IMG/VR virus record: IMGVR_UViG_3300047548_001122 | Location: 124,001-188,000 of that record | Reading direction: 5' to 3' (one strand) | DNA length: 64,000 nucleotides | In this document: positions 1-64,000 of the stretch, piece by piece | Layout of the letters: each line of letters opens with the position of its first letter | How positions within the stretch are numbered: the stretch's first letter is position 1 | Position numbers and translations under genes: made by a program | The notes under the pieces: model-generated | Told to the model about the DNA's origin: nothing | Databases searched by the model: none | Seen by the model: only the letters and a program-made list of their open reading frames with translations

Positions 1-672
1 TTATCATTAAGAAATACTTTTACATCTTCTTCTTTTGCTGTTATGGATTCAGGTTGGAAATACCAGTACGACAAATACAATGATGTCTATCGCTGGATTC
101 CATTAAATGGAGATATTGCTGGACTTTGTGCTAGAACAGATATTGAAAGAGATCCTTGGTTCTCACCAGCAGGATTCAACAGAGGTCAAATTAAGAACGT
201 TGTAAAATTATCTTGGAATCCTACAAAAGCGGAAAGAGATTCTTTATATAAAGCTGGAGTTAATCCTATCGTTACATTCCCTGGAGAAGGCACCGTATTA
301 TACGGTGATAAGACCTTGTTGTCAAGACCTTCCGCTTTCGATAGAATCAATGTTCGCCGTCTGTTTATTGTACTTGAAAAATCTATCGCAAGAGCAGCAC
401 GTTCATCATTGTTTGAGTTTAACGACGAATTTACAAGAGCTCAATTTGTAAATCTAGTTGAACCATTCTTGCGTGATGTACAAGGTCGCCGTGGTATCTA
501 CGACTATCGTGTAGTATGTGATACAACAAATAATACACCAGAAGTAATTGATCGTAACGAATTTGTTGGCGACATCTATATTAAACCAGCACGTTCGATC
601 AACTTTATTCAACTTAACTTCGTTGCAGTACGTACAGGCGTATCGTTCAATGAAGTGGTTGGATCATTCTAA
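1..672 (+). CDS. gp18: Tail sheath protein, 3' part (frame open from base 1)
   Basis: WFSPAGFNRG, GDKTLL..SAFDRINVRRLF, FEFND..TR, RNEFVGDIYIKPARSINFIQLNF are gp18 C-terminal motifs; precedes gp19. Confidence 0.97.
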   Translation, partial: LSLRNTFTSSSFAVMDSGWKYQYDKYNDVYRWIPLNGDIAGLCARTDIERDPWFSPAGFNRGQIKNVVKLSWNPTKAERDSLYKAGVNPIVTFPGEGTVLYGDKTLLSRPSAFDRINVRRLFIVLEKSIARAARSSLFEFNDEFTRAQFVNLVEPFLRDVQGRRGIYDYRVVCDTTNNTPEVIDRNEFVGDIYIKPARSINFIQLNFVAVRTGVSFNEVVGSF

Positions 673-678
673 TAAATA
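671..678 (+). promoter_or_regulatory. T4-type late promoter variant (AATAAATA) before gp19
   Basis: One mismatch to TATAAATA, upstream of the AGGAG RBS of gp19. Confidence 0.55.
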
Positions 679-698
679 GAGAGATAGGAGAAATTTAA

Positions 699-1244
699 AT
701 GGCATTTAACATTAACGAATTCCGCTCTCAGATGCAAGGAGATGGGGCAAGACCAAACCTCTTCGAGGTTACTATGCCCTTCCCTTCTTTTTCATCACCA
801 GGAAATGCACAAACAAAGCTTACATTTATGTGTAAAACGGCACAATTACCAGGATCAACTCTTGGTATTGTCCCTGTGCAATATTTTGGTCGTGAATTAA
901 AATTTGCGGGCAATAGAACTTTTGCTGATTGGACAATCACTGTTATTAATGACGAAGATTTTATCATTCGTAATGCATTTGAACGTTGGATGAATGGTAT
1001 TAACAGTCACAGTCTGAACGTTCGTACACCAACTGCACAAACACCATCATCGTATTCTGTAGATGGTGAAGTTAGACAGTTTGCAAAAAATGGTGATGTT
1101 TTGAAGAAGTATAAATTTATTGGTTTATTCCCATCAGATATTACTCCAATTGATGTTGATTGGGGTGCTAATGATACGATTGAAGAATTTTCAGTGACTC
1201 TTACCTATCAGTGGTGGGAATCAGCTGAAGATGCTGTGGTTTGA
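699..1244 (+). CDS. gp19: Tail tube protein
   Basis: GARPNLFEV, LPGSTLG..PVQYFGRELKFAGNRTFADWTITVINDEDF, IEEFSVTLTYQWW; synteny gp18-gp19-gp20. Confidence 0.97.
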   Translation: MAFNINEFRSQMQGDGARPNLFEVTMPFPSFSSPGNAQTKLTFMCKTAQLPGSTLGIVPVQYFGRELKFAGNRTFADWTITVINDEDFIIRNAFERWMNGINSHSLNVRTPTAQTPSSYSVDGEVRQFAKNGDVLKKYKFIGLFPSDITPIDVDWGANDTIEEFSVTLTYQWWESAEDAVV

Positions 1245-1246
1245 TA

Positions 1247-1275
1247 GAGAAAGAGCCTTTGCTCTTTCTCCTTTT
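1247..1275 (+). terminator. Rho-independent terminator-like hairpin after gp19
   Basis: Perfect 10-bp stem GAGAAAGAGC-CTTT-GCTCTTTCTC followed by CTTTT. Confidence 0.7.
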
Positions 1276-1290
1276 ATAGGATTATAAATT

Positions 1291-1935
1291 TTGGCTATAT
1301 ATCTTCTCGTTAAAGAACATGCTTACACAGGTTTAAAATATCTGTGTAAGCATGCTGCATCTTCTTTTTCTGAATGTGAGAAATATAAAGGTTCGGGTAA
1401 ATATTGGAAACGACATTTGAAACAGCATGGAAATCATGTAAATACTACTTGTTTGTTTGTTACTGAAAGTGAAAAAGAATTTCGTGAAGTTGCCAAAAAC
1501 TATTCTTTACAATTTAATGTGACAGAATCTAAAGAATGGGCAAATCTTTGTAATGAAGAAGGACAAGGAGGTAATACCGTTGTTGATAAAAATATTCACG
1601 GTAAAAAAACTAAACAAGGTTTACATAGACCTGAAGTTAGACAAAAACACCTTTGCCATTTAAAAACACATATAAAGAATATTCAACCTTTAGCAGCAAA
1701 AGCTGCAAAACAAAAATTGACTGGTGTTCTTAAAACGGAAGAACATAAAAATAATATGCGTGGAAAAAGACCGCATGTAAATCAAACAGGTTCAAAAAAT
1801 AATTTTGCTAAAAAAATAGAAACTCCATTTGGAATATTTGGTAGTATTCGTGAAGCTTCTCATCAAATTGAAGGACATACATATAAAATGATTTGGAATA
1901 GATTACAAAATGATAAAGAATGGAGATATATCTAA
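1291..1935 (+). CDS. Free-standing GIY-YIG (Seg-like) homing endonuclease, TTG start
   Basis: IYLLVKEH..TGLKYL, KYKGSGKYWKRHLKQHG, EWANL; basic NUMOD-like C-terminus; homologous to 8664..9251. Confidence 0.75.
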   Translation: MAIYLLVKEHAYTGLKYLCKHAASSFSECEKYKGSGKYWKRHLKQHGNHVNTTCLFVTESEKEFREVAKNYSLQFNVTESKEWANLCNEEGQGGNTVVDKNIHGKKTKQGLHRPEVRQKHLCHLKTHIKNIQPLAAKAAKQKLTGVLKTEEHKNNMRGKRPHVNQTGSKNNFAKKIETPFGIFGSIREASHQIEGHTYKMIWNRLQNDKEWRYI

Positions 1936-3596
1936 TGGCAATCCGTTTGTTTGGTTTCACTTTAGGTAAAAAGGACATTGTTCAGGTTGAAAAACCTGAG
2001 CAAGCTTCCTTTACACTCCCAACTCAGGCTTTAGATGATGGTGCCGTTACTATTACTAGTAATGCTTACTATGGCACATATGTTGATCTAGAAGGTTCAA
2101 TACGAAACGAATTAGAACTTATAACTCGTTATCGTGAAATGTCTAATCATCCAGAATTAGAAAAAGCAATTGATGAAATTGTCAACGAAGCAATTACATA
2201 TTCATCTGATAAAAAAGTTGTTGATATTAATGTAGATAAATTAAAAACAACAGATTCAATCAAGAAAAAAATAATAGAAGAATTTGATAAGGTATTAAAC
2301 CTTCTAAACTTTTCTAATTTAGCTTCTGATCTATTCAAAAGATGGTACATCGATGGTAGGATGTACTATCACATTATAGTCAATGAAAAGAATCCTAAAG
2401 AAGGTATTCAAGAATTACGTTATATCGACCCAAGAAAAATTAGAAAAGTTCGTGAAGTAAAAACTGGTAGAGATCCAAAAACTGGAGCAACAATAATTTT
2501 ATCTACTGCCGAATATTATGTTTATAATGATAAAGGTACTACCACTCAAAACTACACTGCATCAACAAGTCCCGGTTTAAGAATATCTACAGATTCAATT
2601 ATCAACATCAATTCTGGTATAATGGATGCAAAAAATACTTTTGTAATTTCATTTTTACACAAAGTAATTAAACCATTAAATCAACTTCGAATGATTGAAG
2701 ATGCTGTAGTTATTTACCGCATTTCTAGAGCACCAGAACGTAGAATTTTTTACATCGACGTTGGCAATTTACCAAAAGGTAAAGCTGAACAATATCTACG
2801 TGATGTTATGGTTAAGTATCGTAATAAAATGGTTTATGATGCTTCGACAGGTGAATTGCGTGATGATCGTAAACACATGTCGATGTTAGAAGATTTCTGG
2901 TTACCTCGCCGTGAAGGTGGTAAAGGAACAGAAATTACTACATTGCCAGCAGGTCAAAATTTAGGTGAGTTGGAAGATGTTAAGTATTTCCAAAAGAAAC
3001 TTCTCAATTCTTTAAATGTACCTCTTTCAAGATTAGATGAACAATCTGGCGGCGGCTTTGCTGGTTTAGGAAGAAGTCAAGAAATTACCCGTGACGAATT
3101 AAAATTTGCAAAATTTATACACAGACTTCGCAATAAATTTTCACAAATATTCACTGATGCCTTAGGATTACAATTAGTATTAAAAGGCATTTGTACATCC
3201 GAGGAATGGAAAGAATTTAAAGAGTTAATTATCTACGACTTTAAGAAAGATAATAACTTTACTGAGTTAAGAGAAGCTGAACTCTTACAAAACAGATTAC
3301 AAATGGTTGGCATGATCGATCCTTATATTGGCAAATATTTTTCACATGAATTTGTGAAAAAGAAAATTCTGCAAATGACGGATGAAGAAATTGATGAGAT
3401 GCAAAAACAAATGGATCAAGAAGATGAACAAGGTTTAGGTGGACCAACAATGGGTCAAGAACAACAAGAACCACCGGTTTCGCCCGATGAATATCCTCCT
3501 GTAGATAATACTGTGGATGATAGAAACTCCGAATCACCAACTCCTGAGTTGGATGCTGAAACGGATAGGTATTCATCAATACTAAATAGACGATAA
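1935..3596 (+). CDS. gp20: Portal vertex protein
   Basis: MAIRLFGF start (TAATG overlap), WYIDGR, NQLRMIEDAVVIYRISRAPERRIFYIDVGNLPKGKAEQY, MLEDFWLPRREGGKGTEITTLP. Confidence 0.98.
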   Translation: MAIRLFGFTLGKKDIVQVEKPEQASFTLPTQALDDGAVTITSNAYYGTYVDLEGSIRNELELITRYREMSNHPELEKAIDEIVNEAITYSSDKKVVDINVDKLKTTDSIKKKIIEEFDKVLNLLNFSNLASDLFKRWYIDGRMYYHIIVNEKNPKEGIQELRYIDPRKIRKVREVKTGRDPKTGATIILSTAEYYVYNDKGTTTQNYTASTSPGLRISTDSIININSGIMDAKNTFVISFLHKVIKPLNQLRMIEDAVVIYRISRAPERRIFYIDVGNLPKGKAEQYLRDVMVKYRNKMVYDASTGELRDDRKHMSMLEDFWLPRREGGKGTEITTLPAGQNLGELEDVKYFQKKLLNSLNVPLSRLDEQSGGGFAGLGRSQEITRDELKFAKFIHRLRNKFSQIFTDALGLQLVLKGICTSEEWKEFKELIIYDFKKDNNFTELREAELLQNRLQMVGMIDPYIGKYFSHEFVKKKILQMTDEEIDEMQKQMDQEDEQGLGGPTMGQEQQEPPVSPDEYPPVDNTVDDRNSESPTPELDAETDRYSSILNRR

Positions 3597-3607
3597 TGGA
3601 GAAAATT

Positions 3608-3805
3608 ATGAATATTTCACAATTTATAGATGACGTTGTAGCTGGCAATGCTTCTGCAGCAAAGGAAACCTTAAATGATATCCTTTCAGCAAAAGCTTTT
3701 GAGAATATTGACAATCAGAAAAAAGAACTTGCAAAGTCTCTTTTTGGTGGTAATCAAGAAGTAGAAGTTCAAGATACCGAAGATCAACTAGAAACAGAAG
3801 AATGA
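3608..3805 (+). CDS. gp67: Small acidic prohead core protein (gp67-like)
   Basis: Position after gp20, size, acidic tail; GGAG RBS before ATG 3608. Confidence 0.7.
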   Translation: MNISQFIDDVVAGNASAAKETLNDILSAKAFENIDNQKKELAKSLFGGNQEVEVQDTEDQLETEE

Positions 3806-4617
3806 AATCTTTAAACGAGTTTAAAAACTTAGTAGAAGAAGAAAAATCAGACTATTCAAAGTTTGATATTTTAGTTCGAGCTGGATTAGCAAATAAAGCT
3901 CAACTACAAAGAATACATCGCATTTTAGATAAGATGCAGGATGATCGTCCTCAGTTTAATAATGCCGATAAAATGATTCTTCAAAATTTGTTTAATAAAA
4001 TGGTAGATTTAATTACCACCAATAAACAAATATTTCAAAGAACAAGGCAAGCTGTTCGTGAAGAAACTGAAGAAATTAATGAAAGTGTAATAGATACTTC
4101 TGATTATAAAATAGGTCCTTCTGGTAGAAAAATAAGAGCTCATCGTATTAAAGTTGGTGATACGGAAGAAAAAGAAGAAGTAAAAGAAGAAACTATTATT
4201 GAAGCAGATTCTAAATCTTCAACAGAGGATCCTCCTGTTGTGTTGATGTTGAAAAGAAAAGCAATTCGAATTTATCCAGATAAAACAAAAGTTGCACTTT
4301 ACTACAGTTCTAAATTAGATAAACACTTTACTGTACCTTATGGTGCAGGTGTTGAATCTGCAATACAGTCTGAAGAAGTTCAATTAGAAGAAGCTGTTAT
4401 GGATTCATTACATAAAATTGTTGCGGGTAAACAAGCACAGTCGGTTAAATTTGCCAATGGTCAAACAAGAAAAGTTGACCACTATACAGCGTCAGCTATT
4501 ACGCAAGTACACAAAGCTGTGAATGATGAAAATAAAAAGAAGTTAGCAGATATGGTACATAAATCACCTGCACACTTTGAAAAAGTTGCAGCATTTGCCT
4601 TCAGTAAAACAAAATGA
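3802..4617 (+). CDS. Putative prohead core/internal head protein
   Basis: In head operon; MKSLNEFKNLVEE N-terminus and internal EEVQLEE / EEINE / TIIE sites resembling gp21 cleavage sites. Confidence 0.6.
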   Translation: MKSLNEFKNLVEEEKSDYSKFDILVRAGLANKAQLQRIHRILDKMQDDRPQFNNADKMILQNLFNKMVDLITTNKQIFQRTRQAVREETEEINESVIDTSDYKIGPSGRKIRAHRIKVGDTEEKEEVKEETIIEADSKSSTEDPPVVLMLKRKAIRIYPDKTKVALYYSSKLDKHFTVPYGAGVESAIQSEEVQLEEAVMDSLHKIVAGKQAQSVKFANGQTRKVDHYTASAITQVHKAVNDENKKKLADMVHKSPAHFEKVAAFAFSKTK

Positions 4618-5060
4618 AATTAATAAATTTAATTTTAGAAGGCAAAGTTATTGAAGCAAGAGAGTGTTTCGAAAACTTAATGCTTCAAAAAATAGAAGAA
4701 AAATTAAAAGAAGAAAAAGAAACAATTAAAGAATTGTTTTTTGAAGATGAAGATTTAGTCGAAGCTGTAAAAAGAAGAAACCCAAACATTATACGTATGG
4801 GTAGAGTACAAAAGATTCGCCGCAGAATACGCAGAAATGCTAAAGGTAAAATTGTTGTACAAAAAAATGTAAAACGTTCTGGTATCAAAGGTTACAGAAT
4901 GTCTGGCACTACTGTAAAAAGAATACCAGCTGTAGAAAGAATTAGAAAAGCACGTTTATTAAAACGTTCTTGGAAAACAACTAGAAGAGCTAAATTACGC
5001 CGTACGTTATTGAAAAGAAAAATGTCAATGCGTAGGCGTGCATCGATAGGATTAAGATAA
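4614..5060 (+). CDS. gp68: Prohead core protein (gp68-like)
   Basis: Very basic C-terminus ending KRKMSMRRRASIGL as in gp68 family; upstream of gp21. Confidence 0.75.
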   Translation: MKLINLILEGKVIEARECFENLMLQKIEEKLKEEKETIKELFFEDEDLVEAVKRRNPNIIRMGRVQKIRRRIRRNAKGKIVVQKNVKRSGIKGYRMSGTTVKRIPAVERIRKARLLKRSWKTTRRAKLRRTLLKRKMSMRRRASIGLR

Positions 5061-5061
5061 A

Positions 5062-5433
5062 ATGCCATACGAAATCGTAAACAACAAAAGAAGTAAATCA
5101 GTAATTCGTGTAGTAGGTAATACAGCTACTACAATTACTCTTGCAAGTTTGTCATCAGGAGCGGATGAAACTGTTACTAATGCTTCTATAACACATGTAA
5201 TGTCACAATCGGACGGCGCGTGGAAAGTTTATAGAGGAGATAATACTAGTGGTGAACTGGTATTGGATTTAACAGGTGCTGGTAATTGCGATTGGCCTTT
5301 GGCTCAATATGATATTGCCATTGCAAATAGTTCATCATCAAATATTCACGTAACAAATTCTGGTGCTGGCGGCACAATTATTTTAGTTGTAAATAAAATT
5401 GCCACTTATTCACCAGCTTTAACAGGAATGTAA
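5062..5433 (+). CDS. Hypothetical virion-associated protein
   Basis: 123-aa ORF tightly packed between gp68 and gp21. Confidence 0.6.
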   Translation: MPYEIVNNKRSKSVIRVVGNTATTITLASLSSGADETVTNASITHVMSQSDGAWKVYRGDNTSGELVLDLTGAGNCDWPLAQYDIAIANSSSSNIHVTNSGAGGTIILVVNKIATYSPALTGM

Positions 5434-5434
5434 A

Positions 5435-6085
5435 ATGAAATTAATTAGAGAAGCCGTAGAAAATGTAAAGTACATCAGTGAAGCCACAGAAAATGGCAAG
5501 AAAAAACTTTACATTGAAGGTACATTTTTAGTTGGTAATGCTGTTAATAAAAATAACAGAATGTATATGATGGATACTCTCCGTAATGAAGTCGAAAGAT
5601 ATAATCAAGACTTTATATCTCAAAATAGAGCTCTAGGAGAATTAGGCCATCCAGATACACCAACAATAAACTTAGAGAGAGTTAGTCATAAGATCGTTTC
5701 TCTTGTAGAAGATGGCAATACTTTTTATGGTAAAGCTTTGATCTTAGATACTCCTTACGGACAAATAGTAAAAAACTTTATTGAAAACGATGTTACTTGT
5801 GGTGTTTCTTCGAGAGCTTTAGGTTCATTAGTTCAAACCAAAGAAGGTTACAATTTGGTTCAAGATGATCTTAGACTTGCAACGGCAGCTGATATTGTTG
5901 CAGACCCTTCTGCGCCAGGTGCTTTCGTCAACGGTATTATGGAAAATAAAGAGTGGATGTTTGTTGATGGAAAGTTCATGGAAAAACAATTTGATGAAGC
6001 CAAAAAACAGATAAAACAAGCCTCAAGAAAAGATATCGAAAAAGTTGCATTAAAACTATTTGAAAATTATATTAGAAAACTTTAA
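5435..6085 (+). CDS. gp21: Prohead protease
   Basis: NKNNRMY, ALGELGHP, GVSSRALGSL, ADIVADPSAPGAFVNGIME. Confidence 0.97.
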   Translation: MKLIREAVENVKYISEATENGKKKLYIEGTFLVGNAVNKNNRMYMMDTLRNEVERYNQDFISQNRALGELGHPDTPTINLERVSHKIVSLVEDGNTFYGKALILDTPYGQIVKNFIENDVTCGVSSRALGSLVQTKEGYNLVQDDLRLATAADIVADPSAPGAFVNGIMENKEWMFVDGKFMEKQFDEAKKQIKQASRKDIEKVALKLFENYIRKL

Positions 6086-6088
6086 ATT

Positions 6089-6096
6089 TATAAATA
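6089..6096 (+). promoter_or_regulatory. T4-type late promoter TATAAATA (gp22-gp23)
   Basis: Exact consensus between gp21 stop and gp22 RBS. Confidence 0.85.
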
Positions 6097-6118
6097 AAGA
6101 ATCATAAGGAGAATCCAA

Positions 6119-7195
6119 ATGGCATCAAACAAACTTATGGAAGCGGCTGCTGAAATTCTTGCGAATAGCAAGAAATCTGCATCAGCTATGCCTCCACAAA
6201 AATTAGATGGTGAAGTGCAAGACCTTGGCGGTCCTACTCCACAGAACGCTAAACCAGATGATAATTCACATAAAATTCATGCTGGTGAAAAAGCGCCTGA
6301 CAATTCTGCAAAGAATAAGAGTACGATTTCTACTAAGCCTTCTGACGCTTCCCCAGATACTCAAAACAAAGCTGGTAAAGCTATGAAAGAGGAAGAAGAA
6401 GTTTCTCAAGATGAAGTTATTGTTGAAGATTCTGAAGAAGAAGTAGTAAGCCTCAAAGAAAAAGTAAAAGAAGATATCAACGCATTATTTGCTGACGATG
6501 AAACTATTTCCGAGGACTTCAAATCTAAAGCAACCACAATTTTTGAAGCTCGTGTCTTAGATCGCGTTTCACAAATTGAAGAAGAAATGGAAGTTAAGTA
6601 TGCAGGTATGTTAGAAGAAGCTGTTGATTCTATCAAAGCAGACTTAACAGAAAAGGTAGATGATTACCTTAACTACGTAGTTGAACAGTGGATGGAAGAA
6701 AATCAAATTGCTATCCAATCTGGCCTACGTTCAGAAATTACTGAAGAATTCATTGTTGGTTTACGTAACCTATTTGCTGAACATTATATTGATGTTCCAG
6801 AAGATAAGGTTGATTTGGTTGACGAACTTGCTGGTAAAGTTGAAGAACTTGAAGATCAGTTAGACGAAGAAATCAAAACTAACATTGAATACAGAAAAGC
6901 AATTCTTGAATCTGTAAAAAGAGAAACAGTTTATGAAGTTTGTAAGGGACTTACCGAAACTCAAGTTGAAAAAATGAAATCACTCGCAGAGAGTGTAGAT
7001 TTTTCCACAGAGGAAGAATTAGTAGAAAAACTTGAGACAATTCGTGAAAACTATTTCCCATCAAATTTCAAAAAAGCTGATGAGACTCAATTACACGAGC
7101 AAGTAACTGACGATGCAGATGAAAAGAAACAAAAGGCATCTTTTGATCCAATCATCAATGCTGTCGTTCAATCGATTTCTAAAACAAAAATTTAA
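6119..7195 (+). CDS. gp22: Prohead core scaffolding protein
   Basis: Acidic coiled coil, FKSKATTIFEA, KVDDYLNYVVEQWMEEN, KLETIRENYF; between gp21 and gp23. Confidence 0.93.
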   Translation: MASNKLMEAAAEILANSKKSASAMPPQKLDGEVQDLGGPTPQNAKPDDNSHKIHAGEKAPDNSAKNKSTISTKPSDASPDTQNKAGKAMKEEEEVSQDEVIVEDSEEEVVSLKEKVKEDINALFADDETISEDFKSKATTIFEARVLDRVSQIEEEMEVKYAGMLEEAVDSIKADLTEKVDDYLNYVVEQWMEENQIAIQSGLRSEITEEFIVGLRNLFAEHYIDVPEDKVDLVDELAGKVEELEDQLDEEIKTNIEYRKAILESVKRETVYEVCKGLTETQVEKMKSLAESVDFSTEEELVEKLETIRENYFPSNFKKADETQLHEQVTDDADEKKQKASFDPIINAVVQSISKTKI

Positions 7196-7213
7196 TAAAA
7201 CAAGGAGTTAAAA

Positions 7214-8554
7214 ATGTATTTAACGGAAGACCTACAAAAGAAATGGGAAGCAGTGTTGGATCACCCAGCTCTACCTGCTATTAAAGACCCATATCGTAAA
7301 GCAGTTACCGCTCTTGTTCTTGAGAACCAAGCACAAGAAATGGTAAAAGCTGGCGGCAACGTACAGCAGCTTACAGAAGCAACACCAACTAACGCAGCTG
7401 GTACAGGTGGTTTCGGTGGCGCCGCTACTGCAACTGGTCCTGTTGCTGGTTTCGACCCAATCCTAATCAGTTTGGTTCGTCGTTCATTACCTAACCTTAT
7501 TGCTTATGATATCTGCGGCGTTCAGCCAATGACTGGTCCTACTGGACTTATCTTCGCAATGAGAACTATGTATGGTACTAACCGTGTTCCAGGTTCTGGC
7601 ACTGAAGCTTTCTACAACGAAGCAAACAGCGCATGGACTGGTACAGGTTCACACGATGCTATTTCTCTTGCTGCTAATACAGCATTAGGTAATGGTAACG
7701 TATTTACAAGCGGTATGGCAACTGGTTCTGCTCTTGCAACAGCTTCTGCTGAAGATTTAACTTTTAACGAAATGGGTTTCTCAATCGAGAAAGTATCTGT
7801 TACTGCTAAGACCCGTGCTCTAAAAGCAGAATACACAATGGAATTAGCACAAGACTTGAAAGCAGTTCATGGTCTTGACGCTGAAACCGAATTAGCAAAT
7901 ATTCTTTCAACAGAAATTCTTGCTGAAATCAACCGTGAAGTTGTTCGTACAGTTTACGCAACTGCTAAGGTTGGCGCTCAAGTTGGTACAACTACTGCTG
8001 GTACTTTTGACCTTGACACCGATTCTAACGGTCGTTGGATGGTTGAAAAGATCAAAGGTCTTGCTTTCCAAGTTGAACGTGAAGCTAACACCATTGCTAA
8101 GACAACTCGTCGTGGCAAAGGTAACATCATGATCTGCTCATCAGATGTTGCTTCAGCTCTTGCAATGGCTGGTATTCTTGACTACAACTCAGCTCTACAA
8201 GGTCAAGTTAATCTAACCGTTGACGATACTGGTAATACTTACGCAGGTACTATCTTCGGTCGTATCAAAGTTTACATCGATCCATATTTCCCAACCGGCG
8301 CAACTTCTGAGTTTGCAGTTGTTGGTTATAAGGGTGCTAACGCTTATGACGCAGGTCTATTCTACTGCCCATACGTTCCTCTACAAATGGTTCGTGCTGT
8401 TGACACTGGTAACTTCCAGCCAAAGATTGGCTTCAAGACTCGTTACGGTCTAGTTGCTAACCCATTCGCTGAAGGTGCTACACAAGGTTCTGGTGCTCTA
8501 ACTGCTAAGACTAACTTGTACTATCGTGCATTTAAGATAGCGAATCTAATGTGA
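7214..8554 (+). CDS. gp23: Major capsid protein
   Basis: GVQPMTGPTGLIFAMR, VTAKTRALKAEYTMELAQDLKAVHGLDAETELANILSTEI, DAGLFYCPYVPL, FQPKIGFKTRYG. Confidence 0.99.
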   Translation: MYLTEDLQKKWEAVLDHPALPAIKDPYRKAVTALVLENQAQEMVKAGGNVQQLTEATPTNAAGTGGFGGAATATGPVAGFDPILISLVRRSLPNLIAYDICGVQPMTGPTGLIFAMRTMYGTNRVPGSGTEAFYNEANSAWTGTGSHDAISLAANTALGNGNVFTSGMATGSALATASAEDLTFNEMGFSIEKVSVTAKTRALKAEYTMELAQDLKAVHGLDAETELANILSTEILAEINREVVRTVYATAKVGAQVGTTTAGTFDLDTDSNGRWMVEKIKGLAFQVEREANTIAKTTRRGKGNIMICSSDVASALAMAGILDYNSALQGQVNLTVDDTGNTYAGTIFGRIKVYIDPYFPTGATSEFAVVGYKGANAYDAGLFYCPYVPLQMVRAVDTGNFQPKIGFKTRYGLVANPFAEGATQGSGALTAKTNLYYRAFKIANLM

Positions 8555-8597
8555 TAAAAATTAACTAACTAATTATAATAAAAAAAGTTAGTGTTTT

Positions 8598-8626
8598 AAA
8601 CGGGAACTTCGGTTCCCGTTTTTTTT
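8598..8626 (+). terminator. Rho-independent terminator with C(UUCG)G tetraloop after gp23
   Basis: CGGGAAC-TTCG-GTTCCCG followed by T8. Confidence 0.92.
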
Positions 8627-8629
8627 CTT

Positions 8630-8637
8630 TATAAATA
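8630..8637 (+). promoter_or_regulatory. Late promoter TATAAATA for endonuclease/gp3
   Basis: Exact consensus immediately after the terminator. Confidence 0.8.
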
Positions 8638-8663
8638 CATATAATTAGCAATAACGATAACAA

Positions 8664-9251
8664 ATGATAACTCTATACATAAAAACTCACAAAAAGACAG
8701 GTCTTAAATATTTTGGAAAAACTACAAAAAAAGACCCACACAAATATACTGGATCAGGTAAATACTGGTTAAGACATTTAAAAACTCATGGTAATGATGT
8801 TTATACCGAAATAGTAGGAACATTTGAAAGTTTAAAAGAATGTACAGAATTTGCAATAAATTTTTCTAGACTACACAATATAGTCGAATCTACTGAATGG
8901 GCAAATCTTAGAATGGAAAATGGAACTGACGGTGCTCCTGTAGGAAATTGTTTTTCTACTGAAACAATTAAAAAAATGAGTGAATCTAAAAAAGGAAAAA
9001 GACCTAGAGAATATTATGTAGAGATTGCTAAGAAAAATGTTGGAAGAAAACAAACAGATTATCAAAAACAAAGAGCAAGAGAAACTATGGAGTCAGCGTG
9101 GGTTGTCACTTCACCAAATGGTGTATCGATGAACATTGTTAATTTAACTAAATTTTGTCGTGAAAATAATTTAGATCAAGGAAATATGGTCAAAGTATCT
9201 AAAGGAATAATAAAAAAACACAAAGGATGGACTTGTTATAAAGTCTCCTAA
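8664..9251 (+). CDS. Free-standing GIY-YIG (Seg-like) homing endonuclease
   Basis: TLYIKTHKKTGLKYFGKT, KYTGSGKYWLRHLKTHG, EWANL, NUMOD3-like ETIKKMSESKKGK, C-terminal NLTKFCRENNL..KHKGW module. Confidence 0.82.
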   Translation: MITLYIKTHKKTGLKYFGKTTKKDPHKYTGSGKYWLRHLKTHGNDVYTEIVGTFESLKECTEFAINFSRLHNIVESTEWANLRMENGTDGAPVGNCFSTETIKKMSESKKGKRPREYYVEIAKKNVGRKQTDYQKQRARETMESAWVVTSPNGVSMNIVNLTKFCRENNLDQGNMVKVSKGIIKKHKGWTCYKVS

Positions 9252-9277
9252 ATAGTACATAACAGAGAGAATCTTTT

Positions 9278-9805
9278 ATGACAGCCATTACTAGAAATCC
9301 TACAAATCCAAATTTTTTACAACCTAATAAGTTTATTTTAACTTTCAGTAGGTTGCCTAATATTCAATATTTTTGTCAGTCAGTTACTTTACCTGGACTG
9401 TCAATGTCTGAGATACCTCAGTTTACACCTTTTGTTGACGTATATTTACCTGGAGAAAAAGTTATATACGACTTACTAAACGTAACTTTTTTGGTAGATG
9501 AAGAAATCACAGCATGGAAAGAAGTACATGATTGGATTAGGGCAATGACTTTTCCTGAAAATTTTGATGAATATAAAAACTTACGTAATTTGAATCCAAA
9601 TAGAGCTCAGTTAAAACCACAATATTCGGATGCCAAGATTGTTGTTTTATCTTCCTCAAATAACCCAACACATGAGTTTGTTTTTTATGATGTTTTCCCA
9701 ACAAGTATAAGTACCATAATTCTTTCTACACAAGAAGATCCCAACTCTATACCTACGGCAGATGCAACCTTTAGATATTCATATTATGATATAAAAACTG
9801 TTTGA
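9278..9805 (+). CDS. gp3: Tail completion / tube terminator protein
   Basis: NFLQPNKF..YFCQSVTLPG, LNVTFLVDEE...WKEVHDWI, DATFRYSYY; gp23-gp3-uvsY synteny. Confidence 0.85.
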   Translation: MTAITRNPTNPNFLQPNKFILTFSRLPNIQYFCQSVTLPGLSMSEIPQFTPFVDVYLPGEKVIYDLLNVTFLVDEEITAWKEVHDWIRAMTFPENFDEYKNLRNLNPNRAQLKPQYSDAKIVVLSSSNNPTHEFVFYDVFPTSISTIILSTQEDPNSIPTADATFRYSYYDIKTV

Positions 9806-9830
9806 CATTATTTTTTAATTATTGTATAAT
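9802..9830 (+). promoter_or_regulatory. Sigma70-type promoter for uvsY-uvsW
   Basis: TTGACA (9802)-17 bp-TATAAT (9825). Confidence 0.88.
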
Positions 9831-9847
9831 GTGACTAGGAGGATATA

Positions 9848-10282
9848 ATGAAACAAGTTGATGAATTATTGGAAATGTGGCGGCAAGATTGTGATATTGA
9901 TCGCACTGAACCAGACAAAGAAATATTAAACATTCCCAAATTACACAGTAAATATTTGAATGTTTTATCGAGACATAGATTGTTGTCAAAGGATGCTGAG
10001 TTCAAATATAATAAAATGAAGAAGTTGAAGTGGGAATATTACACGGGTAAATTGGATGATGACCAACTTGAAGAACATGGTTGGAAACCTTTTCCTTTCA
10101 TACTCAAATCCGACATAACTACATACTTAGACAGTGATGAGGATTTAAACAAATATTTAGCCAACAAAGCTTTACATGATGAAATCGTTGATCTCTGCAC
10201 CATAATACTCAAAGAATTAAACAGTAGAACTTTCCAATTAAGAGACTATATTAGTTGGCAAAAATTTATACAAGGTATTTAA
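9848..10282 (+). CDS. uvsY: Recombination mediator UvsY
   Basis: W..D..ID, IPKLHSKY, K.EYYTGK, YLDSDEDL, FQLRDYISWQKF. Confidence 0.92.
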   Translation: MKQVDELLEMWRQDCDIDRTEPDKEILNIPKLHSKYLNVLSRHRLLSKDAEFKYNKMKKLKWEYYTGKLDDDQLEEHGWKPFPFILKSDITTYLDSDEDLNKYLANKALHDEIVDLCTIILKELNSRTFQLRDYISWQKFIQGI

Positions 10283-11752
10283 TTGACTGATACTATCGTA
10301 CTTCATAAAAAGAATGAAGTTTATATACAATTTGAATGTGAACGCAGTGTAGCTCAAGAACTTTCAGAATATTTTACTTTCTTTGTTCCCGGATATCAAT
10401 TTACTCCCGCATATAAAAACAAATTGTGGGATGGAAAAATACGTCTTGCTGATCTTCGCAATCAATCTATCTACCACGGTCTTGTTCCTTACATAGAGAA
10501 GTTTTGTAAAGAGAGAGATTATAATCTAGAAGTAGATTCAGATGTGGTAAACACGGAAAATTTTTCCTTAGTTGAAGCAGTAGATTTTGTAAGAACATTG
10601 AACTTACCTTTTGAAATACGAGACTATCAATTACAGGCTTTCGTTCAAGCTATAAGAAACAAAAGAATACTTCTATTATCACCAACAGCATCAGGTAAAT
10701 CACTTATAATTTATACGATAGTAAGATACTTACAAAGTCAAGAATTCGAAAGAGGTCTATTGATTGTTCCAACAACTTCTTTAGTTGAACAAATGTATAA
10801 AGACTTTGAAAGTTATGGTTATGATTCTGATGAACATTGTCACCGCCAGTATTCAGGTAAAGAAAAACACACAAATAAATTTTTGACTATCACCACTTGG
10901 CAGTCAATCTATAAAAATGAACCTGAATACTTTGAACAGTTTGATTTTGTCATGGGTGATGAAGCACATCAGTTTAAAGCAAAATCTTTAACAACTATTT
11001 TATCTGGATGTGTCAACTCTAAATATAGAATAGGAACTACAGGTACGTTAGATGGTACTCAGACACATAGACTTGTATTAGAAGGACTATTTGGACCTGT
11101 ATATAAAGCAACTTCTACTTCAGAATTAATTAGTAGAAAAGAGTTAGCTGACTTTAGAATAAAATGTTTGATTTTAAAACACCCAGAAAATGTATGTCAA
11201 GCATCAAAGAAATGGGACTATCAAACTGAAATAGATTATATTGTATTGAATGAACAGAGAAATAAATTTATAAAAAACTTAACATTATCTTTAGAAGGAA
11301 ATACTTTACTATTGTTTCAATTTGTTGAAAAGCATGGTAAAAAACTATATGAAATTATTAAAGAGTCTGCAAAAAATAGACATGTGTTTTTCGTTTTTGG
11401 TGGCACAGATGTTGAAGTACGAGAATCAGTTAGATCAATTACTGAGAAAGAAAGAAATGCAATCATTGTTGCTTCTTACGGCACTTTCAGTACTGGCATT
11501 AATATCCGCAACCTTCATAATATTATATTCGCCTCACCTTCTAAGTCAAGGATTCGTAATTTACAATCGATAGGAAGAGGACTAAGAAAAGGAGAAAACA
11601 AAGAGGAAGCTGTGTTATTCGATATAGCAGATGATATGAGAATAGGTAAACATGCTAATTTTACCTTGAAACATTTCATAGAAAGGTGTAAAATATACGA
11701 TGACGAAAAGTTCAATTACAAATTTTACAATATAGAGTTAAAAGATGAATAA
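10283..11752 (+). CDS. uvsW: SF2 DNA helicase UvsW (TTG start)
   Basis: WDGKIRL, RDYQ, SPTASGKS, DEAH, GTTGT, STGINIRNLHNIIFASPSKSRIRNLQSIGRGLR. Confidence 0.97.
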   Translation: MTDTIVLHKKNEVYIQFECERSVAQELSEYFTFFVPGYQFTPAYKNKLWDGKIRLADLRNQSIYHGLVPYIEKFCKERDYNLEVDSDVVNTENFSLVEAVDFVRTLNLPFEIRDYQLQAFVQAIRNKRILLLSPTASGKSLIIYTIVRYLQSQEFERGLLIVPTTSLVEQMYKDFESYGYDSDEHCHRQYSGKEKHTNKFLTITTWQSIYKNEPEYFEQFDFVMGDEAHQFKAKSLTTILSGCVNSKYRIGTTGTLDGTQTHRLVLEGLFGPVYKATSTSELISRKELADFRIKCLILKHPENVCQASKKWDYQTEIDYIVLNEQRNKFIKNLTLSLEGNTLLLFQFVEKHGKKLYEIIKESAKNRHVFFVFGGTDVEVRESVRSITEKERNAIIVASYGTFSTGINIRNLHNIIFASPSKSRIRNLQSIGRGLRKGENKEEAVLFDIADDMRIGKHANFTLKHFIERCKIYDDEKFNYKFYNIELKDE

Positions 11753-12155
11753 TCAACCAACAATAAAAATAGTAAGACTACAAACAGGTGAAGATATAAT
11801 TTCTTCTATTGTGGAAGATAATGATACTGATATGATTCTTTTGACTAATCCTATGAGAATGATATTGAAAAGGGTACCATCTGAAAAAGGAAGTCAATCT
11901 GTCTTTATGATGATGCCTTGGTTACCTATTGAAGTGATAAAAGAAGATTCTGCTATAATTTATAATTCGGATGTTATCACTATGTTTGATCCTAAGGATT
12001 CTTTGATTGAATATTATCAGAATATGGTAAATGAATCTGTTCTTACTATGTTACATGGTGAAGATGATACAGACTTTGAAGAAGAAGAGTACGAACTCAC
12101 TGAAGAAGAATTAGAAGAGATAGAACGGTATAAAGAAGGAAAGCTATTACATTAA
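11745..12155 (+). CDS. Conserved T4-like hypothetical protein (possible Sm-like fold)
   Basis: IVRLQTGEDII..NPM..PWLP pattern; usual position between uvsW and gp55. Confidence 0.65.
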   Translation: MNNQPTIKIVRLQTGEDIISSIVEDNDTDMILLTNPMRMILKRVPSEKGSQSVFMMMPWLPIEVIKEDSAIIYNSDVITMFDPKDSLIEYYQNMVNESVLTMLHGEDDTDFEEEEYELTEEELEEIERYKEGKLLH

Positions 12156-12175
12156 TCATCTAACGGAACACCGCC

Positions 12176-12204
12176 ACTTTAACATGTGTCAAGCCGTTTG
12201 TCAA
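12176..12204 (-). promoter_or_regulatory. Antisense sigma70-type promoter divergent from gp55
   Basis: Minus strand TTGACA (12204-12199)-17 bp-TAAAGT (12181-12176) with TGn extension. Confidence 0.55.
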
Positions 12205-12223
12205 CACTTTTACAGGCAATATT

Positions 12224-12754
12224 ATGACTAAATCGAATCATTACATCAACAACGCAGATTTCTTAGCATCATTGGTAAAATACCATGAAGAATGTGCGAT
12301 TGCTAAAAAACAAAAAACTGAAGAACCTCCTATTCCAAACTATATTGGAGAATGCTTTCTAAAAATTGCAGAACATCTTTCCAGGAAACCCAATTTTATA
12401 TCATATACTTTCCGTGATGAAATGATCTCAGATGGTGTAGAAAATTGCCTTATGTATTTCCGCAACTTTGATCCGGCAAAGAGTAATAATCCATTTGCTT
12501 ATTTTACTCAAATCATATATTATGCTTTCTTACGCCGAATCATGAAAGAGAAGAAACAGTTATATGTCAAATATAAGGCAACACAACAGTTCGGTATTCT
12601 GGATGAAGGCGAGATGTATGAAGATGAAAACGGCAACATGAAACAATTTGAACTCTACGATAATATTTCCGAATTCATACAAAACTTTGAAGAAAGTAAA
12701 CGAAAGAAAAAAGAAGGCAAAACAAAAGGAATTGATAATTTTGTGGAAGAATAA
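12224..12754 (+). CDS. gp55: Late transcription sigma factor
   Basis: HYINNADFL, YIGECFLKIAEHLSRKPNFISYTFRDEMISDGVENC, NPFAYFTQIIYYAFLRRI.KEKKQ. Confidence 0.97.
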   Translation: MTKSNHYINNADFLASLVKYHEECAIAKKQKTEEPPIPNYIGECFLKIAEHLSRKPNFISYTFRDEMISDGVENCLMYFRNFDPAKSNNPFAYFTQIIYYAFLRRIMKEKKQLYVKYKATQQFGILDEGEMYEDENGNMKQFELYDNISEFIQNFEESKRKKKEGKTKGIDNFVEE

Positions 12755-13356
12755 TGAACAGTCAACTACTACAAAATAATTACATTTTCATACCTAACTT
12801 TATAGAAAAAGAAAGAGCTCAAATTTTAGCTAAAAGGTTTGATACTTTTTGCCAAAAAAATAAATTGGCTGGAGATCCGCAGGCTCCGAACTCTAGTTCT
12901 TTTTATAACTATATTGAATTTGTAGAATTGTTGTGTGAAAAAACCAATCAAGTTAGTGAAATTCTAGGACAAAAAGTTTTACCTACGTATACCTATTCTA
13001 GAGTTTACAAACGAGGTGATGATTTAAAACGGCATAGAGATAGACCTGCTTGCGAAATTAGTTTGACGTTGAATCTGTTTAAACAAAAAGATTGGCCTAT
13101 TTACATACAGAAACCTAATGGTGAAGAAGTTTCAGTTGAAATGGAACAAGGTGATGCTATGATGTATTTGGGTTGCGTATCAGATCATTGGAGACATGAA
13201 ATAGATCAAGATAAGTACATACAAGTATTTCTTCATTATGTCAGAAGTAATGGACCGTATGCTTCTGCTTTTTTTGATAAACACAAACCACAACCTGTAA
13301 AATTAGAATACGAAACAGAACCAGTTAAAAGAAATAACGGATTTTTTATATTGTGA
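12754..13356 (+). CDS. 2OG-Fe(II) oxygenase family protein
   Basis: PTYTYSRVY, HRDRPACEISLTL (HxD), GDAMMYLG..DHWR (distal His), QVFLHYV. Confidence 0.8.
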   Translation: MNSQLLQNNYIFIPNFIEKERAQILAKRFDTFCQKNKLAGDPQAPNSSSFYNYIEFVELLCEKTNQVSEILGQKVLPTYTYSRVYKRGDDLKRHRDRPACEISLTLNLFKQKDWPIYIQKPNGEEVSVEMEQGDAMMYLGCVSDHWRHEIDQDKYIQVFLHYVRSNGPYASAFFDKHKPQPVKLEYETEPVKRNNGFFIL

Positions 13357-13363
13357 TTTAAAC

Positions 13364-14434
13364 ATGAAATTATGTATACTAGGTGATACTCACTTCGGTG
13401 CTCGAGGTGATTCTTTAGACTTCCACAAATATTTCCAAAAATTTTACGACCAAATATTTTTTCCTTATTTGTTAGAGAATAATATTAAAGTCGTTGTTCA
13501 AATGGGCGATTTGTTTGATCGCCGAAAGTTTATCAATTTCAATTCACTTTACCTTTGCAGAAAATACTTTTTCGATAAACTAAGAGATCACGATATACAA
13601 CTATACGCTTTAGTTGGTAATCATGATGTTGCATTTAAAAACACACTTGAGGTAAATTCACCAAACTTATTATTAAAAGAATATGACAATGTATTTTTAA
13701 TTGAAAATTTTTCGACAGAAAAATTCGATGGTGTCGATATTGATATAGTGCCTTGGTTGTGTGCCGACAATGAAGAAGAAATCTTCCAAAAAATAAAAAA
13801 CAGTAAATCACAGATATGTTTTGGGCATTTTGAAATAGATGGTTTCGAAATGGATAGAGGCAATGTTCATCAAGGTGGGCTTGACAGAAAGACATTATTC
13901 AAGTATGATGTAGTATTAAGTGGTCATTTTCACCATAAATCGTCATCAGACAATGTTACCTATGTTGGCACTCCTTATGAAATGACCTGGTCTGATTTTG
14001 ATGACCCAAAAGGGTTTCACATTTTCGATACCGACAATCGTGAATTACAGTTCGTCAAAAACACATTTGTCATGTTCAACAAGATTGTTTATGATGATGC
14101 ACAGACAGATTTTGAATTTTGGAAAAAATACGATTACGATAAATTAAAAGATTCTTATGTAAAAGTAATCGTGTTAAACAAACAGAATCCTTTTTTATTT
14201 GAACATGTTTTAGATAATTTATATAAAGTTGGACTTAGTGATCTTTCTATAGTTGAAGATTTTAGTGAAAACATAATGGGTGATGATAGTGATATTATTG
14301 ACCAAGCTGAAGATACTATGACCATACTTTCTAAGTATATTGATAATTTAGAAATCGATATTGAATCTGATAAATTGAAAACGCTTATGAGAGAACTTTA
14401 CATTGAGGCTTTGAATACTGAGGTGTCTGACTAG
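13364..14434 (+). CDS. gp47: Recombination endonuclease subunit (Mre11/SbcD-like)
   Basis: GDTHFG, GDLFD, GNHD, GHFEI, SGHFH phosphoesterase motifs. Confidence 0.97.
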   Translation: MKLCILGDTHFGARGDSLDFHKYFQKFYDQIFFPYLLENNIKVVVQMGDLFDRRKFINFNSLYLCRKYFFDKLRDHDIQLYALVGNHDVAFKNTLEVNSPNLLLKEYDNVFLIENFSTEKFDGVDIDIVPWLCADNEEEIFQKIKNSKSQICFGHFEIDGFEMDRGNVHQGGLDRKTLFKYDVVLSGHFHHKSSSDNVTYVGTPYEMTWSDFDDPKGFHIFDTDNRELQFVKNTFVMFNKIVYDDAQTDFEFWKKYDYDKLKDSYVKVIVLNKQNPFLFEHVLDNLYKVGLSDLSIVEDFSENIMGDDSDIIDQAEDTMTILSKYIDNLEIDIESDKLKTLMRELYIEALNTEVSD

Positions 14435-16146
14435 TGTTACTCTTTAGAAATATAAAGTGGAAAAACCTGTTAAGCACAGGTAACAACTTCACAGAAATAA
14501 AACTAGACAATCAAAGTAATACACTTATTGTTGGTGAGAACGGTTCAGGTAAATCTACTTTACTTGATGCCTTATGCTTCGCACTTTTCGGAAAAGCATT
14601 TAGAAACATAAACAAACCAAACCTTATCAATTCAATTAACGGTAAAGATTGTGTAGTTGAAGTTACATTTGATACAAATAATAAGTCTTATAAAATTATA
14701 AGAGGTATTAAACCCAACCTTTTTGAAATTTATTGTAATAACGAGTTATTAAATCAAGAGGCTGCGTCTAGAGATTACCAAGATTATCTGGAAAGATTTA
14801 TTCTGAAGATGAATTATAAATCTTTCACGCAGATTGTGATTCTAGGTTCAGCATCATTCACACCCTTCATGCAATTGTCTGCATCTGATCGCAGATCAAT
14901 CATCGAAGATTTGTTAGACATACAGATTTTTTCTACGATGAATAATATCGTAAAAGAAAAAATTTCAAAGAACAAAGAAAACTCTACGATAAAAAAGAAT
15001 GATATTGAATTATATTCACAAGAATATAAATTAAAGAAAGAACACTTAGACAAATTAAATTTAGATACTGATGCTAAGGTGACCGAGTATGAGAATGAAA
15101 TACAAACTAATAATGATGCCTTGGAAACCTTACATGCGGAAGTTACAGGACACACAGCTAGTATTGAGGAATTACAAACTGCCGTTTCGAACAAGTTGGA
15201 CATTGAAACAAAAGTCAAAAAGATATCCAAACTTGAATCGCAGATTGAAAGCAATATCACCAAATTCAACAAAGATATCGATTTTTTCCGACATCATGAT
15301 GATTGTCCAACGTGCAGACAAACCATTGCCGTGGAGATTAAAGAAAAAGAAATCGAGTCACTTACTGGAAGAGTCGAAGAATCTAAGCAAGGCCTTACTG
15401 AACTTGAAACTAAACTCAATGAAGAACAGCAAAAACTTAATGAAATAGTGGAGAAACAAAAAGAAATACAAAGAATTCAGGTTGAAATTGCTACTAAAAA
15501 TGCTTCGATTACGGGCATAAACAAGTATATTAGTAAGTTGCAGTCTTTAATACTTGAACTTAAAAACAATAAAACCAATACACAGAAAGAAGAAGATACT
15601 TTAAAGGAGTTGAAGTCTGCACTAAACAAAATGCAGGAAGAGTTGAAAGAACTTATTGAAGAAAAAACTTATTATGAATTCGCTTCTAATCTTTTAAAAG
15701 ATACTGGTATTAAAACCAAAATTGTAAAACAGTATTTACCAATCATAAACAAATTAGTAAATAAGTATTTGGCTTCTTTAGATTTCTTTGTCAATTTTAA
15801 TTTAGATGAATCGTTTAAAGAAACAATCAAGTCAAGACACCGAGATGAATTTAGTTATCATAATTTTTCTGAAGGTGAAAAACAAAGAATTGATATGGCA
15901 CTAATGTTGACATGGAGAGCGATTGCAAAGTTGAAGAACTCTTCAAACACAAACTTGTTGATATTGGATGAAACGTTTGATTCTTCGTTAGATTCTACTG
16001 GTACAGATGAATTGATGAAACTGTTACACATGTTAGAAGGTGTAAATTTATTTGTTATCTCACATAAAGGCGATATACTACAAGATAAGTTTATAAATGT
16101 AATACGATTTGTGAAAGAGAAGAATTTTTCTAGGATGGTAAAATGA
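14434..16146 (+). CDS. gp46: Recombination ATPase subunit (Rad50/SbcC-like), GTG start
   Basis: GENGSGKST, CPTC zinc hook, FSEGEK signature, LILDE, ISH. Confidence 0.97.
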   Translation: MLLFRNIKWKNLLSTGNNFTEIKLDNQSNTLIVGENGSGKSTLLDALCFALFGKAFRNINKPNLINSINGKDCVVEVTFDTNNKSYKIIRGIKPNLFEIYCNNELLNQEAASRDYQDYLERFILKMNYKSFTQIVILGSASFTPFMQLSASDRRSIIEDLLDIQIFSTMNNIVKEKISKNKENSTIKKNDIELYSQEYKLKKEHLDKLNLDTDAKVTEYENEIQTNNDALETLHAEVTGHTASIEELQTAVSNKLDIETKVKKISKLESQIESNITKFNKDIDFFRHHDDCPTCRQTIAVEIKEKEIESLTGRVEESKQGLTELETKLNEEQQKLNEIVEKQKEIQRIQVEIATKNASITGINKYISKLQSLILELKNNKTNTQKEEDTLKELKSALNKMQEELKELIEEKTYYEFASNLLKDTGIKTKIVKQYLPIINKLVNKYLASLDFFVNFNLDESFKETIKSRHRDEFSYHNFSEGEKQRIDMALMLTWRAIAKLKNSSNTNLLILDETFDSSLDSTGTDELMKLLHMLEGVNLFVISHKGDILQDKFINVIRFVKEKNFSRMVK

Positions 16147-16916
16147 ATTTTCAAGAATATCTAACGTGGTATAGAGATGTCGTGGATAAAGAAGTTGAGG
16201 GATGGTTTTATCCAATCGACATAATTGTTATGTATGGTATATTGAAAGAGATTCAAAGAAATATTTCAGGTGATATTTGTGAGATTGGTGTAGCTTATGG
16301 TAAAAGTGCTATTGCTATTTCCAATTTTAAAAGATCAGAAGATAATTTATATCTCTATGATATTTTTCCCGAAGAAGTTTTTTCCAAATGTTTACTTAAC
16401 ATTAAAAAGTTTGGTACAGATGATAATTTAGTTTGGAGAATAGAAGATACTACCAATCTAGAACACAGTCAAAAACTTTTTGATAAACGTTTAAGATTCC
16501 TACACATAGATGGATGCCATGAACACTCTGCCGTATTAAGTGATTTACAGTTTTTTAGTCACTACATGGTAGATCAAGGAATAATAGTGCTTGACGATTT
16601 CAATGATTACGAGTATCCTGGTGTCAACAGTGCTGCCATAGAATTTAGTTTGGCAAAATATAATGTTAAAAACTGGAGAGTGTTTGCTATTGGTGATAAT
16701 AAGGCTTACATGTGTCAAAAAAAATATGTAACTACTTATCAATCTCTGTTAGCAATGTTTATGAAAAATGCATTACAAACAATGAACGTTCCTTTTCCTT
16801 TACCTTTAGCACTTCGAGAGATGCTTGATGTAAATGTTTTAATGTGTGATTCCCGTGAAGATTGGGAATATAAAAGGATTATAGAAAATATAAATGATAA
16901 ACCTAGAATAGGATAA
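16143..16916 (+). CDS. Class I SAM-dependent methyltransferase (Methyltransf_24-like)
   Basis: ICEIGVAYGKS, FLHIDGCHEH..V.SDL, GIIVLDDF. Confidence 0.8.
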   Translation: MNFQEYLTWYRDVVDKEVEGWFYPIDIIVMYGILKEIQRNISGDICEIGVAYGKSAIAISNFKRSEDNLYLYDIFPEEVFSKCLLNIKKFGTDDNLVWRIEDTTNLEHSQKLFDKRLRFLHIDGCHEHSAVLSDLQFFSHYMVDQGIIVLDDFNDYEYPGVNSAAIEFSLAKYNVKNWRVFAIGDNKAYMCQKKYVTTYQSLLAMFMKNALQTMNVPFPLPLALREMLDVNVLMCDSREDWEYKRIIENINDKPRIG

Positions 16917-16920
16917 AGTT

Positions 16921-17505
16921 ATGAGTGAAATTTTAACACTTGATACTTCCGAAGGCATAACCAAATTTAAGGAAGAAAAACCTCAACTATTAGTTGTATA
17001 TTCTGATAAGCATCCAATGTTGAATGAAGTGATGCCTGAATATACTGAACCTCTACCAAATAAAGATATGTATGATTTGGTAAAGAATATGAAAGAAACC
17101 ATGAAGATTTATGGTGGTGTAGGACTTTCAGCTAATCAGTGTGGCATAAGAAAAAGAGTTTTTGTTATGGGTACAGATCAATTTCAAATTGCATGTATCA
17201 ATCCTAAAGTCTTAGAGGTGTCTGAAGAAAAAGAAAAACAAATAGAAGGATGTTTGTCTTTCCCTGCAATGTTTATGAAAGTCGAAAGACCAAAATCAGT
17301 TTTTGCTGAATATACTGATGAGAATGGAGAAGTTCATAGAGAATGGTTTCAAGGATTAACTGCACGTTGTTTTTTACATGAAACCGATCACATGAATGGA
17401 ATAAAATATACAAAATATGTTGGTCCAGTGGCCATTCGTATGGCTCAACAAAAACAGTTGAAAAAAATTAAAACTGTTAAAAGAAGAATGAAAAATGGCG
17501 TATAG
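16921..17505 (+). CDS. def: Peptide deformylase
   Basis: GVGLSANQCG, EGCLS, HETDH. Confidence 0.95.
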   Translation: MSEILTLDTSEGITKFKEEKPQLLVVYSDKHPMLNEVMPEYTEPLPNKDMYDLVKNMKETMKIYGGVGLSANQCGIRKRVFVMGTDQFQIACINPKVLEVSEEKEKQIEGCLSFPAMFMKVERPKSVFAEYTDENGEVHREWFQGLTARCFLHETDHMNGIKYTKYVGPVAIRMAQQKQLKKIKTVKRRMKNGV

Positions 17506-18772
17506 TTTTGATCCTAAAGATGATGTTGAAACTCAGTGGCAAAAGTGGCAAGACTCGGGTATTGAATATCAAAATATAGATGTCGATCAGTTACGTGAGA
17601 AAACCATAAAAGAACTTACGTATGTGTCTGGCATGGATGTTAAAGAATACACACTGTTTCAAAAGTGGTGTGAGGTTCAAGAAAAATATCCTACGATGTT
17701 GGTCAACGACCTATGGGAAGGCGAAAAGAAAGTTCTCATAGATGATGAACAAAGAAGGTCGATTGAAGAGATTAAAAATAATTTTTGGGTACCTAGTACA
17801 CCTGAAGATTATCTAAACTTACAACCAGAATTAATTTACACAAATAAAGAAGATAATCTACCAGAGTTATGGAACACTATACGAACATTTTCTTCCACAA
17901 TGAAGAACAACTCGAATATTGGACGTAATTTAAACTTTATTGTTCGTGACAAAGTAACTAAAAAATATCTTGGTGTTATCTGCATTAGTTCCGACTTCTT
18001 AGATTTGACACCAAGAGATAACTTTATTGGCTGGTCCAGAGAATTAAAAACTCAAGGTGGTATGATTAATCATACAGCTATAGGATCAACAATCGTTCCT
18101 TTACAACCTTTGGGTTATAATTATGTGGGTGGCAAATTACTTGCTCTATTGTGTTTGTCTGATCCTGTACAACAGTTATGGGAAAAACTTTACGGAGATA
18201 AATTAGTATCTGTAACTACTACATCATTATATGGTAAAACAAAAGCCGGTGGATTATCACAATACGATAATTTGGATCATTGGTTGCCGATGGGTTTTAC
18301 TTCTGGCTCTGTTTCATTTGAACCTTTGACCGATACTAGATACATGATACGTGAATGGTTGAAAACAAATCATACCAGAAAATATTTTGAGTGGTATGTT
18401 GCAAAGAAACCTTCTGGACAACCACATAAAAGAGATCATAAAAATCGATCTTTAAATTTTACATACACACAGTTAAGCATACCAAAAGAATTGATTCGTT
18501 CTGAACATGCAAGAGGAATTTATTTTTCACCGTTATATGATAAGTCTTGTGAATTTTTACGTGGTGACCATGACGGTAAAAATATGAATAAGTTATTTGA
18601 CACCAGTGTTGAATCGTTGGTTGATATCTGGAAAACTAAACACGCTAAACCGAGAATCAAACAATTGGTAAAAAAAGATAAAGTATCTTATGATACCTTG
18701 TTCTATGATGATTTGTGCTACTTAACTTGGGAAGAAACAAAAGAAAAATACCTTCCACAAGTTGGTCGGTAA
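17495..18772 (+). CDS. DruA/DUF4338-like protein, paralog A (Mom-like GNAT fold inferred)
   Basis: GRNLNFIVRD..YLGVI, PRDNFIGW, IVPLQPLGYNYVGGKLLAL, VTTTSLYG..SQYDNL match the DruA pattern as I recall it. Confidence 0.65.
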   Translation: MAYSFDPKDDVETQWQKWQDSGIEYQNIDVDQLREKTIKELTYVSGMDVKEYTLFQKWCEVQEKYPTMLVNDLWEGEKKVLIDDEQRRSIEEIKNNFWVPSTPEDYLNLQPELIYTNKEDNLPELWNTIRTFSSTMKNNSNIGRNLNFIVRDKVTKKYLGVICISSDFLDLTPRDNFIGWSRELKTQGGMINHTAIGSTIVPLQPLGYNYVGGKLLALLCLSDPVQQLWEKLYGDKLVSVTTTSLYGKTKAGGLSQYDNLDHWLPMGFTSGSVSFEPLTDTRYMIREWLKTNHTRKYFEWYVAKKPSGQPHKRDHKNRSLNFTYTQLSIPKELIRSEHARGIYFSPLYDKSCEFLRGDHDGKNMNKLFDTSVESLVDIWKTKHAKPRIKQLVKKDKVSYDTLFYDDLCYLTWEETKEKYLPQVGR

Positions 18773-18787
18773 TAATAAAAAAGATGC

Positions 18788-18816
18788 TTGACAATTGAAG
18801 AAAGTTCCTATATAAT
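18788..18816 (+). promoter_or_regulatory. Sigma70-type promoter for the tRNA-like RNA
   Basis: TTGACA (18788)-17 bp-TATAAT (18811); no ORF between it and the next promoter. Confidence 0.88.
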
Positions 18817-18828
18817 TGTATCTGAAAT

Positions 18829-18891
18829 GCGGAGAGTCCGAGACAACCTGCCCCCGCAGGTAGAGAGGTTTAACTCCTCTTATCCGCTCCA
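18829..18891 (+). ncRNA. 63-nt mini tRNA-Gly-like RNA with encoded CCA
   Basis: Acceptor GCGGAGA/TATCCGC + T73 + CCA; T-arm AGAGG-TTTAACT-CCTCT; anticodon-like arm ACCTG-CCCCCG-CAGGT; D-arm reduced to GTC-CGA-GAC. Confidence 0.75.
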
Positions 18892-18896
18892 CCCAC

Positions 18897-18963
18897 GTTA
18901 TCAAATTAGCAACAGTTGTTAAAAAGACAACGGCTTGACTTTTCCTTTTTCCTGTGTTATAAT
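18897..18963 (+). promoter_or_regulatory. Extended -10 sigma70 promoter with upstream tandem palindromes (vWA gene)
   Basis: TTGACT (18935)-17 bp-TGnTATAAT (18958); GTTRT-N7-RCAAC at 18897 and 18915. Confidence 0.8.
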
Positions 18964-18991
18964 ATACCTATACGATAGAAAAGGTATCTAA

Positions 18992-21256
18992 ATGACAACT
19001 TTTACCGCAGAGACTAAATCGCAATTGGCAAAACTCCTTGCCACCGAAAACTTGCGAATTGAACACCAAAAGATTCGTACAGCCCGATTCGATCCAAAGA
19101 ATCGGGTTTTATATTGTCCTATTTGGAAAAATATGTCAGGAGCTCTTTATGATCTTTTGATGGGTCATGAAGTAGGTCACGCTTTGTACACTCCTGCTCA
19201 AGGTTGGCATGATGCGGTTTGCGAAAAGGGTAAAAACTATAAAGCATTTTTGAATGTTATTGAAGATGCTCGAATCGAAAAGAAAATCAAACGGAAATAT
19301 CCTGGTATTCGCAGGTCTTTTGTTACTGCCTATAATGAATTGATGGAAAGAAATTTCTTTGAGATTAAAGGTAAAGACATCAATAAAATGTCCTTCATTA
19401 ATCGATTGAACCTTTTCACAAAATCTTCTGGAACTATTGATATTTCTTTTACTGGTTTTGAAGAAAAACTTGTAGAAGAAGTTATGCGTTGTGAAACTTG
19501 GGATGATGTAATTCGTGTCACTGGTCTTGTTTGGGATTATTCCAAAGATGAACAGTTCGAAATGATGCAAGATTTTGATTTCGATAATTTGGAATTCGAT
19601 GAGGATGGTGAATACGAATTCGAATATGAATTGGAAGAATCTGAAGAAGGTTTCGATTCTGATGATTCGAAGAAAAATGGAAAATCATCTACTCAATCTG
19701 AAGAAAATGGTGAAGAAGGTGAGGGTTCGGGAAATTCTAATAAATTCGACACCGAATCAAATGAAGAGAGTGAAGGAGAAAGTGAATCTTTTTCGATAGT
19801 TCGTAATAAAGAATCTGCTTTAACTAACAAAGATATGTTTCAACCATTCTGTGAAACTGATGATGCGTTTCGTATGAATGAAAATACTCTGCTTGATGAA
19901 AAATGTAAAGAGTATATCTATCTTACTTTGCCTACTCCTGTTTTGAAAAATATTATTACGCCAGCTTCTCGCGTACAAAAACTTTTGGCCGATCATTACT
20001 CTAATCATTTTAACAGAAATGAATTGTTCAATAATTTCAAACGAAAAAATGAACGATACATTTCTTTGCTTGCCAAAGAATTCGAAATGAAGAAGGCGGC
20101 TTCTTGTTACGCAAAAGCTAAAACTTCAAATACAGGAGATATTGACGTATCGAAATTGTACAAATACAAAATTGATGATTCTATTTTCAAAAAGATGATG
20201 AGAATACCAAAAGGTAAATCTCACGGTTTGATTTTGCTTTTGGATAAATCAGGTTCAATGTCAAACAATATGAAAGGTTCTATTGAACAAATTCTAGTTT
20301 TGGCTATGTTCTGTAGAAAAGTAAATATTCCTTTTTCAGTTTACGGATTTGGGAATAATTCTACCGGTTATTGTATCGATAAGGAAGTTGATAACCTCGG
20401 TCGTGATGAAGAGTTTTTCAAACACAAAATTGGTGATGTTTATATGAATGCTGTATTCCTTAGAGAGTACATTAATTCTAGAATGAGTAATGTTGAATTC
20501 AACAATGCTTTGAAAAATATGGTTTGTTTGATGAATGGATTCTCACATAGGTATGGTAGAGATTATCCTCCTGTCGAATGTTTGTCGAATACACCTTTGA
20601 CTGAAGCTATTGTTGCTACCGAAGCAATCACTCAAGAATTTAGAAAAGTAAATAATCTTGATATTGTAAATCTGGTGATTGTACACGATGGTGATGCAGA
20701 TAGCATTTCTCATTATAATACTGGTCGAGATGAAGAAGGATATTCTTTGACTGGAAGATTTTCAACAAGTTATTTTAATGTTCTACTTCGTGACAATAAG
20801 ATTCATTTTGAAGATAAGTTGGAACACGATAGTTTAAATTCTGCTGTTTTGAAATGGTATAAACAAAAAACTGGTGCAAATGTTTTTGGTTTTTTTGTAA
20901 CCGATGATAATGCCAGTAGCATGAACGGTGCTATTTGTAAAAATTTCTACACTGAAAATGAAACTAAAAACTTCTATGATAGAATTGAAAATTATCATGA
21001 AAGAAAAGAAGCTGCAACAGTTCTAGTCAAAAAACTTAAAAAAGAAAAGTTTCTATTGTCGAAAAAACCAGGGTTTAAAAGCTTTTTCATTGTACCTGGG
21101 GGTAGCAATTTGCAGATTGATGATGGCGAACTTGAAATTGATGATACCAAAAAAATTACGGCAACAAAATTGACTAATGCCTTTTTGAAGTATAATAAAA
21201 AACGGCAAGTTAACCGTATTTTGGTTTCCAAATTTATTGACGGTATTGCAGTTTGA
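18992..21256 (+). CDS. CobT-like protein: HEXXH metallopeptidase-like N-domain + vWA domain
   Basis: HEVGHALYT, NVIEDARIE, acidic linker, MIDAS LLDKSGSM, NTPL, HDGD. Confidence 0.8.
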   Translation: MTTFTAETKSQLAKLLATENLRIEHQKIRTARFDPKNRVLYCPIWKNMSGALYDLLMGHEVGHALYTPAQGWHDAVCEKGKNYKAFLNVIEDARIEKKIKRKYPGIRRSFVTAYNELMERNFFEIKGKDINKMSFINRLNLFTKSSGTIDISFTGFEEKLVEEVMRCETWDDVIRVTGLVWDYSKDEQFEMMQDFDFDNLEFDEDGEYEFEYELEESEEGFDSDDSKKNGKSSTQSEENGEEGEGSGNSNKFDTESNEESEGESESFSIVRNKESALTNKDMFQPFCETDDAFRMNENTLLDEKCKEYIYLTLPTPVLKNIITPASRVQKLLADHYSNHFNRNELFNNFKRKNERYISLLAKEFEMKKAASCYAKAKTSNTGDIDVSKLYKYKIDDSIFKKMMRIPKGKSHGLILLLDKSGSMSNNMKGSIEQILVLAMFCRKVNIPFSVYGFGNNSTGYCIDKEVDNLGRDEEFFKHKIGDVYMNAVFLREYINSRMSNVEFNNALKNMVCLMNGFSHRYGRDYPPVECLSNTPLTEAIVATEAITQEFRKVNNLDIVNLVIVHDGDADSISHYNTGRDEEGYSLTGRFSTSYFNVLLRDNKIHFEDKLEHDSLNSAVLKWYKQKTGANVFGFFVTDDNASSMNGAICKNFYTENETKNFYDRIENYHERKEAATVLVKKLKKEKFLLSKKPGFKSFFIVPGGSNLQIDDGELEIDDTKKITATKLTNAFLKYNKKRQVNRILVSKFIDGIAV

Positions 21257-21257
21257 T

Positions 21258-21308
21258 GTTGTGCCGAAACAACACTGGGCTTGACTTTTTAGTTCAGTGT
21301 GTTATAAT
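21258..21308 (+). promoter_or_regulatory. Sigma70-type promoter for AAA gene with upstream palindrome
   Basis: GTTGT-N6-ACAAC then TTGACT (21281)-16 bp-TATAAT (21303); shares GGCTTGACTTTT...TGTGTTATAAT with the 18935 promoter. Confidence 0.7.
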
Positions 21309-21346
21309 GTTTGTATAAATTGATTGATCCTAACGGAGATTATATT

Positions 21347-22537
21347 ATGAGTGGTCGTAACGAAAAACGTCAAAAGTTTCTAAATGCTTTGGTATCAACA
21401 GGTGCCAAAACCGTAACGCTTGATGAAATTAAATCGATTGCAGAAGATTTGAATATTGGTGTTCCCTATTGGTATATCAATGAAGAAGAAAATCGTGTAA
21501 AGCGTGGTGTGTACAAAGTACCATCAATCAAAAATACTACTACAGTTGAAACTGTAGATATGCAAGCTCAAGTTATTCCTATGACAAAAACTGAAAATAA
21601 ATCTGCAAATAGGATTTCTTCTATTGTAACTGATCTTGAAATTGAAAACCTTGTACCCACAAAATACAAGAACTATGTTCCTTTCGGAAATTTTGAAGAT
21701 ATTGTTTCAATCATTCAATCAGAAAGTTTCTATCCAATCTTTATCACAGGTCAATCAGGTAATGGTAAAACAATGTCTGTTGAACAGGCTTGTGCCAAAC
21801 TTGGTCGAAAGTTTGTGTGTGTTTCGATGACACCTGAAACTGATGAAAGTGATTTGTTTGGTAACTTTATTCTTATCAATGGTCAAATGGAATGGCGTGA
21901 TGGTCCTGTAACTGTTGCGGCTCGTCAAGGTGCAGTTCTGTGTATCGATGAAGTTGACTATGGTGCTCAGAATCTTTCCTCTTTGCAGCGTGTACTTGAG
22001 GGTAAACCGTTTCTTCTAAAAAAGAAAAATGAACTAATTGTTCCTGCAAAAGGTTTTACCGTTGTTGCTACTGCTAATACAAAAGGTAAAGGTTCGGAAG
22101 ATGGTCGTTATATGTTTACTAACGTATTGAATGAAGCTTTCCTTGAACGTTTCTTGAATACTATGGAACAAGATTGGCCTCCAGTTAAAGTCGAACGTAA
22201 GATCATCGAAAAAGAATTGGAATCTTCGGGTCGTGCAGACAAAGAGTTTGCTGAAAAACTTGTAACGTGGGCTGATATCATTCGTAAAACCTTCATTGAA
22301 GGTGGTTGTGATGAAGTGATTTCAACTCGCCGCCTTGTGCATATCGCAAAAACTTATGGTGTTTTTGGTGATAAGATGAAGGCAATCAATTTGTGTTTGA
22401 ATCGTTTTGATGAAGATACCAAAATTTCTTTTGGTGATCTTTATACGAAAGTTGATGCGGGTGCTAATACCCAAACTATTATGGCACAAACAATTGAAGA
22501 TGTTGCACCTACGGTAAATGATGAAATTCCTTTCTAA
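21347..22537 (+). CDS. MoxR/CobS-like AAA+ ATPase
   Basis: GQSGNGKT, LCIDEVD, ATANTKGKG, NVLNEAFLERF, ISTRRLVHI; GGAG RBS before ATG 21347. Confidence 0.88.
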   Translation: MSGRNEKRQKFLNALVSTGAKTVTLDEIKSIAEDLNIGVPYWYINEEENRVKRGVYKVPSIKNTTTVETVDMQAQVIPMTKTENKSANRISSIVTDLEIENLVPTKYKNYVPFGNFEDIVSIIQSESFYPIFITGQSGNGKTMSVEQACAKLGRKFVCVSMTPETDESDLFGNFILINGQMEWRDGPVTVAARQGAVLCIDEVDYGAQNLSSLQRVLEGKPFLLKKKNELIVPAKGFTVVATANTKGKGSEDGRYMFTNVLNEAFLERFLNTMEQDWPPVKVERKIIEKELESSGRADKEFAEKLVTWADIIRKTFIEGGCDEVISTRRLVHIAKTYGVFGDKMKAINLCLNRFDEDTKISFGDLYTKVDAGANTQTIMAQTIEDVAPTVNDEIPF

Positions 22538-22553
22538 TTTGCCTGTAAAACAC

Positions 22554-22582
22554 TTGACACTACACACAGAGTATAGTATAAT
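22554..22582 (+). promoter_or_regulatory. Sigma70-type promoter
   Basis: TTGACA (22554)-17 bp-TATAAT (22577). Confidence 0.88.
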
Positions 22583-22591
22583 ATCAACATA

Positions 22592-22636
22592 ATTTGAGAG
22601 AACGGTTGCCTCTCAAATGATTTTTTAAAAGCAACC
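22592..22636 (+). promoter_or_regulatory. Pseudoknot-capable 5' leader
   Basis: 9-bp stem ATTTGAGAG/CTCTCAAAT; loop GGTTGC (22604-09) complementary to GCAACC (22631-36). Confidence 0.6.
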
Positions 22637-22662
22637 TGTATTAAAATATGGAGTATTTTGTT

Positions 22663-22935
22663 ATGTCAGTTAAATCTAAAATCCTTGCTTACCTTTCTAA
22701 AGAAGATGGTTACAACACTTTGACGCCTGCTAAGATGCAGTCAATGTTTGGTGTTTCCAATCCTTCCGCAACAATCAATGATCTCCGCAATGAAGGTCAT
22801 GCTATTTACTTGAATAGCCGTTACAACAGCAACGGAGAAAAAGTTTTCTTCTACCGTCTTGGTACTCCTACCAAGCGTATGGTCGCTGAAGGTATTGCAG
22901 CAATTCGTGCTCAAGGAGAGCGCGCATTTGCCTGA
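22663..22935 (+). CDS. Small winged helix-turn-helix protein
   Basis: KILAYLS..LTPAKMQSMFGVSNPSATINDLRNEGHAI..FYRLG; GGAG RBS at 22650. Confidence 0.65.
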   Translation: MSVKSKILAYLSKEDGYNTLTPAKMQSMFGVSNPSATINDLRNEGHAIYLNSRYNSNGEKVFFYRLGTPTKRMVAEGIAAIRAQGERAFA

Positions 22936-22966
22936 TATTTCTAAATAAAGTTTAGAAATCTCACAT

Positions 22967-22999
22967 AGAGAGGATATATATTTGTATCCTCTCTTTTTT
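22967..22999 (+). terminator. Rho-independent terminator
   Basis: AGAGAGGATA-N8-TATCCTCTCT followed by T run. Confidence 0.75.
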
Positions 23000-23018
23000 A
23001 TTATACAATGGGTAAACT

Positions 23019-23834
23019 ATGGAAATACAAATCAAACTTGAAGAATTGAAAAAGAATAAATTATTTGTTGCTACACCAATGTATGGTGGTATGAATCATG
23101 GCCTTTATGCAAAATCTTGCCTTGATTTGCAAACATTGATGATTCGATATGGCATTGACATTAAATTTTCCTTTCTCTTCAACGAATCTTTAATCACCAG
23201 AGCTCGAAATTATTTGACGGATGAATTCCTCCGTTCAGATTGTACACACATGTTGTTTTTGGATTCGGACATTCACTTCAACCCACAAGATGTTTTAGCA
23301 CTAATGGCTCTCGACAAAGATGTTATCGGAGGTCCTTATCCTAAAAAATCTATTAACTGGGGTAATATCGCTCATGCAGCACGTAAACACACTGAACTTG
23401 ATCCTAGAGAATTAGAAAATGTTGTTGGTGAATATGTGTTTAATGTTGTAAAAGGAACTCAACACTTCCAAGTTACTGAACCACTACAGGTTTTGGAAAT
23501 TGGAACTGGCTTCATGATGATTAAACGTCATGTGTTTGAAAAACTTGAGAAGGCATATCCACAACTTCGTTATAAACCAGATCATATTGGCCAAGCACAC
23601 TTTGATGGTTCACGATACATTCATGCATACTTTGATACTATCATTGACACTGTAGATTCAGCAACAGGTGGCGGATCAGATCGTTATCTAAGTGAAGATT
23701 ATATGTTCTGTCAATTGTGGCGTAAAATTGGCGGAGAAATTTATCTATGTCCTTGGATGAAAACACAACACATCGGCACATATGCATTTACAGGAAATAT
23801 GCCTAAGGTTGCTGAACTAACTGGAAAATTGTGA
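23019..23834 (+). CDS. GT-A-fold glycosyltransferase-like protein
   Basis: LFVATPMYGG, ESLITRARN, HMLFLDSDI (DxD), LSEDYMFC. Confidence 0.65.
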   Translation: MEIQIKLEELKKNKLFVATPMYGGMNHGLYAKSCLDLQTLMIRYGIDIKFSFLFNESLITRARNYLTDEFLRSDCTHMLFLDSDIHFNPQDVLALMALDKDVIGGPYPKKSINWGNIAHAARKHTELDPRELENVVGEYVFNVVKGTQHFQVTEPLQVLEIGTGFMMIKRHVFEKLEKAYPQLRYKPDHIGQAHFDGSRYIHAYFDTIIDTVDSATGGGSDRYLSEDYMFCQLWRKIGGEIYLCPWMKTQHIGTYAFTGNMPKVAELTGKL

Positions 23835-24169
23835 TGGCAATAACAAAGGAAGTGGCAAAAAGCCAAACTGCAACGACCGGTGGCCGCAAGTTTGATGGTG
23901 GTAAACTACAATATGGTTTACTACCACCACTTGCACTAAAGGCCACGGTTGACGTATTAACCTTTGGTGCGGAAAAATACGAACCTGATAATTGGAAATA
24001 TGTGCCAGATTCCAAGCGCAGGTATTTCGATGCATTACAAAGGCATATTTGGGCATGGAAAGAAGGTGAGAAAGATGATCCTGAATCTGGTAAACACCAC
24101 TTAGCACATGCGCTTTGTTGCCTCATGTTTCTATATGAACATGATATAATGTATTCTGTTGATGAATAA
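23834..24169 (+). CDS. dATP/dGTP diphosphohydrolase-like (DUF5664-type)
   Basis: GRKFDGGKLQYGLLP, LTFGAEKY..DNW, ALQRH..AW..GE..DPESGKHHLAHA. Confidence 0.82.
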   Translation: MAITKEVAKSQTATTGGRKFDGGKLQYGLLPPLALKATVDVLTFGAEKYEPDNWKYVPDSKRRYFDALQRHIWAWKEGEKDDPESGKHHLAHALCCLMFLYEHDIMYSVDE

Positions 24170-24189
24170 ACTTAATTATGGAGTAGACA

Positions 24190-24873
24190 ATGAAACTTTC
24201 AAATGATACAATCAGTGTACTAAAAAACTTTGCAACAATCAATCAAGGTATTTATTTTAAACAAGGTAAAACAATTAAAACTGTTTCACCCCAAAAGAAT
24301 ATTATGGCTGAAGTTACGGTCGATGAGGAATTTCCAATCGACTTCGGTGTATATGATCTGAATAATTTTCTTTCAGTTATTTCACTACACAAAGATGATA
24401 CAACTCTTTCCTTTAAAGACAAGAACATTTTGATCTCTGGTCTAAAAGGCAGAAGTGAAATCAAATATCGTTTTTGTGAACCGCATATGATTGTTGTTCC
24501 ACCAGAAAAGAATGTTGTTGTTCCCGATCCTGAAATCAAGTTCACATTGAACTCTGATGATTTCGATTGGATTATGCGAACAGCTGCTGTACTTTCTTCA
24601 CCACATGTTGCTGTTGAATCTGACGGTGAGAAAGTGTGTGTTACAACTTTTGATTTGCAAAATGATTCTGCACACACAAATTCTATTGAAATTGCAGAAG
24701 GCACTGGCAATAAGTATAGAATGATCTTTAGAACAGAGAATCTTAAAATTATTTCTGGTTCTTATGACGTTTCTATTTCTTCAAAGGGAATCTCACATTT
24801 CAAAAACAAGAATAGAAATATTCAATATTGGATTACAACCGAAACTGGTTCCAAATTTGAAAAAGTAAACTAA
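24190..24873 (+). CDS. gp45: Sliding clamp
   Basis: MKLSNDTISVLKNFATINQGI, FGVYDLNNFLSVISL, ENLKII.GSYDV. Confidence 0.95.
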   Translation: MKLSNDTISVLKNFATINQGIYFKQGKTIKTVSPQKNIMAEVTVDEEFPIDFGVYDLNNFLSVISLHKDDTTLSFKDKNILISGLKGRSEIKYRFCEPHMIVVPPEKNVVVPDPEIKFTLNSDDFDWIMRTAAVLSSPHVAVESDGEKVCVTTFDLQNDSAHTNSIEIAEGTGNKYRMIFRTENLKIISGSYDVSISSKGISHFKNKNRNIQYWITTETGSKFEKVN

Positions 24874-24916
24874 TTAATACTTGCTTTTTTTATTATGATT
24901 TATGTGAAAGGTAGTT

Positions 24917-25849
24917 ATGGAACAAGTATTGTGGACGGAACGGTATCGCCCAAACACGGTCGAGGATTGTATTCTCCCCGACCGTTTAAAAAAACCATTT
25001 CAAGAATACGTCAATCAGAAAACTATTCCGAACCTACTATTGAGTGGTGGAGCAGGAGTAGGCAAAACGACCGTAGCCAAAGCAATGTGCAAAGAGATCG
25101 GTTGCGACTACATGATAATCAATGGTTCTGATGAATCGGGTATTGATACATTTAGAACGAAGATAAAACATTATGCCTCAGCAATGTCTTTTGCTGGCGG
25201 CAGAAAAGTTATTATCATTGATGAAGCCGATTATCTAAACCCAAACTCAACCCAACCAGCATTGCGAAATGCTATCGAAGAGTTTGCTGGTAATTGTTCG
25301 TTCATTTTTACATGTAATTACAAAACTCGCATTATAGAACCACTACACAGTCGTTGTGCTGTGATTGATTTTGGTTTGAAGAATGGTGAGAAGGTAAAAC
25401 TCGCTTCTCTTTTTCATAAGAGAATTGAGTCGATTTTGCAAAGTGAAAAAGTTGAGTTTGATAAGTCAGTTGTTGCCGAATTAATCAAAAAACACTTTCC
25501 AGATTTTCGTCGTGTTATAAATGAACTGCAACGTTATTCACAGTTTGGTAAAATCGATACTGGTATTCTTGCACAGATCGGTGATGTTTCAACTAAAGAG
25601 TTGGTGAAACATATATCCTCCAAAGATTTCGGCGCGATTCGTAAATGGGTTGCGACCACAGAAATTGATGGTAATACATTGTTCAGAAAAATCTATGATG
25701 CAATGTATGATGTTTTGAAACCTACGTCGATACCTAAAGCAGTTCTAATTTTGGCTGACTATCAATACAAACAAGCATTCGTTGCAGATCAGGAAATTAA
25801 TATGGTCGCTTGTTTAACTGAATTGATGGTCGAATGTGAGTTTGCATGA
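24917..25849 (+). CDS. gp44: Clamp loader ATPase subunit
   Basis: LWTERYRP, GGAGVGKTT, IIIDEAD, SRC, FPDFRR. Confidence 0.97.
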   Translation: MEQVLWTERYRPNTVEDCILPDRLKKPFQEYVNQKTIPNLLLSGGAGVGKTTVAKAMCKEIGCDYMIINGSDESGIDTFRTKIKHYASAMSFAGGRKVIIIDEADYLNPNSTQPALRNAIEEFAGNCSFIFTCNYKTRIIEPLHSRCAVIDFGLKNGEKVKLASLFHKRIESILQSEKVEFDKSVVAELIKKHFPDFRRVINELQRYSQFGKIDTGILAQIGDVSTKELVKHISSKDFGAIRKWVATTEIDGNTLFRKIYDAMYDVLKPTSIPKAVLILADYQYKQAFVADQEINMVACLTELMVECEFA

Positions 25850-26130
25850 ATGGAGAAACAAATGCTGTTTTCAAATGGATACGTGATGACTTTAATTCCT
25901 ATCCTTCTCGCTTTGCTGCCGAGTTTATTGCTTGGGTTATTAGCATCGGGTGTAGTCTTACTATGGCACTTACCGTACCGAATCCTCCCCTTCTGGTTTT
26001 ATATCCTTTTTGGATTACTGGTTGTGTTATCTATGCTTGGGCTGCTTATAGCAGGAGATCGTTTGGTATGCTTGCGAACTATTTGTTGATTGTTACAATC
26101 GATACTATTGGTTTGATAAGGATGTTATAA
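25846..26130 (+). CDS. Small membrane protein
   Basis: About three hydrophobic segments; ATGA overlap with gp44. Confidence 0.6.
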   Translation: MNGETNAVFKWIRDDFNSYPSRFAAEFIAWVISIGCSLTMALTVPNPPLLVLYPFWITGCVIYAWAAYSRRSFGMLANYLLIVTIDTIGLIRML

Positions 26131-26131
26131 T

Positions 26132-27298
26132 ATGGAAGATACTGATTTTAATTCTTTTTCCAATAAACTTAGAAGAATTGGAAGAAAGTTTAAGTATAAA
26201 CGAAAACACAATCAAAGAAAACAAGGTGAAAGAAAACATATGGACAGAAATTTTAGTGATGGTCTAAATTGTAATGATGATGATATTGTCACACTTGCAG
26301 GTGTAGAAGATCGTTCTGAATTCTTTTTGAGTGGTGTATCGTTAAACGACCATTACATTTCTAAAATTGTGAATGAGAGAACTCGTCTAAAGAAAAGTAC
26401 AATTACATTCAGAGAATCGTTTATTTCCGATCATAAATCTTGGACAAAATTTTCAAGAGAAACGTATAAAGATTTACAAATCATTGAATTTAGTTCCGAT
26501 GCTGGAATGATTATTGACAATTTGAGTGTATGTTTTATTGATTATTCGGTTAATTCAAACGCTGTAGATGTTAAAGTTTATGGTGATAAAGAATTTGTGG
26601 AGTTTCATCATAAACTTTTACATAAGAATTTTAATACTTCTAAATCTAACATAGAATGGATGTATTCTGGTGATGGAAGTTCAGTGAGTATTCCACTATC
26701 ATCGGAAAAATTACCAGTAACAGAAATGTATCCTTTTCTAAAAGATGAAACTGTAGAAGAATATTATGATAGATATATGAACTCTTCTGCTTCGATTTTG
26801 CTTTTGATTGGACCACCAGGTACCGGTAAAACAACTTTCATTAGAGGTCTGTTGCACTATACTGGTAAAAACGCACTTGTTACTTATGATGAAAAACTTC
26901 TAGAAAAAGATTATGTGTTTGCTAGATTTCTGGAAGATGATGCCAACTTTATGATTATTGAAGATGCTGATAATTTTATCATCTCAAGAAAAGAAGGTAA
27001 TACGATGATGCATCGATTCTTGAATGTTGGTGACGGTCTTGTTGGTGTAAAAGGTAAAAAATTAATTTTCTCTACGAATCTACCTTCTATTGATGATATT
27101 GATTCTGCTTTGATTCGTCCTGGCCGTTGCTTTGATATTCTTCATTTCGATAACTATACTGAAGAACAGGCTAAGAACATTTCTAAAAAACTCAATATTG
27201 AATTGGTTAAGAAAGATAATGGAACTTATTCTTTGGCGGAAGTATTTCATAATGAAATTAAAGCACCAAAAAATACGAAAAAAATGGGTTTTTATTGA
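26132..27298 (+). CDS. AAA+ ATPase (BCS1/FtsH-like AAA module)
   Basis: GPPGTGKTT, IIEDAD, IFSTN, DSALIRPGRCF. Confidence 0.85.
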   Translation: MEDTDFNSFSNKLRRIGRKFKYKRKHNQRKQGERKHMDRNFSDGLNCNDDDIVTLAGVEDRSEFFLSGVSLNDHYISKIVNERTRLKKSTITFRESFISDHKSWTKFSRETYKDLQIIEFSSDAGMIIDNLSVCFIDYSVNSNAVDVKVYGDKEFVEFHHKLLHKNFNTSKSNIEWMYSGDGSSVSIPLSSEKLPVTEMYPFLKDETVEEYYDRYMNSSASILLLIGPPGTGKTTFIRGLLHYTGKNALVTYDEKLLEKDYVFARFLEDDANFMIIEDADNFIISRKEGNTMMHRFLNVGDGLVGVKGKKLIFSTNLPSIDDIDSALIRPGRCFDILHFDNYTEEQAKNISKKLNIELVKKDNGTYSLAEVFHNEIKAPKNTKKMGFY

Positions 27299-27681
27299 TG
27301 AGTCCCTTTGATTATGTTAATCAGATTCTACAGGGTAAGAAGAATCTGATTGTGGATGAAATTACTGAGAAAGACTATTCTCCGTTTCTGACAAACCGCA
27401 GTCTATCCTACCATATGGACTGTCTTATGTTTGCGAATGAGATGAACACCCGCCATTTTGTTGACAAAAAACTTCAGAATGATTTTTTACTAAATACCAT
27501 ACGGTCAAGAAAAAGACCGTTTGCGAAGTGGGCTAAGTCTGAAAAAAGCGAAGATATAGAATGTATTAAACATTACTTCAATGTATCAGATTCTAAGGCT
27601 TTAGAAATCTCCCGTCTACTAAGCAAAGAACAAATCCAAGCCCTAAAACAAAAAATAGAAACCGGTGGATTGAGGAAATAA
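27295..27681 (+). CDS. gp62: Clamp loader small subunit
   Basis: SPFDYVN, YSPFLTNRSLSY..D...ANEMN; precedes regA. Confidence 0.9.
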   Translation: MMSPFDYVNQILQGKKNLIVDEITEKDYSPFLTNRSLSYHMDCLMFANEMNTRHFVDKKLQNDFLLNTIRSRKRPFAKWAKSEKSEDIECIKHYFNVSDSKALEISRLLSKEQIQALKQKIETGGLRK

Positions 27682-27682
27682 A

Positions 27683-28084
27683 ATGGTAGATATTAATAAA
27701 TTCGTAGAAGTTCAATTGGTAGAACAAGATGATTTTCTAAAGGTCAGAGAAACCTTAACCAGAATTGGTGTATCGTCAAGAAAAGAGAGAATTCTTTATC
27801 AGTCATGTCATATCTTGCACAAGCAAGGTAAATATTATATTGTACATTTTAAAGAATTGTTTGCTCTTGATGGTAAACCTTCAAATATTACAGAGAATGA
27901 TATACAAAGACGTAATGCTATCGCCAACCTTTTAGAAGAATGGGGATTAGTAAAAATCATGAACAAGAAAGTTATGGAAGATAACTTAGCACCAATACAT
28001 CAAATTAAAATTATTTCCTTCAAGGAAAAAGATGATTGGGAATTAATACCAAAATACAATATAGGTAAAAAAGAAAAGATTTAA
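27683..28084 (+). CDS. regA: Translational repressor RegA
   Basis: DDFLKVRETLTRIG, LYQSCHILHKQGKYYIVHFKELFALDG. Confidence 0.97.
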   Translation: MVDINKFVEVQLVEQDDFLKVRETLTRIGVSSRKERILYQSCHILHKQGKYYIVHFKELFALDGKPSNITENDIQRRNAIANLLEEWGLVKIMNKKVMEDNLAPIHQIKIISFKEKDDWELIPKYNIGKKEKI

Positions 28085-28093
28085 GAAAAAGTC

Positions 28094-28122
28094 TTGACAT
28101 AATATAAATATTGTTGTATAAT
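28094..28122 (+). promoter_or_regulatory. Composite sigma70 + late promoter
   Basis: TTGACA (28094)-17 bp-TATAAT (28117) with TATAAATA (28103-28110) inside the spacer. Confidence 0.8.
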
Positions 28123-28146
28123 TGTGAAAAACGTTATGGTGTTATC

Positions 28147-28329
28147 ATGAAAGAAAAAAAGATTCGACTGATAAATAAATATACAAAAGAGATTGTATAT
28201 ACAAGGGATTACGATAATGTAGTTAAAGAGGGTGTGAATGAATTCATACAAGTCTTTAATGAAAGTAATCCCCAAAGAACTTATCTTGTCAATAGAGAAG
28301 CCTTTACTATTGACAAGAATAAGTCGTGA
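28147..28329 (+). CDS. Small hypothetical protein
   Basis: 60-aa ORF downstream of the composite promoter. Confidence 0.5.
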   Translation: MKEKKIRLINKYTKEIVYTRDYDNVVKEGVNEFIQVFNESNPQRTYLVNREAFTIDKNKS

Positions 28330-28380
28330 TGCCTTCGGGGTCACGAAATTTTAACTTGCTTAATTAAGGAGAAAAATATG
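28324..28380 (+). promoter_or_regulatory. ROSE-like RNA thermometer leader of hsp20
   Basis: C(UUCG)G hairpin 28324-46, then CTTGCTT/AAGGAG hairpin pairing the SD with a bulged G. Confidence 0.6.
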
Positions 28381-28869
28381 ACACGTATTTCATTTGGACC
28401 TTTGTTCCATCAAACTCTTGGCTTTGAAAATTTCATTCGTGATGTTGAAAAACTTCTAGACACAGAAGTTAAGCCAACAACCTTTCCACCACATAACATT
28501 ATCAAAGTAGATGAGAATCGTTATATCGTGGAACTTGCTGTTGCTGGTTTTTCAAAAGATGAAATTGAAATTACAAGGCAAGATGGTTCGTTGAAGATTG
28601 TTGGTAATAAAAATCATGAAGATATGGGACAAGCACAATATCTATATCATGGAATTGCTGCACGTTCATTCACAAAAACAATTACGATTGCTGATACTGT
28701 AGAAGTTCACAGTTCAGAATTCAAAGATGGTGTTCTGCGTATTGGTCTTATTAATGTTATTCCAGAAAGTAAGAAACCAAAACGTATTGAAATTGGTAGT
28801 GAGTTGAAATTCTTTGAGCCACAATTGTTGCAAGAAGAAGTTTCCACTAAAACTAAAAAAGCAGCTTAA
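28378..28869 (+). CDS. hsp20: Small heat shock protein (IbpA-like)
   Basis: FPPHNII, ELAVAGF, YLYHGIAARSF, DGVLRI..PKRIEI. Confidence 0.95.
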   Translation: MTRISFGPLFHQTLGFENFIRDVEKLLDTEVKPTTFPPHNIIKVDENRYIVELAVAGFSKDEIEITRQDGSLKIVGNKNHEDMGQAQYLYHGIAARSFTKTITIADTVEVHSSEFKDGVLRIGLINVIPESKKPKRIEIGSELKFFEPQLLQEEVSTKTKKAA

Positions 28870-28872
28870 ATT

Positions 28873-28893
28873 ATGGGGGCTCTGCCCCCATTT
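28873..28893 (+). terminator. Hairpin after hsp20
   Basis: ATGGGGGC-TCT-GCCCCCAT followed by a short T run. Confidence 0.6.
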
Positions 28894-28909
28894 ATGGAGA
28901 AAATAATAT

Positions 28910-29098
28910 ATGATGAGAAAAGATCATAGCTTTCGTTTACCGAAAGAAGTCAAACGCTTGTTGTCTACTATGCCAAGTGCAGATTCGCACAAATACAAAA
29001 ACCTAATGATTGAAGCAATCATCACAGGATCAAAAGAAGTTCCCAGAGAAAAGAAAAAAAATAGGAATAAATCAGTAGTTGAAATAGAATCTGAATAA
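28910..29098 (+). CDS. Small hypothetical protein
   Basis: GGAG RBS, 62 aa, TAATG coupling to next gene. Confidence 0.55.
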   Translation: MMRKDHSFRLPKEVKRLLSTMPSADSHKYKNLMIEAIITGSKEVPREKKKNRNKSVVEIESE

Positions 29099-29529
29099 TG
29101 AAACCAAAATTCCTTTCAGCTCACATGAAAGTTGCTGAAGTGTATTCGGAGCTTTCTTCAGCTAAGAGATTAAAGGTTGGTGCTGTAATTGTAAAAAACG
29201 ATACAATTATAGGTATTGGTTATAACGGAACACCTTCAGGTTGGAATAACAATTGTGAATCACATATAATAAATGATGCCGGTGATTACGATTTGAAAAC
29301 TAAACCAGAAGTGATTCACGCCGAATCAAATGCTATTTCCAAAGTTGCAAAATCTACAAACTCAACTGAAGGTTCATATATGTTTGTAACTCATGCACCT
29401 TGTTTGGAATGTGCAAAACTAATACACCAATCTGGAATTACTAGAGTATATTATAAAAATACTTATAGAAATGATGATGGTGTAAAATTTTTAGAAAAAT
29501 GCGGTGTTAAGATATTGAATATACAATGA
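29098..29529 (+). CDS. cd: dCMP deaminase
   Basis: KVGAVIV..GYNG, HAESNAI, THAPCLECAK. Confidence 0.93.
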   Translation: MKPKFLSAHMKVAEVYSELSSAKRLKVGAVIVKNDTIIGIGYNGTPSGWNNNCESHIINDAGDYDLKTKPEVIHAESNAISKVAKSTNSTEGSYMFVTHAPCLECAKLIHQSGITRVYYKNTYRNDDGVKFLEKCGVKILNIQ

Positions 29530-29543
29530 AAGAATAAAAAAAA

Positions 29544-29993
29544 ATGTTATGCTTACCTGATGATATGATAGGTAAACCAGTAGGATTTACCTGTTCAACC
29601 TTTGATCTACTTCATGCGGGACATATATTGATGCTTGCTGAATGTAAACAAATCTGCGATTATTTGATTGTTGGTTTACAAACTGACCCAACAATTGACC
29701 GACCAACAGTAAAAAATAAACCAATACAATCTGTAGTTGAGAGATACGTACAACTCTCTGCCGTCAAATTTGTTGATGAAATTATAGTTTATGAAACTGA
29801 AAAAGATTTAGAAGATTTGTTGATGTTTCTACCTATAACGATTCGAATTTGTGGTGTAGAATATAAAGATAAACCTTTAACTGGTCTAGATATTTGTGAA
29901 AGTAGAGGAATAAAAACATACTATAATTCCAGAAGCCATAGGTTTAGTTCAACTGAATTACGTAAGAGAGTTTATGAAAAGGAAAAATCATGA
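29544..29993 (+). CDS. Cytidylyltransferase (TagD/RfaE-like)
   Basis: STFDLLHAGH (HIGH), LIVGLQTD, ERY..L.AVKFVDE, SSTELR. Confidence 0.88.
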   Translation: MLCLPDDMIGKPVGFTCSTFDLLHAGHILMLAECKQICDYLIVGLQTDPTIDRPTVKNKPIQSVVERYVQLSAVKFVDEIIVYETEKDLEDLLMFLPITIRICGVEYKDKPLTGLDICESRGIKTYYNSRSHRFSSTELRKRVYEKEKS

Positions 29994-30361
29994 GTAAAGT
30001 GTTTACGGATGTGGCAACATTCATGTCTGCTGCTGGGCAATCTATCAATCAAGATAATTCACAACAGGCAGAATTGTATTTGAAACTTATTGAGGAAGAA
30101 TACGAAAAGGAATTTAAAGAAGCAAGGCAATTAAATGATGATGTATTGACAATCGATGCATGTTTTGATACAATATGGGTTATCGTTGGTTATATGCTGT
30201 CGAGAGGTTGGGATTGTGAAAGAATATGGGACGAAGGTGCTCTAAGTAATCTCAAAAAGATTGATAGGGCAACACAAAAAGTTTTGAAGCGAGAAGATGG
30301 TAAAGTTTTGAAACCTGAAGGATGGCAACCTCCTGATTTTAGTAAATTTGTTAAAAAATGA
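29990..30361 (+). CDS. MazG-like / all-alpha NTP pyrophosphohydrolase
   Basis: LIEEEY.E, DACFD, SNLKK, REDGKVLKPEGW. Confidence 0.75.
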   Translation: MSKVFTDVATFMSAAGQSINQDNSQQAELYLKLIEEEYEKEFKEARQLNDDVLTIDACFDTIWVIVGYMLSRGWDCERIWDEGALSNLKKIDRATQKVLKREDGKVLKPEGWQPPDFSKFVKK

Positions 30362-30375
30362 AAGGCATCAATATA

Positions 30376-30597
30376 ATGAATGAAGTAATTAAAAAACTCG
30401 TAGAAACAAATAAAAACATTACTAAAGCTTACAAGTATGATTTGTTTTACCGCGACTATGATGACATGGTAGAACTAATTGGTCTTGTTGATGACCCAAC
30501 TTATGACATGAAAGATTTTGAAGGTAGGGAAATGTTATTCCCTAAACGTTGGTTAACTCTAGAAGTATATGATTCGAAAATGGAGATTTCAGTATAA
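30376..30597 (+). CDS. Hypothetical protein
   Basis: Packed ORF, TAATG coupling. Confidence 0.55.
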   Translation: MNEVIKKLVETNKNITKAYKYDLFYRDYDDMVELIGLVDDPTYDMKDFEGREMLFPKRWLTLEVYDSKMEISV

Positions 30598-30902
30598 TGG
30601 CTATTAAACTAATTACATTTAAAACCAATCAAACACTTATCGGTTCAGTAACCGATAATGATGACTTTGAAACAGTCACCATTCGTGAACCAGTACAAGT
30701 AGTTGTTGTACCTCCACGGTCACAAACCGACCAAGGTGGAATTGCTTTTTCTCCTTATCTGGAATACAGTAGTGAATTTAAAACGGGAATCAAACTCAAT
30801 AAGTCTGATATTTTGTGTATCAATACTCCACTGGTTGAATTGGAAAATCAATACAATCAAATTTTCGGTTCAGGAATTCAAATCGCATCAACACTCGTTT
30901 AA
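30597..30902 (+). CDS. Hypothetical protein (possible Sm-like fold)
   Basis: KLITFKTNQTLIG..IAFSPYL pattern; directly upstream of gp43. Confidence 0.6.
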   Translation: MAIKLITFKTNQTLIGSVTDNDDFETVTIREPVQVVVVPPRSQTDQGGIAFSPYLEYSSEFKTGIKLNKSDILCINTPLVELENQYNQIFGSGIQIASTLV

Positions 30903-33458
30903 ATGAAAAAATATTACACCAACGTTTCGACATACGGAAATAATATTCTATTTCGAGGTGTAAAAGACGGTCGGAGAGTTAAGATGAAAATCCAATACTC
31001 TCCGACTTTGTTTTTACCGACAAATAAAACTACTGAATGGAAAAATCTATTTGGTGAGAGTCTTGAACCAAAAAGGTTTGAGACTATTCGTGATACTAGA
31101 GATTTTATCAAACGTTATGATGAGGTGTCAAATTTTAAAATTTATGGTAATTCAAGTTTTGAATATGCTTTTATTGCTGACACACAACCAGGAATGATCG
31201 ACTGGAATATTAATGACTTAAAAGTTTCTATTATTGATATTGAGGTCGGATCAGAAAATGGTTTTCCTGACCCATACAAAGCAACAGAGCCAATTACAGC
31301 TATTGCTATTCGTGATTTGAATGGTGACATGGTGGTTTATGGTTGTGGTGACTATGATAAAGAAAAAGATGAAACGAACAAAGATAAGAATGTTAAGTAT
31401 GTGAAGTGTCGTGATGAATATACTCTTTGTAAAACTTTTCTTGATGATTGGGAGAAAGATTATCCTGATGTAATTTCTGGTTGGAATATTAAGTTCTTTG
31501 ATATTCCATATTTGGTCAATCGTTTCAATCGTATTCTTGGTGAAGAAGTTACTAAAAAACTTTCACCTTGGAATAATGTTTACGGCCGAGAAAAAATCAT
31601 ACGTGGTAAAAATATGACTTCGTATGATTTAACTGGTGTAGCTACACTAGATTATATTGAATTGTATAAGTGGTATGCGCCTGGCGGTAAATCGCAAGAG
31701 TCTTATCGATTGGATAATATTGCTCACGTAGAACTAGGTAAGAAAAAGATTGATTACTCAGAATATGATAATCTACACCAACTATATCGTTTAAACTATC
31801 AAAAGTTTATTGAGTATAACATCGTTGACGTTGAACTTGTTTTTGAACTAGAGAGTAAATTAAAACTCATTGAACTTGGTTTGACTCTTGCTTACGATAC
31901 GAAAACTAATTACGAAGATATTTTTGCTCAAACTAGAATGTGGGATTCAATGATATATTCTTATTTGTTTGAGAAAAATATTATCGTACCACCCAAGATT
32001 ATAAAAAATAAAACAGAGGCTTTTGAAGGTGCTTATGTTAAAGAACCTCAAGTTGGTATGCATAATTATGTGGCAAGTTTCGACTTGAATAGTCTATATC
32101 CTCATTTGATGATGCAATATAATATTTCACCAGAAACACTGATTAATCATGAAGATTACACAGATGACATGCGTGAAATTCTAGGTCAAGTTATTAATGT
32201 TGATCGAATGATTGACAGAAAGATCGACACTAGAAAACTAAAAGATGTTACGATAACACCTAATGGCCAATTCTTCAGAACAGACATTCAAGGTTTTCTT
32301 CCTAAAATGTTGGAAGAAATGTACGAAGATCGGAAGAAGTTTAAGAAATTAATGTTGAAGTCTAAACAAGATTATGAAAATGAAACTGATGAATTTAAGA
32401 AATACGAAATTAAAAAACTTATTGCCAGATACGACAACCTACAGTTGGCTAAAAAGGTATCACTTAATAGTGCTTACGGTGCTTTGGGTTCTCAATATTT
32501 TAGGTTTTATGATTTGCGTATGGCCTTGGGTGTCACCACTGCTGGTCAACTAAGTATTCGTTGGATCGAAAAAGCATTAAATGAATACTTAAATAAATTA
32601 TTAAAATCAGAAAATGAAGATTATGTTATCGCCTCTGATACAGACTCGATTTATCTCCGTCTTGGTGAGCTTGTTGATTCGGTCTTTAAAGACAAATCGA
32701 ATTCTAATGCAATCATCGCCTTCATGGATAAAGTCTGTGAACAGAAAATACAACCTTTTATTGATAAGAGTTATCAAGAACTTGCTTCGTATGTTAACGC
32801 ATACTCACAAAAAATGCAAATGAAACGTGAAGGTCTTTCTGATAAAGGTATTTGGACAGCAAAGAAAAGATATATTCTAAACGTGTACAACAATGAGGGT
32901 GTTCAATACAAAGAACCTCAAATCAAAGTTATGGGTTTGGAAATGGTAAAGTCATCGACTCCTGCTGCTATACGAGAAAAGATGAAAGAAGTAATTCAGT
33001 TAATGATGAAGGGTAGTGAAAGTGATGTTCAAGAATTTATTTTGAACTTCCGGGAAGAGTTTAAGAAACTGCCTCCTGAAGATATATCTTTTCCCCGCGG
33101 ATTAAATGGGTTGACAGATTACGCTGATTCTGTTATGATGTATAAGAAAGGCACACCTATACATGTACGTGGTGCAATTCTTTATAACCATTATTTGAAA
33201 AAGTATGAACTTCTGAAAAAGTATCCTTTAATTCAAGAAGGTGAAAAACTAAAGTTTACTTATTTGAAAGTACCTAATCATTTTAAAGAGGATGTCATTT
33301 CGTATCCAGGTAGATTACCTAAAGAGTTTAACTTGAGTGAATATATTGATTATGAAACTCAGTTTAGTAAGGCTTTCGTTGAACCTGTTAAAGTTATACT
33401 TGATTGTATGGGATGGCAAGTTGAGAAACAAAATTCTATAGAGAGTTTTTTTGGATAG
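30903..33458 (+). CDS. gp43: Family B DNA polymerase
   Basis: DIEV, GWNIKFFDIPY, SFDLNSLYPH, KVSLNSAYG, ASDTDSIY, KKRY; uninterrupted. Confidence 0.99.
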   Translation: MKKYYTNVSTYGNNILFRGVKDGRRVKMKIQYSPTLFLPTNKTTEWKNLFGESLEPKRFETIRDTRDFIKRYDEVSNFKIYGNSSFEYAFIADTQPGMIDWNINDLKVSIIDIEVGSENGFPDPYKATEPITAIAIRDLNGDMVVYGCGDYDKEKDETNKDKNVKYVKCRDEYTLCKTFLDDWEKDYPDVISGWNIKFFDIPYLVNRFNRILGEEVTKKLSPWNNVYGREKIIRGKNMTSYDLTGVATLDYIELYKWYAPGGKSQESYRLDNIAHVELGKKKIDYSEYDNLHQLYRLNYQKFIEYNIVDVELVFELESKLKLIELGLTLAYDTKTNYEDIFAQTRMWDSMIYSYLFEKNIIVPPKIIKNKTEAFEGAYVKEPQVGMHNYVASFDLNSLYPHLMMQYNISPETLINHEDYTDDMREILGQVINVDRMIDRKIDTRKLKDVTITPNGQFFRTDIQGFLPKMLEEMYEDRKKFKKLMLKSKQDYENETDEFKKYEIKKLIARYDNLQLAKKVSLNSAYGALGSQYFRFYDLRMALGVTTAGQLSIRWIEKALNEYLNKLLKSENEDYVIASDTDSIYLRLGELVDSVFKDKSNSNAIIAFMDKVCEQKIQPFIDKSYQELASYVNAYSQKMQMKREGLSDKGIWTAKKRYILNVYNNEGVQYKEPQIKVMGLEMVKSSTPAAIREKMKEVIQLMMKGSESDVQEFILNFREEFKKLPPEDISFPRGLNGLTDYADSVMMYKKGTPIHVRGAILYNHYLKKYELLKKYPLIQEGEKLKFTYLKVPNHFKEDVISYPGRLPKEFNLSEYIDYETQFSKAFVEPVKVILDCMGWQVEKQNSIESFFG

Positions 33459-33461
33459 ATT

Positions 33462-34277
33462 ATGTTACAAGTGATATTTCCTTTTGTTACTGCGGTGGCT
33501 TTATCGGCCATCGCAGCTTATTATTCCGTTATAGGTTTAGCACAAATATTTCCTGGTTCTTTTTGGCCAATCATTATCATGGGGTCTGTATTAGAACTGT
33601 CCAAGTTAGTGACAGTTTCATGGTTATACAACAATTGGACAGATACAATTGGAGTTATGAAATACTATTTTTTGGTATCTATAATTCTTTTAATGACTAT
33701 TACCTCAATGGGTATTTTTGGTTACCTTTCAAAGGCTCATTTGGAAACAAATATAATTGTAGGTGCTAATAGTGTTCAAATCAAAACATTAGAACAACAA
33801 GAAAAGATAGTAAAAGAAAGACTCGATTACCTATTAAAAAGAGCTGGCGATCCTGCAACTGCATCTAAAAAGATAGATAAACAAATACAAGAAACGCAAC
33901 AAGAATTAAAAGAAATAAATGAAAAGAAGTTGCCTCTATTAACTGAAGAGAATAAACTAACGGCAGAAATAGGCCCAATTAAATATATTGCCGAGGCTTT
34001 ATACACAAAAGATGATCCAAACTTTATAGATAAAGCTGTACGTTTCGTAATACTAATCATCATAGTTGTTTTTGATCCACTGGCAGTTCTTCTTTTGATC
34101 GCTTCAAATCAATCGTATAGAAAATACAAAGTGAAAAATGAACCAGAGGAAAATAAAAAAACACCCAAGAAGAAAAAGGTTGACAACTCTACAGCACCTA
34201 GTGTAGAATTGTTTGCGAAAGAAGATTCAGAATTAATACCTAAATCAAAGATTGCTAATATTGGAGAAATACAATGA
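33462..34277 (+). CDS. Membrane protein with coiled coil
   Basis: N-terminal TM segments, central coiled coil, C-terminal TM (VVFDPLAVLLLIA). Confidence 0.65.
   Translation: MLQVIFPFVTAVALSAIAAYYSVIGLAQIFPGSFWPIIIMGSVLELSKLVTVSWLYNNWTDTIGVMKYYFLVSIILLMTITSMGIFGYLSKAHLETNIIVGANSVQIKTLEQQEKIVKERLDYLLKRAGDPATASKKIDKQIQETQQELKEINEKKLPLLTEENKLTAEIGPIKYIAEALYTKDDPNFIDKAVRFVILIIIVVFDPLAVLLLIASNQSYRKYKVKNEPEENKKTPKKKKVDNSTAPSVELFAKEDSELIPKSKIANIGEIQ
34180..34209 (+). promoter_or_regulatory. Possible internal sigma70 promoter for uvsX
   Basis: TTGACA-18 bp-TAGAAT, 65 nt upstream of uvsX. Confidence 0.4.
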
Positions 34278-35329
34278 GTTTAATGGAAAAGTTAAAAAAA
34301 GGTTCGACTATCAAGGAAACATCAATACTTGCTAAGTCCGAATTCTTTACAGAAAAAGATATGATTCGAACCGATGTGCCTATGGTAAACGTTGCATTAT
34401 CAGGTTCACTAGATGGTGGCCTAACACCAGGTTTAACTATGTTTGCTGGACCATCAAAACACTTTAAGACAGCGTTTGCTCTTTTAATGGCTTCGGCTTA
34501 CTTGAAGAAATATAGTGATGCTGTCGTTTTGTTCTACGATTCAGAATTTGGTACTCCTCAAAAATACTTTGAAACTTTTGGTATCGATACTGATAGAGTT
34601 CTACATACACCAATTACAGATGTTGAAGAATTAAAGCACGACATTATGAATCAAATGCAAAACATCTCAAAAGGTGAACGTGTAATTATTATTCTAGATT
34701 CCATTGGTAACTTAGCATCGAAGAAAGAGATTGAAGATTCTCTTGAGGGCAAATCTGTTGCTGATATGACTAGAGCTAAACAGATGAAATCTTTGTTTAG
34801 AATGATTACTCCACACCTAACAATTAAAGACATACCAATGATTGTTGTCAACCACACTTATAAAGAAATTGGTATGTTTCCGAAAGATATTGTTGGTGGT
34901 GGTACAGGTTCTTATTACTCAGCAGATACAATTTGGATTCTTGGTCGTCAACAAGAAAAAACCGGAACAGAAATTACCGGTTATAACTTTATCATCAACA
35001 TTGAAAAGTCGAGATATGTTCGTGAGAAGTCCAAGATTCCAATTACAGTAGCTTTCGACGGTGGTATTCAAAAGTATTCTGGTCTACTAGACATTGCATT
35101 AGAAGGAAGTTTTGTTGTTAAACCTGCAAATGGCTGGTATGCAAAAGTAGATCAAGAAACTGGTGAAGTATTAAACAAAGTTCGATTTGATGATACACAA
35201 ACAAAAGAATTTTGGAGTGATATTTTAACTAATGAAAAATTTAAAGAATATGTAAGGAAACGTTATGAAATTGCTTATGGAAATATTATGCAAGATATTC
35301 CCATGGATGAAGAAACAACAGAGTCCTAA
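34274..35329 (+). CDS. uvsX: RecA-like recombinase UvsX
   Basis: AGPSKHFKT, FYDSEFG, DSIGNLASKKE, NHTY, GGG. Confidence 0.97.
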   Translation: MSLMEKLKKGSTIKETSILAKSEFFTEKDMIRTDVPMVNVALSGSLDGGLTPGLTMFAGPSKHFKTAFALLMASAYLKKYSDAVVLFYDSEFGTPQKYFETFGIDTDRVLHTPITDVEELKHDIMNQMQNISKGERVIIILDSIGNLASKKEIEDSLEGKSVADMTRAKQMKSLFRMITPHLTIKDIPMIVVNHTYKEIGMFPKDIVGGGTGSYYSADTIWILGRQQEKTGTEITGYNFIINIEKSRYVREKSKIPITVAFDGGIQKYSGLLDIALEGSFVVKPANGWYAKVDQETGEVLNKVRFDDTQTKEFWSDILTNEKFKEYVRKRYEIAYGNIMQDIPMDEETTES

Positions 35330-35621
35330 GTATTCCATAGATTATAGGGATGAAAATACCTATTTTACCATACTTGATGGTAAATATCAAAACGTCACCG
35401 TAACTTACTCGCAAACCCAATTCTTTGAAGATGAGGGTTTTGCGAGGTTAAAATTCAATTATAATGTCATAGATTCTTCAACATTTGCCTTAGAACAGTT
35501 GACAGACGATCAAGAATTTGTTATAATGTTAGGTGATATCTTACAAGACTACATTCTAGTGAAGGCAAAAAATCTTGAAACAGTTAGAGACAGTAATTCT
35601 GAAGAACTTGATTTTCAATGA
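35265..35621 (+). CDS. Hypothetical protein at the T4 gp40 position
   Basis: Overlaps uvsX end and gp41 start; AAGGA RBS; identity with gp40 not established. Confidence 0.5.
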   Translation: MKLLMEILCKIFPWMKKQQSPKYSIDYRDENTYFTILDGKYQNVTVTYSQTQFFEDEGFARLKFNYNVIDSSTFALEQLTDDQEFVIMLGDILQDYILVKAKNLETVRDSNSEELDFQ

Positions 35622-36981
35622 AGAGTATACCCGTAAAGTATTTCCTTTCATAAAACACGAATATTTTTCAGATAACGTACACAAAAAATTCTTCAATGAA
35701 GTAAAACGTTTTATTGAAGAATATAAAACTCCTCCTACCTACGAATCACTACTCATCGATTTTACCGAATCTAAAAGATTAACACAAACCGAAGTGAACG
35801 GTTGTGTTGATTTGTTGCGTGAACTAAATTCAAATAAGAATGAAAGTTCCGAAATGGAATGGCTGATTGACCAAACAGAAAAGTTTTGTCAAGATAAAGC
35901 AATCTATAATGCAATCATGAATTCGGTCAGTATTCTTGACCAAAGTGGTGAAGATAAGAAATCTAAAGGTGAGATACCTAAACTTCTCAGTGATGCATTG
36001 GCCGTATCTTTTGATAATCATATTGGTCATGATTATGTAAATGATTTTGATGCACGGTATGATTTCTATCACAAACAAGAAACGCGGATTCAATTTGACC
36101 TTGATATCTTTAATAGGATTACCAAAGGTGGTCTTCCAATTAAAACTCTGAATATCGCACTTGCTGGCACAGGCGTTGGTAAATCTTTGTTCATGTGTCA
36201 CGTTGCCGCATCTTGTATATCACAAGGTAAAAATGTTTTGTATATTACACTTGAGATGGCCGAAGAAAAGATTGCAGAACGTATAGATGCTAATCTTTTG
36301 AATGTAGACTTGAATGAGTTATATACTTTGACTAAAGATGATTATGGTCGAAAGTTTAATCACCTGAAAACCAAACTCAATGGTAAATTAATCATCAAAG
36401 AATATCCGACTGCATCGGCATCAACACTTCATTTCAGAGCTTTGTTGAATGAATTGCAATTGAAGAAGAATTTTAAACCTGATATTGTGTTTATCGATTA
36501 TCTGAATATTTGTTCATCATCTCGTATTAAACCTGGTGCGAACGTGAATAGTTATTCTTATATCAAAGCAATTGCAGAAGAACTTCGTGGTCTTGCAGTT
36601 GAATTTGCTGTGCCTGTTGTTTCTGCTACACAGACAACTAGAAGTGGTTTTACAAATACTGATCCTGGTCTAGAAGATACTTCAGAATCTTTTGGTCTGC
36701 CAGCAACAGCAGACTTTATGTTTGCTTTGATTAGTACTGAAGAACTTGAACAGTTGAATCAGATTATGGTGAAACAGTTGAAGAATCGTTACGGTGATCC
36801 AAATCATTTCAAACGATTCGTTGTAGGTATTGATAGAGCTAAGATGAAATTGTATGATGCTGAACCTGATGCACAGAATGATATTTCAGATTCAGGTCAA
36901 CCAAATGATACACCTCCATTAAATACATTTGGTAATCGTGAGAGTAAATTTAACAAAAACTTTGGCGGAATTAAAGTATGA
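35575..36981 (+). CDS. gp41: Replicative DnaB-like helicase (TTG start)
   Basis: AGTGVGKS, ITLEMAEE, IDYLNI, SATQTTR, SESFGLPATAD, QLKNRY. Confidence 0.97.
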   Translation: MKQLETVILKNLIFNEEYTRKVFPFIKHEYFSDNVHKKFFNEVKRFIEEYKTPPTYESLLIDFTESKRLTQTEVNGCVDLLRELNSNKNESSEMEWLIDQTEKFCQDKAIYNAIMNSVSILDQSGEDKKSKGEIPKLLSDALAVSFDNHIGHDYVNDFDARYDFYHKQETRIQFDLDIFNRITKGGLPIKTLNIALAGTGVGKSLFMCHVAASCISQGKNVLYITLEMAEEKIAERIDANLLNVDLNELYTLTKDDYGRKFNHLKTKLNGKLIIKEYPTASASTLHFRALLNELQLKKNFKPDIVFIDYLNICSSSRIKPGANVNSYSYIKAIAEELRGLAVEFAVPVVSATQTTRSGFTNTDPGLEDTSESFGLPATADFMFALISTEELEQLNQIMVKQLKNRYGDPNHFKRFVVGIDRAKMKLYDAEPDAQNDISDSGQPNDTPPLNTFGNRESKFNKNFGGIKV

Positions 36982-38093
36982 GTTTGAATAAAGATCAAGC
37001 AATTTATTGTGCGAATGTATTCTCAAACTATTTCGATAGATTCGAAAGAATAGATGAATACATGCGTGAACAAAAGTTGTCATCTATGTCAGAGAGGTCA
37101 CCAACACTTTTTGGTATGGGACCTGAAGATGATTTGTTTTCAGACTTCACGGTTTCACCAGAAAAAATGAACTTTGAAGTTGTCGAACTTTCGCAAGAAA
37201 AGTGGGACATTTATTTGAATATGATTTCTTCTCATTCAAACATGACAAGTATTCCTGGTCGCTGCTTGAGATTGGCTGTACTAGAAACTACAACCAATAA
37301 ATGGTGTGGTTTTATTAGACTAGGTTCGCCAGTAATTAATTGTAAACCTAGAAATGAAATGTTGGGTCAAGTGTTCACTCAAACTGAAGGTGGCGCACAG
37401 TTATTTAATCGATGCGCTATCATGGGTTTTGTTATTGTACCTGCACAGCCATTTGGTTATAATTACCTTGGTGGTAAATTGATGGCTGCGATTTGTACTA
37501 CACATGAAGTACGTGAAATGTTGAACAAGAAATATAACATGACAACTTGTTTGTTTGAAACAACCAGTTTATACGGTTCAACTAAGGCTGTATCACAATA
37601 TGATGGCATGAAACCTTATATTCGATACAAAGGTTTGACAGATAGTGATTTTCTTCCTATGTTACATGGTAAAACATACACCGATCTAAAAGAATATATG
37701 GAAGAAATTATTGGTGAACCACTCGCACCAGAAGGTGCTTCTAGTCGTAAACTAAAGATATCAAATGCCATGGTGTCACATATCAATACTGCTTTGAAGG
37801 GTACACCAGAAGGTGCCAAGTTTAAAAAGACCATAGAAAATGCAAAGAATCTGAACGAACAAAAGCGTTACTATGTTTCAGATTATGGGTTTAGTAACAT
37901 GGTTGACTTTGTTAATGGAAAAACAACTAAACTGATTGCTGGTGAAAACTATGAAAAGTTTCATTTGAAAAACATAATTGAGTGGTGGAGAAAGAAAGCC
38001 ATTAACAGATTTGAAACGTTAAAGACTGAGAATAGACTTAGGACAGAGATCGAAGTCTGGACAGGCGAAAAAGAGATTGACATTATTCGGTAG
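36978..38093 (+). CDS. DruA/DUF4338-like protein, paralog B
   Basis: PGRCLRLAV..KWCGFIRLGSP, IVPAQPFGYNYLGGKLMA, ETTSLYG..SQYD shared with 17495..18772. Confidence 0.65.
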   Translation: MSLNKDQAIYCANVFSNYFDRFERIDEYMREQKLSSMSERSPTLFGMGPEDDLFSDFTVSPEKMNFEVVELSQEKWDIYLNMISSHSNMTSIPGRCLRLAVLETTTNKWCGFIRLGSPVINCKPRNEMLGQVFTQTEGGAQLFNRCAIMGFVIVPAQPFGYNYLGGKLMAAICTTHEVREMLNKKYNMTTCLFETTSLYGSTKAVSQYDGMKPYIRYKGLTDSDFLPMLHGKTYTDLKEYMEEIIGEPLAPEGASSRKLKISNAMVSHINTALKGTPEGAKFKKTIENAKNLNEQKRYYVSDYGFSNMVDFVNGKTTKLIAGENYEKFHLKNIIEWWRKKAINRFETLKTENRLRTEIEVWTGEKEIDIIR

Positions 38094-38102
38094 TCCTGAT
38101 AG

Positions 38103-38127
38103 GATAAATACTCCATTATAAGTGGAG
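38103..38127 (+). promoter_or_regulatory. Late promoter variant plus SD-sequestering hairpin
   Basis: GATAAATA followed by CTCCATT-ATA-AGTGGAG hairpin containing the GGAG RBS. Confidence 0.6.
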
Positions 38128-38133
38128 ATTTAA

Positions 38134-39318
38134 ATGGCAGGCAATGCAATAGAAACCGCGAAACAAGAAAACGGATCAAAAGTTTATTTCGAATTAGTAA
38201 TAGAAAACGGAAAAGACCCGGACAAAGATTTTGCTGTTTTAGCGACAGCTGTAAAAAAAGTATATTCTAATGTAAATAATGAGTGGATGGAATCTTATGC
38301 GAAACAGGCACGAGCCTTGAAAGAATATATTGGTAGAAATAAGGGTTATGAGTACTCCCGTGATGATGGGTTTATGCCATTTATTGAAAACATTGCGAAA
38401 CAAAAATGTGGTGTTTCAGTTAAAGATCGTTGGGACCCTGCTGACATTTACATGGTAAAAAAATCCAAAAGAAAAGAAATTGAAGCCAAAATAAAACAGA
38501 TAACATCCACTCCAGATAAAGATACAAACCTATTGGCATTAAATGATTACATGAGAGAACTGATGCAATCTCTTGATATGTTACCAGTTTCATTAAAAGC
38601 TATTAAAAAATCCACAACAAAGGCTAAAGCTGAACCTGCGAACATAGGAGCTAAAGGTAAAAAAGTTTCTTTTGAAGTTGTTCCAGGTTCAGTAAAATGT
38701 TTATTAGATTTTGGACATAAAACTCCAAACGAATTCGATACGGGTGAATTTGCATTTGATTTTAAAGTTGGTGATGAAGAGATTCACGGACAAGCTCGTA
38801 ACTTTCAGTATTCAAAAGCAAGAAACTTAGTTCAAACGGATTTGACACCAAAAGGTCGGTCTGGTGGTGCAAAACTTGGTAAAGTATCTTCTGAAGCATT
38901 AGATACTTTTTTAAAAAAAATTAATTTGCCAAGACCAGCATCTGCTGCCAAAGATCCAAATATTGATTTGCCTGGTGAATGGAAAAAAGAAAATATTGAT
39001 TATTGGATAAAGTATATAGAAAATCTAAAGAGTGAAAAGATTGCTGGCCGACCTATTGATTTAGGTGGACTGAAAGTAAAAAATGGTAATAAAGAAACTG
39101 TGGGTGCAGAAGAAGTAATCAAAAATGCTATTATATCTGAAAATAAAACAAGAAGTTCTGCTGGTCGTTTTTCATCCAAGTTGATTGGATTAAGATGGGC
39201 TTATACATGGGCTTTAATAGAAAAAAAAGGAAAGATGGATGAATGGTTACAAACTTTATATTATGGTGCTAAAAAAGAATTTGGTGGTAAAAACGGACCA
39301 TTTTTAAAAATATACTAA
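38134..39318 (+). CDS. Putative PD-(D/E)XK-like nuclease
   Basis: KDRWDPADIYMV ... PVSLK pattern. Confidence 0.5.
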   Translation: MAGNAIETAKQENGSKVYFELVIENGKDPDKDFAVLATAVKKVYSNVNNEWMESYAKQARALKEYIGRNKGYEYSRDDGFMPFIENIAKQKCGVSVKDRWDPADIYMVKKSKRKEIEAKIKQITSTPDKDTNLLALNDYMRELMQSLDMLPVSLKAIKKSTTKAKAEPANIGAKGKKVSFEVVPGSVKCLLDFGHKTPNEFDTGEFAFDFKVGDEEIHGQARNFQYSKARNLVQTDLTPKGRSGGAKLGKVSSEALDTFLKKINLPRPASAAKDPNIDLPGEWKKENIDYWIKYIENLKSEKIAGRPIDLGGLKVKNGNKETVGAEEVIKNAIISENKTRSSAGRFSSKLIGLRWAYTWALIEKKGKMDEWLQTLYYGAKKEFGGKNGPFLKIY

Positions 39319-39319
39319 T

Positions 39320-40549
39320 ATGAAATTTTTAGACTTTTTAGTAGAAGCCAAAAATGAAGGCGCAAATCTACACCTAGAACATCTAGAAGATAATATATTT
39401 AATTTTGGTGTAAATGGTACTCGACAATCAATTGATTTTTTAAGATCATTAAGAGATATGTTAGCAGGTCATTCACAATCAAAAGTAAATATTACAACAA
39501 AATGGGATGGAGCTCCAGCTGTTATATGTGGAATAAATCCTGAAAACGGAAAGTTTTTTGTTGGAACAAAATCTGTTTTCAACAAAGATGGTAAATTAAA
39601 TTACACCGATGATGATATTGATAAGAATCATCCTGGTGGGGGATTAAATGAGAAATTAAAAATAGCATTGGCCTTTTTACCAAAACTTGGCATCAAAGGT
39701 ATATTACAAGGTGATTTGTTATTTACCAAAGGTGATATACAATCAGAAACAATTGACGGACAAAAATATATAAAGTTTCAACCAAATACTATTGTGTATG
39801 CGGTGCCAACCGATTCAGTTATGGCTAAAAAAATGTTAGCCTCTCAAATGGGAATAGTTTTTCATACTTCTTATTCAGGAAGAACGATAGATACATTGAA
39901 AGCCTCCTTCAATATTGACATTGGAAATTTAACACAAACTAAAGACGTTTGGTTCCGAGATGCTTCTTTTGTTGATGCGTCTGGTACTGCAACATTCACC
40001 GATAAAGAAACTCAAGCAATAACCTCTCTATTATCTCAAGCAGGTAGAGTTTTTCAAACCATAAATCCTGTCGTGTTAAATAGAATATCCTCTGGAATAT
40101 TTAAAGAACAAATTAAGACATTCAATAATACAAAGATTAGATCAGGACAAAAAATAACAAATACTGGCCAACATGTTTCAGAATTAATTAAATATATTGA
40201 AGATAAACTAAACAAAGAAATACTTGTTGCAAAAAAAGAAGATACAAAGAAGAAAAGAATTGCCGAAAAGAATGAAGTGATGAGGTTCTATAGAGGAAGT
40301 GCCAATCAATTAAAATCTGTTTTTGATTTGATGAACTTAATAGTTGATGCTAAGTTAATGATAATAAGAAAATTGGAATCAATCAAATCTTCAGTAGATA
40401 CCTTTGTTAGAACAGAAGATGGTTATAGAGTTACTGGTCCAGAAGGGTTTGTGGCAGTAGATAGAATAAGTGGTGGTGCATTGAAGTTAGTTGATCGACT
40501 AGAATTTAGTCAGACCAACTTTAATGCCGCAAAAAATTGGAGCAAATAA
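39320..40549 (+). CDS. Polynucleotide ligase-like nucleotidyltransferase (DUF6267-like), putative internal protein
   Basis: TKWDG (motif I), QGDLLF (III), PEGFV (IV), KLV (V); MKFLDFLVE N-terminus. Confidence 0.6.
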   Translation: MKFLDFLVEAKNEGANLHLEHLEDNIFNFGVNGTRQSIDFLRSLRDMLAGHSQSKVNITTKWDGAPAVICGINPENGKFFVGTKSVFNKDGKLNYTDDDIDKNHPGGGLNEKLKIALAFLPKLGIKGILQGDLLFTKGDIQSETIDGQKYIKFQPNTIVYAVPTDSVMAKKMLASQMGIVFHTSYSGRTIDTLKASFNIDIGNLTQTKDVWFRDASFVDASGTATFTDKETQAITSLLSQAGRVFQTINPVVLNRISSGIFKEQIKTFNNTKIRSGQKITNTGQHVSELIKYIEDKLNKEILVAKKEDTKKKRIAEKNEVMRFYRGSANQLKSVFDLMNLIVDAKLMIIRKLESIKSSVDTFVRTEDGYRVTGPEGFVAVDRISGGALKLVDRLEFSQTNFNAAKNWSK

Positions 40550-40821
40550 TGGCATACGACTTAAATAAAATATTACAAGAATATGGAGATGATGATTTCG
40601 GTTTCTCCGCTGTTTCTGAAGAAGAGTATAATGCTGTAATCAATGAGAAAGCTGATACAGCGGAAGAGTTTCAAGCAAGATTACAACAAGTTGAGAAATT
40701 AGTTTTACCATTCTTCACAAAACTTTTACAAACATCCGATAAAGAATACATATATTGGCCAAACAGAAAAAAATTAGTTGAAGATCAGATACAAAAGATA
40801 CTTAAATTAACAAGAGGTTAA
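40549..40821 (+). CDS. Hypothetical protein
   Basis: TAATG coupled; DDDFGFSAV, YIYWPNR. Confidence 0.6.
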   Translation: MAYDLNKILQEYGDDDFGFSAVSEEEYNAVINEKADTAEEFQARLQQVEKLVLPFFTKLLQTSDKEYIYWPNRKKLVEDQIQKILKLTRG

Positions 40822-40822
40822 T

Positions 40823-41212
40823 ATGGCATATTCAACTCAAGTATTAGATCATTACGAAAATCCTAGAAACGTAGGTAAATTTGATATAGGTGATGAAAGT
40901 GTTGGCACAGGATTAGTAGGTGCTCCAGCTTGTGGTGACGTTTTGAAATTGCAGATAAAAGTAGAAGATAATATTATCACTGATGCGAAATTTAAAACAT
41001 ATGGTTGCGGTAGTGCTATTGCTTCGTCATCATTAGTAACTGAATGGGTCAAAGGAAAAACACTTGAAGAAGCGGGTGCAATTAAGAACACTGAAATTGC
41101 AGAAGAGTTAGCTCTACCACCAGTAAAGATACATTGTTCAATCTTAGCTGAAGATGCTATTAAAGCAGCAATCAAAGACTATCAAGATAAAAACTTAACA
41201 AAGGCTGCATAA
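40823..41212 (+). CDS. iscU: Fe-S cluster scaffold IscU
   Basis: DHYENPRNVG, GAPACGDV, FKTYGCGSAIASSS, LPPVKIHCS (three Cys + His). Confidence 0.97.
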   Translation: MAYSTQVLDHYENPRNVGKFDIGDESVGTGLVGAPACGDVLKLQIKVEDNIITDAKFKTYGCGSAIASSSLVTEWVKGKTLEEAGAIKNTEIAEELALPPVKIHCSILAEDAIKAAIKDYQDKNLTKAA

Positions 41213-41484
41213 TGTTAAAACAAATAAATGGTCGTTGGGCTTTAGTTTCGAAAAAAACTCAAAGACCTCTTGCCTATTATAAAGGCGAAGGTAAACCATC
41301 GGATGAGTGGGTAAAGAAGCAAGAAGCAAGAATTCAGATGTTCAAATCTATGAATGAACAACAAGAATTTGTTTCAAAGGCAGGCGCAGGAGAATGGGGT
41401 AGACCCGAAACCACAAGAAAATATATAGAAGATACACCAGGACAAAAAGTTCAAAGATTTAAGAAATATATAAAGAATATATAA
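41212..41484 (+). CDS. Hypothetical basic protein
   Basis: TAATG coupled to iscU. Confidence 0.55.
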   Translation: MLKQINGRWALVSKKTQRPLAYYKGEGKPSDEWVKKQEARIQMFKSMNEQQEFVSKAGAGEWGRPETTRKYIEDTPGQKVQRFKKYIKNI

Positions 41485-41503
41485 TTATTTTATGGAGTAG
41501 AGA

Positions 41504-42337
41504 ATGAAAGATTTGATTATAGGATGTTCCACCAACTACGATTGGTCTAAGTTAAAATATTGGATCAATTCTATCAATGCATCAGGATTTGAAGGTGATA
41601 AAATCCTGATTCTAATGAACTGTGATGCTGAAACAGTTAAAAAAATTACAGAAGCAGGTTTCGGTGTAATTGGATTCAATCAAGATGAACAAGGTAATTT
41701 GAGTTATAGTTCTTCAATGCCTGTCCACACCGAAAGATTTTTACACATCTACAATTATTTAAAAGACAGAGACTATCGTTATGTAATCACAACCGATGTT
41801 AAAGATGTTGTCTTTCAAAAAAATCCTATCGAATATCTTGAAGCGGAATGTATTTCTAAAAATCTAATTTTTGCTTCCGAAAGTATCAAGTATAAAGACG
41901 AACCTTGGGGTGACCAAAACCTAAAAGAAACTTTTGGTCCATACATCTACGAACAGTTTAAGAACAATGAAATCTTCAACGTTGGTGTTTTGGCTGGTCA
42001 CGGCTACGCTATTCGTGATTTAGCTTTGAACATTTTTGTCGCTAGTTTAAATCGTCCTATTCCAATTTGTGACCAATCTACGTTTAATTTCCTCATTAGT
42101 CAAAACCCTTACACCTCATTGAGTAAGTATTGTTTCTCTGAAGATGGTTGGGCTGCACAACTAGGAACAACAGGTGATCCATCAAAATCTGCACAATTCG
42201 ATCCTTTGTTACTCGAAGAGAAACCAAAATTTGATGGTAATATTGTAACTACATCAAAAGGTAAAGAATTCTATATTGTACACCAATATGATAGAGTTCC
42301 AGAAATGAAAAAGGTCATTGAGGAAAAATTTGCATGA
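41504..42337 (+). CDS. GT-A-like glycosyltransferase
   Basis: YVITTDVKDVVFQ (DxxD), FNVGVLAG, DQSTFN, HQYDR. Confidence 0.6.
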   Translation: MKDLIIGCSTNYDWSKLKYWINSINASGFEGDKILILMNCDAETVKKITEAGFGVIGFNQDEQGNLSYSSSMPVHTERFLHIYNYLKDRDYRYVITTDVKDVVFQKNPIEYLEAECISKNLIFASESIKYKDEPWGDQNLKETFGPYIYEQFKNNEIFNVGVLAGHGYAIRDLALNIFVASLNRPIPICDQSTFNFLISQNPYTSLSKYCFSEDGWAAQLGTTGDPSKSAQFDPLLLEEKPKFDGNIVTTSKGKEFYIVHQYDRVPEMKKVIEEKFA

Positions 42338-43290
42338 AACGTCTATTGTTTGTAGTTCATCGTTATGCTCCTTATCCTGGCGGTTCTGAAAATTATGTCA
42401 GAGATATGGCCGAAGAATGTGTTCGGAGAGGACATGATGTTTCTGTTTTCACTGGCGAACACAAAGGCGATTTGAATGGAGTAAAAGTTACATCAGACGT
42501 AAATATTCTAGGTCAAAAGTTTGATCTCATTATCGTTCATGGCGGCGACGTTGGCTTACAAAATTTAGTATTGATGAACGCAGAAAGAATACCTTCACCA
42601 ATACTATTCATGATTATAAAACCATCCGAAAGTCCTGTTTATATTCATGCGATGAACACCGTAAAATACCTAGGATGTTCTGCACCAGAGGATTATGAAT
42701 TATTGAAAAAACATAATCACATGAATAAGTGTGTTAGAGTTATTCATGGTATAGATGAAAAGATATCAGTTGGTATGACAGGTTTTAGAGAGAAGTATGG
42801 TATAGAAACAAAATATATGTTTTTATCGTGTGGAGGTTTCTGGCCAAATAAAGCAATGAATGAACTCGCACAAATATTCAATGATATTGGAAGAGATGAT
42901 GCTACGCTAGTATTAACAGGTTATGATAACAGACATAACATTCGTCCAATTGATACGAAATATGTTAAGACATTTATGATAGAAGATAGAGAAGATGTTT
43001 TGTCGGCCATTCGTGATGCAGATTTATACATTATGCATTCCTTCAGTGAAGGGTTTGGTTTAGTTCTTCTAGAGTCTATGTTAAATAAAACTCCTTGGGC
43101 TTCTAGAAAAATTGCTGGTGCTAATTTAATGAGTGAGTTTGGATTTACATACGAAAATGACCATCAACTTAGAGAATATATTTTAGATTTTGATGGTAAT
43201 AAAGATGCACAAATAGAAAATGCATATGAGTATGTAACATTAAATCATATGATAAAAAATACAGTTGATGATATTATGAGGTTAGTATGA
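42334..43290 (+). CDS. GT4 (GT-B) glycosyltransferase
   Basis: YPGGSE, ADLYIMHSFSEGFGLVLLESM (EX7E). Confidence 0.85.
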   Translation: MKRLLFVVHRYAPYPGGSENYVRDMAEECVRRGHDVSVFTGEHKGDLNGVKVTSDVNILGQKFDLIIVHGGDVGLQNLVLMNAERIPSPILFMIIKPSESPVYIHAMNTVKYLGCSAPEDYELLKKHNHMNKCVRVIHGIDEKISVGMTGFREKYGIETKYMFLSCGGFWPNKAMNELAQIFNDIGRDDATLVLTGYDNRHNIRPIDTKYVKTFMIEDREDVLSAIRDADLYIMHSFSEGFGLVLLESMLNKTPWASRKIAGANLMSEFGFTYENDHQLREYILDFDGNKDAQIENAYEYVTLNHMIKNTVDDIMRLV

Positions 43291-43922
43291 ATTTTACTTT
43301 TGGTATTCTTACAAAATACGATGATGAAGAAAAACTAAAAGAAGTTATAGACTCGATACACAATCTAAACATTCCGGAAAATGGTGGTGATTATCAAGTT
43401 TTGGTAATAGGCGAAAAGAAAGTAGAAGGATCAAAATATGAGAGGTACATTTATTTTGATGAAACTGCCAAACCAGCCTGGATAACCAAAAAGAAAAATT
43501 TATTGGCTCGTGCCGCAAATTTTCAAAACATTGTTTTAATGCACGATTACTTTGTTTTTGATAAAGATTGGTATAAAAACTTTTTAGAGTTTGGAAATGA
43601 TTGGGACATTTGTTCTTGTCCACAATATCTAATAAACGGTAAACGACATTTTACCGATTGGGTTTGTTGGGATTCACCTTTATTTCCGAGATATACTTCA
43701 TTACATTATGATGATTGGTCACATGTGAATTACATGTATCAATCTGGCGGTTTCGTTGTTGCAAAAACACAGTTGATTATTGATAATCCATTCAATGAAC
43801 AATTAGGTTGGGGTCAAGCTGACGATGTTGAATGGTCTCTCCGAGTGAGACATAGATACAAGTATGTTTGTAATGGAAAAAGTATAGTGAGACATAATAA
43901 GGTACATCGTGATGCGAAATAA
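43287..43922 (+). CDS. GT-A-like glycosyltransferase
   Basis: ITKKKN..A, IVLMHDY, WGQADDVEWS. Confidence 0.65.
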   Translation: MNFTFGILTKYDDEEKLKEVIDSIHNLNIPENGGDYQVLVIGEKKVEGSKYERYIYFDETAKPAWITKKKNLLARAANFQNIVLMHDYFVFDKDWYKNFLEFGNDWDICSCPQYLINGKRHFTDWVCWDSPLFPRYTSLHYDDWSHVNYMYQSGGFVVAKTQLIIDNPFNEQLGWGQADDVEWSLRVRHRYKYVCNGKSIVRHNKVHRDAK

Positions 43923-45282
43923 ATTAATTATATTTGACTTAGATGGTGTTTTGATTGAATCTAGAGAATTGCATTATCACGCTCTTAATGATGCATTAAG
44001 AAAAGTCGATGAACGTTATGTAATTGACCGAGAAGAACACCTCAGTGTTTATGATGGTTTAAACACCACTAGAAAACTTGAAATGTTGACCGAAAGAAAA
44101 GGTCTGCCTACGAGTTTCTACGATCAAGTATGGCAAGATAAACAGTCAGCAACTTTTGAATTAATCAAACAGTTTCCAAAAAATCCAACCTTAATAGAAT
44201 TTTTCAGTAGTCTAAAATCGCAAGGTATAAAAGTTGCCGTTGCAAGTAACTCTATACGTGAAACGGTAAAGCTTGCTTTAATATCTATAGGTGTGTTAGA
44301 ATATGTAGATTACTTTGTAAGTAATGAGGATGTTAGGAGACCCAAGCCATATCCAGAGATGTATTGGCAATGCATGACCGTTTTAAATGCATTGCCAAAA
44401 ACTACAGTTATCTTTGAAGATAGTCACATTGGTAGAGAGGGTGCTTTAAATTCTGGAGCTCACTTAATTCCATTAAAAGATTCTTTTGATTTGACCAAAG
44501 ACAAAATAGACGATGCGCTTGATATATTAAATGGAATTAAAAAAACAAATATACCATGGAGAAATAAAAAAATGAATGTATTGATACCAATGGCAGGCGC
44601 AGGTAGTAGATTTGCTGCAGCAGGTTATACTTTTCCAAAACCTCTAATCGAAGTTCGTGGAAAACCAATGATTCAGGTTGTTGTGGAAAATCTTAATGTT
44701 GAAGCGCACTTCATTTTCATTGTACAAAAAGAACACTACGAAAAGTATAATCTAAAACAATTGTTGAATCTTATTGCTCCAGGTTGCGACATAATCCAGG
44801 TTGACGGTATAACAGAAGGTGCTGCGTGTACAACATTACTCGCAAAAGAACTTATTAATAACGGTGAACCTCTATTGATGGCAAACTCGGATCAATTTGT
44901 TGAGTGGAATTCCAATGAGTGTTTATATGCATTTACTGCTGATACTATCGATGGTGGTATAGTTACTTTTGAAGCCACGCATCCAAAGTGGTCTTTTGCT
45001 AAATTGGATGAAAATGGTTTTGTTTCAGAAGTTGCGGAGAAAAAACCAATCTCGAATATTGCAACGGTAGGAATATATTATTGGAAACAAGGTAGCGATT
45101 ATGTTAAGTATGCTGAACAGATGATACAGAAAAACATTCGTGTCAATAATGAATTCTATGTTTGTCCAGTATTTAATGAAGCAATTGCCGATGGTAAAAA
45201 GATAAGAACCAAACATATCGAAAGAATGTGGGGAATAGGAACACCAGAAGATTTAAATTACTTTTTGGAGAACCATAAATGA
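43909..45282 (+). CDS. HAD phosphatase fused to sugar nucleotidyltransferase
   Basis: FDLDGVL, VASNS, KPYPE, FEDS; then IPMAGAGSRF...PKPLI, ANSDQ, GTPEDL. Confidence 0.88.
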   Translation: MMRNKLIIFDLDGVLIESRELHYHALNDALRKVDERYVIDREEHLSVYDGLNTTRKLEMLTERKGLPTSFYDQVWQDKQSATFELIKQFPKNPTLIEFFSSLKSQGIKVAVASNSIRETVKLALISIGVLEYVDYFVSNEDVRRPKPYPEMYWQCMTVLNALPKTTVIFEDSHIGREGALNSGAHLIPLKDSFDLTKDKIDDALDILNGIKKTNIPWRNKKMNVLIPMAGAGSRFAAAGYTFPKPLIEVRGKPMIQVVVENLNVEAHFIFIVQKEHYEKYNLKQLLNLIAPGCDIIQVDGITEGAACTTLLAKELINNGEPLLMANSDQFVEWNSNECLYAFTADTIDGGIVTFEATHPKWSFAKLDENGFVSEVAEKKPISNIATVGIYYWKQGSDYVKYAEQMIQKNIRVNNEFYVCPVFNEAIADGKKIRTKHIERMWGIGTPEDLNYFLENHK

Positions 45283-46007
45283 GAGTTGCTGTCGTATTGA
45301 CCGGACACCTAAGGTGCTGGAAACAAGTGTTTCCGAATTTTAAAGAAAAAGTAATTGATCGATATAACCCAGATATATTCATTCATACTTGGGATGAAGA
45401 AGGCTGGTGGATACCTGGTGATAAACAAAATGAAAAAGGTTTCTTTGAGGGTACACCTGAGATTGTAGATCAAGAAGTGATTGATGCTTACAAACCTTTA
45501 TACTTTGTAAAAGAATATTGGGACGATTTTAATCAACACTTCGAACAGTGTGGAACTTATTTTAAAAACTTCGCACACAGACCAAAAAATATACTTTCGA
45601 TGTATTATAAAATGCATCAAGGATTTTCTTTGGTTGAAAAACATCTGGCACAACTACAGGGAAATTATGATCTAGTCATTCGTATGCGACCAGACATGGT
45701 TTTTCATGAGGATCTTCCTGATTTTAATATGGGAACTTTCTATACTATTGCTCACAGAAATCATCTAGGTCAAGGAACTGGAGATTTGATGCAAGTTGGT
45801 AGTGTGGGACAAATGTTATTCTTTACAAAAATTATTTGTTTTATTTCTGAATTATATAAACAAACAGACTTATTATGTCCTCATGTTATAACTGAACAAC
45901 ATATAACAAATTTAAGATTGAACTGGAAAGAATTTAATATCAACAAAACTTTAATGCATACGCCGAAGGGTGCTTATGTAGAAATGGATAAAATAAATGC
46001 TGAATGA
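45279..46007 (+). CDS. Glycosyltransferase-like hypothetical protein
   Basis: VAVVLTGHLR, FIHTWD, YDLVIRMRPD. Confidence 0.55.
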   Translation: MRVAVVLTGHLRCWKQVFPNFKEKVIDRYNPDIFIHTWDEEGWWIPGDKQNEKGFFEGTPEIVDQEVIDAYKPLYFVKEYWDDFNQHFEQCGTYFKNFAHRPKNILSMYYKMHQGFSLVEKHLAQLQGNYDLVIRMRPDMVFHEDLPDFNMGTFYTIAHRNHLGQGTGDLMQVGSVGQMLFFTKIICFISELYKQTDLLCPHVITEQHITNLRLNWKEFNINKTLMHTPKGAYVEMDKINAE

Positions 46008-46671
46008 AATTTTAAAATTAGATGATGGTCCAATTAAGTATGAGCCAAGTGGCCGTGGACATATTAAGATGGTGGGACATTCTGTGCCATACAGTATTAT
46101 GCAAAAAGAATTTGATTTTTTACATAATATCATTGTAGAAAATAATTTACAAAGAGGTTTCGAATTAGCCACAGCATTCGGTATTTCCGGTACAGCAATA
46201 GGCACAGCTTTCAAAAAAACAGGTGGAAAGTTTGTAACCATGGATGCGTATATTGAAGAGAAGTATGATAACGCAGGAACGTATGAACATTTCCAAAAAG
46301 AAGTTTATGAAAAGTCTGATGGATATAAAAGTGTAAATTATCTCATAGATAAATTTGAATTAAGAGATACGATGTTTGCTGAAATTGGTTGGTCTCCAGA
46401 CGATGTTGACAGTATAGTTGGAAAACATTTCACGGAAAAATTAGATTTTGTATTTTTGGATGCTGGACATTTTGGCGACCAGATGATTAAAGATATTAAA
46501 GAAATAAATAAACACTTAGATGAAAAATTTGTTTTTGTGTTCCACGATATTTACCCTTGGAGTTGCACACAAGAAGTTCATAATCTGTGTATAGAATTGT
46601 TTGGAAAAGATATTGATATTAAACTTCCTTATCCGGAAGGAGAAAATTTAGGCATAATTTCATGTTTATAA
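45997..46671 (+). CDS. Class I SAM-dependent methyltransferase (Methyltransf_24-like)
   Basis: FELATAFGISG, DFVFLDAGH, VFHDI. Confidence 0.72.
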   Translation: MLNEILKLDDGPIKYEPSGRGHIKMVGHSVPYSIMQKEFDFLHNIIVENNLQRGFELATAFGISGTAIGTAFKKTGGKFVTMDAYIEEKYDNAGTYEHFQKEVYEKSDGYKSVNYLIDKFELRDTMFAEIGWSPDDVDSIVGKHFTEKLDFVFLDAGHFGDQMIKDIKEINKHLDEKFVFVFHDIYPWSCTQEVHNLCIELFGKDIDIKLPYPEGENLGIISCL

Positions 46672-47126
46672 TTTCACATAGAGCTAATTTAAACGGTCCA
46701 GACCCATCAATCGAAAATAAACCTGAATCAATTGTTCACGCTATCGATCAGGGATTTTCGGTTGAGGTTGATCTTCGAATGAAAGATCAAAAACTATATT
46801 TTGGACATGATGAAGCTCAATATGAAACTGATATTAATTTTTTAAAGAAGTACAAACAATATCTATGGATTCATTGTAAAGAAATGGAAACCATGGAGTT
46901 TTGTCTTGAACAGGCTCTACACTGTTTCTGGCATAACGATGATGATTATACACTGACAAATTACAGATATGTCTGGGCATACCCCGGAAAAGAACCTGTC
47001 GGCAAACTAACGATAATGGTGATGCCAGAAAGGCACTGGAGTCCAGAAGAAACCCTATCAAAAAAACCATTTGGAGTATGCACAGACTACCCTTATGCGT
47101 ATCAAGATATTATAAATAAGAGATAA
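46662..47126 (+). CDS. PLC/GDPD-like phosphodiesterase
   Basis: ISHRAN..G, EN, VEVDL, FGHD, WIHCK, GVCTDY. Confidence 0.7.
   Translation: MFIISHRANLNGPDPSIENKPESIVHAIDQGFSVEVDLRMKDQKLYFGHDEAQYETDINFLKKYKQYLWIHCKEMETMEFCLEQALHCFWHNDDDYTLTNYRYVWAYPGKEPVGKLTIMVMPERHWSPEETLSKKPFGVCTDYPYAYQDIINKR
47111..47118 (+). promoter_or_regulatory. Late promoter TATAAATA for the internal-protein cluster
   Basis: Exact consensus 34 nt upstream of ATG 47152. Confidence 0.8.
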
Positions 47127-47151
47127 AATAACACTGCTGTAGAGGCGGAGA

Positions 47152-49896
47152 ATGAAATTTAAAGACTTTCTAACAGAAAAGAAAGAAGTACATGCCGTAA
47201 TGGCCTTTGGGAGAATGAATCCCATAACTTCTGGCCACGAAAAATTAGTCAACGCTGTCAAAAAAGTTGCTGCCAAAGTTGGCGGTTCACATATTATCGC
47301 ACTATCACATTCTCAAGACCCAAAGAAAAATCCTCTCACAGCCGCACAAAAAGTCAAATACGCCAAAGGTGCATTTCCTGGCACAAATTTTGTTGCTGCA
47401 TCTAAAGACGCACCTACATTCTTTGAACACGCCGAAAAACTATACAAACAAGGTGTAACACATTTACATATGATTGGTGGTTCTGATCGCGTAGAAGAAT
47501 ATAACAAATTACTTCACAAATATAATGGCACACATAAAGGTGCTCGTTTCAATTTTAAAACCATCGAAGTACATTCTGCTGGTGAACGTGATCCTGATGC
47601 AGATGGCGTCGAAGGAATTTCTGCAAGTAAGATGCGTGAGGCAGCAAGTAAAGGAGACTTTAATACTTTTAAGAAAGGTGCTCCGTCAACAATGTCAGTC
47701 GATCTAATGAAACAAATGTATAAAGATGTACGCAAAGGTATGAACCTTAAAGAAAGTATTAATGAAGAATTTGAAGAACTTTTGATTGAAGGTGTTCACG
47801 ACAAAGGTATTTTTAAAGCTGTATTTTTAGCAGGTGGTCCAGGTTCAGGTAAAGATTATGTATTGAGTAATACACTTGATGGTCATGGTTTAACTGAAAT
47901 CAATTCTGATAAGGCTTTAGAATTTTTAATGGACAAAAAAGGTCTCGATAAAAGAATGCCTGCAAGTGAAACGGAAGCTAGAGATAAAGTTAGAGCTAAA
48001 GCAAAAAATGTTACAGAGCTTCGTCAAAGACTTGCATTACAAGGAAGAAATGGACTAATCATTAATGGTACTGGTGATGATGTTGAAAAAGTAACAAGAA
48101 TCAAATCTAAGTTGGAAGAATTAGGTTACGACACTTCAATGATTTTAGTGAATACGAATGATGAAGTATCTGCTCAAAGAAATATTGAACGTGGTCAAAG
48201 AGGTGGTCGCACAGTACCAGAAACCATTCGTAAAGAAAAATGGGACAATGTTCAAAATGCTCGTACTGAATATGCAAAACTTTTTTCTAATAATTATATG
48301 GAGTTTGATAACTCCGAAGATTTGAGACAAGCTCCTCCTGATGTTGTTAAAAGTAAAAAAATGGAGATGATGCAACTGTTTAAAAACGTACAACAGTTTG
48401 TTGCACAACCTCCTCAATCACCTGCTGCACAAGAGTGGGTAGCAAATGAATTAGAACAAAAAGATACTCTTAAACCACCAAAAAATGGTGTTGAACAAGT
48501 TGTACCACATGGTTCGAGTGCAGCAGAAGAAGCCAGAAAATTAGGATTACAATATTATGGTTTCGGTAGATATGGTAAAAACGGAAAAACTACACACCGT
48601 TCCATTCATGATAAACTTGTACAAGTTACTGATAAAAAACCAGAACAACCTAAACTACCTACACCTGGTTCTTCACCAATTTCAAACAAAAAAAATGTTT
48701 CAGAAGAAATTAATATTGATGAAGAATTTAACGAAATGCTTGATTCTTTAGATGAAGATTTACGTAAATGGTTTGACCCAAAACATCCAGAAGGTGGTTG
48801 GAAAAGAATTAACTCTAAAGGTGAAGCTATAGGTCCTTGCGCTCGTGAACCAGGTGAACCAAAACCAAAATGCATGTCAAACGAAAAGAGAGCTAAGTTG
48901 AGTAAACAAGAAAGAGCTTCTGCTGTTGCTGCAAAACGCAAACATGATCCTATTGCAGATAGATCGGGTAAAGGTGGTAAACCAGTAAACGTTTCCAATT
49001 TTGGAAAAGGTAAATTGTCTGAATCTGTAACAGTTTCAATTACTGGTGATACTGTTGATGAAGTTAAAGATTTCTTCAACACAATGGGATCAAATTTAAA
49101 TACAACTACAGAACAATATGCATTATCAGATTCCAAAAAAGAATTGATAACTCTGGGTAAATTTACTCAACCATTTGGTGAGAAAATGGAAAATACCACC
49201 ATTACAAATGATATGGTTGAAAATATGCTTGAACAGAAAGAACCTAATTTACTCAAAGACAAGAGTGGTAAAGTTAGGGTATTCATGTTAAGATCGGTAG
49301 CGGCTAAAGAAGCTCATACAAGTCAAGGTACAGTTTTAAAGTATAAAAACGGTTATGTCGTTAAACTAAAAGAGGAGATTGAAGATGTTGAAGTTTATAA
49401 AGGAACTATTCGGAATTGGATTGAAGAATCCAGAAAAACATGGATTGGAGGGAGCAACCAGAGCACCCAACGAGGACTTCTCACAGAGAGTGGAACAATA
49501 TCAAACGGAAGTTCCGAAGGTAGAGGAACCGAAAGTAGAAGAATTGAAAGTGGAGAAACCAAAGAAGAAACAACCATCCAAGAAGCCTGCGAAAATAACT
49601 CCACAACCGCAACCAAAAAAATCACCCTCGCAGAAATCAAACAGAGGCAGAAAGCCAAACACCAAAAACAAATCGACGAAATAGATCGAGGTATTGAACC
49701 TGGCATATCAATGGCTGGTGCTGGCGAAGGCATCGGCCGTGATATGGGTGAAAAAATTAAAAAAAGGTCACATAAAGTTACTGTTGTTGAATTAACTGGT
49801 GATGAAACAACAGCATCTATTGGTGACCAAAAAGAAGATGAGTTAAAGAAAAAAGGTATCTCACTAACTACATTTAAAAAGAGAAACTACATATGA
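47152..49896 (+). CDS. Modular putative internal head protein: HIGH nucleotidyltransferase + Zeta/AAA_33-like P-loop kinase + small modules
   Basis: MKFKDFLTE; FGRMNPITSGH; LIE|GVHDKG..AGGPGSGKD..GGRTVPE; EEINIDEE and SLDE|DLRKWF linkers. Confidence 0.7.
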   Translation: MKFKDFLTEKKEVHAVMAFGRMNPITSGHEKLVNAVKKVAAKVGGSHIIALSHSQDPKKNPLTAAQKVKYAKGAFPGTNFVAASKDAPTFFEHAEKLYKQGVTHLHMIGGSDRVEEYNKLLHKYNGTHKGARFNFKTIEVHSAGERDPDADGVEGISASKMREAASKGDFNTFKKGAPSTMSVDLMKQMYKDVRKGMNLKESINEEFEELLIEGVHDKGIFKAVFLAGGPGSGKDYVLSNTLDGHGLTEINSDKALEFLMDKKGLDKRMPASETEARDKVRAKAKNVTELRQRLALQGRNGLIINGTGDDVEKVTRIKSKLEELGYDTSMILVNTNDEVSAQRNIERGQRGGRTVPETIRKEKWDNVQNARTEYAKLFSNNYMEFDNSEDLRQAPPDVVKSKKMEMMQLFKNVQQFVAQPPQSPAAQEWVANELEQKDTLKPPKNGVEQVVPHGSSAAEEARKLGLQYYGFGRYGKNGKTTHRSIHDKLVQVTDKKPEQPKLPTPGSSPISNKKNVSEEINIDEEFNEMLDSLDEDLRKWFDPKHPEGGWKRINSKGEAIGPCAREPGEPKPKCMSNEKRAKLSKQERASAVAAKRKHDPIADRSGKGGKPVNVSNFGKGKLSESVTVSITGDTVDEVKDFFNTMGSNLNTTTEQYALSDSKKELITLGKFTQPFGEKMENTTITNDMVENMLEQKEPNLLKDKSGKVRVFMLRSVAAKEAHTSQGTVLKYKNGYVVKLKEEIEDVEVYKGTIRNWIEESRKTWIGGSNQSTQRGLLTESGTISNGSSEGRGTESRRIESGETKEETTIQEACENNSTTATKKITLAEIKQRQKAKHQKQIDEIDRGIEPGISMAGAGEGIGRDMGEKIKKRSHKVTVVELTGDETTASIGDQKEDELKKKGISLTTFKKRNYI
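49385..49684 (+). CDS. Nested out-of-frame gene, small Lys/Pro-rich protein
   Basis: GAGGAG 7 nt before ATG; MLKFIKELFGIG amphipathic start and KKQPSKKPAK tail; wholly inside 47152..49896. Confidence 0.55.
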   Translation: MLKFIKELFGIGLKNPEKHGLEGATRAPNEDFSQRVEQYQTEVPKVEEPKVEELKVEKPKKKQPSKKPAKITPQPQPKKSPSQKSNRGRKPNTKNKSTK

Positions 49897-50420
49897 AGTC
49901 ATTTACTCAATTCATAAACGAAGAAGTTGAAATTCTGGATGAAATGCCTGGTGCCAATATGGACACCAGAGCGGTTCATCAACATCTGAAAAAACAAGGA
50001 TGGAAATTAACCAGAAGTTCTGGCAATCATGATGTGTTTACTCATCCAGATGCTAAACATCACATTCCCGTTCCTCGTCACAAACAATTGAAAGCTCCTT
50101 TAGTTCGTGGTATCTTAAAACAAGCTAAAGTAAATGAAGAAGTTGAATTGGATGAAACTGCTGCATGGCAACGTAAAGAAGGTAAAAATCCTGAAGGTGG
50201 ATTAAACCGTAAAGGTATCGAATCGTATCGCCGTGAAAATCCTGGTTCTAAACTATCGATGGCTGTAACTACTCCTCCATCAAAACTAAAACCAGGTTCA
50301 AAGGCTGCAAAGAGAAGAAAATCCTTTTGTGCAAGAATGGGTGGTATGCCTGGTCCAATGAAGGATGAAAAAGGTCGTCCAACAAGAAAAGCATTATCTT
50401 TGCGTAAATGGAACTGCTAA
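49893..50420 (+). CDS. Putative internal protein: HicA-like RNase module + C-terminal basic module
   Basis: MKSFTQFINE; HLKKQGWKLTRSSGNHDVFTHP..IPVPRH..LVRGILKQA; EEVELDE linker; RRKSFCARM. Confidence 0.75.
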   Translation: MKSFTQFINEEVEILDEMPGANMDTRAVHQHLKKQGWKLTRSSGNHDVFTHPDAKHHIPVPRHKQLKAPLVRGILKQAKVNEEVELDETAAWQRKEGKNPEGGLNRKGIESYRRENPGSKLSMAVTTPPSKLKPGSKAAKRRKSFCARMGGMPGPMKDEKGRPTRKALSLRKWNC

Positions 50421-51719
50421 ATGGCACAGTTTAGAACCGACAAAAACATTATCGATTCGGGTCAAGTATTTACTCGATATGAGATAATGATGTTATCTGA
50501 TAGGCTGACACCATCTGGTACAGCCACAGATGCGTTCGGTCGTTTACGTGTTGCTGAACCACATACTCTTTTTGATTCACAACATCAAGACGTTGAAAAT
50601 GATAAATGGGATACACTCATTACAGGTTCGGGCACCAAAACACATTTACCAAATGAATCTGTAATTGCTTTAGAAATTGGTACTGCAAATAACGATGGTA
50701 TTATTCGTGAAACACTAAGAACAATGCCATACCAACCAGGCAAATCATTGTTGATTATGAGCACATTTGCTATGGGACAACCAAAAGCGAACGTTGTTCA
50801 GAGAGTAGGATATTATGGAGCAAATAACGGAATTTATTTTGAAAACGATTCTGGAAATAACTATGTTGTATTAAGAAGTTCTGTTACAGGAAATGTTGTA
50901 GAAACTAGAGTTGCACAAACAAATTGGAATGTGGATAAATTTGATGGTACGGGATATTCGAGTCAGGGAACAGGACCAGAACACGTTGATGGAATAAATG
51001 TAAACAAATCAAATCTTTTTTGGATTGATATTGAATGGCTAGGCGTTGGTGATGTTCGATGTGGTTTTTTGAATGACGGCCTATTAAAAACTGCACACAT
51101 ATTTCATAACGACAATAAAAACAATACAACTTATATGCGTAGTGCAATTCAACCATTGCGATATGAAATATTTAACAAAGGTGTTACAACATCAAATACG
51201 CTGATGCGTCAAATTTGTTCTACAGTCATATCCGAAGGTGGTTATACACAAATTAATCAATCAAGGTCAGCATCAAATCCTTTGGCTGGTAAAAACTTAA
51301 CTGTTAGTATTAATAACCCAATGGTAAGCCTTCGGTTAAAAAATGGTAGAACAAATGCTGTCGTTGTACCTGTTGCAATTGATATGTATGGATTACAAGC
51401 AACAGCATTTAAATATAGAGTGTATGAGAATGTCACAAGTTTAACCGGTCCATCATGGGTTACAACCGACGCCGCAAGTGCAGTTGAGTATGATATATCG
51501 GCAACGGCAATGACTGGTGGAACTTTACTTAAAGAAGGTATTTTCAAAGGATTAGAAGTTGCAAAAGAAGTTAATTTGTTACAACTATTAGATGGTGTTA
51601 TACAACTAACAAGAAAAATAAATGCAAACACTGGCGACATATTCACGGTTGCAATAGAACCAACAACAAACAACGATGATGCTATCGTAGCATTATCATG
51701 GCAAGAACACATTAATTAA
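50421..51719 (+). CDS. Putative virion structural protein (beta-rich)
   Basis: DAFGRLRV..PHTLFDS, YQPGKS, WLGVG.VRCGF; late cluster. Confidence 0.55.
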   Translation: MAQFRTDKNIIDSGQVFTRYEIMMLSDRLTPSGTATDAFGRLRVAEPHTLFDSQHQDVENDKWDTLITGSGTKTHLPNESVIALEIGTANNDGIIRETLRTMPYQPGKSLLIMSTFAMGQPKANVVQRVGYYGANNGIYFENDSGNNYVVLRSSVTGNVVETRVAQTNWNVDKFDGTGYSSQGTGPEHVDGINVNKSNLFWIDIEWLGVGDVRCGFLNDGLLKTAHIFHNDNKNNTTYMRSAIQPLRYEIFNKGVTTSNTLMRQICSTVISEGGYTQINQSRSASNPLAGKNLTVSINNPMVSLRLKNGRTNAVVVPVAIDMYGLQATAFKYRVYENVTSLTGPSWVTTDAASAVEYDISATAMTGGTLLKEGIFKGLEVAKEVNLLQLLDGVIQLTRKINANTGDIFTVAIEPTTNNDDAIVALSWQEHIN

Positions 51720-51734
51720 AAATAGGAGACTCAA

Positions 51735-53141
51735 ATGTTTCAAGACAAACTAACAAGAGAAATTGCTGCAGCTGCTGCACAAATCAAAACAGAACCACCA
51801 AAGAATGAAGTTAATTCTGAGTCTGTTGAGGGTGCAGTCGTTTCTGTTATGACGAATGAAGAACTAAAAGGCAATCAACACAAGATTGATGCTAACAAAA
51901 ACGGCAAAGTTGATGCACATGACTTTAAACTTCTTCGTGCCAAGAAAGGTAAAACGGTAGAAGAAGGCATTAAAGGTGCTGGTATAGGTGCTGCTGTAGG
52001 TTCTGTTGCTGGTGGACCGATTGGTGCAGCAGTTGGTGGTGCTTTGGGGCATGTAGCAGGTGAAGTTCTATCAAGTGCTAAGAATAAAACAAAAGCTATG
52101 TATCGTATTGCAAAAGGTCCTTCGATGGCCGACAGCAAAATAAAGAAAGAAGAAGTTGAAGAACTCGATGAATTGTTTGGAAAAGGTAAATTACCAGCAA
52201 TTGCAGCATATCACAAAGAAAAAGGTGCTGAAGCTAAAGGTAAGATGGAAACAATTAGAAGTGGTAACACTAAACTTCCTGTTCCAAAATCTACATCTGC
52301 TAAAATCTTTTCTAAAGATGCTGAAGCTAAATATCATTCAACTCAGGAGAAAAGAGCAAAATCTTTGATGAAAAAAGAAGAAGTTGAATCCGTTGAAGAG
52401 GGATTTGGTGATCTAGTTAAAGGTATTAAACGTGTCGTTGCCGGTAAAAAGAGTCCTAGTGCCGTAAGAGATGCACACTTAGCAAAATCTGCTTTTAGTA
52501 CAGATCCGAAAGTTAAAGAGCGTGAAGGTCGCCGTTACGATAAAGTGGATAACTTCATGATGAAAAAAGAAGAAACGGAATTGGATGAAGCCTTTCCAAC
52601 TGTAGCTGATGCTAGAAAACGTATGGCTGCAAAAGAAAGTGGTTTCGAGAAAAAGAAAATTTCTACTGGTACAGTTTACTCACGTAAGTATAAGGCAGAA
52701 CCAGAAGAGAATGATGAAGCGCCAAAGAAAAAGGCCAAGACCATGAAAGAAATGTTGAGTATCTATTCAGCAGGTGGCGCCGAAGCTTTGGTAGAAAATC
52801 TCATGATCGAAGAACCATCACAAGATGAATATAAAAAGGAAGTTGAAACTGCTCAGGCAAAAGCTGACGGTAAAATTCGTAACGATAAAGGTATAGCTAA
52901 AGCAGCATCACAGGGTGTAAAGATGGAAGAAGTTGAAATTGAAGTTCTTGATGCAGATGAAATCAATGGAGTTCAGATTGACAATATTGAAGAGCGCCAC
53001 ATGACTGATGCTGAAATGGATAAACGTGAAGAAATCGTTAAGTCAATGAAAAAAGGTATTCAAGGTTTCAAAGATCGTTATGGCGATAAAGCAAAAAATG
53101 TAATGTATGCTACTGCAACCAAATTGTCCAAAAAGGATTAA
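51735..53141 (+). CDS. Modular putative internal head protein
   Basis: Repeated KKEEVEELDE / KKEEVESVEE / KKEETELDE linkers separating basic modules. Confidence 0.6.
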   Translation: MFQDKLTREIAAAAAQIKTEPPKNEVNSESVEGAVVSVMTNEELKGNQHKIDANKNGKVDAHDFKLLRAKKGKTVEEGIKGAGIGAAVGSVAGGPIGAAVGGALGHVAGEVLSSAKNKTKAMYRIAKGPSMADSKIKKEEVEELDELFGKGKLPAIAAYHKEKGAEAKGKMETIRSGNTKLPVPKSTSAKIFSKDAEAKYHSTQEKRAKSLMKKEEVESVEEGFGDLVKGIKRVVAGKKSPSAVRDAHLAKSAFSTDPKVKEREGRRYDKVDNFMMKKEETELDEAFPTVADARKRMAAKESGFEKKKISTGTVYSRKYKAEPEENDEAPKKKAKTMKEMLSIYSAGGAEALVENLMIEEPSQDEYKKEVETAQAKADGKIRNDKGIAKAASQGVKMEEVEIEVLDADEINGVQIDNIEERHMTDAEMDKREEIVKSMKKGIQGFKDRYGDKAKNVMYATATKLSKKD

Positions 53142-53143
53142 AC

Positions 53144-54571
53144 ATGAAGAAGATGTCTGACGTTTTCAAATCCATTCGTTTTGCCAAAATGGACCCAAAA
53201 CACGATAAGCCCGAAATTGGTGGTTCGAAAGATGACGAGGAACATTATACTGTTGGTGAAAAGGAATATGAACAACAGGTAAAACATGTAAAAAAGCGTG
53301 CTATGCAAGAAGAAAAGAAAGACAAATATGATGAAGGTGAATATGACCGAGAAGGCGATATGGCTAAATCTGATCTTCGTTCTATCATTGCAAATGCAAA
53401 AAGATTGCATGATATGATCGAAGATTCGGCTAACCTTCCTGAATGGGTGCAGTCTAAAATTACTGTTGCTGAAGATTATATTTCTACAGTTGCTAATTAT
53501 ATGACATCAGAAATGAGTGAAGGGGTATCTGATAAGTTGTACAAATCTCATCAAGATTTGCGTAAGAAGAGTGGGTTACCTCATCCCGATTACTACAAAG
53601 CATTAGGTAAATCTTATGACATTGAAGATGATAAAGAACGCCTTACACATCAATCTGAATTAAAGAAAAAATATGGTGTGAAAGAAGAGGTTGAACTTGA
53701 AGAGTCCTCTAAATTTGCAAAAATTTTTGATAAGAGAGTCAAACAAAGAGAACTCAATAAATTACCTAAAGAACCAAAAGGTGAATATGAACGTAAAGTG
53801 GACAAGTATTTGAAGAAGAAATATAACAAAGAAGAAGTTGAACTTCAAGAAGGTCGTCCATCACAACGCCATCCATTAGAGGGTCATGAGTATCACAAAA
53901 AGTCTAATGAAGAATTGATTGGTATTGCTAAAGATGCACATGCGGCTGCTGAAGCAATGAAGGGTCACAGTACCAGAGCAGAAAACAAATATCGTGACCA
54001 AGCAAATGATTCTGCAACAGTACGTTATTTCCGACAAAAGAGTGGTATGCCTGACTGGTACAAAAAGAAGTATGGTCATGTCAAAGAAGGAGTAGAACTT
54101 GAAGAGGGTTTACAACAAACTCTTAGAAAAGTTGTTCCTGGTTATGCAAAGAAACAAATAAACGATAAAATGGACCGTGAAAAGTTTGGTAGAAGAGATG
54201 TGGATAAAGACGAGAATTATTATCGTTATAAAAAAGTCCTCGACAAATTAAAAAAAGAAGATGTTGAACAATTAGAAGAAAAGAATGTTCCAACTTCTCC
54301 AGAAAAATGGGCTCAAGCCAAAGCACAAGCAAAGGCCAAGTTTGACGTTTATCCTTCTGCCTATGCAAATGGTTGGGCTGCAAAGAAATATAAAGCAATG
54401 GGTGGTGGTTGGAAATCAGTCAGTGAAGAATCTATTTTAGAGTCTCGTAAGGCTGAAATTGTCAAAAAGATAGTTAAGAGTAAAAAAACTAATAGTGATG
54501 ATAAATTTGAACCTAACCCTATCATGTCGAAAGATGAAGATAGGGGCAGAGATAACATAAATAACAAGTAA
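53144..54571 (+). CDS. Modular putative internal head protein
   Basis: Repeated KEEVELEE / KEEVELQE / KEGVELEE / KEDVEQLEE linkers. Confidence 0.6.
   Translation: MKKMSDVFKSIRFAKMDPKHDKPEIGGSKDDEEHYTVGEKEYEQQVKHVKKRAMQEEKKDKYDEGEYDREGDMAKSDLRSIIANAKRLHDMIEDSANLPEWVQSKITVAEDYISTVANYMTSEMSEGVSDKLYKSHQDLRKKSGLPHPDYYKALGKSYDIEDDKERLTHQSELKKKYGVKEEVELEESSKFAKIFDKRVKQRELNKLPKEPKGEYERKVDKYLKKKYNKEEVELQEGRPSQRHPLEGHEYHKKSNEELIGIAKDAHAAAEAMKGHSTRAENKYRDQANDSATVRYFRQKSGMPDWYKKKYGHVKEGVELEEGLQQTLRKVVPGYAKKQINDKMDREKFGRRDVDKDENYYRYKKVLDKLKKEDVEQLEEKNVPTSPEKWAQAKAQAKAKFDVYPSAYANGWAAKKYKAMGGGWKSVSEESILESRKAEIVKKIVKSKKTNSDDKFEPNPIMSKDEDRGRDNINNK
54556..54563 (+). promoter_or_regulatory. Late promoter variant CATAAATA
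   Basis: One mismatch to consensus, upstream of AGGAG RBS of 54596. Confidence 0.5.
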
Positions 54572-54595
54572 AAACAATTTTTAGGAGAAATAAAA

Positions 54596-54934
54596 ATGCC
54601 TTTATTTTCAGCAACAGATGCAAACACCGGTGCCCCAAAATGGGCAGTAGCTAGTGGTCTTGGTGTGTCTGCAAATGGATTTACATTATATGCAAACACC
54701 ACTTCTGGTGCATACGTAAGTGGCGCAGCAGTTGGTGTTTTTGGTGTTAACGCAACAGAAATCGGTCTAGCAAATAATGCCTTAAATAAACCAGCACATA
54801 CTGGTTGGGTATTAAGAACGCAAGGTACTGGTGGTCGTGCAGGTCGTATTCAAACTGAAGTTCTTGTAGCCGGCGGTATGAGTGCTGACACTTCAGCAAC
54901 AGCTAACGACAACGTTGTTTACGCCAATACCTAA
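54596..54934 (+). CDS. Putative small virion protein
   Basis: AGGAG RBS; HTGWVLRTQGTGGRAGRIQTEVLVA. Confidence 0.55.
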   Translation: MPLFSATDANTGAPKWAVASGLGVSANGFTLYANTTSGAYVSGAAVGVFGVNATEIGLANNALNKPAHTGWVLRTQGTGGRAGRIQTEVLVAGGMSADTSATANDNVVYANT

Positions 54935-55353
54935 TGAGATACGAGGACGATAGCATCGAATCTGCTTCGACACCTAAAACCATTCAGGCAGGTCAAGCAA
55001 TCGATGCACATGAACCATCAGGTGAGGATTCAATCTCAGCATTGAATCCGAACGTGATTACTGAAATCAATTTCAGACTCAGAAATGAACTGAATGAAAT
55101 ATTACTCAATGCCGATCAAGGTATTCAAAAAATAAGAAAGACCTTGCATCGGTATGGGTTTGATTTACCTGCTATTTACGAGGCAGATAGAGAAGGTGAT
55201 GAACTAGTCATTGAATTAAATCAATTTGGATTCGATGATATAGAGAGTAATATATACATTTTGTATTATATGACTGATAAAGGAGTTTATGAGTTTTATG
55301 CTGAAATTGGTGATGACGAACGTATGGATGAACTATTGTCCGACGGTATTTAA
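54934..55353 (+). CDS. Acidic hypothetical protein
   Basis: TAATG coupled ORF. Confidence 0.55.
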   Translation: MRYEDDSIESASTPKTIQAGQAIDAHEPSGEDSISALNPNVITEINFRLRNELNEILLNADQGIQKIRKTLHRYGFDLPAIYEADREGDELVIELNQFGFDDIESNIYILYYMTDKGVYEFYAEIGDDERMDELLSDGI

Positions 55354-55364
55354 AAAGAAAAATA

Positions 55365-55757
55365 ATGGTTTTTGATAATTTGACTAGTGAAAATATAATG
55401 CTTTATGCAATGAAGATTTATGATAGACCAGATTGCATCATGAGTGAGTTTAAAGAAGATATGAAACGATTCAACTATTTAAAAAGGTTGTTTCGTAGGT
55501 ATAGAAAAATAGGTGAAATAAAAGAACGTTTAGTTCTGAATCACTTGGTTGTTCTTTATAACGTTTTTGGTGCTGAAGCAATGACCAGAATGTTATTTTT
55601 TAAAATGTCAAAAGATGACCTACCAATAGTAAAAACATATCTTTTATTTTTAAGTTGTATGCCAGAAATTGTAAAGGGTATAAAAGGACAAGATATACTT
55701 TCTTCCGATATACCTGTTGATTTAAAGATAGCTGAAGTTTTAAGAGAAATAAAATGA
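55365..55757 (+). CDS. Conserved T4-like hypothetical protein
   Basis: EF.EDMKRFNYLKRL, RLVLNHLVVLYNVFG. Confidence 0.65.
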   Translation: MVFDNLTSENIMLYAMKIYDRPDCIMSEFKEDMKRFNYLKRLFRRYRKIGEIKERLVLNHLVVLYNVFGAEAMTRMLFFKMSKDDLPIVKTYLLFLSCMPEIVKGIKGQDILSSDIPVDLKIAEVLREIK

Positions 55758-55981
55758 CCAACGAATTTAAAAAACAATGTGGTGAAGGAATGTATTGGTG
55801 CAACACTGATAAAAAGTGTAAACCAATACAGGAAGATATGCCCACAAATAATGCTGGAGGTGGTGCTGTTGCAGGCATTGGTGTTGGTCCACAAGGTGAA
55901 CCTGGTATAAACAAAAAGAAAAAAAGAAATTTAATCCCTTTAATGGCCTTTATGAGAAGAAAAGCAAATGTGGCTTCTTAG
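55754..55981 (+). CDS. Small hypothetical protein
   Basis: ATGA coupled; CGEGMYWC, EDMPTNNAGGG. Confidence 0.5.
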   Translation: MTNEFKKQCGEGMYWCNTDKKCKPIQEDMPTNNAGGGAVAGIGVGPQGEPGINKKKKRNLIPLMAFMRRKANVAS

Positions 55982-56483
55982 TTTTTTATCGACAGAGTTT
56001 TTGGAGTATGTTGTTAATTCAGTATTGATTTTGGGTATTGTTGGTACTATCGTAGGATTTTTTGGCGGCAAAATACCTTTTGTCGGGTCTTATTTAAATA
56101 TTATTAAATATGTTTCTATTGTTCTATTCTGCATTGGTTTATATTGGAAAGGTGGAATGAGTGTAGAAAAAGAATGGCGTCAAAGAGTTGAAGAGATGGA
56201 AGCAAAAGTAAGAGCTGCCGAAGAAAAGTCAAAAGAAGTAAACACTGAAATAGAAACGAAAGTAGTTCAAAAAACTAAAGTAATCAGAGAAAAGGGTAAG
56301 ATACAGATTGAATATATCAATCGTTTAGTTGAAGGTAAAACGGTTGAAATCGTAAAAGATATGAGTGCAGAAGAAAGAGCAGTTTTTGAAGCAAAACAAA
56401 AAGAATTATTAGATTCAATCAAAAATTGTCCAATACCTAGAATTATTATAGAAGAACATAATAAAGCGACAGAATCAAAATGA
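55968..56483 (+). CDS. i-spanin (Rz)-like membrane protein
   Basis: N-terminal TM segments, periplasmic coiled coil, C-terminal Cys; precedes a lipoprotein. Confidence 0.65.
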   Translation: MWLLSFLSTEFLEYVVNSVLILGIVGTIVGFFGGKIPFVGSYLNIIKYVSIVLFCIGLYWKGGMSVEKEWRQRVEEMEAKVRAAEEKSKEVNTEIETKVVQKTKVIREKGKIQIEYINRLVEGKTVEIVKDMSAEERAVFEAKQKELLDSIKNCPIPRIIIEEHNKATESK

Positions 56484-56746
56484 AATCATACACTATTTTA
56501 TTAAGTTTATTACTTGTTGGTTGTTCGACAACTGTACCTGTCGTAGCAAAGTTTCCAGAAGCACCAAAATCTTTAACAGAAAATTGTTCACCGTTGAAAA
56601 AAATAGACGGTGAAACTGTTTCTATTGTAGATTTGCACAAAGTTGTGGTTGAAAATTACACCACACATCATGAATGTGCCATAAAGGTAGAATCTTGGAA
56701 TGAATGGTATATTAAACAGAAACAAATATTTGAGGAAATAAAATGA
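56480..56746 (+). CDS. o-spanin (Rz1)-like lipoprotein
   Basis: Lipobox LLVG|C, Pro-rich FPEAP, two further Cys; ATGA overlap with i-spanin. Confidence 0.7.
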   Translation: MKSYTILLSLLLVGCSTTVPVVAKFPEAPKSLTENCSPLKKIDGETVSIVDLHKVVVENYTTHHECAIKVESWNEWYIKQKQIFEEIK

Positions 56747-57096
56747 AATATTTAATGATTGCAGTATTATCAATTTCTTTAATGGGTTGTACTACTATTA
56801 AAAAATATTGGCCAAGAGATCATGACCCCGTTATGTTTAGTCAGTTAGTTGAAATTGATAGAATGGTTGAAATGGTAGATTGTGAAAATCCTGATTGGCG
56901 TATGGCTGAAAATTTAAGTTCACATTTATCCAGATATACTGAATGGCGTCAAGACCCACAAGCGGAAAATATTAAAGGTTTACATTCTCATACTGTTCGT
57001 ATGAGTAAAGGTGGCAGTAAAACGTTTTGTGAACTCGGTAAAAAAACTGCTGCACAAAGAATACAAGCAGCTAAAAGTGCATGGGAGGGAAGATAA
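56743..57096 (+). CDS. Lipoprotein
   Basis: Lipobox SLMG|C. Confidence 0.65.
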   Translation: MKYLMIAVLSISLMGCTTIKKYWPRDHDPVMFSQLVEIDRMVEMVDCENPDWRMAENLSSHLSRYTEWRQDPQAENIKGLHSHTVRMSKGGSKTFCELGKKTAAQRIQAAKSAWEGR

Positions 57097-57284
57097 TGCA
57101 TCCATTAGAACAAGAAATACAAGCTCTTAATGAAGCTTATGAAAACGGTGATATAGACCGAAATGAAAGAGATTATTTGTTGCTCGAAATCAGAGATATT
57201 AGAGCAGCACAAGAATGTGCAGGTGACGAACAATTAGCAAGACAAATATTTCAAGCCTGCAATATAGCAATGGCAGTACTTTAA
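57096..57284 (+). CDS. Small hypothetical protein
   Basis: TAATG coupled, 62 aa. Confidence 0.5.
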   Translation: MHPLEQEIQALNEAYENGDIDRNERDYLLLEIRDIRAAQECAGDEQLARQIFQACNIAMAVL

Positions 57285-57288
57285 AATT

Positions 57289-57336
57289 ATGCAACAGGAA
57301 TCTTGTCCTATTTGTGGTGGCAAACATAAAAAATAA
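57289..57336 (+). CDS. 15-aa micro-ORF MQQESCPICGGKHKK
   Basis: Fills the gap between 57284 stop and endolysin RBS; CxxC..H motif. Confidence 0.35.
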   Translation: MQQESCPICGGKHKK

Positions 57337-57350
57337 AGGATGAATTATCT

Positions 57351-57968
57351 ATGGAATTAACTAAAGAACAATTAAAACAATTATTACCAAAAAACCCATA
57401 CATTAATCAATGGCACCATGCACTAAGTCAGTTATTACCTGACTATGAAATCAATACTCCACAAAGAATTGCATCATTCATTGCACAATGCGCTCATGAA
57501 TCTGGTAATTTTATTTTTCTTACAGAAAATCTAAACTATAAAGCAGAAAGTCTAATGAAGGTATTTCCAAAATACTTCAAAGATATAACTACTGCAAAAG
57601 CTTATGAAAAGAAACCGGAAAAGATTGCAAACAAAATTTATGCCAATCGCATGGGTAACGGCGACGAAACTAGTGGCGATGGTTGGCGTTATCGTGGACG
57701 TGGACTAATTCAATTGACTGGTAAAACAAATTATCAGTGGTTTGCTGCATCACTTGAAATTTCACCAGAAGAAGCCGCAGAATATACACAAACATTTGAA
57801 GGTGCTGCACAGTCAGCATGTTGGTTCTGGGAAACTAATAAGTTAAACAATGAAGCTGACAAAGGTGATATTAAAGTAATGACTCGTAAAATCAATGGTG
57901 GTTTCATTGGACTAGAAGATCGTATTAAACACTATAATCACGCTCTTCATGTTTTAGGAGTGCATTAA
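57351..57968 (+). CDS. GH19 endolysin
   Basis: FIAQCAHESG, ENLNY, DGWRYRGRGLIQLTGKTNY, TRKINGG. Confidence 0.93.
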   Translation: MELTKEQLKQLLPKNPYINQWHHALSQLLPDYEINTPQRIASFIAQCAHESGNFIFLTENLNYKAESLMKVFPKYFKDITTAKAYEKKPEKIANKIYANRMGNGDETSGDGWRYRGRGLIQLTGKTNYQWFAASLEISPEEAAEYTQTFEGAAQSACWFWETNKLNNEADKGDIKVMTRKINGGFIGLEDRIKHYNHALHVLGVH

Positions 57969-58210
57969 TGAAATATCTAGCAATTTTATTTTTACCACTA
58001 TTGGTGGCATGTCAAGAAAATTATCGTTATCCTTGCCAGGACCCCGATAATTGGGAAAAGAAAGAATGTCAAAAACCTTATTGTAGCGCAAACGGAACTT
58101 GTCCTGAAGATTTAACTCCATATGAAAAAGATAAAGTTGGAGGATTACCAGGAAATACAAATATAACACAGCCTGCACAACAGATGCCAAAAAAAGGAGA
58201 ATGTAAATGA
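57968..58210 (+). CDS. Small lipoprotein
   Basis: Lipobox LLVA|C, RYPCQDP..EC..PYC...GTCP. Confidence 0.65.
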   Translation: MKYLAILFLPLLVACQENYRYPCQDPDNWEKKECQKPYCSANGTCPEDLTPYEKDKVGGLPGNTNITQPAQQMPKKGECK

Positions 58211-58686
58211 TTAACGAATTATGGTCAGGAGAAAGATACACAACTGAAGAATTAAATGCTCGTTTGAAATTTTTTATTGGTATTGTTTTGGGCTTGACTT
58301 TATTTGGTATTGTTTTCGTTGTTCTCTACAGTCTTATTTTCGTAACTCAGCCAATGAATGGTATGAGTCCTGTTGATAACAAGTTCTTTGAATTGATTAT
58401 TCCAATTGCTACATTTTTAACAGGTACACTGTCAGGCATCATGTTGGCGGGTGACGATAAAGAATTAAGAGCAAAGGCTATTGATGCTGCAAACAAACCT
58501 TATACACCACCTCCATCACCACCATCAGTAACACCAAAAGTTGGTTCATCGTTTACACCAAGCGCTGCACCAGTTTCAAGTTCTTTTGATACTGTGATGA
58601 ACAGTGTACCTTCATTTGTCGCAAGTGAAGTTTCAGGATTTGGTGGTAAACCAGCACCATCACAACCAGAACATCCGGAGAAATAA
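58207..58686 (+). CDS. Two-TM membrane protein (holin/antiholin candidate)
   Basis: Two TM helices then Pro/Ser-rich tail. Confidence 0.5.
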   Translation: MINELWSGERYTTEELNARLKFFIGIVLGLTLFGIVFVVLYSLIFVTQPMNGMSPVDNKFFELIIPIATFLTGTLSGIMLAGDDKELRAKAIDAANKPYTPPPSPPSVTPKVGSSFTPSAAPVSSSFDTVMNSVPSFVASEVSGFGGKPAPSQPEHPEK

Positions 58687-58910
58687 TGAACTTTTTCACC
58701 AAAATGCTCTCAGGAGAAGGTGAAAATAATCCAAGTAGTAAGAGAGTAATTACGTTTTTAGCTTTCTTATTACTTGCTGTTGGATTTATTGCAGAAATGT
58801 TTTTTGAAAAAAAAGTAAACCCTACTACATATGAATACATGATGTATATTGTCATAGGTGGTTTAGGGTTTACTGCATCTGAAAAATTTACTAAAAAGGA
58901 TACAAAATGA
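58686..58910 (+). CDS. Two-TM holin candidate
   Basis: SSKRV..hydrophobic helix..hydrophobic helix..EKF basic tail; 74 aa. Confidence 0.5.
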   Translation: MNFFTKMLSGEGENNPSSKRVITFLAFLLLAVGFIAEMFFEKKVNPTTYEYMMYIVIGGLGFTASEKFTKKDTK

Positions 58911-59095
58911 AAAGATTACTAACTATTGCTTTACTAGCATTGATGCCTTTAGCCTATGCGGATTGTCATGCTGCCGAAGAAAAAAAAGTTTGCGTTAAAG
59001 AGTTCGATAACAAAACTAAAAAAGAAAAAGAAGTTTGCAAAACTATCAAAGTTCATAAGAAACTTGAAGGCACAAAGATTCCTGATAAAAAATAA
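58907..59095 (+). CDS. Small secreted protein
   Basis: Signal peptide ending AYA, three Cys, basic. Confidence 0.5.
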   Translation: MKRLLTIALLALMPLAYADCHAAEEKKVCVKEFDNKTKKEKEVCKTIKVHKKLEGTKIPDKK

Positions 59096-59105
59096 AGGTT
59101 AAGTA

Positions 59106-59846
59106 ATGCCACTCACTAGAATAACTACCGAAAATATCTCCAATACTGCTATTGGGATACAGGATTTAAATGCGGATACAGTAAATTCGTTAATGTCTAC
59201 TTCCAATTCTGCGTTAAGTATTGCCACTAGTGCTAATTCCAATACTGGCGTTGTATCTGGAACATATGGAGGTATAGCTATAAATCCAATAATAGTGACA
59301 GATTCTAGAGGAAAAATAACTTCCGCTACAAATGGTGTTGGTTTTTTACTTTATAGGTTAAATGATAATATTGTTGGTAGTAATGCTACAGGAAATCAAA
59401 AAGTTTTTGATAAGGCTGTAACATTAGAGGGTAGTACACAATATGAAATAGAAGCTCAATACGCATTTTCCAAAACATCTGGCACCACTAGTCATAACTT
59501 TCAAATAGGATTTGGTGGAACAGCAACACTTAATAACATAGCATATCATACTTCCTTTAAATATAATACTGGTAGTTTTACTTCAGCTCCAACAACAGAC
59601 AGTTTGCACTCATTTATACAAGTTCCAACTCAAACTACAATTTTATCAGGATTAACTTCTGCTGCTGCATACATAGTAATCTCAATTAGAGGAACAGTTT
59701 CAATAAATGAAGCGGGAACTTTTCAACCAAATTATAGTTTGACTACTGCTCCAGGCGGAGCTTACACTGTTGCTTTAGGAAGTTATATTAAACTCACTAA
59801 AATAGGATCCGCTGGTTCTGATGTTGTTATTGGAACTTGGGCATAA
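59106..59846 (+). CDS. Tail fibre-associated structural protein
   Basis: SGTYGG..IVTDSRGKITSA fibre-type motif; Thr/Ser/Gly-rich beta domain. Confidence 0.55.
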   Translation: MPLTRITTENISNTAIGIQDLNADTVNSLMSTSNSALSIATSANSNTGVVSGTYGGIAINPIIVTDSRGKITSATNGVGFLLYRLNDNIVGSNATGNQKVFDKAVTLEGSTQYEIEAQYAFSKTSGTTSHNFQIGFGGTATLNNIAYHTSFKYNTGSFTSAPTTDSLHSFIQVPTQTTILSGLTSAAAYIVISIRGTVSINEAGTFQPNYSLTTAPGGAYTVALGSYIKLTKIGSAGSDVVIGTWA

Positions 59847-59860
59847 TTAATAGGGAAAAA

Positions 59861-60226
59861 ATGGCACATTTTGCACAATTGAATGAAGAAAATAAAGTTA
59901 TTCAAGTTATCGTAGTTCACAATAATGAACTAATGCTTGATGGTGAAGAAAACGAAACAAAAGGAATTTTGTTTTGTAAATCTCTATTTGGTGAAGAAAC
60001 TAAATGGAAACAAACGAGTTATAATGGAACTTTTAGAAAAAATTATGCTGGAATAGATTACACATATGATGCGGTCAAAGATGCTTTTATCCCACCAAAA
60101 CCATATAATTCTTGGTCACTAAACGAAACAACATGTTTGTGGGAAGCACCTACACCATATCCTACTGATGGCCAACCTTATATTTGGAATGAAGAAACAA
60201 CCAGCTGGGTACTAGTTGCAGAATGA
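59861..60226 (+). CDS. Tail-fibre-associated hypothetical protein
   Basis: MAHFAQL, WKQTSYN..RKNYAGI, FIPPKPY.SW..W.APTPYP. Confidence 0.6.
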   Translation: MAHFAQLNEENKVIQVIVVHNNELMLDGEENETKGILFCKSLFGEETKWKQTSYNGTFRKNYAGIDYTYDAVKDAFIPPKPYNSWSLNETTCLWEAPTPYPTDGQPYIWNEETTSWVLVAE

Positions 60227-60591
60227 CAACATACATAAACAGCGGTAACATAGAACAAACAGCAGTCGATGAATTTGTTAAACCAAAAATAACATCGATC
60301 ACTGTTACAAATAGTAGCTATGTTGCCACTGGAGCTAACACCGTATCAACAAGTGGTGGATACGTACAAATAGTCGGATCAAGTTTTAGTAGTCCGATGC
60401 AAGTGTTTTTGGACCCAATAGGAACAAATAGAGTAGAAACTACAACATCAGCAACAGCAGTAACGTATGTAAGTTCCACAACAATTAATGTGCAACTACC
60501 AGCAAAAGCAGCAGGAAATTATACATGTTTTATTGTGAGAACATCAGATGGTCAATTCGCAACAAAAATTAACGGCATAAGATACGCATAA
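60223..60591 (+). CDS. Single IPT/TIG (Ig-like) domain protein
   Basis: PKITSI..GGYVQIVGSSF..TYVSSTTINVQLPA. Confidence 0.7.
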   Translation: MTTYINSGNIEQTAVDEFVKPKITSITVTNSSYVATGANTVSTSGGYVQIVGSSFSSPMQVFLDPIGTNRVETTTSATAVTYVSSTTINVQLPAKAAGNYTCFIVRTSDGQFATKINGIRYA

Positions 60592-60594
60592 AAA

Positions 60595-63500
60595 ATGACA
60601 CAAAAAATATCCTCAGTAAACATTGAAGCTGCGACACTGGCATCTTTTTCTGGACCAACAATTGCAAATGTTTCTATTGCGAATTCAACATATACAATAT
60701 TAGATGATACAGCAGTTTCAAATGCTGGAGGTTATGTCGTCATCACTGGTAGTAACTTTCAATCAGGCGCTCAAGTTTTATTTGGAAGCACTTCAGCATG
60801 TACGGTTACTTTTGTAGATTCGACTCAACTGAATGTTCAAGTTCCCGCATTAACATCTGGTAGTTATGTGGTGTATGTACAAAATGGTGATGGTTCAACA
60901 GCAATTAAATTAAATGGTATTACATCAAGTCCAATACCAGTTTGGTCAACAGATAGTACTTTAACACAACAAGATTCTGGCGCAGTAATTAGTATTTCTT
61001 TGGCAGCACCATCCGATTCAAATGTTACATATTCTCTTGCACAAGGAAGTTCTTTACCAAGTGGAACCACACTAGCAGCAAATGGATTGTTTAGTGGTAC
61101 AGTTACAATAGAAAATGAAACGACTTACAATTTTACGGTTAATGCAATCGATGATGAAAATCAAGATGCTTCGAGGTCGTTTAGTATCACAATTGCAACT
61201 GGAGACCCATACTACTATCTCACAACTCTACATTTATCCGGCGAAACACCCGCAAATAATTGGTTAACTGATGTAAGTACAAATAATTTTGCATTAACTG
61301 TAAATGGTGATGCAAAGCCAACATCATTTAGTCCATATGAAACCAATTGGGGCGTTTACTTCGATGGATCGGATGATTATGTTTATGCAGCAGCAAACGC
61401 TGCCTTTGATTTACCTGGAGATTTCACAATCGAATGTTGGGCTAATTTTAGCAATTTAGGAGGAAACAGATTACTAATTGATACTTATATTGCTGGAGAT
61501 AATGCATCTTATCAGTTATACTGGAGAACCACAGGAAGTTCAATCGTATTTTATACTCCTGGTGATGGCGTCATTTTACAGGATCCATCATCCTCAACAG
61601 TTGTGATAAACAAGTGGTATCATATTGCTGTTGTAAGAAGTGGTACAACAGCAAAACTTTATATTGATGGTCAAGAAAAAGCGTCAGCAACACTGACTAG
61701 AGATTTAACACATGGAAATGATCTTGCGTTAGGTATTCAGAAAACTTCACTTACTAATGATTTAACTGGATATATTTCTAACGTTCGTATTGTAAAAGGT
61801 ACGGCGGTCTATACCTCAAACTTCACACCATCAACATCACCATTAACAGCAATATCAGGTACAACTTTCTTGGCATGTCAATCCAATAGATTTGTTGACA
61901 ATAGCACTAATAACCTTCCTCTTATTGTTAGTGGCACAGTAAATACAACTAGTTATGGTCCATTTACAGAAACAGATTTAGTAACTGGTAGTGCATATTT
62001 TGATGGTTCTGGAGATTATTTAACTGCTTCTGCTAACTCCAGTTTAGCTATGGGAACAGGAGATTTTACAGTAGAATTTTGGATCAATCTTAATGTATCT
62101 CAATCATCAGATGTTATTACTTTATCCCCCGGCGGTTGGTCGATTATTCTGTTCTCGGGAGATTTGTATTTTCAAACAGGTCGCGGCGGCGGAAGTTTAA
62201 ATAATTATTTCACTGTAGGAACATATATTCCATATAAATCTTGGGGACACGTTGCATATGTTAGGTCTGGTGGTACTGGAAGATTTTATGCGAATGGTGT
62301 AGCGGTGGGAACGCCTGTTGCCGACTCTACGAATTATTCTTCAACACAAACTTCTGTTTTAATAGGCGGAGGTGCAAGTCCTGCTTACGGAGCATTAGCA
62401 GGTTATATTTCAAACATTCGCATAGTAAAAGGTGTTGCTTTATATACCGGCAACTTTACACCTCCTGTAAACACTTTAGTTCTAACTGGATCATCACCTT
62501 ACTCCAATACAACAAACGTAAACACTACATTTAGTTCATCTAACACCAGTCTGCTAACACTACAAAACAGATTTGGTGAAAACAATAATCGTTTTGTTGA
62601 TACATCTGGAACCAATAATATTATTACAAGAGTTGGCAATTCAACACAAGGTACATTTAGTCCGTTCAGTAAAACTGGTTGGAGTAATTATTTTGATGGT
62701 ACAGGAGATTATGTTACATTTTCTAACTCATCACAATTTGCATTTGGCACAGGACCATTTACCATTGAATTTTGGATTAATGCTCCTTTAAATAATGATA
62801 AGTTTATTTTAGGAGGAAGAACCGCAATCGGAACGATGCATATTACTACTGGAGGTTTTAGTAGTACCGCTGGAGTTTTAAGATATGTTGGTTCGTCAAC
62901 GATTGTAAGCTCGAATGTTATCACTGACAATACATGGCACCATTGTGCAATAGTTCGAGATGGAAGTAATAACATTACATTATACGTGGATGGCGTATCT
63001 GTTGGAACTGGAACTGATACTACAAACTATACTACTACTAGTGGAGAATGGAAAATTGGATCAAATGATAATTTTGCCGGTAGTAATTTACTAACAGGTT
63101 ATTTGTCCAATATGCGTATCATAAAAGGTACCGCACTTTATACATCCACATTCACACCATCAACAACTTCACTAACAGCAATTGCAAACACTAGTCTATT
63201 AACGTGTCAATCAAATCAATTTGCTGATAGTAGCAACAACAATTTAACTTTAACTGTCAATGGTAATCCTAGCGTTCAACCATTCAGTGCATTTAAACCA
63301 ACTTCTGAATGGTCATTAAGTACAGTTGGTGGTAGTATGTATTTTGATGGGTCTGGAGATTATTTGTCGTGTCCAAACAATGCAAATTTAAATCCAAACA
63401 CTAATGATTTTATTATGGAAGCTTGGGTTTACATTACTGGAACAACAGGGTCGAATCAAGGATTTAATGGAAAAGGAACAGCGGGTACCGATGGATACAG

Positions 63501-64000
63501 TTTTTACATAACAAATTCTCTTGTTCTGTCTTTCATATGGAATGGAACAGGAGGAGCAACAATCACAGCTGGAACATTAAAATTGAACAATTGGCATCAT
63601 GTAGCTGTAGTTAGAAACAGTGATGTCATTCGACTATATTTGGATGGCGTTGGTGCAGGTAGTTCTACTAGTTGCACCACAGATATAACCACCACCGGTA
63701 TAAAATATATTGGACAAGCAAGAGGTGCCAATGTAATGAAAGGATACATGTCGGGTTATCGAATGATAAAAGGTAATTTGCCAGCTGGTTATGATGCAAC
63801 ATCTAGCACCATCACTGTTCCGCCAGCGCCACCAGAAGTAGTTAAATCATCTTCTCTAATACTTGGTGGAACTAATGGTGGCATTATAGATTATACAACA
63901 AAAAATAATTATGAAACTGTAGGTAATGTACAGCTGAGAAATAACATTGTAAAGTATGGAAATAGTTCAATGTATTTTGATGGAAATGGAGATTTTCTTT
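60595..64000 (+). CDS. Large adhesin/tail fibre: IPT/TIG + Ig-like + at least four LamG (ConA-like) repeats; 3' truncated, absent from ORF track
   Basis: ATG 60595, frame read open where checked through 64000; YFDGxxDY repeats near 61351, 61990, 62683, 63334, 63967; FTIECW, WYHIAVVR, GYISNVRIVKG. Confidence 0.85.
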   Translation, partial: MTQKISSVNIEAATLASFSGPTIANVSIANSTYTILDDTAVSNAGGYVVITGSNFQSGAQVLFGSTSACTVTFVDSTQLNVQVPALTSGSYVVYVQNGDGSTAIKLNGITSSPIPVWSTDSTLTQQDSGAVISISLAAPSDSNVTYSLAQGSSLPSGTTLAANGLFSGTVTIENETTYNFTVNAIDDENQDASRSFSITIATGDPYYYLTTLHLSGETPANNWLTDVSTNNFALTVNGDAKPTSFSPYETNWGVYFDGSDDYVYAAANAAFDLPGDFTIECWANFSNLGGNRLLIDTYIAGDNASYQLYWRTTGSSIVFYTPGDGVILQDPSSSTVVINKWYHIAVVRSGTTAKLYIDGQEKASATLTRDLTHGNDLALGIQKTSLTNDLTGYISNVRIVKGTAVYTSNFTPSTSPLTAISGTTFLACQSNRFVDNSTNNLPLIVSGTVNTTSYGPFTETDLVTGSAYFDGSGDYLTASANSSLAMGTGDFTVEFWINLNVSQSSDVITLSPGGWSIILFSGDLYFQTGRGGGSLNNYFTVGTYIPYKSWGHVAYVRSGGTGRFYANGVAVGTPVADSTNYSSTQTSVLIGGGASPAYGALAGYISNIRIVKGVALYTGNFTPPVNTLVLTGSSPYSNTTNVNTTFSSSNTSLLTLQNRFGENNNRFVDTSGTNNIITRVGNSTQGTFSPFSKTGWSNYFDGTGDYVTFSNSSQFAFGTGPFTIEFWINAPLNNDKFILGGRTAIGTMHITTGGFSSTAGVLRYVGSSTIVSSNVITDNTWHHCAIVRDGSNNITLYVDGVSVGTGTDTTNYTTTSGEWKIGSNDNFAGSNLLTGYLSNMRIIKGTALYTSTFTPSTTSLTAIANTSLLTCQSNQFADSSNNNLTLTVNGNPSVQPFSAFKPTSEWSLSTVGGSMYFDGSGDYLSCPNNANLNPNTNDFIMEAWVYITGTTGSNQGFNGKGTAGTDGYSFYITNSLVLSFIWNGTGGATITAGTLKLNNWHHVAVVRNSDVIRLYLDGVGAGSSTSCTTDITTTGIKYIGQARGANVMKGYMSGYRMIKGNLPAGYDATSSTITVPPAPPEVVKSSSLILGGTNGGIIDYTTKNNYETVGNVQLRNNIVKYGNSSMYFDGNGDFL

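What the first reader, a model, noticed from the sequence alone, without database searches (positions are those of the whole stretch)
17495..18891. Candidate new system: DruA/Mom-like GNAT enzyme coupled to a dedicated mini tRNA-Gly (tRNA-dependent glycyl transfer, possibly DNA hypermodification)
Seen: the 425-aa gene is followed 56 nt later by a separately promoted 63-nt tRNA-Gly-like RNA ending in CCA. Established: GNAT-fold Fem enzymes use aminoacyl-tRNA as donor, and staphylococci keep EF-Tu-avoiding tRNA-Gly species for them. Phage Mu Mom is GNAT-like and its product (N6-carbamoylmethyl-adenine) is formally an adenine-glycinamide. I recall Gly-tRNA being proposed as the Mom donor; this needs verification. 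Inference: the DruA/DUF4338 motif order resembles Mom, so this phage may encode both a glycyl-transferring enzyme and its own non-ribosomal Gly carrier to modify its DNA against restriction. A protein or cell-wall acceptor is the alternative.
Basis: partly seen in the sequence, partly recalled or inferred. Interest (0 to 1): 0.92.

Follow-up and report, generated by a model that had tools for sequence, protein, structure and literature searches.

The report
Phage non-decoding mini tRNA-Gly beside GNAT gene
A group of uncultured marine T4-like phages carries a shrunken glycine tRNA that can no longer read codons but keeps the features needed to be loaded with glycine. It always sits next to an acyltransferase-fold gene of unknown function, so it may be a private glycine carrier for a reaction outside protein synthesis.

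Summary
ORF 17495-18772 encodes a 425-aa DruA/DUF4338 protein. A consensus sigma-70 promoter follows it, and 56 nt after the stop lies a 63-nt cloverleaf RNA ending in CCA (18829-18891). ARAGORN and Rfam do not call the RNA, but it is real: the block is conserved with sharp edges in relatives, and covariation supports three stems.

It descends from tRNA-Gly. One relative has a canonical tRNA-Gly(UCC) in the same slot, and others have two further reduced forms. All 56 distinct variants keep GCGG...CCGC-U-CCA, which matches the acceptor-end determinants of bacterial GlyRS, and nearly all keep a CC-containing loop. The D arm, T loop and anticodon loop (4-6 nt) are no longer fit for decoding.

Every relative in this clade with enough downstream sequence (78 of 78) has such an RNA after the DruA-like gene.

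The functional coupling is only inferred:
- More distant DruA-like genes lack the RNA.
- One other phage type has the RNA without a nearby DruA-like gene.
- The protein is a generic GNAT fold with no specific similarity to Mom or Fem.

Verdict: the RNA is new and robust; the glycyl-transfer system is plausible but unproven.

The parts
17495..18772 (+). DruA/DUF4338-family gene (425 aa). The model shows an N-terminal helical domain, a GNAT-fold core and a C-terminal helical part.
   Evidence: Pfam DruA E 2.6e-19; PADLOC DruA; PHROG 19197, unknown function. AF2 model pLDDT 95, pTM 0.92. Foldseek PDB hits are nearly all GNAT acetyltransferases but weak (best E 1e-2, prob up to 0.97).
18788..18816 (+). 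Sigma-70-type promoter for the RNA (TTGACA, 17-nt spacer, TATAAT).
   Evidence: 12 of 12 match. A match of 10/12 or better, with the -10 mostly ending 9-12 nt (8-15 in all) before the RNA's first base, is present in 26 of 53 distinct relatives, against 2.5% of background windows.
18829..18891 (+). 63-nt non-decoding tRNA-Gly derivative ('class 1 mini tRNA-Gly').
   Evidence: Fold; conservation; covariation; covariance model hit 89 bits, unique in the window; homology to canonical tRNA-Gly in relatives.
18829..18835 (+). Acceptor stem 5' strand. It pairs with 18881-18887. Pairs 1-4 are invariant G-C, C-G, G-C, G-C; pair 5 covaries (U-A, A-U, C-G).
18836..18844 (+). Remnant of the D arm: an invariant 3-bp hairpin with a 3-nt loop and no G18-G19.
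   Evidence: The class-2 relatives show it as a shrunken D arm of the L068 tRNA.
18846..18861 (+). Anticodon-arm remnant: a 6-bp stem with loop CCCC (18852-18855). In relatives the central 6 nt read CCCCCG or UCCCAA, rarely a 5-7-nt loop containing UCC, ACC or CCC.
   Evidence: 4 of 5 stem pairs carry changes on both sides; loop census.
18864..18880 (+). T arm: a 5-bp stem with a 7-nt loop UUUAACU (U instead of C56).
   Evidence: 3 of 5 pairs carry changes on both sides and the loop is nearly invariant (positions 41-42 and 44-47 invariant, position 43 T in at least 90%).
18888..18891 (+). Discriminator U73 and the encoded CCA end.
   Evidence: Invariant in all 56 distinct variants of all classes.
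18935..18963 (+). Second promoter, for the downstream 754-aa gene (18992-21256; PHROG 459 'peptidase').
   Evidence: 11 of 12 match with TG extension; PHROG.
36978..38093 (+). Paralogous DruA-like gene (371 aa), overlapping the end of a gp41-like helicase gene. No RNA lies beside it.
   Evidence: phmmer E 1.6e-23 to the 425-aa protein; Pfam DruA E 7e-10; PHROG 19197 E 4e-141. AF2 pLDDT 85, and Foldseek again gives only generic GNATs. The covariance model finds no second RNA in the window.

Best explanation
The RNA is a phage gene derived from a tRNA-Gly gene.

Shown: selection has kept a compact cloverleaf, the acceptor end (G1-C72, C2-G71, G3-C70, G4-C69, U73, CCA) and a CC-containing loop. 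The D loop, the T-loop C56 and the 7-nt anticodon loop have been lost, so the RNA cannot decode.

Inferred: it is transcribed early from its own promoter, trimmed by RNase P, and glycylated by the host's alpha2-beta2 GlyRS. It then serves as a glycyl carrier kept out of translation. The neighbouring DruA-family GNAT is the most likely user. It would take glycine from the 3' end and transfer it to an acceptor, as Mom, Fem and L/F-transferase do with aminoacyl-tRNA.

The acceptor is unknown. Phage DNA (a Mom-like protective base modification) is my first guess, because these genes always sit in replication modules. A protein N-terminus is the second guess, because the gene is co-transcribed with and overlaps peptide deformylase.
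For: Descent from tRNA-Gly:
- A canonical tRNA-Gly(UCC) sits in the same slot in L068.
- A canonical tRNA-Gly(GCC) sits next to the mini RNA in L187.
- Class 2 keeps a recognisable shrunken D arm.

Purifying selection rather than decay:
- Stems are 91-99% paired with compensatory changes.
- There are at least three structural classes, and all 56 variants keep an invariant GCGG...CCGC-U-CCA.

The invariant set equals the published GlyRS determinants: G1C72, C2G71, U73, purine 4 with pyrimidine 69, C35 and C36 (PMC10464925).

The conservation pattern (3' end kept, body free to change) is what a donor for a GNAT transferase needs. Mom accepts all three E. coli tRNA-Gly isoacceptors and probably reads only the acceptor end (PMC13219725).

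There is precedent for dedicated carriers. Staphylococcal non-proteogenic tRNA-Gly escape EF-Tu and the ribosome and have UGC in the T loop (PMC7826273). The class-2 mini RNAs also have UGC.

Linkage:
- 78 of 78 clade members with at least 200 nt downstream carry the RNA after the DruA-like gene.
- Of 120 pattern hits in IMG/VR, 114 have the gene directly upstream, 3 sit on contigs too short to tell and 3 have none.
- Linkage survives insertion of a homing-endonuclease gene between the two.

GNAT fold: and PMC10853773.

Genomic context: DruA-like genes lie within replication and recombination modules.

Distribution: the RNA is absent from 185,579 species' genomes and from cultured phages, so it is not a host tRNA.
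Against: - Nothing shows expression, charging or transfer.
- The linkage comes from one clade and could be inherited synteny.
- Mosig, HTVC008M and 52 other loci with DruA-like genes (roughly 40-63% identity) have no tRNA-like gene within 2.5-3 kb.
- The L187-type phage has the RNA between gp45 and gp44 with no DruA-like gene in the 15 kb held. The unknown neighbour there is a membrane protein, not a GNAT.
- There is no specific similarity to Mom, Fem or L/F-transferase.
- The family keeps a conserved Q-P-x-G-x-N-x-x-G-G-K segment after beta-4, where GNATs bind the CoA pyrophosphate, so an acyl-CoA donor is not excluded.
- One GlyRS study concludes that the enzyme needs the arms and the L shape (PMC10464925), so charging of a reduced RNA is not assured.
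Confidence: 0.38

Rival explanations
1. Decoy or sponge, independent of the DruA-like gene. The glycylated (or uncharged) mini tRNA soaks up a host factor that attacks tRNA-Gly or Gly-tRNA-Gly. Candidates are GNAT toxins of the TacT/AtaT2 type, which acetylate Gly-tRNA-Gly, or a tRNA nuclease. Because the RNA cannot decode, this would spare translation.
For: The conservation pattern (acceptor end plus Gly identity, body variable and fast-evolving into several classes) also fits an arms-race decoy. TacT and AtaT2 target Gly-tRNA-Gly through the acceptor end (PMC13219725). The RNA occurs without an adjacent DruA-like gene in L187-type phages, next to a normal tRNA-Gly. Many DruA-like genes have no RNA.
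Against: No toxin or nuclease target is known in the (unknown) host. It does not explain the 78 of 78 adjacency, nor why adjacency persists across a homing-endonuclease insertion. An anticodon-nuclease decoy should keep the anticodon loop, which is lost here.
Confidence: 0.22
2. The RNA is the substrate, not the donor. The DruA-like GNAT uses an acyl-CoA to modify the mini tRNA, either on the glycyl amino group (as TacT does) or on the conserved loop cytidines (as TmcA makes ac4C). This would produce a modified RNA with a regulatory or inhibitory role.
For: A conserved P-loop-like segment follows beta-4. tRNA-directed GNATs (TmcA, TacT, AtaT2, GmvT) appear among the top Foldseek matches of both paralogs. 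The loop cytidines are invariant.
Against: Those matches are no better than matches to ordinary GNATs (E 0.02-0.2). No downstream role can be named. Most DruA-like genes have no such RNA.
Confidence: 0.1
3. A decaying tRNA-Gly pseudogene, or merely an RNase P/processing signal or transcript-stabilising structure between two genes, with no activity of its own.
For: tRNA genes are common and mobile in T4-like phages. A canonical tRNA sits in the same slot in one relative. No strong terminator follows the RNA, so read-through into the next gene is possible.
Against: Compensatory changes and near-perfect pairing in three stems; invariant acceptor end, D remnant, T loop and CCC; an own consensus promoter. 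Neutral decay would break the stems first.
Confidence: 0.06
4. It is still a decoding tRNA-Gly of unusual shape, used in translation.
For: The loop always contains a glycine-type triplet (CCC, UCC or ACC). A few variants have 7-nt loops (L069, L081).
Against: Most variants have 4-6-nt loops without U33. There is no D loop and no C56. ARAGORN and Rfam reject it. Bacterial EF-Tu and ribosomes are not known to use armless tRNAs (general knowledge).
Confidence: 0.03

Closest known systems
Staphylococcal non-proteogenic tRNA-Gly (NP1-3) used by FmhB/FemA/FemB
   Same: These are extra tRNA-Gly paralogues that keep GlyRS charging but are poor partners for EF-Tu and the ribosome, reserved for a GNAT-fold aminoacyl-transferase. 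Their T loop has UGC instead of UUC, as in the class-2 mini RNAs (PMC7826273).
   Different: The staphylococcal tRNAs are full-size with a normal anticodon loop, are cellular, and are said to be known only in staphylococci. Here the RNA is phage-encoded, 63-68 nt, with the D arm and anticodon loop reduced. The neighbouring enzyme is not a Fem protein.
Phage Mu Mom (Pfam PF25680) with host Gly-tRNA-Gly
   Same: A phage GNAT-fold enzyme that takes glycine from Gly-tRNA-Gly and probably reads mainly the acceptor end. It serves as a counter-restriction DNA modification (PMC13219725).
   Different: There is no detectable sequence or profile relation to the DruA-like family, and no Mom homologue in the window. 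Mom uses the host's ordinary tRNAs and has no dedicated RNA.
DruA of Druantia type I (PF14236, DUF4338)
   Same: Same Pfam and PADLOC family. It is predicted to be a GNAT (PMC10853773).
   Different: The phage genes are not beside druB-E. They sit in replication modules of T4-like phages, occur as two paralogues, and have a different N-terminal part: the Pfam match starts at residue 109. The function of DruA itself is unknown.
GNAT toxins TacT/AtaT2 acting on Gly-tRNA-Gly
   Same: GNAT fold. They recognise the glycylated acceptor end of tRNA-Gly, and they appear among the weak Foldseek matches.
   Different: These are small single-domain acetyl-CoA enzymes of toxin-antitoxin pairs. There is no antitoxin here, and the structural similarity is not above that to other GNATs.
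tRNA-like small RNAs with reduced bodies (tmRNA tRNA-like domain, mascRNA, armless mitochondrial tRNAs)
   Same: An acceptor/T-arm 'top half' with a CCA end is retained, and the D or anticodon parts are reduced (general knowledge).
   Different: No Rfam family matches. The identity is Gly, not Ala. The RNA is phage-encoded, and descent from a canonical phage tRNA-Gly is visible among close relatives.

Membership tests
canonical tRNA (tRNA-Gly) | Recognised by tRNA models. Has a D arm with G18-G19, a 7-nt anticodon loop with U33, and a T loop of the U-U-C-R-A type. | tested here: not met
   ARAGORN finds 0 genes in the window. Rfam has no tRNA hit at E<=10. The D remnant is a 3-bp/3-nt hairpin, the loop is 4-6 nt, and the T loop is UUUAACU.
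canonical tRNA (tRNA-Gly) | Evolutionary descent from a tRNA-Gly gene. | tested here: met
   A canonical tRNA-Gly(UCC) lies at the same position in L068. tRNA-Gly(GCC) lies 27 nt upstream of the mini RNA in L187. The covariance model of the mini RNA hits both intermediate forms and the L068 tRNA.
substrates of bacterial alpha2-beta2 GlyRS | Acceptor determinants G1-C72, C2-G71, U73, and purine 4 with pyrimidine 69. | tested here: met
   Invariant in 56 of 56 distinct variants. The determinants are taken from PMC10464925.
substrates of bacterial alpha2-beta2 GlyRS | C35 and C36 presented in an anticodon loop, an L-shaped body, and actual glycylation. | not testable with these tools
   CC is present in the loop of all but one class-3 variant, where it lies at the loop-stem junction, but in a 4-6-nt loop. 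The cited study says arms and L shape are needed. Charging requires a biochemical assay.
DruA / DUF4338 (PF14236) | Match to the family HMM above the gathering score. | tested here: met
   69.9 bits against 27 for the 425-aa protein; 38.9 bits for the paralogue. All 75 aligned homologues match.
Druantia type I defence system | druA together with druB, druC, druD and the DruE helicase. | tested here: not met
   The neighbours are gp46-like SMC, a methyltransferase, peptide deformylase, a 'peptidase' and CobS-like AAA. The element is a T4-like phage.
GNAT superfamily | GNAT fold of the core domain. | tested here: met
   With high-confidence models (pLDDT 95 and 85), nearly all top-50 PDB matches are GNATs, with prob up to 0.97 and TM (target) up to 0.54. 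However E is only 1e-2 to 0.2. Published assignment: PMC10853773.
GNAT superfamily | Acyl-CoA pyrophosphate-binding loop (Q/R-x-x-G-x-G/A) in use. | tested here: inconclusive
   A nearly invariant Q204-P-x-G207-...-G212-G213-K214 follows beta-4. It resembles the motif but is extended. Binding was not testable.
Mom family (PF25680) | Sequence or profile membership. | tested here: not met
   Mom itself hits PF25680 at E 2e-75. None of the 75 DruA-like proteins hits it. hhalign probability is 0.9% against Mom alone and 0.6% against a 6-sequence Mom alignment.
Mom family (PF25680) | Catalytic residues R111, S124, D149, R151 and the HTH-like insertion, in equivalent positions. | not testable with these tools
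   This needs a pairwise structural superposition with the Mom crystal structure. Mom is not among the top 50 Foldseek matches in PDB or BFVD.
aminoacyl-tRNA-dependent GNAT transferases (Fem, L/F-transferase, MprF C-domain) | Specific fold similarity (tandem GNAT or L/F-transferase architecture). | tested here: not met
   None is among the top 50 PDB matches of either paralogue. The model shows a single GNAT core flanked by helical domains.

The most novel reading that the evidence does not exclude
DruA-family GNATs are glycyl-tRNA-dependent transferases that mark DNA. This would include both phage paralogues and, by extension, DruA of Druantia type I. This phage clade has evolved its own non-decoding Gly carrier so that the modification does not compete with translation. 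If so, it would be the first virus-encoded non-proteogenic tRNA and would give Druantia type I a testable self-marking chemistry.
Probability: 0.15. Interest if true: 0.9.

Novelty: new variant of a known kind. Interest (0 to 1): 0.72.

Why it matters
Dedicated tRNAs that carry an amino acid for something other than protein synthesis are said to be known only in staphylococci (PMC7826273). A phage-encoded, drastically reduced version would extend that idea to viruses. It would also show which parts of a tRNA are needed for such a role.

It also gives a concrete, cheap hypothesis for the function of the DruA/DUF4338 family. That family is widespread in marine phages, giant viruses and the Druantia type I defence system, and has no known activity. 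The hypothesis is to test Gly-tRNA as co-substrate, following the 2026 demonstration for Mom.

Practically, these RNAs are missed by ARAGORN and Rfam, so tRNA-derived genes of this sort are invisible in current phage annotation.

Tried and rejected
- ARAGORN and Rfam on the RNA gave no call. I therefore built my own covariance model, R1.
- I looked for the RNA in cultured phages and in one genome per bacterial or archaeal species. Cultured phages gave nothing. The single genome hit was a chance match inside a high-GC coding region.
- I looked for a true Mom homologue in the window and found none.
- Profile comparison of the DruA-like family with Mom alone and with a 6-member Mom alignment showed no relation. 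A search of PDB sequences with the family profile found nothing relevant.
- I asked whether the unknown 341-aa gene near the RNA in L187 is a hidden DruA-like protein. It has no profile, Pfam or PHROG match, and its family alignment shows a membrane and coiled-coil protein. I rejected the idea and did not fold it.
- I looked for tRNA or mini-tRNA genes beside more distant DruA-like genes: 44 IMG/VR loci and 8 loci from other assemblies. There were none.
- The annotation 'methylcarbamoylase mom' on the cyanophage S-SCSM2R homologue could not be reproduced by sequence or fold search.
- I considered tmRNA (G3-U70 alanine identity). The RNA has G3-C70 and ARAGORN reports no tmRNA, so I rejected it.
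- The pseudogene reading is rejected on covariation.
Full report
**What is there.** The window comes from IMG/VR contig 3300047548_001122 (214 kb; locus L003 is 100% identical). It is an AT-rich (34% GC) T4-like marine myovirus. Its nearest cultured relatives are Pelagibacter phages Mosig EXVC030M and HTVC008M, at about 68% nt identity over this gene.

The gene order around the finding is:
- gp46-like SMC ATPase (14434-16146)
- methyltransferase (16143-16916)
- peptide deformylase (16921-17505)
- the 425-aa gene (17495-18772)
- the RNA (18829-18891)
- a 754-aa 'peptidase'/CobT-like gene (18992-21256)
- a CobS-like AAA gene (21311-22537)

The 425-aa protein is a clear member of Pfam DruA/DUF4338 (E 2.6e-19; PADLOC DruA). 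A 12/12 sigma-70 consensus promoter at 18788-18816 ends 12 nt before the RNA. A second promoter follows the RNA.

**The RNA is real.** ARAGORN and Rfam do not call it. It nevertheless folds as a cloverleaf well below shuffled controls (z -3.2). In relatives the conserved block coincides with the RNA to within 2 nt, while the flanks diverge.

On 47 distinct sequences of this class:
- 91% of cells pair.
- Ten pairs show changes on both sides.
- No shuffle reaches the observed covariation, and slid registers fall to 36-50% pairing.
- Acceptor pair 5-68 occurs as U-A, A-U and C-G.
- Four of five pairs of the anticodon-like stem and three of five T-stem pairs covary.
- The acceptor pairs 1-4, the 9-nt D remnant, most of the T loop, U73 and CCA never vary.

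The RNA is 59% GC in a 34% GC genome.

**It is a reduced tRNA-Gly.** A covariance model of the RNA (R1) found weaker matches at the same place in loci that BLAST had missed.
- One of them, L068, is a canonical 74-nt tRNA-Gly(UCC) by ARAGORN.
- L070, L071, L073, L074 and L075 carry a second reduced form of 67-68 nt. Its D hairpin is visibly the shrunken D arm of the L068 tRNA. It has an 8-bp stem with a GUCCA loop, and a T loop that starts UGC.
- L055, L057, L061 and L063 carry a third form with another D hairpin, a UCCC- or ACCC-containing loop and another T loop.
- In a different phage type (L187, L160, L170) the class-1 RNA lies 27 nt after a canonical tRNA-Gly(GCC), between the gp45 clamp and gp44 clamp-loader genes.

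In all there are 56 distinct sequences: 47 class 1, 4 class 2, 3 class 3 and 2 canonical. Every one begins GCGG and ends CCGC-U-CCA.

That invariant set is the published determinant set of bacterial alpha2-beta2 GlyRS in the acceptor arm: G1-C72, C2-G71, U73, and purine 4 with pyrimidine 69. The remaining determinants, C35 and C36, are mirrored by the CC kept in nearly every loop (PMC10464925).

What has been lost is what decoding needs. There is no D loop with G18-G19, U replaces C56, and the loop is 4-6 nt without U33. The two dominant central hexamers are CCCCCG and UCCCAA.

The picture is a tRNA-Gly gene that has repeatedly drifted away from the ribosome while staying a plausible GlyRS and RNase P substrate. 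A conserved A-U precedes the first base.

**Distribution.**
- It hit nothing real in one genome each of 185,579 bacterial and archaeal species.
- BLAST found it in no cultured phage.

**Linkage to the DruA-like gene.** Within the clade whose DruA-like proteins are 76-100% identical to the window's, 78 of 78 loci with at least 200 nt of downstream sequence have a tRNA-Gly-type RNA after the gene: 68 class 1, 5 class 2, 4 class 3 and 1 canonical. The two remaining loci are too short.

Of the 120 pattern hits, 114 have the gene directly upstream, 3 contigs are too short, and 3 are the L187 type. In about ten loci a NUMOD3 homing-endonuclease gene has been inserted between gene and RNA without breaking the pair. 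A promoter of at least 10/12 stands mostly 9-12 nt (8-15 in all) before the RNA in 26 of 53 distinct upstream variants, against 2.5% of background windows.

Outside this clade the link disappears:
- Mosig and HTVC008M (58-61% aa identity) have no tRNA-like gene at the locus.
- Neither do 44 IMG/VR loci of Mosig-like and other lineages.
- Neither do eight loci from other assemblies.

The statistical weight of the adjacency is therefore that of one evolutionary event followed by faithful retention. That is suggestive but not independent replication.

**The protein.** An alignment of 75 diverse homologues (916 cluster representatives at E<=1e-3) gave an AF2 model with pLDDT 95 and pTM 0.92. The model has:
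- an N-terminal three-helix plus beta-hairpin unit,
- a central alpha/beta core,
- C-terminal helices.

Foldseek against the PDB returns no strong match (best E 1e-2). Nearly all of the top 50 are GNAT acetyltransferases, with probability up to 0.97 and target TM up to 0.52. They include malonyl-CoA decarboxylase, TmcA and TacT.

The 371-aa paralogue at 36978-38093 behaves the same way (pLDDT 85). TmcA, GmvT, AtaT2 and TacT are among its weak hits. Aravind and colleagues also list DUF4338 as a GNAT domain (PMC10853773).

In BFVD the only strong relatives are uncharacterised proteins of klosneuvirus-type giant viruses and uncultured phages.

Nothing ties the family specifically to Mom:
- There is no Pfam Mom hit in any member.
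- hhalign probabilities are below 1%.
- No Mom, Fem or L/F-transferase appears in the fold lists.

The authors of the Mom study note that Mom's own co-substrate could not be predicted from structure or from its closest structural neighbours. So this absence weakens 'is a Mom' but says little about 'works like Mom'.

A nearly invariant Q-P-x-G-x-N-x-x-G-G-K after beta-4 sits where GNATs bind the CoA pyrophosphate. An acyl-CoA donor therefore remains possible.

**What the literature adds.** Mom transfers glycine from Gly-tRNA-Gly to N6 of adenine in dsDNA, and the adduct then rearranges. All three E. coli isoacceptors work, Gly-tRNA-Ala does not, and the acceptor end is thought to be what is read (PMC13219725). 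That paper remarks that drawing on the translational pool may be costly and is perhaps mitigated by late expression. A private carrier would be another solution.

The staphylococcal precedent is close in logic. Non-proteogenic tRNA-Gly keep GlyRS charging, bind EF-Tu and the ribosome poorly, carry UGC in the T loop, and are preferred by the GNAT-fold FmhB. They are said to be known only in staphylococci (PMC7826273).

**Most likely mechanism, with status of each step.**
- Shown: a structured, selected, tRNA-Gly-derived RNA with its own promoter, retained next to a GNAT-fold gene throughout one phage clade.
- Inferred from established rules: RNase P maturation, glycylation by host GlyRS, and exclusion from decoding.
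- Inferred from adjacency and precedent only: the DruA-like enzyme takes the glycyl group.
- Guess: the acceptor.

DruA-like genes of marine T4-like phages sit in replication and recombination modules:
- after gp46 in this window,
- overlapping the gp41-like helicase for the paralogue,
- after UvsW in L259,
- as a tandem pair before DNA polymerase in L262,
- between clamp-loader genes in S-SCSM2R.

They lean towards DNA or replisome proteins as the acceptor. The overlap with peptide deformylase suggests protein N-termini as an alternative.

I put the carrier-plus-GNAT reading at about 0.38, the independent decoy reading at about 0.22, 'RNA is the enzyme's substrate' at about 0.1, and pseudogene or processing signal and decoding tRNA well below 0.1.

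**Comparison and novelty.** The RNA is not a member of any Rfam family and fails the canonical tRNA tests, but it is a descendant of tRNA-Gly. The protein is a member of DruA/DUF4338 and of the GNAT superfamily, but not of Druantia type I as a system and not of the Mom family.

I found no paper describing a phage-encoded reduced tRNA-Gly or any link between DUF4338 and tRNA. I rate it a new variant of a known kind (non-proteogenic tRNA serving a GNAT enzyme). The RNA part is solid and the system part is hypothetical.

Noticed in passing
L001 about 5310-5335; L002 about 4846-4870: Mosig EXVC030M and HTVC008M have, in the slot where this clade has the mini tRNA, a conserved ~20-nt hairpin (GCTGTGCGA..TGACGCA) followed by a T run. 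It is not tRNA-like and may be a terminator or another small element.
   Followed up: partly
L010 4264-4728 (minus strand), and about ten other loci: A NUMOD3 homing-endonuclease gene is inserted between the DruA-like gene and the mini tRNA. The pair stays together across the insertion.
   Followed up: partly
L262 187-2651; L263 127-2591: Two DruA-like paralogues (457 and 363 aa) lie in tandem just upstream of DNA polymerase B in another T4-like phage. This suggests the two paralogues work together. In the window they are 18 kb apart.
   Followed up: no
window 35575-38093: The second DruA-like gene (36978-38093) overlaps the stop of a gp41-like DnaB helicase gene (35575-36981).
   Followed up: partly
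L187 11484-12509: A 341-aa predicted membrane and coiled-coil protein lies between gp44 and gp62. It has about 8,000 or more homologues in marine metagenomes (7,981 of the 8,000 candidates scored) and no Pfam or PHROG family.
   Followed up: partly
BFVD hits A0A3G4ZXG3, A0A5K0UAJ3, A0A3G4ZRA1: The closest structural relatives of the phage protein are uncharacterised proteins of klosneuvirus-type giant viruses (Faunusvirus, Yasminevirus, Dasosvirus). Two of them exceed 1,100 aa.
   Followed up: no
L203 2204-3325 (Synechococcus phage S-SCSM2R): A homologue of the second paralogue is annotated 'methylcarbamoylase mom' in GenBank. Sequence and fold searches here do not support that name.
   Followed up: yes
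L251 2992-3801 (Methylophilales phage Melnitz EXVC043M): A genuine Mom homologue (32% identity to Mu Mom) exists in a marine T4-like phage related to the pelagimyophages. Mom-type chemistry is therefore present in this phage group.
   Followed up: no
L257 3001-4389: A DruA homologue in a cellular assembly (GCA_038920065.1) sits next to a resolvase and an Mrr-type restriction gene, in a mobile-element or defence-island context.
   Followed up: no
window 18788-18816 and 18935-18963: Two near-perfect sigma-70 consensus promoters lie within 150 nt, one for the RNA and one for the next gene. No strong intrinsic terminator lies between them.
   Followed up: partly

Follow-up and report, generated by a model that had tools for sequence, protein, structure and literature searches.

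One example of tRNA-Gly species set aside for a transferase rather than for the ribosome is found in Staphylococcus aureus, where non-proteogenic tRNA-Gly act as glycine donors for FemXAB and carry the T-stem pairs A49-U65 and A51-U63, which mark weak EF-Tu binding, whereas the proteogenic species have G51-C63 (PMC7826273). These donors form complete cloverleaves whose anticodon loops have 7 nt; they are encoded on the chromosome and are still able to decode. Another example has been described in phage Mu, where Mom, an enzyme of the GNAT fold, was reported in 2026 to take glycine from Gly-tRNA-Gly and attach it to N6 of adenine in DNA (PMC13219725). Mom accepts all tRNA-Gly isoacceptors but refuses Gly-tRNA-Ala, and thus appears to read the acceptor end of its donor (PMC13219725); Mu uses host tRNAs for this purpose and encodes none. 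Phage tRNA genes can also be valued beyond codon supply, as with the T5 tRNA-Tyr that acts against retron effectors, although phage tRNAs of this type are complete decoders that replace cleaved host tRNAs (PMC11555353). Reduced tRNAs are represented by the D-armless mitochondrial tRNAs, such as metazoan mt-tRNA-Ser(AGY), which have about 60-63 nt, a short D remnant and both acceptor and T arms, and whose anticodon loop keeps its 7 nt; the ribosomes on which they decode are specialised. Aminoacyl-tRNA synthetases accept minihelices and microhelices, among them the glycine microhelices, which can be charged; these substrates are laboratory constructs.

The element described here is a reduced tRNA-Gly-like small-RNA gene of 63 nt, located at positions 18829-18891 on the plus strand of a 64-kb window, by which is meant the whole stretch of DNA that was analysed. 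It shares with the S. aureus donors the glycine acceptor identity and the A49-U65 and A51-U63 pairs, and the same idea, an RNA reserved for a transferase and not for the ribosome, is proposed for it; it differs from them in its length, in being phage-encoded, in lacking a D loop and in bearing a tetraloop. No FemAB-type match was found in the window, where the Pfam families of Mom, Fem, L/F-transferase and tRNA repair are all absent from the roughly 70 ORFs. As in Mu, where a phage GNAT-fold enzyme uses Gly-tRNA-Gly, a gene for a predicted GNAT-fold protein is found here, directly upstream of what is most likely a non-decoding glycine-acceptor RNA; that protein stands outside the Mom family by sequence. 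The element resembles the D-armless mitochondrial tRNAs in size and in the arms that it keeps, and it conserves the coaxial acceptor/T-arm helix with U73 and C2-G71 to which minihelices correspond, but as a natural gene it also retains a CC-containing loop and an invariant core. Unlike the T5 tRNA-Tyr, it could not replace a decoder. It is proposed, as a tentative reading that may well be correct, that the element gives rise to a stable, independently transcribed RNA derived from tRNA-Gly, which is charged with glycine and serves off the ribosome as a glycyl carrier, and whose likeliest user is the DruA-like protein encoded upstream. If the RNA is indeed charged, it would be the first case, organelles aside, of a natural tRNA pared down to nothing but an aminoacyl carrier.

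The window comes from a 214-kb IMG/VR contig of a freshwater phage with a GC content of about 34% and T4-like gene content (portal, gp23, UvsY, UvsW, gp46/47, gp45, gp44/62, RegA, DNA polymerase, UvsX and gp41), whose closest cultured relatives are the Pelagibacter phages HTVC008M and Mosig and marine cyanomyophages. The parts of the locus, in the order in which they lie, are as follows.

17495..18772, plus strand: DUF4338/DruA-like gene, 425 aa (Pfam DruA, E 2.6e-19), with a predicted GNAT fold
18788..18816, plus strand: sigma-70-type promoter of the small RNA, TTGACA (18788-18793), 17-nt spacer, TATAAT (18811-18816), a 12/12 match
18817..18828, plus strand: short leader; spacing statistics place the probable start a few bases before G1
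18829..18835, plus strand: 5' strand of the acceptor stem, GCGGAGA, with pairs 1-4 invariant
18836..18846, plus strand: D-arm remnant, a 3-bp GUC-CGA-GAC stub (18836-18844) followed by AA
18847..18860, plus strand: anticodon-arm remnant, a 5-bp stem (18847-18851 / 18856-18860) with a CCCC tetraloop (18852-18855)
18864..18880, plus strand: T arm, a 5-bp stem (18864-18868 / 18876-18880) with the 7-nt loop UUUAACU (18869-18875)
18881..18891, plus strand: 3' strand of the acceptor stem and tail, UAUCCGC, U73 (18888) and an encoded CCA (18889-18891)
18910..18931, plus strand: AT-rich palindrome/hairpin between the RNA gene and the next promoter, its sequence retained in most relatives
18935..18963, plus strand: separate promoter of the downstream gene, TTGACT-17-TATAAT with TG, an 11/12 match, conserved in relatives
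18992-21256: CobT-like HExxH peptidase gene, downstream of the RNA gene and served by the promoter at 18935..18963

In the acceptor stem of the window copy, G1-C72, C2-G71, G3-C70, G4-C69, A5-U68 and A7-U66 are paired and G6.A67 is a mismatch; the first three of these pairs and the mismatch, together with U73, CCA, the T arm and the D stub, had been described in an earlier note made from the sequence, and all are present. Of the features of a canonical tRNA, the element has the 7-bp acceptor, the 5-bp T stem, the 7-nt T loop with U54 and A58 and the NCCA end, while T-loop position 56 is U rather than C. There is no D loop, the variable region is short compared with that of a canonical tRNA, and two linker bases separate the anticodon-like hairpin from the T stem. 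The D remnant resembles both strands of a D stem fused after deletion of the D loop, as far as can be judged from the nucleotides. With RNAfold, the minimum free energy structure is identical to the centroid and is the reduced cloverleaf (-24.4 kcal/mol, z = -3.24). A custom scan of both strands of the 64 kb required a T arm together with NCCA and a 7-bp acceptor in which no more than one pair is mismatched; 18829-18891 was the sole site, and neither a second copy nor another reduced type is found elsewhere in the window. A 44-aa ORF at 18788-18922 was rejected as a gene, being a mechanical ORF that overlaps the RNA, and the idea that the element is a terminator of the upstream gene was likewise set aside, as there is no U tract and the element has its own promoter.

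The prediction that standard tRNA finders may miss the element was borne out. ARAGORN in bacterial mode called no tRNA gene in the 64-kb window, and Rfam 15 gave no match at gathering score and no tRNA match even at E<=10, while the same tools do call canonical tRNAs in related loci. None of the curated covariance models of Rfam 15, including those of Y RNA/YrlA and of viral tRNA-like structures, matches the element. ARAGORN in mitochondrial mode does not call the window form correctly; on the right strand, it calls only two relatives, L062 (ACC) and L095 (UCC), as D-armless tRNA-Gly, and both are variants with a 7-nt loop. A nucleotide search of GenBank phages gave only a coding match, in Pelagibacter phage Mosig. 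No published description of this RNA was found in the literature searched, and a 2023 catalogue of viral structured-RNA candidates may include it without discussing it (PMC10690425). As far as that literature goes, the element is a phage small RNA that has not been previously described. It shows that an entire class of phage RNA genes escapes tRNA finders and Rfam; one of them, in a cultured pelagiphage, has been annotated as a protein.

A motif scan of IMG/VR placed the element in at least 120 phage contigs, and among the matches listed there were 124 loci with a full element, representing 47 distinct sequences, which were aligned. In all 47 variants, G1-C72, C2-G71, G3-C70, G4-C69, U73 and CCA are invariant, as are the 3'-terminal CCGCUCCA, the stretch G8-A17, the linker AG and the T loop UUUAACU with G53-C61. 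The G6.A67 mismatch is retained in 42/47, and the adjacent acceptor pair 5-68 alternates between U-A (29 variants) and A-U (18 variants). Compensatory changes were seen in 4/5 pairs of the anticodon-like stem (97.9% of cells paired) and in 4/5 pairs of the T stem (99.1% of cells paired); the D stub is invariant, so that covariation is silent on its pairing. The covariation score was 0.289 as compared with 0.099 in shuffles, a value reached by 0/500 shuffles, and controls with slid partners gave 0.014-0.067; an independent run of RNAalifold returned the same 18 pairs, nine of them with compensatory changes. Over 61 distinct loci, mean pairwise identity is 87.7% in the element as opposed to 51% in the 12 nt before it and 34% in the 25 nt after it, and the flanking proteins of these phages are only 40-60% identical. 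Because the element is far better conserved than its flanks and bears compensatory changes, it is, to judge from the aligned sequences, under strong purifying selection as an RNA. Among the findings that the earlier note had named as counting against its reading are a lack of covariation among homologs and decay from a full tRNA without conservation; what was found is strong covariation in three helices and conservation far above that of the flanks. When 185,579 species-representative genomes were scanned for the core motif, the 28 matches were all attributed to chance by the covariance model (<=13 bits), and there was no host or prophage copy.

The anticodon-like loop had been described as a CCC-containing loop of 6 nt. 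The CCC is indeed there, but the size is better read as a CCC(C/A) tetraloop on a 5-bp stem, because the two bases that flank it switch together between C-G (23 of 47) and U-A (22 of 47). Given with its closing pair, the loop is U-CCCA-A in 20 variants, C-CCCC-G in 19, U-CCCC-A in two and C-CCCA-G in two, so that a 4-nt loop with a covarying closing pair is present in 43/47. The remaining four have rare larger loops (CACCCA, UCCCC, UCACCAA and CUUCCCA), all of which retain NCC. One C of the loop is invariant across the 47 variants, and conservation of a further two is at least 90%. The CC within NCC is kept in every variant, mostly inside a tetraloop. A canonical 7-nt anticodon loop with U33 and purine 37 is lacking in the window element.

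The promoter of its own that had been proposed for the element matches the consensus at 12/12 positions and is conserved among relatives. Perfect copies of TTGACA-17-TATAAT number six in the window, where 0.06 would be expected by chance. Among the flanks of 82 distinct relatives, a -10 box with a match of at least 5/6 is present in 77, and in 71 it ends 9-11 nt ahead of G1; a perfect -35 is found in 39, and the -10 is of the extended TG type in 35. Two promoter architectures are conserved. The leader ends in AAU in the window, and AAT precedes G1 in 60/82 flanks; it would probably be removed by RNase P. To judge from the sequence, the RNA gene is a transcription unit of its own, since the CobT-like gene downstream is served by a separate promoter. 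The AT-rich hairpin between the two may mark the 3' end of the RNA, or may be a processing or operator site; in five lineages there is instead a true GC hairpin with a T run, an intrinsic terminator, directly 3' of CCA.

In bacteria, the identity set of tRNA-Gly has been shown to consist of U73, G1-C72, C2-G71, C35 and C36 (PMC9976931), in agreement with the earlier note. The acceptor elements of this set, U73, G1-C72 and C2-G71, and in addition G3-C70, are present in all 47 variants. Since these nucleotides are invariant and the CC is the sole feature of the loop to be kept, the element is probably charged by the host glycyl-tRNA synthetase (GlyRS). The retained set as a whole, that is, the coaxial acceptor/T-arm helix, U73, CCA, acceptor pairs 1-4 and the CC loop, corresponds on sequence grounds to what bacterial GlyRS reads, and it is also what is needed by RNase P, by the CCA-repair enzyme and by enzymes that bind the acceptor end. 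The CC in a tetraloop may misfit the anticodon-binding domain of GlyRS, and if GlyRS cannot read it, charging would be minihelix-like and hence weak. The element offers a small natural system for studying the minimal requirements of GlyRS, RNase P and EF-Tu.

The T-stem pairs in the window are A49-U65, G50-C64 and A51-U63, or two of the three that make up the weak EF-Tu-binding set of S. aureus (A49-U65, U50-A64 and A51-U63), and the reading of these marks in the earlier note agrees with the published account (PMC7826273). Pair 49-65 is A-U in 37/47 variants, and pair 51-63 is A-U in 44/47 and U-A in 2/47; in the second structural type described below (type 2, the window form being type 1), pair 51-63 is A-U or U-A in 38/38. 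With no D loop there can be no D-loop/T-loop elbow. A CCC anticodon would be nearly useless to the phage, because GGG accounts for only 25/1169 of its Gly codons (2%). The suspicion that the RNA cannot decode is strengthened by the tetraloop, by the absent D loop and by this codon count, and the element is most likely a non-decoding acceptor of glycine.

The gene directly upstream encodes the DruA-like protein, for which no PDB relative was found by sequence. An AlphaFold model built with 37 sequences reached pLDDT 86.8 and pTM 0.82, while a model of the GNAT core alone (pLDDT 56) was discarded. When the full model was compared with PDB by Foldseek, all of the matches among the top 50 that name a fold were of GNAT type, with probabilities of up to 1.0 and weak E-values of 2e-3 to 0.09; they included a tandem GNAT, several acetyltransferases, FeeM, the tRNA-acetylating toxin TacT and malonyl-CoA decarboxylase. 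In BFVD, the best named match was Mom (E 5e-4, probability 1.0, TMt 0.58), ranking below uncharacterised homologues and followed by NAT_SF and GNAT proteins. The protein is therefore predicted to have a fold of the GNAT superfamily. GNAT folds all resemble one another, and at the level of sequence no relation to Mu Mom was detected: the hhalign probability was 0.1%, Pfam matches the protein to DruA only and not to the Mom family (PF25680), and the two belong to different PHROGs, 19197 for the DruA-like protein and 1384 for Mu Mom. The protein keeps a QxxGxN/GGK motif after strand 4, for which acyl-CoA rather than aminoacyl-tRNA is a possible ligand. The window encodes a second DruA-like paralogue at 36978-38093, a cyanophage homologue of which has been deposited as 'methylcarbamoylase mom', a label given by the depositor only; in cyanophage S-SCSM2R, no tRNA-like gene was found in the vicinity of the homologue of this second paralogue.

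The gene order gp46, (methyltransferase), peptide deformylase, DruA-like gene, element, CobT-like peptidase and CobS holds, among the 124 loci, wherever a locus extends to those genes, and the DruA-like gene lies upstream of the element in all of those that reach far enough; in one subclade, the RNA gene is 7-9 kb away from it. A census of the DruA-like gene covered 78 related loci, limited to relatives that are at least 74% identical and so lie within one clade. In the slot after its stop codon, type 1 was found in 47 loci, type 2 in five, type 1 and type 2 in tandem in three, other GCGG..CCGCUCCA genes in 14, including type-1 variants, a third type and, in L329, a canonical tRNA-Gly, and nothing in five. 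The link between the RNA and the DruA-like gene is synteny inherited within one phage clade.

Taken together, these observations suggest the following course of events for a glycyl carrier. The early consensus promoter would drive transcription of the small RNA, from which a leader of a few bases would be removed, and host GlyRS would load the product with glycine, as the conserved identity nucleotides suggest. Lacking both an elbow and a 7-nt anticodon loop, and with a T stem of the weak EF-Tu-binding type, the charged RNA would then keep away from the ribosome and be reserved for carrying glycine. The likeliest user of the glycine would be the GNAT-fold DUF4338/DruA-like protein directly upstream, which is a lead only. 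The idea of a glycine donor, already raised in the earlier note, has gained this concrete lead from the predicted GNAT fold of the protein encoded upstream, and the donor RNA and the DruA-like enzyme are a plausible pair. A bolder form of the proposal, which is possible but doubtful, is a two-part module in which a GNAT-fold DruA-like transferase and its private non-decoding glycyl-carrier RNA would glycylate DNA, protein or an envelope component without either draining translation or taking part in it. If such a module exists, it would open a first biochemical approach to DruA, a component of type I Druantia defence. The element and its GNAT-fold neighbour together make it testable whether tRNA-dependent modification, as carried out by Mu Mom, is widespread in environmental phages.

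The likeliest of the rival explanations, itself unlikely, is that the RNA acts as a sponge or decoy, whose target would be a host factor binding to, or modifying, the acceptor end of tRNA-Gly, such as a TacT-like GNAT toxin, a toxin that modifies the CCA end, or GlyRS itself; a high-copy, non-decoding look-alike would then protect or manipulate translation. Such a role would suit the strong early promoter, as expected of a stoichiometric sponge, and the fact that the invariant part comprises exactly the acceptor end with U73 and G71, the two nucleotides that define the specificity of TacT (PMC9976931). Phage tRNAs are, moreover, known to counter defences that target tRNAs (PMC11555353). A decoy leaves unexplained, however, why the CC loop and the invariant core of D stub and T loop have been retained, and decoys of catalytic enzymes require tight, dead-end binding. 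Two other ideas of the earlier note are disfavoured: a decoy for anticodon nucleases by the lack of a 7-nt anticodon loop, and a mimic of uncharged tRNA for T-boxes by the missing elbow and by the hosts of the closest cultured phages, which are SAR11 and cyanobacteria.

It has also to be considered that the tRNA-like fold acts in cis, recruiting RNase P or stopping 3' exonucleases and thereby punctuating neighbouring mRNAs or making them more stable, and that the released RNA has no job of its own. The punctuation of transcripts by tRNAs is an established principle, the element lies between two genes of a co-directional cluster and most lineages are without a strong terminator; yet both the element and the next gene have promoters of their own, five lineages terminate directly after CCA, and RNase P requires neither a CC loop nor U73 nor acceptor pairs specific for glycine, all of which are nevertheless invariant. 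Genes of the same kind are also found inside tRNA arrays, and a purely cis-acting role is regarded as improbable.

That the element decodes, as a bizarre but working tRNA-Gly comparable to the D-armless mitochondrial tRNAs, with a loop that opens on the ribosome to read GGN, is very unlikely. The rare 7-nt-loop variants called in mitochondrial mode (L095 and L062) speak for this possibility, as do the 7-nt loops of the type 2 genes, but opening the closing pair that covaries in 43/47 variants would give a loop of 6 nt and not 7, and type 2 carries G33 and adjoins canonical tRNA-Gly genes. The scarcity of GGG codons, the T stem of the weak EF-Tu class and the missing elbow for ribosome contacts weigh against a decoder as well. 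Least likely of all, and scarcely credible, is a functionless tRNA-Gly pseudogene in decay, since the RNA, for all its descent from a tRNA and its loss of canonical parts, shows 88% identity where its flanks show 34-51% and the flanking proteins 40-60%, with compensatory changes in three helices and a conserved promoter.

The glycyl carrier proposed here would belong to a large and fast-evolving family, of three structural types and in hundreds of phage contigs, often beside a normal tRNA-Gly. Type 2 genes are 67-70 nt long; their D stub, of 3 bp, covaries, and they have the loop UGUCCAA (G33) and the T loop UGCGAAU. They are found in at least 120 IMG/VR contigs, with 88 full genes and 38 distinct sequences among the matches listed; they have no Rfam match at E<=1 and are not called by ARAGORN. 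In phage tRNA arrays (L223, L178, L171, L210 and L281), type 2 adjoins a canonical tRNA-Gly at a distance of 5-8 nt, and because the genes sit so close together the two are not likely to be redundant. What stays constant through this turnover is the glycine acceptor end and the CC loop, and what varies is everything that the ribosome needs.

As for the origin of the element, the same slot in the relative L329 holds a canonical 74-nt tRNA-Gly(UCC) that is called by ARAGORN, which supports the derivation of the element from a phage tRNA-Gly and fits its first description as a shrunken tRNA-Gly. In HTVC008M and Mosig, 74-nt tRNA-Gly(ACC) genes with odd T loops lie in the same module, several kb from the DruA-like gene, and score only 16-18 bits with the R1 model. 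They are like the element in lineage, gene module, a promoter of their own and the GCGG..CCGC-U-CCA acceptor, and differ from it in their length, in a 7-nt UUACCAA loop, in a longer D arm and in their positions. In Mosig, this gene has been annotated as a 31-codon ORF, and it has the 3' strand UAUCCGCUCCA in common with the element.

Reduced tRNA-Gly genes of a second family, type 2, measure 67-70 nt and are present in at least 120 viral contigs. They carry a covarying D stub of 3 bp, the T loop UGCGAAU and an anticodon-like loop, UGUCCAA, in which position 33 is G, and are called neither by ARAGORN nor by Rfam. Type 2 genes stand in tandem with the 63-nt reduced tRNA-Gly gene (type 1), replace type 1 in its slot downstream of the DruA-like gene, or belong to tRNA arrays, where they lie 5-8 nt away from a canonical tRNA-Gly. 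Examples from related viral loci (L-numbers), among many more, are:

L043:919-986
L223:1880-1946
L178:5185-5251
L169:406-475 (-)

The type 2 gene of L178 closes its tRNA array and is followed immediately 3' by a GC-rich conserved non-coding stretch (L178:5252-5400), which may be another structured RNA; L233 and L259 have such a stretch at the equivalent position.

A third reduced type (67-68 nt) combines the T loop AGCAAAG with the stub GUG-AUAG-CAC and a loop that contains either ACCC or CCCCC, and is found 3' of the DruA-like gene in L296, L320, L321, L325, L333 and L341, and after type 2 in L239 and L246. One more partner form, distinct from this third type, is seen in L183, L191, L202 and L354.

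Two pelagiphages encode 74-nt tRNA-Gly(ACC) genes with a non-canonical T loop:

L168:13635-13708, Pelagibacter phage Mosig; own promoter, no ARAGORN call, annotated as Mosig_000011, a hypothetical 31-aa CDS
L166:7728-7801, HTVC008M; without annotation in its record

In the window, the palindrome CAACAGTTG with a GTTGT..ACAAC hairpin (18910-18931) lies directly 5' of the promoter serving the CobT-like gene, and is kept by most relatives in sequence and not through covariation; it may serve as an operator or a processing site, or mark a weak 3' end. The CobT-like 'peptidase' itself (18992-21256, phrog_459) has no match in a Pfam search, contains an HEVGH zinc-protease motif (19166-19180) and is followed by a CobS/MoxR-type AAA ATPase gene. 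A second DUF4338/phrog_19197 paralogue (36978-38093), with 28% identity to the first, is not accompanied by an RNA gene; marine cyanomyophages share this form, and one of their records names it 'methylcarbamoylase mom'.

Early genes of the phage appear to be driven by textbook consensus promoters. Perfect copies of TTGACA-N17-TATAAT number 6 in the window, where 0.06 are expected:

297-325 (-)
9802-9830
18788-18816
22554-22582
28094-28122
35499-35527

Several other genes of the window suggest that DNA or the nucleotide pools may be modified:

16143-16916 and 45997-46671, two Methyltransf_24 proteins
23831-24169, MazZ-like dATP/dGTP diphosphohydrolase N domain
29098-29529, dCMP deaminase
42334-43290, GT4 glycosyltransferase
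43909-45282, HAD and nucleotidyl-transferase fusion

A 914-aa protein (47152-49896) combines a cytidylyltransferase-like N terminus with a zeta-toxin/P-loop kinase domain, and the gene next after it (49893-50420) encodes a fusion of HicA toxin and DUF6321.

What the first reader, a model, noticed from the sequence alone, without database searches (positions are those of the whole stretch)
22554..22935. H-type pseudoknot in the leader of a small wHTH gene
Seen: between a perfect promoter and the GGAG RBS lies a 9-bp hairpin whose loop (GGTTGC) is exactly complementary to GCAACC 12 nt downstream, followed by an AU-rich tract to the RBS. Established: T4 gene 32 uses a leader pseudoknot plus an AU-rich tract for translational autoregulation. 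The unit is closed by its own terminator (22967). Inference: an autoregulated module or a new cis-regulatory RNA.
Basis: partly seen in the sequence, partly recalled or inferred. Interest (0 to 1): 0.6.

Follow-up and report, generated by a model that had tools for sequence, protein, structure and literature searches.

The report
Conserved leader pseudoknot before phage wHTH gene
The short leader of a small, highly conserved DNA-binding-type gene in an uncultured T4-like phage folds into an RNA pseudoknot that evolution has kept in many related phages, so it is a real new regulatory RNA candidate whose job (probably control of that one gene) is still untested.

Summary
Window 22554-22582 is a 12/12 sigma-70 promoter. 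A 9-bp hairpin follows at 22592-22618. The 3' six bases of its loop (22604-22609) are complementary to 22631-22636. A 13-nt AU-rich linker leads to GGAG (22650-22653) and ATG 22663. The gene encodes 90 aa and ends in a strong terminator (22967-22999).

In one sequence this pattern is no better than chance. About 30 such pseudoknot patterns occur per shuffled genome. Comparison is what proves it. Across 52 distinct leaders from related viral contigs, 91% of pair cells are paired, against 35-42% when the partners are slid. 13 of 16 pairs show compensatory double changes, in both stems. About 19 different stem-2 sequences occur. The G-U pairs fit only the + strand RNA.

The same architecture recurs before homologues down to about 39% protein identity, with unrelated sequences and in other gene neighbourhoods. 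It is single-copy in this genome and matches no Rfam family.

The protein is a generic winged helix (PF14090-like) of unknown function.

Most likely the element is a gene-specific post-transcriptional operator, with autogenous translational repression as my leading reading (about 0.4). A protein-independent 5' stabiliser is the main rival. Riboswitch, attenuator and DNA-operator readings fit poorly.

The parts
22554..22582 (+). sigma-70 consensus promoter, TTGACA-17 nt-TATAAT; inferred transcript start near 22589
   Evidence: a promoter is kept at this place in relatives
22592..22600 (+). pseudoknot stem 1, 5' strand (ATTTGAGAG)
   Evidence: 8 of 9 pairs show double changes
22601..22603 (+). 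loop 1 (AAC), crosses the deep groove of stem 2
   Evidence: 1-5 nt in relatives, mostly starting with A
22604..22609 (+). stem 2, 5' strand (GGTTGC), abuts stem 1 with no spacer (loop 2 = 0)
22610..22618 (+). stem 1, 3' strand (CTCTCAAAT)
22619..22630 (+). loop 3 (12 nt; sequence not conserved; the T run is not conserved either)
22631..22636 (+). stem 2, 3' strand (GCAACC)
   Evidence: 5 of 7 pairs show double changes
22637..22649 (+). single-stranded AU/U-rich linker between pseudoknot and ribosome binding site
   Evidence: no conserved pairing
22650..22653 (+). Shine-Dalgarno GGAG, within the conserved (A/T)TGGAGT
22663..22935 (+). 90-aa winged-helix protein gene (PF14090/HTH_39-like, phrog_4973), stop codon included
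22967..22999 (+). intrinsic terminator closing the one-gene unit

Best explanation
SHOWN: the leader folds as RNA on the + strand into a classical H-type pseudoknot. Stem 1 has 9 bp, loop 1 has 3 nt, stem 2 has 6 bp stacked directly on stem 1, and loop 3 has 12 nt. The element is conserved and attached specifically to this winged-helix gene family in many uncultured T4-like phages. It belongs to a monocistronic unit: consensus promoter, pseudoknot, 6-16 nt AU-rich linker, GGAG, 90-aa gene, strong terminator. INFERRED from promoter spacing: the pseudoknot starts within about 0-4 nt of the mRNA 5' end. INFERRED (mechanism, my commitment): it is a gene-specific translational operator. When the winged-helix protein accumulates, it binds the folded pseudoknot, recognising its shape plus the conserved GAGAG/CUCUC top of stem 1. 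Because the pseudoknot ends only 20-30 nt before the AUG, the bound protein keeps the 30S subunit and S1 off the short linker and Shine-Dalgarno sequence, capping its own synthesis. The same structure probably also shields the 5' end from RNase E-type decay.
For: Covariation in both stems: 91.2% of cells paired against 35-42% for slid partners, 13/16 pairs with double changes, covariation score 0.494 against 0.203 with 0/500 shuffles reaching it. G-U wobbles fit only the + strand. About 19 distinct stem-2 sequences occur, while only 8.5% of shuffled tails offer a partner. The geometry is constant: loop 2 = 0, loop 1 about 3 nt, stem 2 of 6-8 bp, loop 3 of 10-16 nt. Gene specificity: the genome holds one copy. 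In IMG/VR, 7 of 7 look-alike hairpins followed by this gene have the pseudoknot; the other look-alikes that show a partner (10) are not followed by it, and the one inspected lay inside a coding region on the opposite strand. The architecture recurs with unrelated sequences before homologues of 62%, 48%, 41% and 39% identity, including one behind a tRNA gene without a visible promoter. No conserved alternative fold hides the SD, so a trans factor is the simplest way to make the structure regulatory. The top of stem 1 is far more conserved than stem 2, which suggests recognition. The product is a nucleic-acid-binding fold. Precedent: the T4 gene 32 pseudoknot operator, whose mRNA is also unusually stable (PMC3014915).
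Against: No binding or expression data exist; no RNA run could be listed. The fold resembles DNA-binding regulators (NiaR/BirA N-domains, ArsR, MarR; Z about 8, a common level), not known RNA binders. Some homologues have only a simple 5' hairpin or none: clade L120-125, Stenotrophomonas phage DLP6, L307, L308, L311, L312, and Pelagibacter phage HTVC008M. So the protein does not strictly need a pseudoknot. In the most distant pseudoknot-bearing leaders the stem sequences are unrelated, so any recognition would have to be mainly by shape. A 5'-terminal structure plus a 3' terminator also fits a pure stability role.
Confidence: 0.4

Rival explanations
1. Protein-independent 5' end element. The pseudoknot at the very 5' end, together with the 3' terminator hairpin, protects this heavily transcribed early mRNA from 5'-end-dependent RNase E/RppH or RNase J attack, and/or presents the U-rich linker as a ribosome standby site. 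No feedback is involved.
For: The -10 to stem 1 distance is 5-11 nt, median 7, so few or no unpaired 5' nucleotides remain. The terminator is universally kept. More distant homologues carry some other stable 5' hairpin at the same place, such as a GNRA tetraloop or a GC hairpin, as expected if any stable structure will do. T4 gene 32 mRNA, which starts with a pseudoknot, is the most stable T4 mRNA.
Against: Stem 1 alone is about -9.7 kcal/mol and would suffice, yet stem 2 is maintained by many compensatory changes. Other early promoters of this genome do not share the device. In L309 the pseudoknot follows a tRNA gene with no promoter in between, so a 5'-triphosphate terminal position is not always kept.
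Confidence: 0.3
2. An operator for a different trans factor: another phage protein (RegA, gp32) or a host protein binds the pseudoknot or the start region.
For: The phage encodes RegA (window 27704-28066) and gp32. The start region contains UUGUUAUGU, 9 contiguous nt of the T4 RegA SELEX consensus quoted in PMC3014915. In L308 the gene sits next to regA.
Against: RegA sites are unstructured and lie at the AUG, so RegA does not explain the pseudoknot. The UUGUUAUGU match is confined to the window's own lineage. The pseudoknot occurs only before this one gene.
Confidence: 0.1
3. A small-molecule riboswitch of the H-type pseudoknot kind (like preQ1-I/II, SAM-II/V, fluoride, guanidine-III).
For: Its size and topology resemble the minimal pseudoknot riboswitches.
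Against: No Rfam hit even at E up to 10. Loops 1 and 3 vary in length and sequence. The SD lies outside the pseudoknot and no conserved alternative pairing exists. The downstream gene is not metabolic.
Confidence: 0.05
4. A DNA-level palindromic operator (TTGAGAG...CTCTCAA at about +4 to +28) bound by the wHTH dimer, with the RNA hairpin as a by-product.
For: The arms are better conserved than the spacer, and the product looks like a DNA-binding regulator.
Against: Arm spacing varies from 8 to 13 bp. G-T 'pairs' are tolerated on one strand only. This reading cannot explain the covarying second helix, which interleaves with the first. No second copy of the arms or of the stacked-helix sequence sits at other promoters.
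Confidence: 0.04
5. A transcription attenuator or terminator: hairpin plus T run.
For: In the window, stem 1 is followed by GATTTTTT.
Against: The T run is absent in most relatives, and the scan does not call it a terminator.
Confidence: 0.02

Closest known systems
Bacteriophage T4/T2 gene 32 translational operator (5' pseudoknot plus A+U-rich tract; PMC3014915, PMC535899)
   Same: A T4-type phage. An H-type pseudoknot with coaxially stacked stems lies at the 5' end of the leader, followed by an unstructured AU-rich stretch to the RBS. The gene product binds nucleic acid. A stability role is likely as well.
   Different: The gene encodes a 90-aa winged-helix protein, not the SSB. The linker is 6-16 nt rather than about 40 nt, and no UUAA(A) repeats are kept, so cooperative coating is unlikely and direct steric block is more plausible. 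There is no sequence similarity. Binding is untested.
Ribosomal-protein leader pseudoknots (E. coli rpsO/S15, alpha operon/S4)
   Same: A pseudoknot in the leader serves as a protein-binding site for autogenous translational control.
   Different: In those leaders the pseudoknot includes the SD or start codon, with entrapment or displacement. Here the SD lies outside the structure.
Minimal pseudoknot riboswitches (preQ1-I, SAM-II/V, guanidine-III)
   Same: An H-type fold of about 45 nt in a 5' UTR.
   Different: No model match, no conserved loop nucleotides, the SD is not part of stem 2, and the gene is non-metabolic.
5'-terminal stabiliser stem-loops (ompA-type). This comparison rests on my own knowledge, not on a paper read here.
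   Same: A stable structure lies within a few nt of the 5' end of a highly expressed mRNA.
   Different: It is a pseudoknot rather than a hairpin, and it is specific to one gene family.
Automated catalogue of about 8,500 candidate structured RNAs from IMG/VR (PMC10690425)
   Same: The same data source. That work found 12 motifs upstream of gp32 genes and 879 within 25 bp upstream of genes with known domains.
   Different: I could not check whether this motif is among them, because the supplements are not held. Nothing in the main text mentions a winged-helix or HTH gene.

Membership tests
T4 gene 32-type autoregulatory leader | H-type pseudoknot with stacked stems at the 5' end of the leader | tested here: met
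T4 gene 32-type autoregulatory leader | Long unstructured A+U-rich tract with UUAA(A) repeats from the pseudoknot over the RBS, allowing cooperative binding | tested here: not met
   The linker is only 6-16 nt (27 in one clade), AU-rich, with no conserved repeat
T4 gene 32-type autoregulatory leader | The regulated gene encodes the gp32 single-strand-binding protein | tested here: not met
   The product is a winged helix; gp32 is at genome 40488-41087
T4 gene 32-type autoregulatory leader | The product binds the leader and represses its own translation | not testable with these tools
   Needs binding, toeprint or reporter assays
Known pseudoknot riboswitches / any Rfam family | Match to the family covariance model | tested here: not met
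   No relevant hit at E up to 10 in the region, and none at gathering score in the window or in 18 related loci
Known pseudoknot riboswitches / any Rfam family | Conserved unpaired nucleotides forming a ligand pocket, and an expression platform that hides the SD or forms a terminator | tested here: not met
   Loops are variable; no conserved alternative pairing
Intrinsic terminator / attenuator | GC-rich hairpin followed by a conserved U run | tested here: not met
   The T run is present in the window only
Palindromic DNA operator of a dimeric HTH protein | Fixed half-site spacing; symmetry needed on DNA only | tested here: not met
   Spacing is 8-13 bp; there are strand-specific G-U pairs; an interleaved second helix covaries
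5'-terminal mRNA stabiliser | A stable structure with no more than about 4 unpaired nt at the true 5' end | tested here: inconclusive
   Promoter spacing implies it, but the start site is not mapped, no RNA run was listed, and L309 has no promoter before the pseudoknot
Pfam PF14090 (HTH_39) winged helix (the protein) | Profile match and a winged-helix fold | tested here: met
   The window protein scores 17.4 bits, below the 21.3 cut-off, but relatives carry PF14090. The AF2 model (pLDDT 86) has three helices, a beta-hairpin wing and a C-terminal helix. VIA Z is about 8 to wHTH regulators.

The most novel reading that the evidence does not exclude
A transcription-factor-like winged-helix protein of T4-like phages moonlights as an RNA-binding translational autorepressor, with a 5' pseudoknot as its operator. 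After gene 32, this would be the second viral case of a pseudoknot used for translational autoregulation; the 2010 T4 review (PMC3014915) called gene 32 possibly the only one. It would be the first involving a wHTH. The same protein may also act on the conserved CTGTTGT...ACAACAG palindromes that sit before several early promoters of the same genomes.
Probability: 0.3. Interest if true: 0.7.

Novelty: new member of a known kind. Interest (0 to 1): 0.55.

Why it matters
This is a well-supported, compact RNA motif of about 45 nt, absent from Rfam and widespread in uncultured T4-like phage genomes. There are 192 close relatives in IMG/VR, and the protein family has 221 clusters at 50% identity. 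The motif marks a small, very conserved early protein of unknown function as tightly controlled. The system is easy to test: a 75-nt leader, a 90-aa protein and E. coli-type signals. If autoregulation holds, it widens the very short list of viral pseudoknot operators and shows a winged helix reading an RNA shape. If the pseudoknot only stabilises the mRNA, it is a natural minimal 5' protection module that could be useful in expression design.

Tried and rejected
- Rfam at permissive and gathering thresholds, on the region, the whole window and 18 related loci: nothing relevant.
- A search for RNA sequencing runs: none was listed. Read laying was therefore not used and the transcript start is not mapped.
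- The MFE fold of the single sequence pairs part of the stem 2 3' strand with the SD. This is not conserved, so I rejected it as a switch.
- The generic hairpin pattern scanned in IMG/VR gave mostly chance palindromes. One apparent second family (L149/L190): the instance inspected (L149) lies inside a coding region on the other strand.
- The stacked-helix or arm sequences do not recur at other promoters as a DNA operator.
- The search for related loci with the deep protein alignment failed for lack of a conserved stretch. I used single distant proteins and identity look-ups instead.
- The MAFFT alignment of the second clade (A3) put stem 2 out of register, so I did not count pairs on it. Per-sequence detection was used for that clade. 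Its automatic picks for L093, L094 and L120-125 are spurious and were discounted.
- PDB sequence search, Foldseek PDB, VIA wide and BFVD give only a generic winged helix and no functional lead.
- Literature search on HTH_39 gave no functional study.
- Supplements of PMC10690425 are not held.
- No covariance model was built, because the descriptor scan and the MAFFT-based count already answered the questions.

Full report
**Context.** The window is bases 124001-188000 of a complete 214-kb IMG/VR virus record with terminal repeats and 34% G+C. It is a T4-like phage. A CobS-type AAA ATPase lies just upstream. The sliding clamp and clamp loader lie downstream. RegA is at window 27704-28066, and gp32 lies outside the window. 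By cobS DNA, the nearest cultured relatives are Pelagibacter phage HTVC008M and cyanomyoviruses.

**Observation.**
- The promoter at 22554-22582 matches the consensus 12/12. It is one of six perfect promoters in the window, against 0.1 expected.
- Stem 1 is 22592-22600 paired with 22610-22618 (9 bp).
- The loop is AAC plus GGTTGC. GCAACC follows 12 nt after stem 1 (22631-22636).
- A 13-nt AU-rich linker leads to GGAG at 22650-22653.
- The terminator is at 22967-22999.
- The true start is ATG 22663 (90 aa). The in-frame ATG 22648 used by gene callers is missing or out of frame in relatives.

**Is it more than chance?** Not from one sequence. A generic descriptor gives 52 sites in this genome against 19-43 in shuffled genomes, and the MFE z-score of the leader is only -1.1. 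Comparison decides the question.

The protein has 192 close relatives in IMG/VR. Fifty-two distinct leaders were aligned by MAFFT without any structural guidance, and pairs were then counted:
- 91.2% of cells form standard pairs, against 35-42% when the 3' partners are slid by 1-3 columns.
- 13 of 16 pairs carry compensatory double changes (8 of 9 in stem 1, 5 of 7 in stem 2).
- The covariation score is 0.494 against 0.203 for shuffles (0 of 500 reach it).

Stem 2 occurs as GGTTGC/GCAACC, GGTCGC/GCGACC, GGTCTC/GAGACC, GACTGC/GCAGTC, GATCAC/GTGATC, GAATCGC/GCGATTC, AGTCGC/GCGACT and others, about 19 real types in all. Only 8.5% of shuffled downstream tails offer a partner. G-U pairs such as GAGTCGC/GCGATTC and TTGCGGAG/CTCTGTAA work only on the + strand, so the constraint acts on RNA, not DNA.

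The geometry is constant and textbook for an H-type pseudoknot:
- loop 2 = 0
- loop 1 about 3 nt, over a stem 2 of 6-8 bp
- loop 3 of 10-16 nt, over a stem 1 of about 9 bp

RNAalifold finds only stem 1 among nested pairs and no conserved structure around the SD.

**How far does it reach?**
- The architecture persists with other sequences in a second clade (L083, L086-L108; protein about 48-67% identical).
- It is also present in L082 (62% identity).
- It is present in L309 (41%), where it sits behind a tRNA gene with no visible promoter.
- It is present in L313 (39%) on a 156-kb contig.
- It is probably present in L310 (43%, read by eye).
- It is absent in clade L120-125, where a 4-bp GNRA-tetraloop hairpin takes its place.
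- It is absent in Stenotrophomonas phage DLP6, which has a GC hairpin, and in L307, L308, L311 and L312.
- It is absent in HTVC008M, where the gene directly follows a phage S21 gene.
- In this genome it is single-copy.
- Among look-alike hairpins in IMG/VR, all seven followed by this gene have the pseudoknot. The other look-alikes that show a partner (10) are not followed by it, and the one inspected lay inside a coding region on the opposite strand.
- The downstream terminator is kept in 78 of 78 distinct sequences.

**The protein.** Pfam gives a sub-threshold HTH_39 hit and PHROGs gives an unknown-function family.
- The word search finds 477 clusters, and the best 120 listed are at least 80% identical and unnamed or 'hypothetical' apart from a few automatic labels.
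- The exhaustive search finds 221 clusters at 50% identity, nearly all small (~90 aa) proteins.
- The AlphaFold model (pLDDT 86) has three helices, a wing and a C-terminal helix.
- Structure searches return only generic winged-helix regulators at common Z values and uncharacterised phage HTH proteins.

The protein is therefore a nucleic-acid-binding fold with no assigned function.

**Mechanism.**
- A riboswitch is unlikely. Rfam has no match, the loops vary, the SD lies outside the fold and there is no alternative pairing.
- An attenuator is unlikely because the T run is not conserved.
- A DNA operator is unlikely. The arm spacing varies from 8 to 13 bp, the wobble pairs are strand-specific, and that reading cannot explain the interleaved second helix. 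No other copies exist.

Two readings remain.

(a) A gene-specific operator bound by the gene's own product. In favour:
- The element is strictly linked to one protein family across different sequences and neighbourhoods.
- Stem 2 is maintained although stem 1 alone is already stable (about -9.7 kcal/mol).
- The GAGAG/CUCUC top of stem 1 is conserved beyond what pairing needs.
- The SD is left free, so regulation needs a trans factor.
- The pseudoknot ends only 20-30 nt before the AUG, inside the 30S/S1 footprint.
- T4 gene 32 is a precedent (PMC3014915).

(b) A protein-independent 5' stabiliser or standby element. In favour:
- The pseudoknot begins 5-11 nt after the -10 box.
- The unit is capped by a strong terminator.
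- More distant homologues carry other 5' hairpins.

The two are not exclusive; gene 32 mRNA combines both roles. I commit to (a) at about 0.4 and give (b) about 0.3. RegA may add a separate layer: the start region holds UUGUUAUGU, nine contiguous nt of the T4 RegA SELEX consensus, and the phage has regA. This match is limited to the window's lineage.

**Novelty.** The RNA matches no curated family. The kind, a leader pseudoknot as a cis-regulatory element in a T4-type phage, is known. It may already sit unnamed in an automated IMG/VR catalogue (PMC10690425), which I could not check. I file it as a new member of a known kind, with moderate interest.

**Limits.** There are no expression or binding data. 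The transcript start is inferred from the promoter. The pair count covers the first clade (protein at least 80% identical to the window's), and the more distant cases rest on per-sequence detection and reading by eye.

Noticed in passing
window 18788-18893 (+): A perfect promoter (18788-18816) drives a tRNA-like RNA of about 65 nt (about 18829-18893). It has an acceptor-like stem followed by an encoded U+CCA, a 3-bp mini D arm, a 6-bp stem with only a CCCC tetraloop where the anticodon arm should be, and a T-like arm with loop UUUAACU. MFE is -26.1 with z -2.96. ARAGORN and Rfam find nothing. It is conserved upstream of the cobT-like gene in relatives L247-L260, with compensatory changes in all three helices and invariant loops. 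Marine relatives have ordinary tRNA genes at that place. It is a candidate anticodon-less tRNA mimic.
   Followed up: partly
window 18915-18939 and 21258-21285 (+); also genome 9419, 13248, 13338, 27826: Six + strand promoters carry a palindrome, (C)TGTTG(T)-N5-8-(A)CAACA(G), a few bases upstream of the -35 box; none occurs on the other strand. In relatives the arms are conserved in sequence rather than covarying, which looks like a protein operator. It could be the DNA target of the winged-helix protein; this is untested.
   Followed up: partly
window 22539-22553 (+), 12219 (-), 35485 (+): A second upstream motif, TTGCCT(G/T)(T/A)A(A/G)AAC.., ends just before TTGACA at three promoters, including the one studied. 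TT(G/A)CC is also kept at that place in the related loci.
   Followed up: no
related loci, e.g. L050, L087, L089, L091, L094 (upstream of the wHTH gene): In many relatives an inverted repeat whose arms covary flanks the -35 hexamer of the wHTH promoter, so that TTGACT sits in the loop. It is probably the cobS terminator overlapping the next promoter. In the window only CTGT...ACAG remains.
   Followed up: no
window 22648-22665: Gene callers start the gene at ATG 22648 (95 aa, P0001). Comparison shows that the conserved start is ATG 22663. Some database entries of 121-129 aa extend even further upstream at the N-terminus, apparently into the leader.
   Followed up: yes
window 22654-22668 and 27704-28066: The start region UAUUUUGUUAUGUCA shares UUGUUAUGU with the T4 RegA SELEX consensus (PMC3014915), and the phage encodes RegA. 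The gene may therefore also be a RegA target.
   Followed up: partly
L244 (HTVC008M 91228-91768); L308: In Pelagibacter phage HTVC008M the homologue lies 1 nt after a phage-encoded ribosomal protein S21 gene, downstream of cobS. In L308 the homologue follows regA. Synteny near cobS and the clamp genes is kept widely.
   Followed up: no
window 18992-21256 (+): The 754-aa gene before cobS has no Pfam hit at E up to 0.1. It has an acidic, Ser/Glu-rich low-complexity middle. Its counterpart in HTVC008M is annotated as a peptidase.
   Followed up: no
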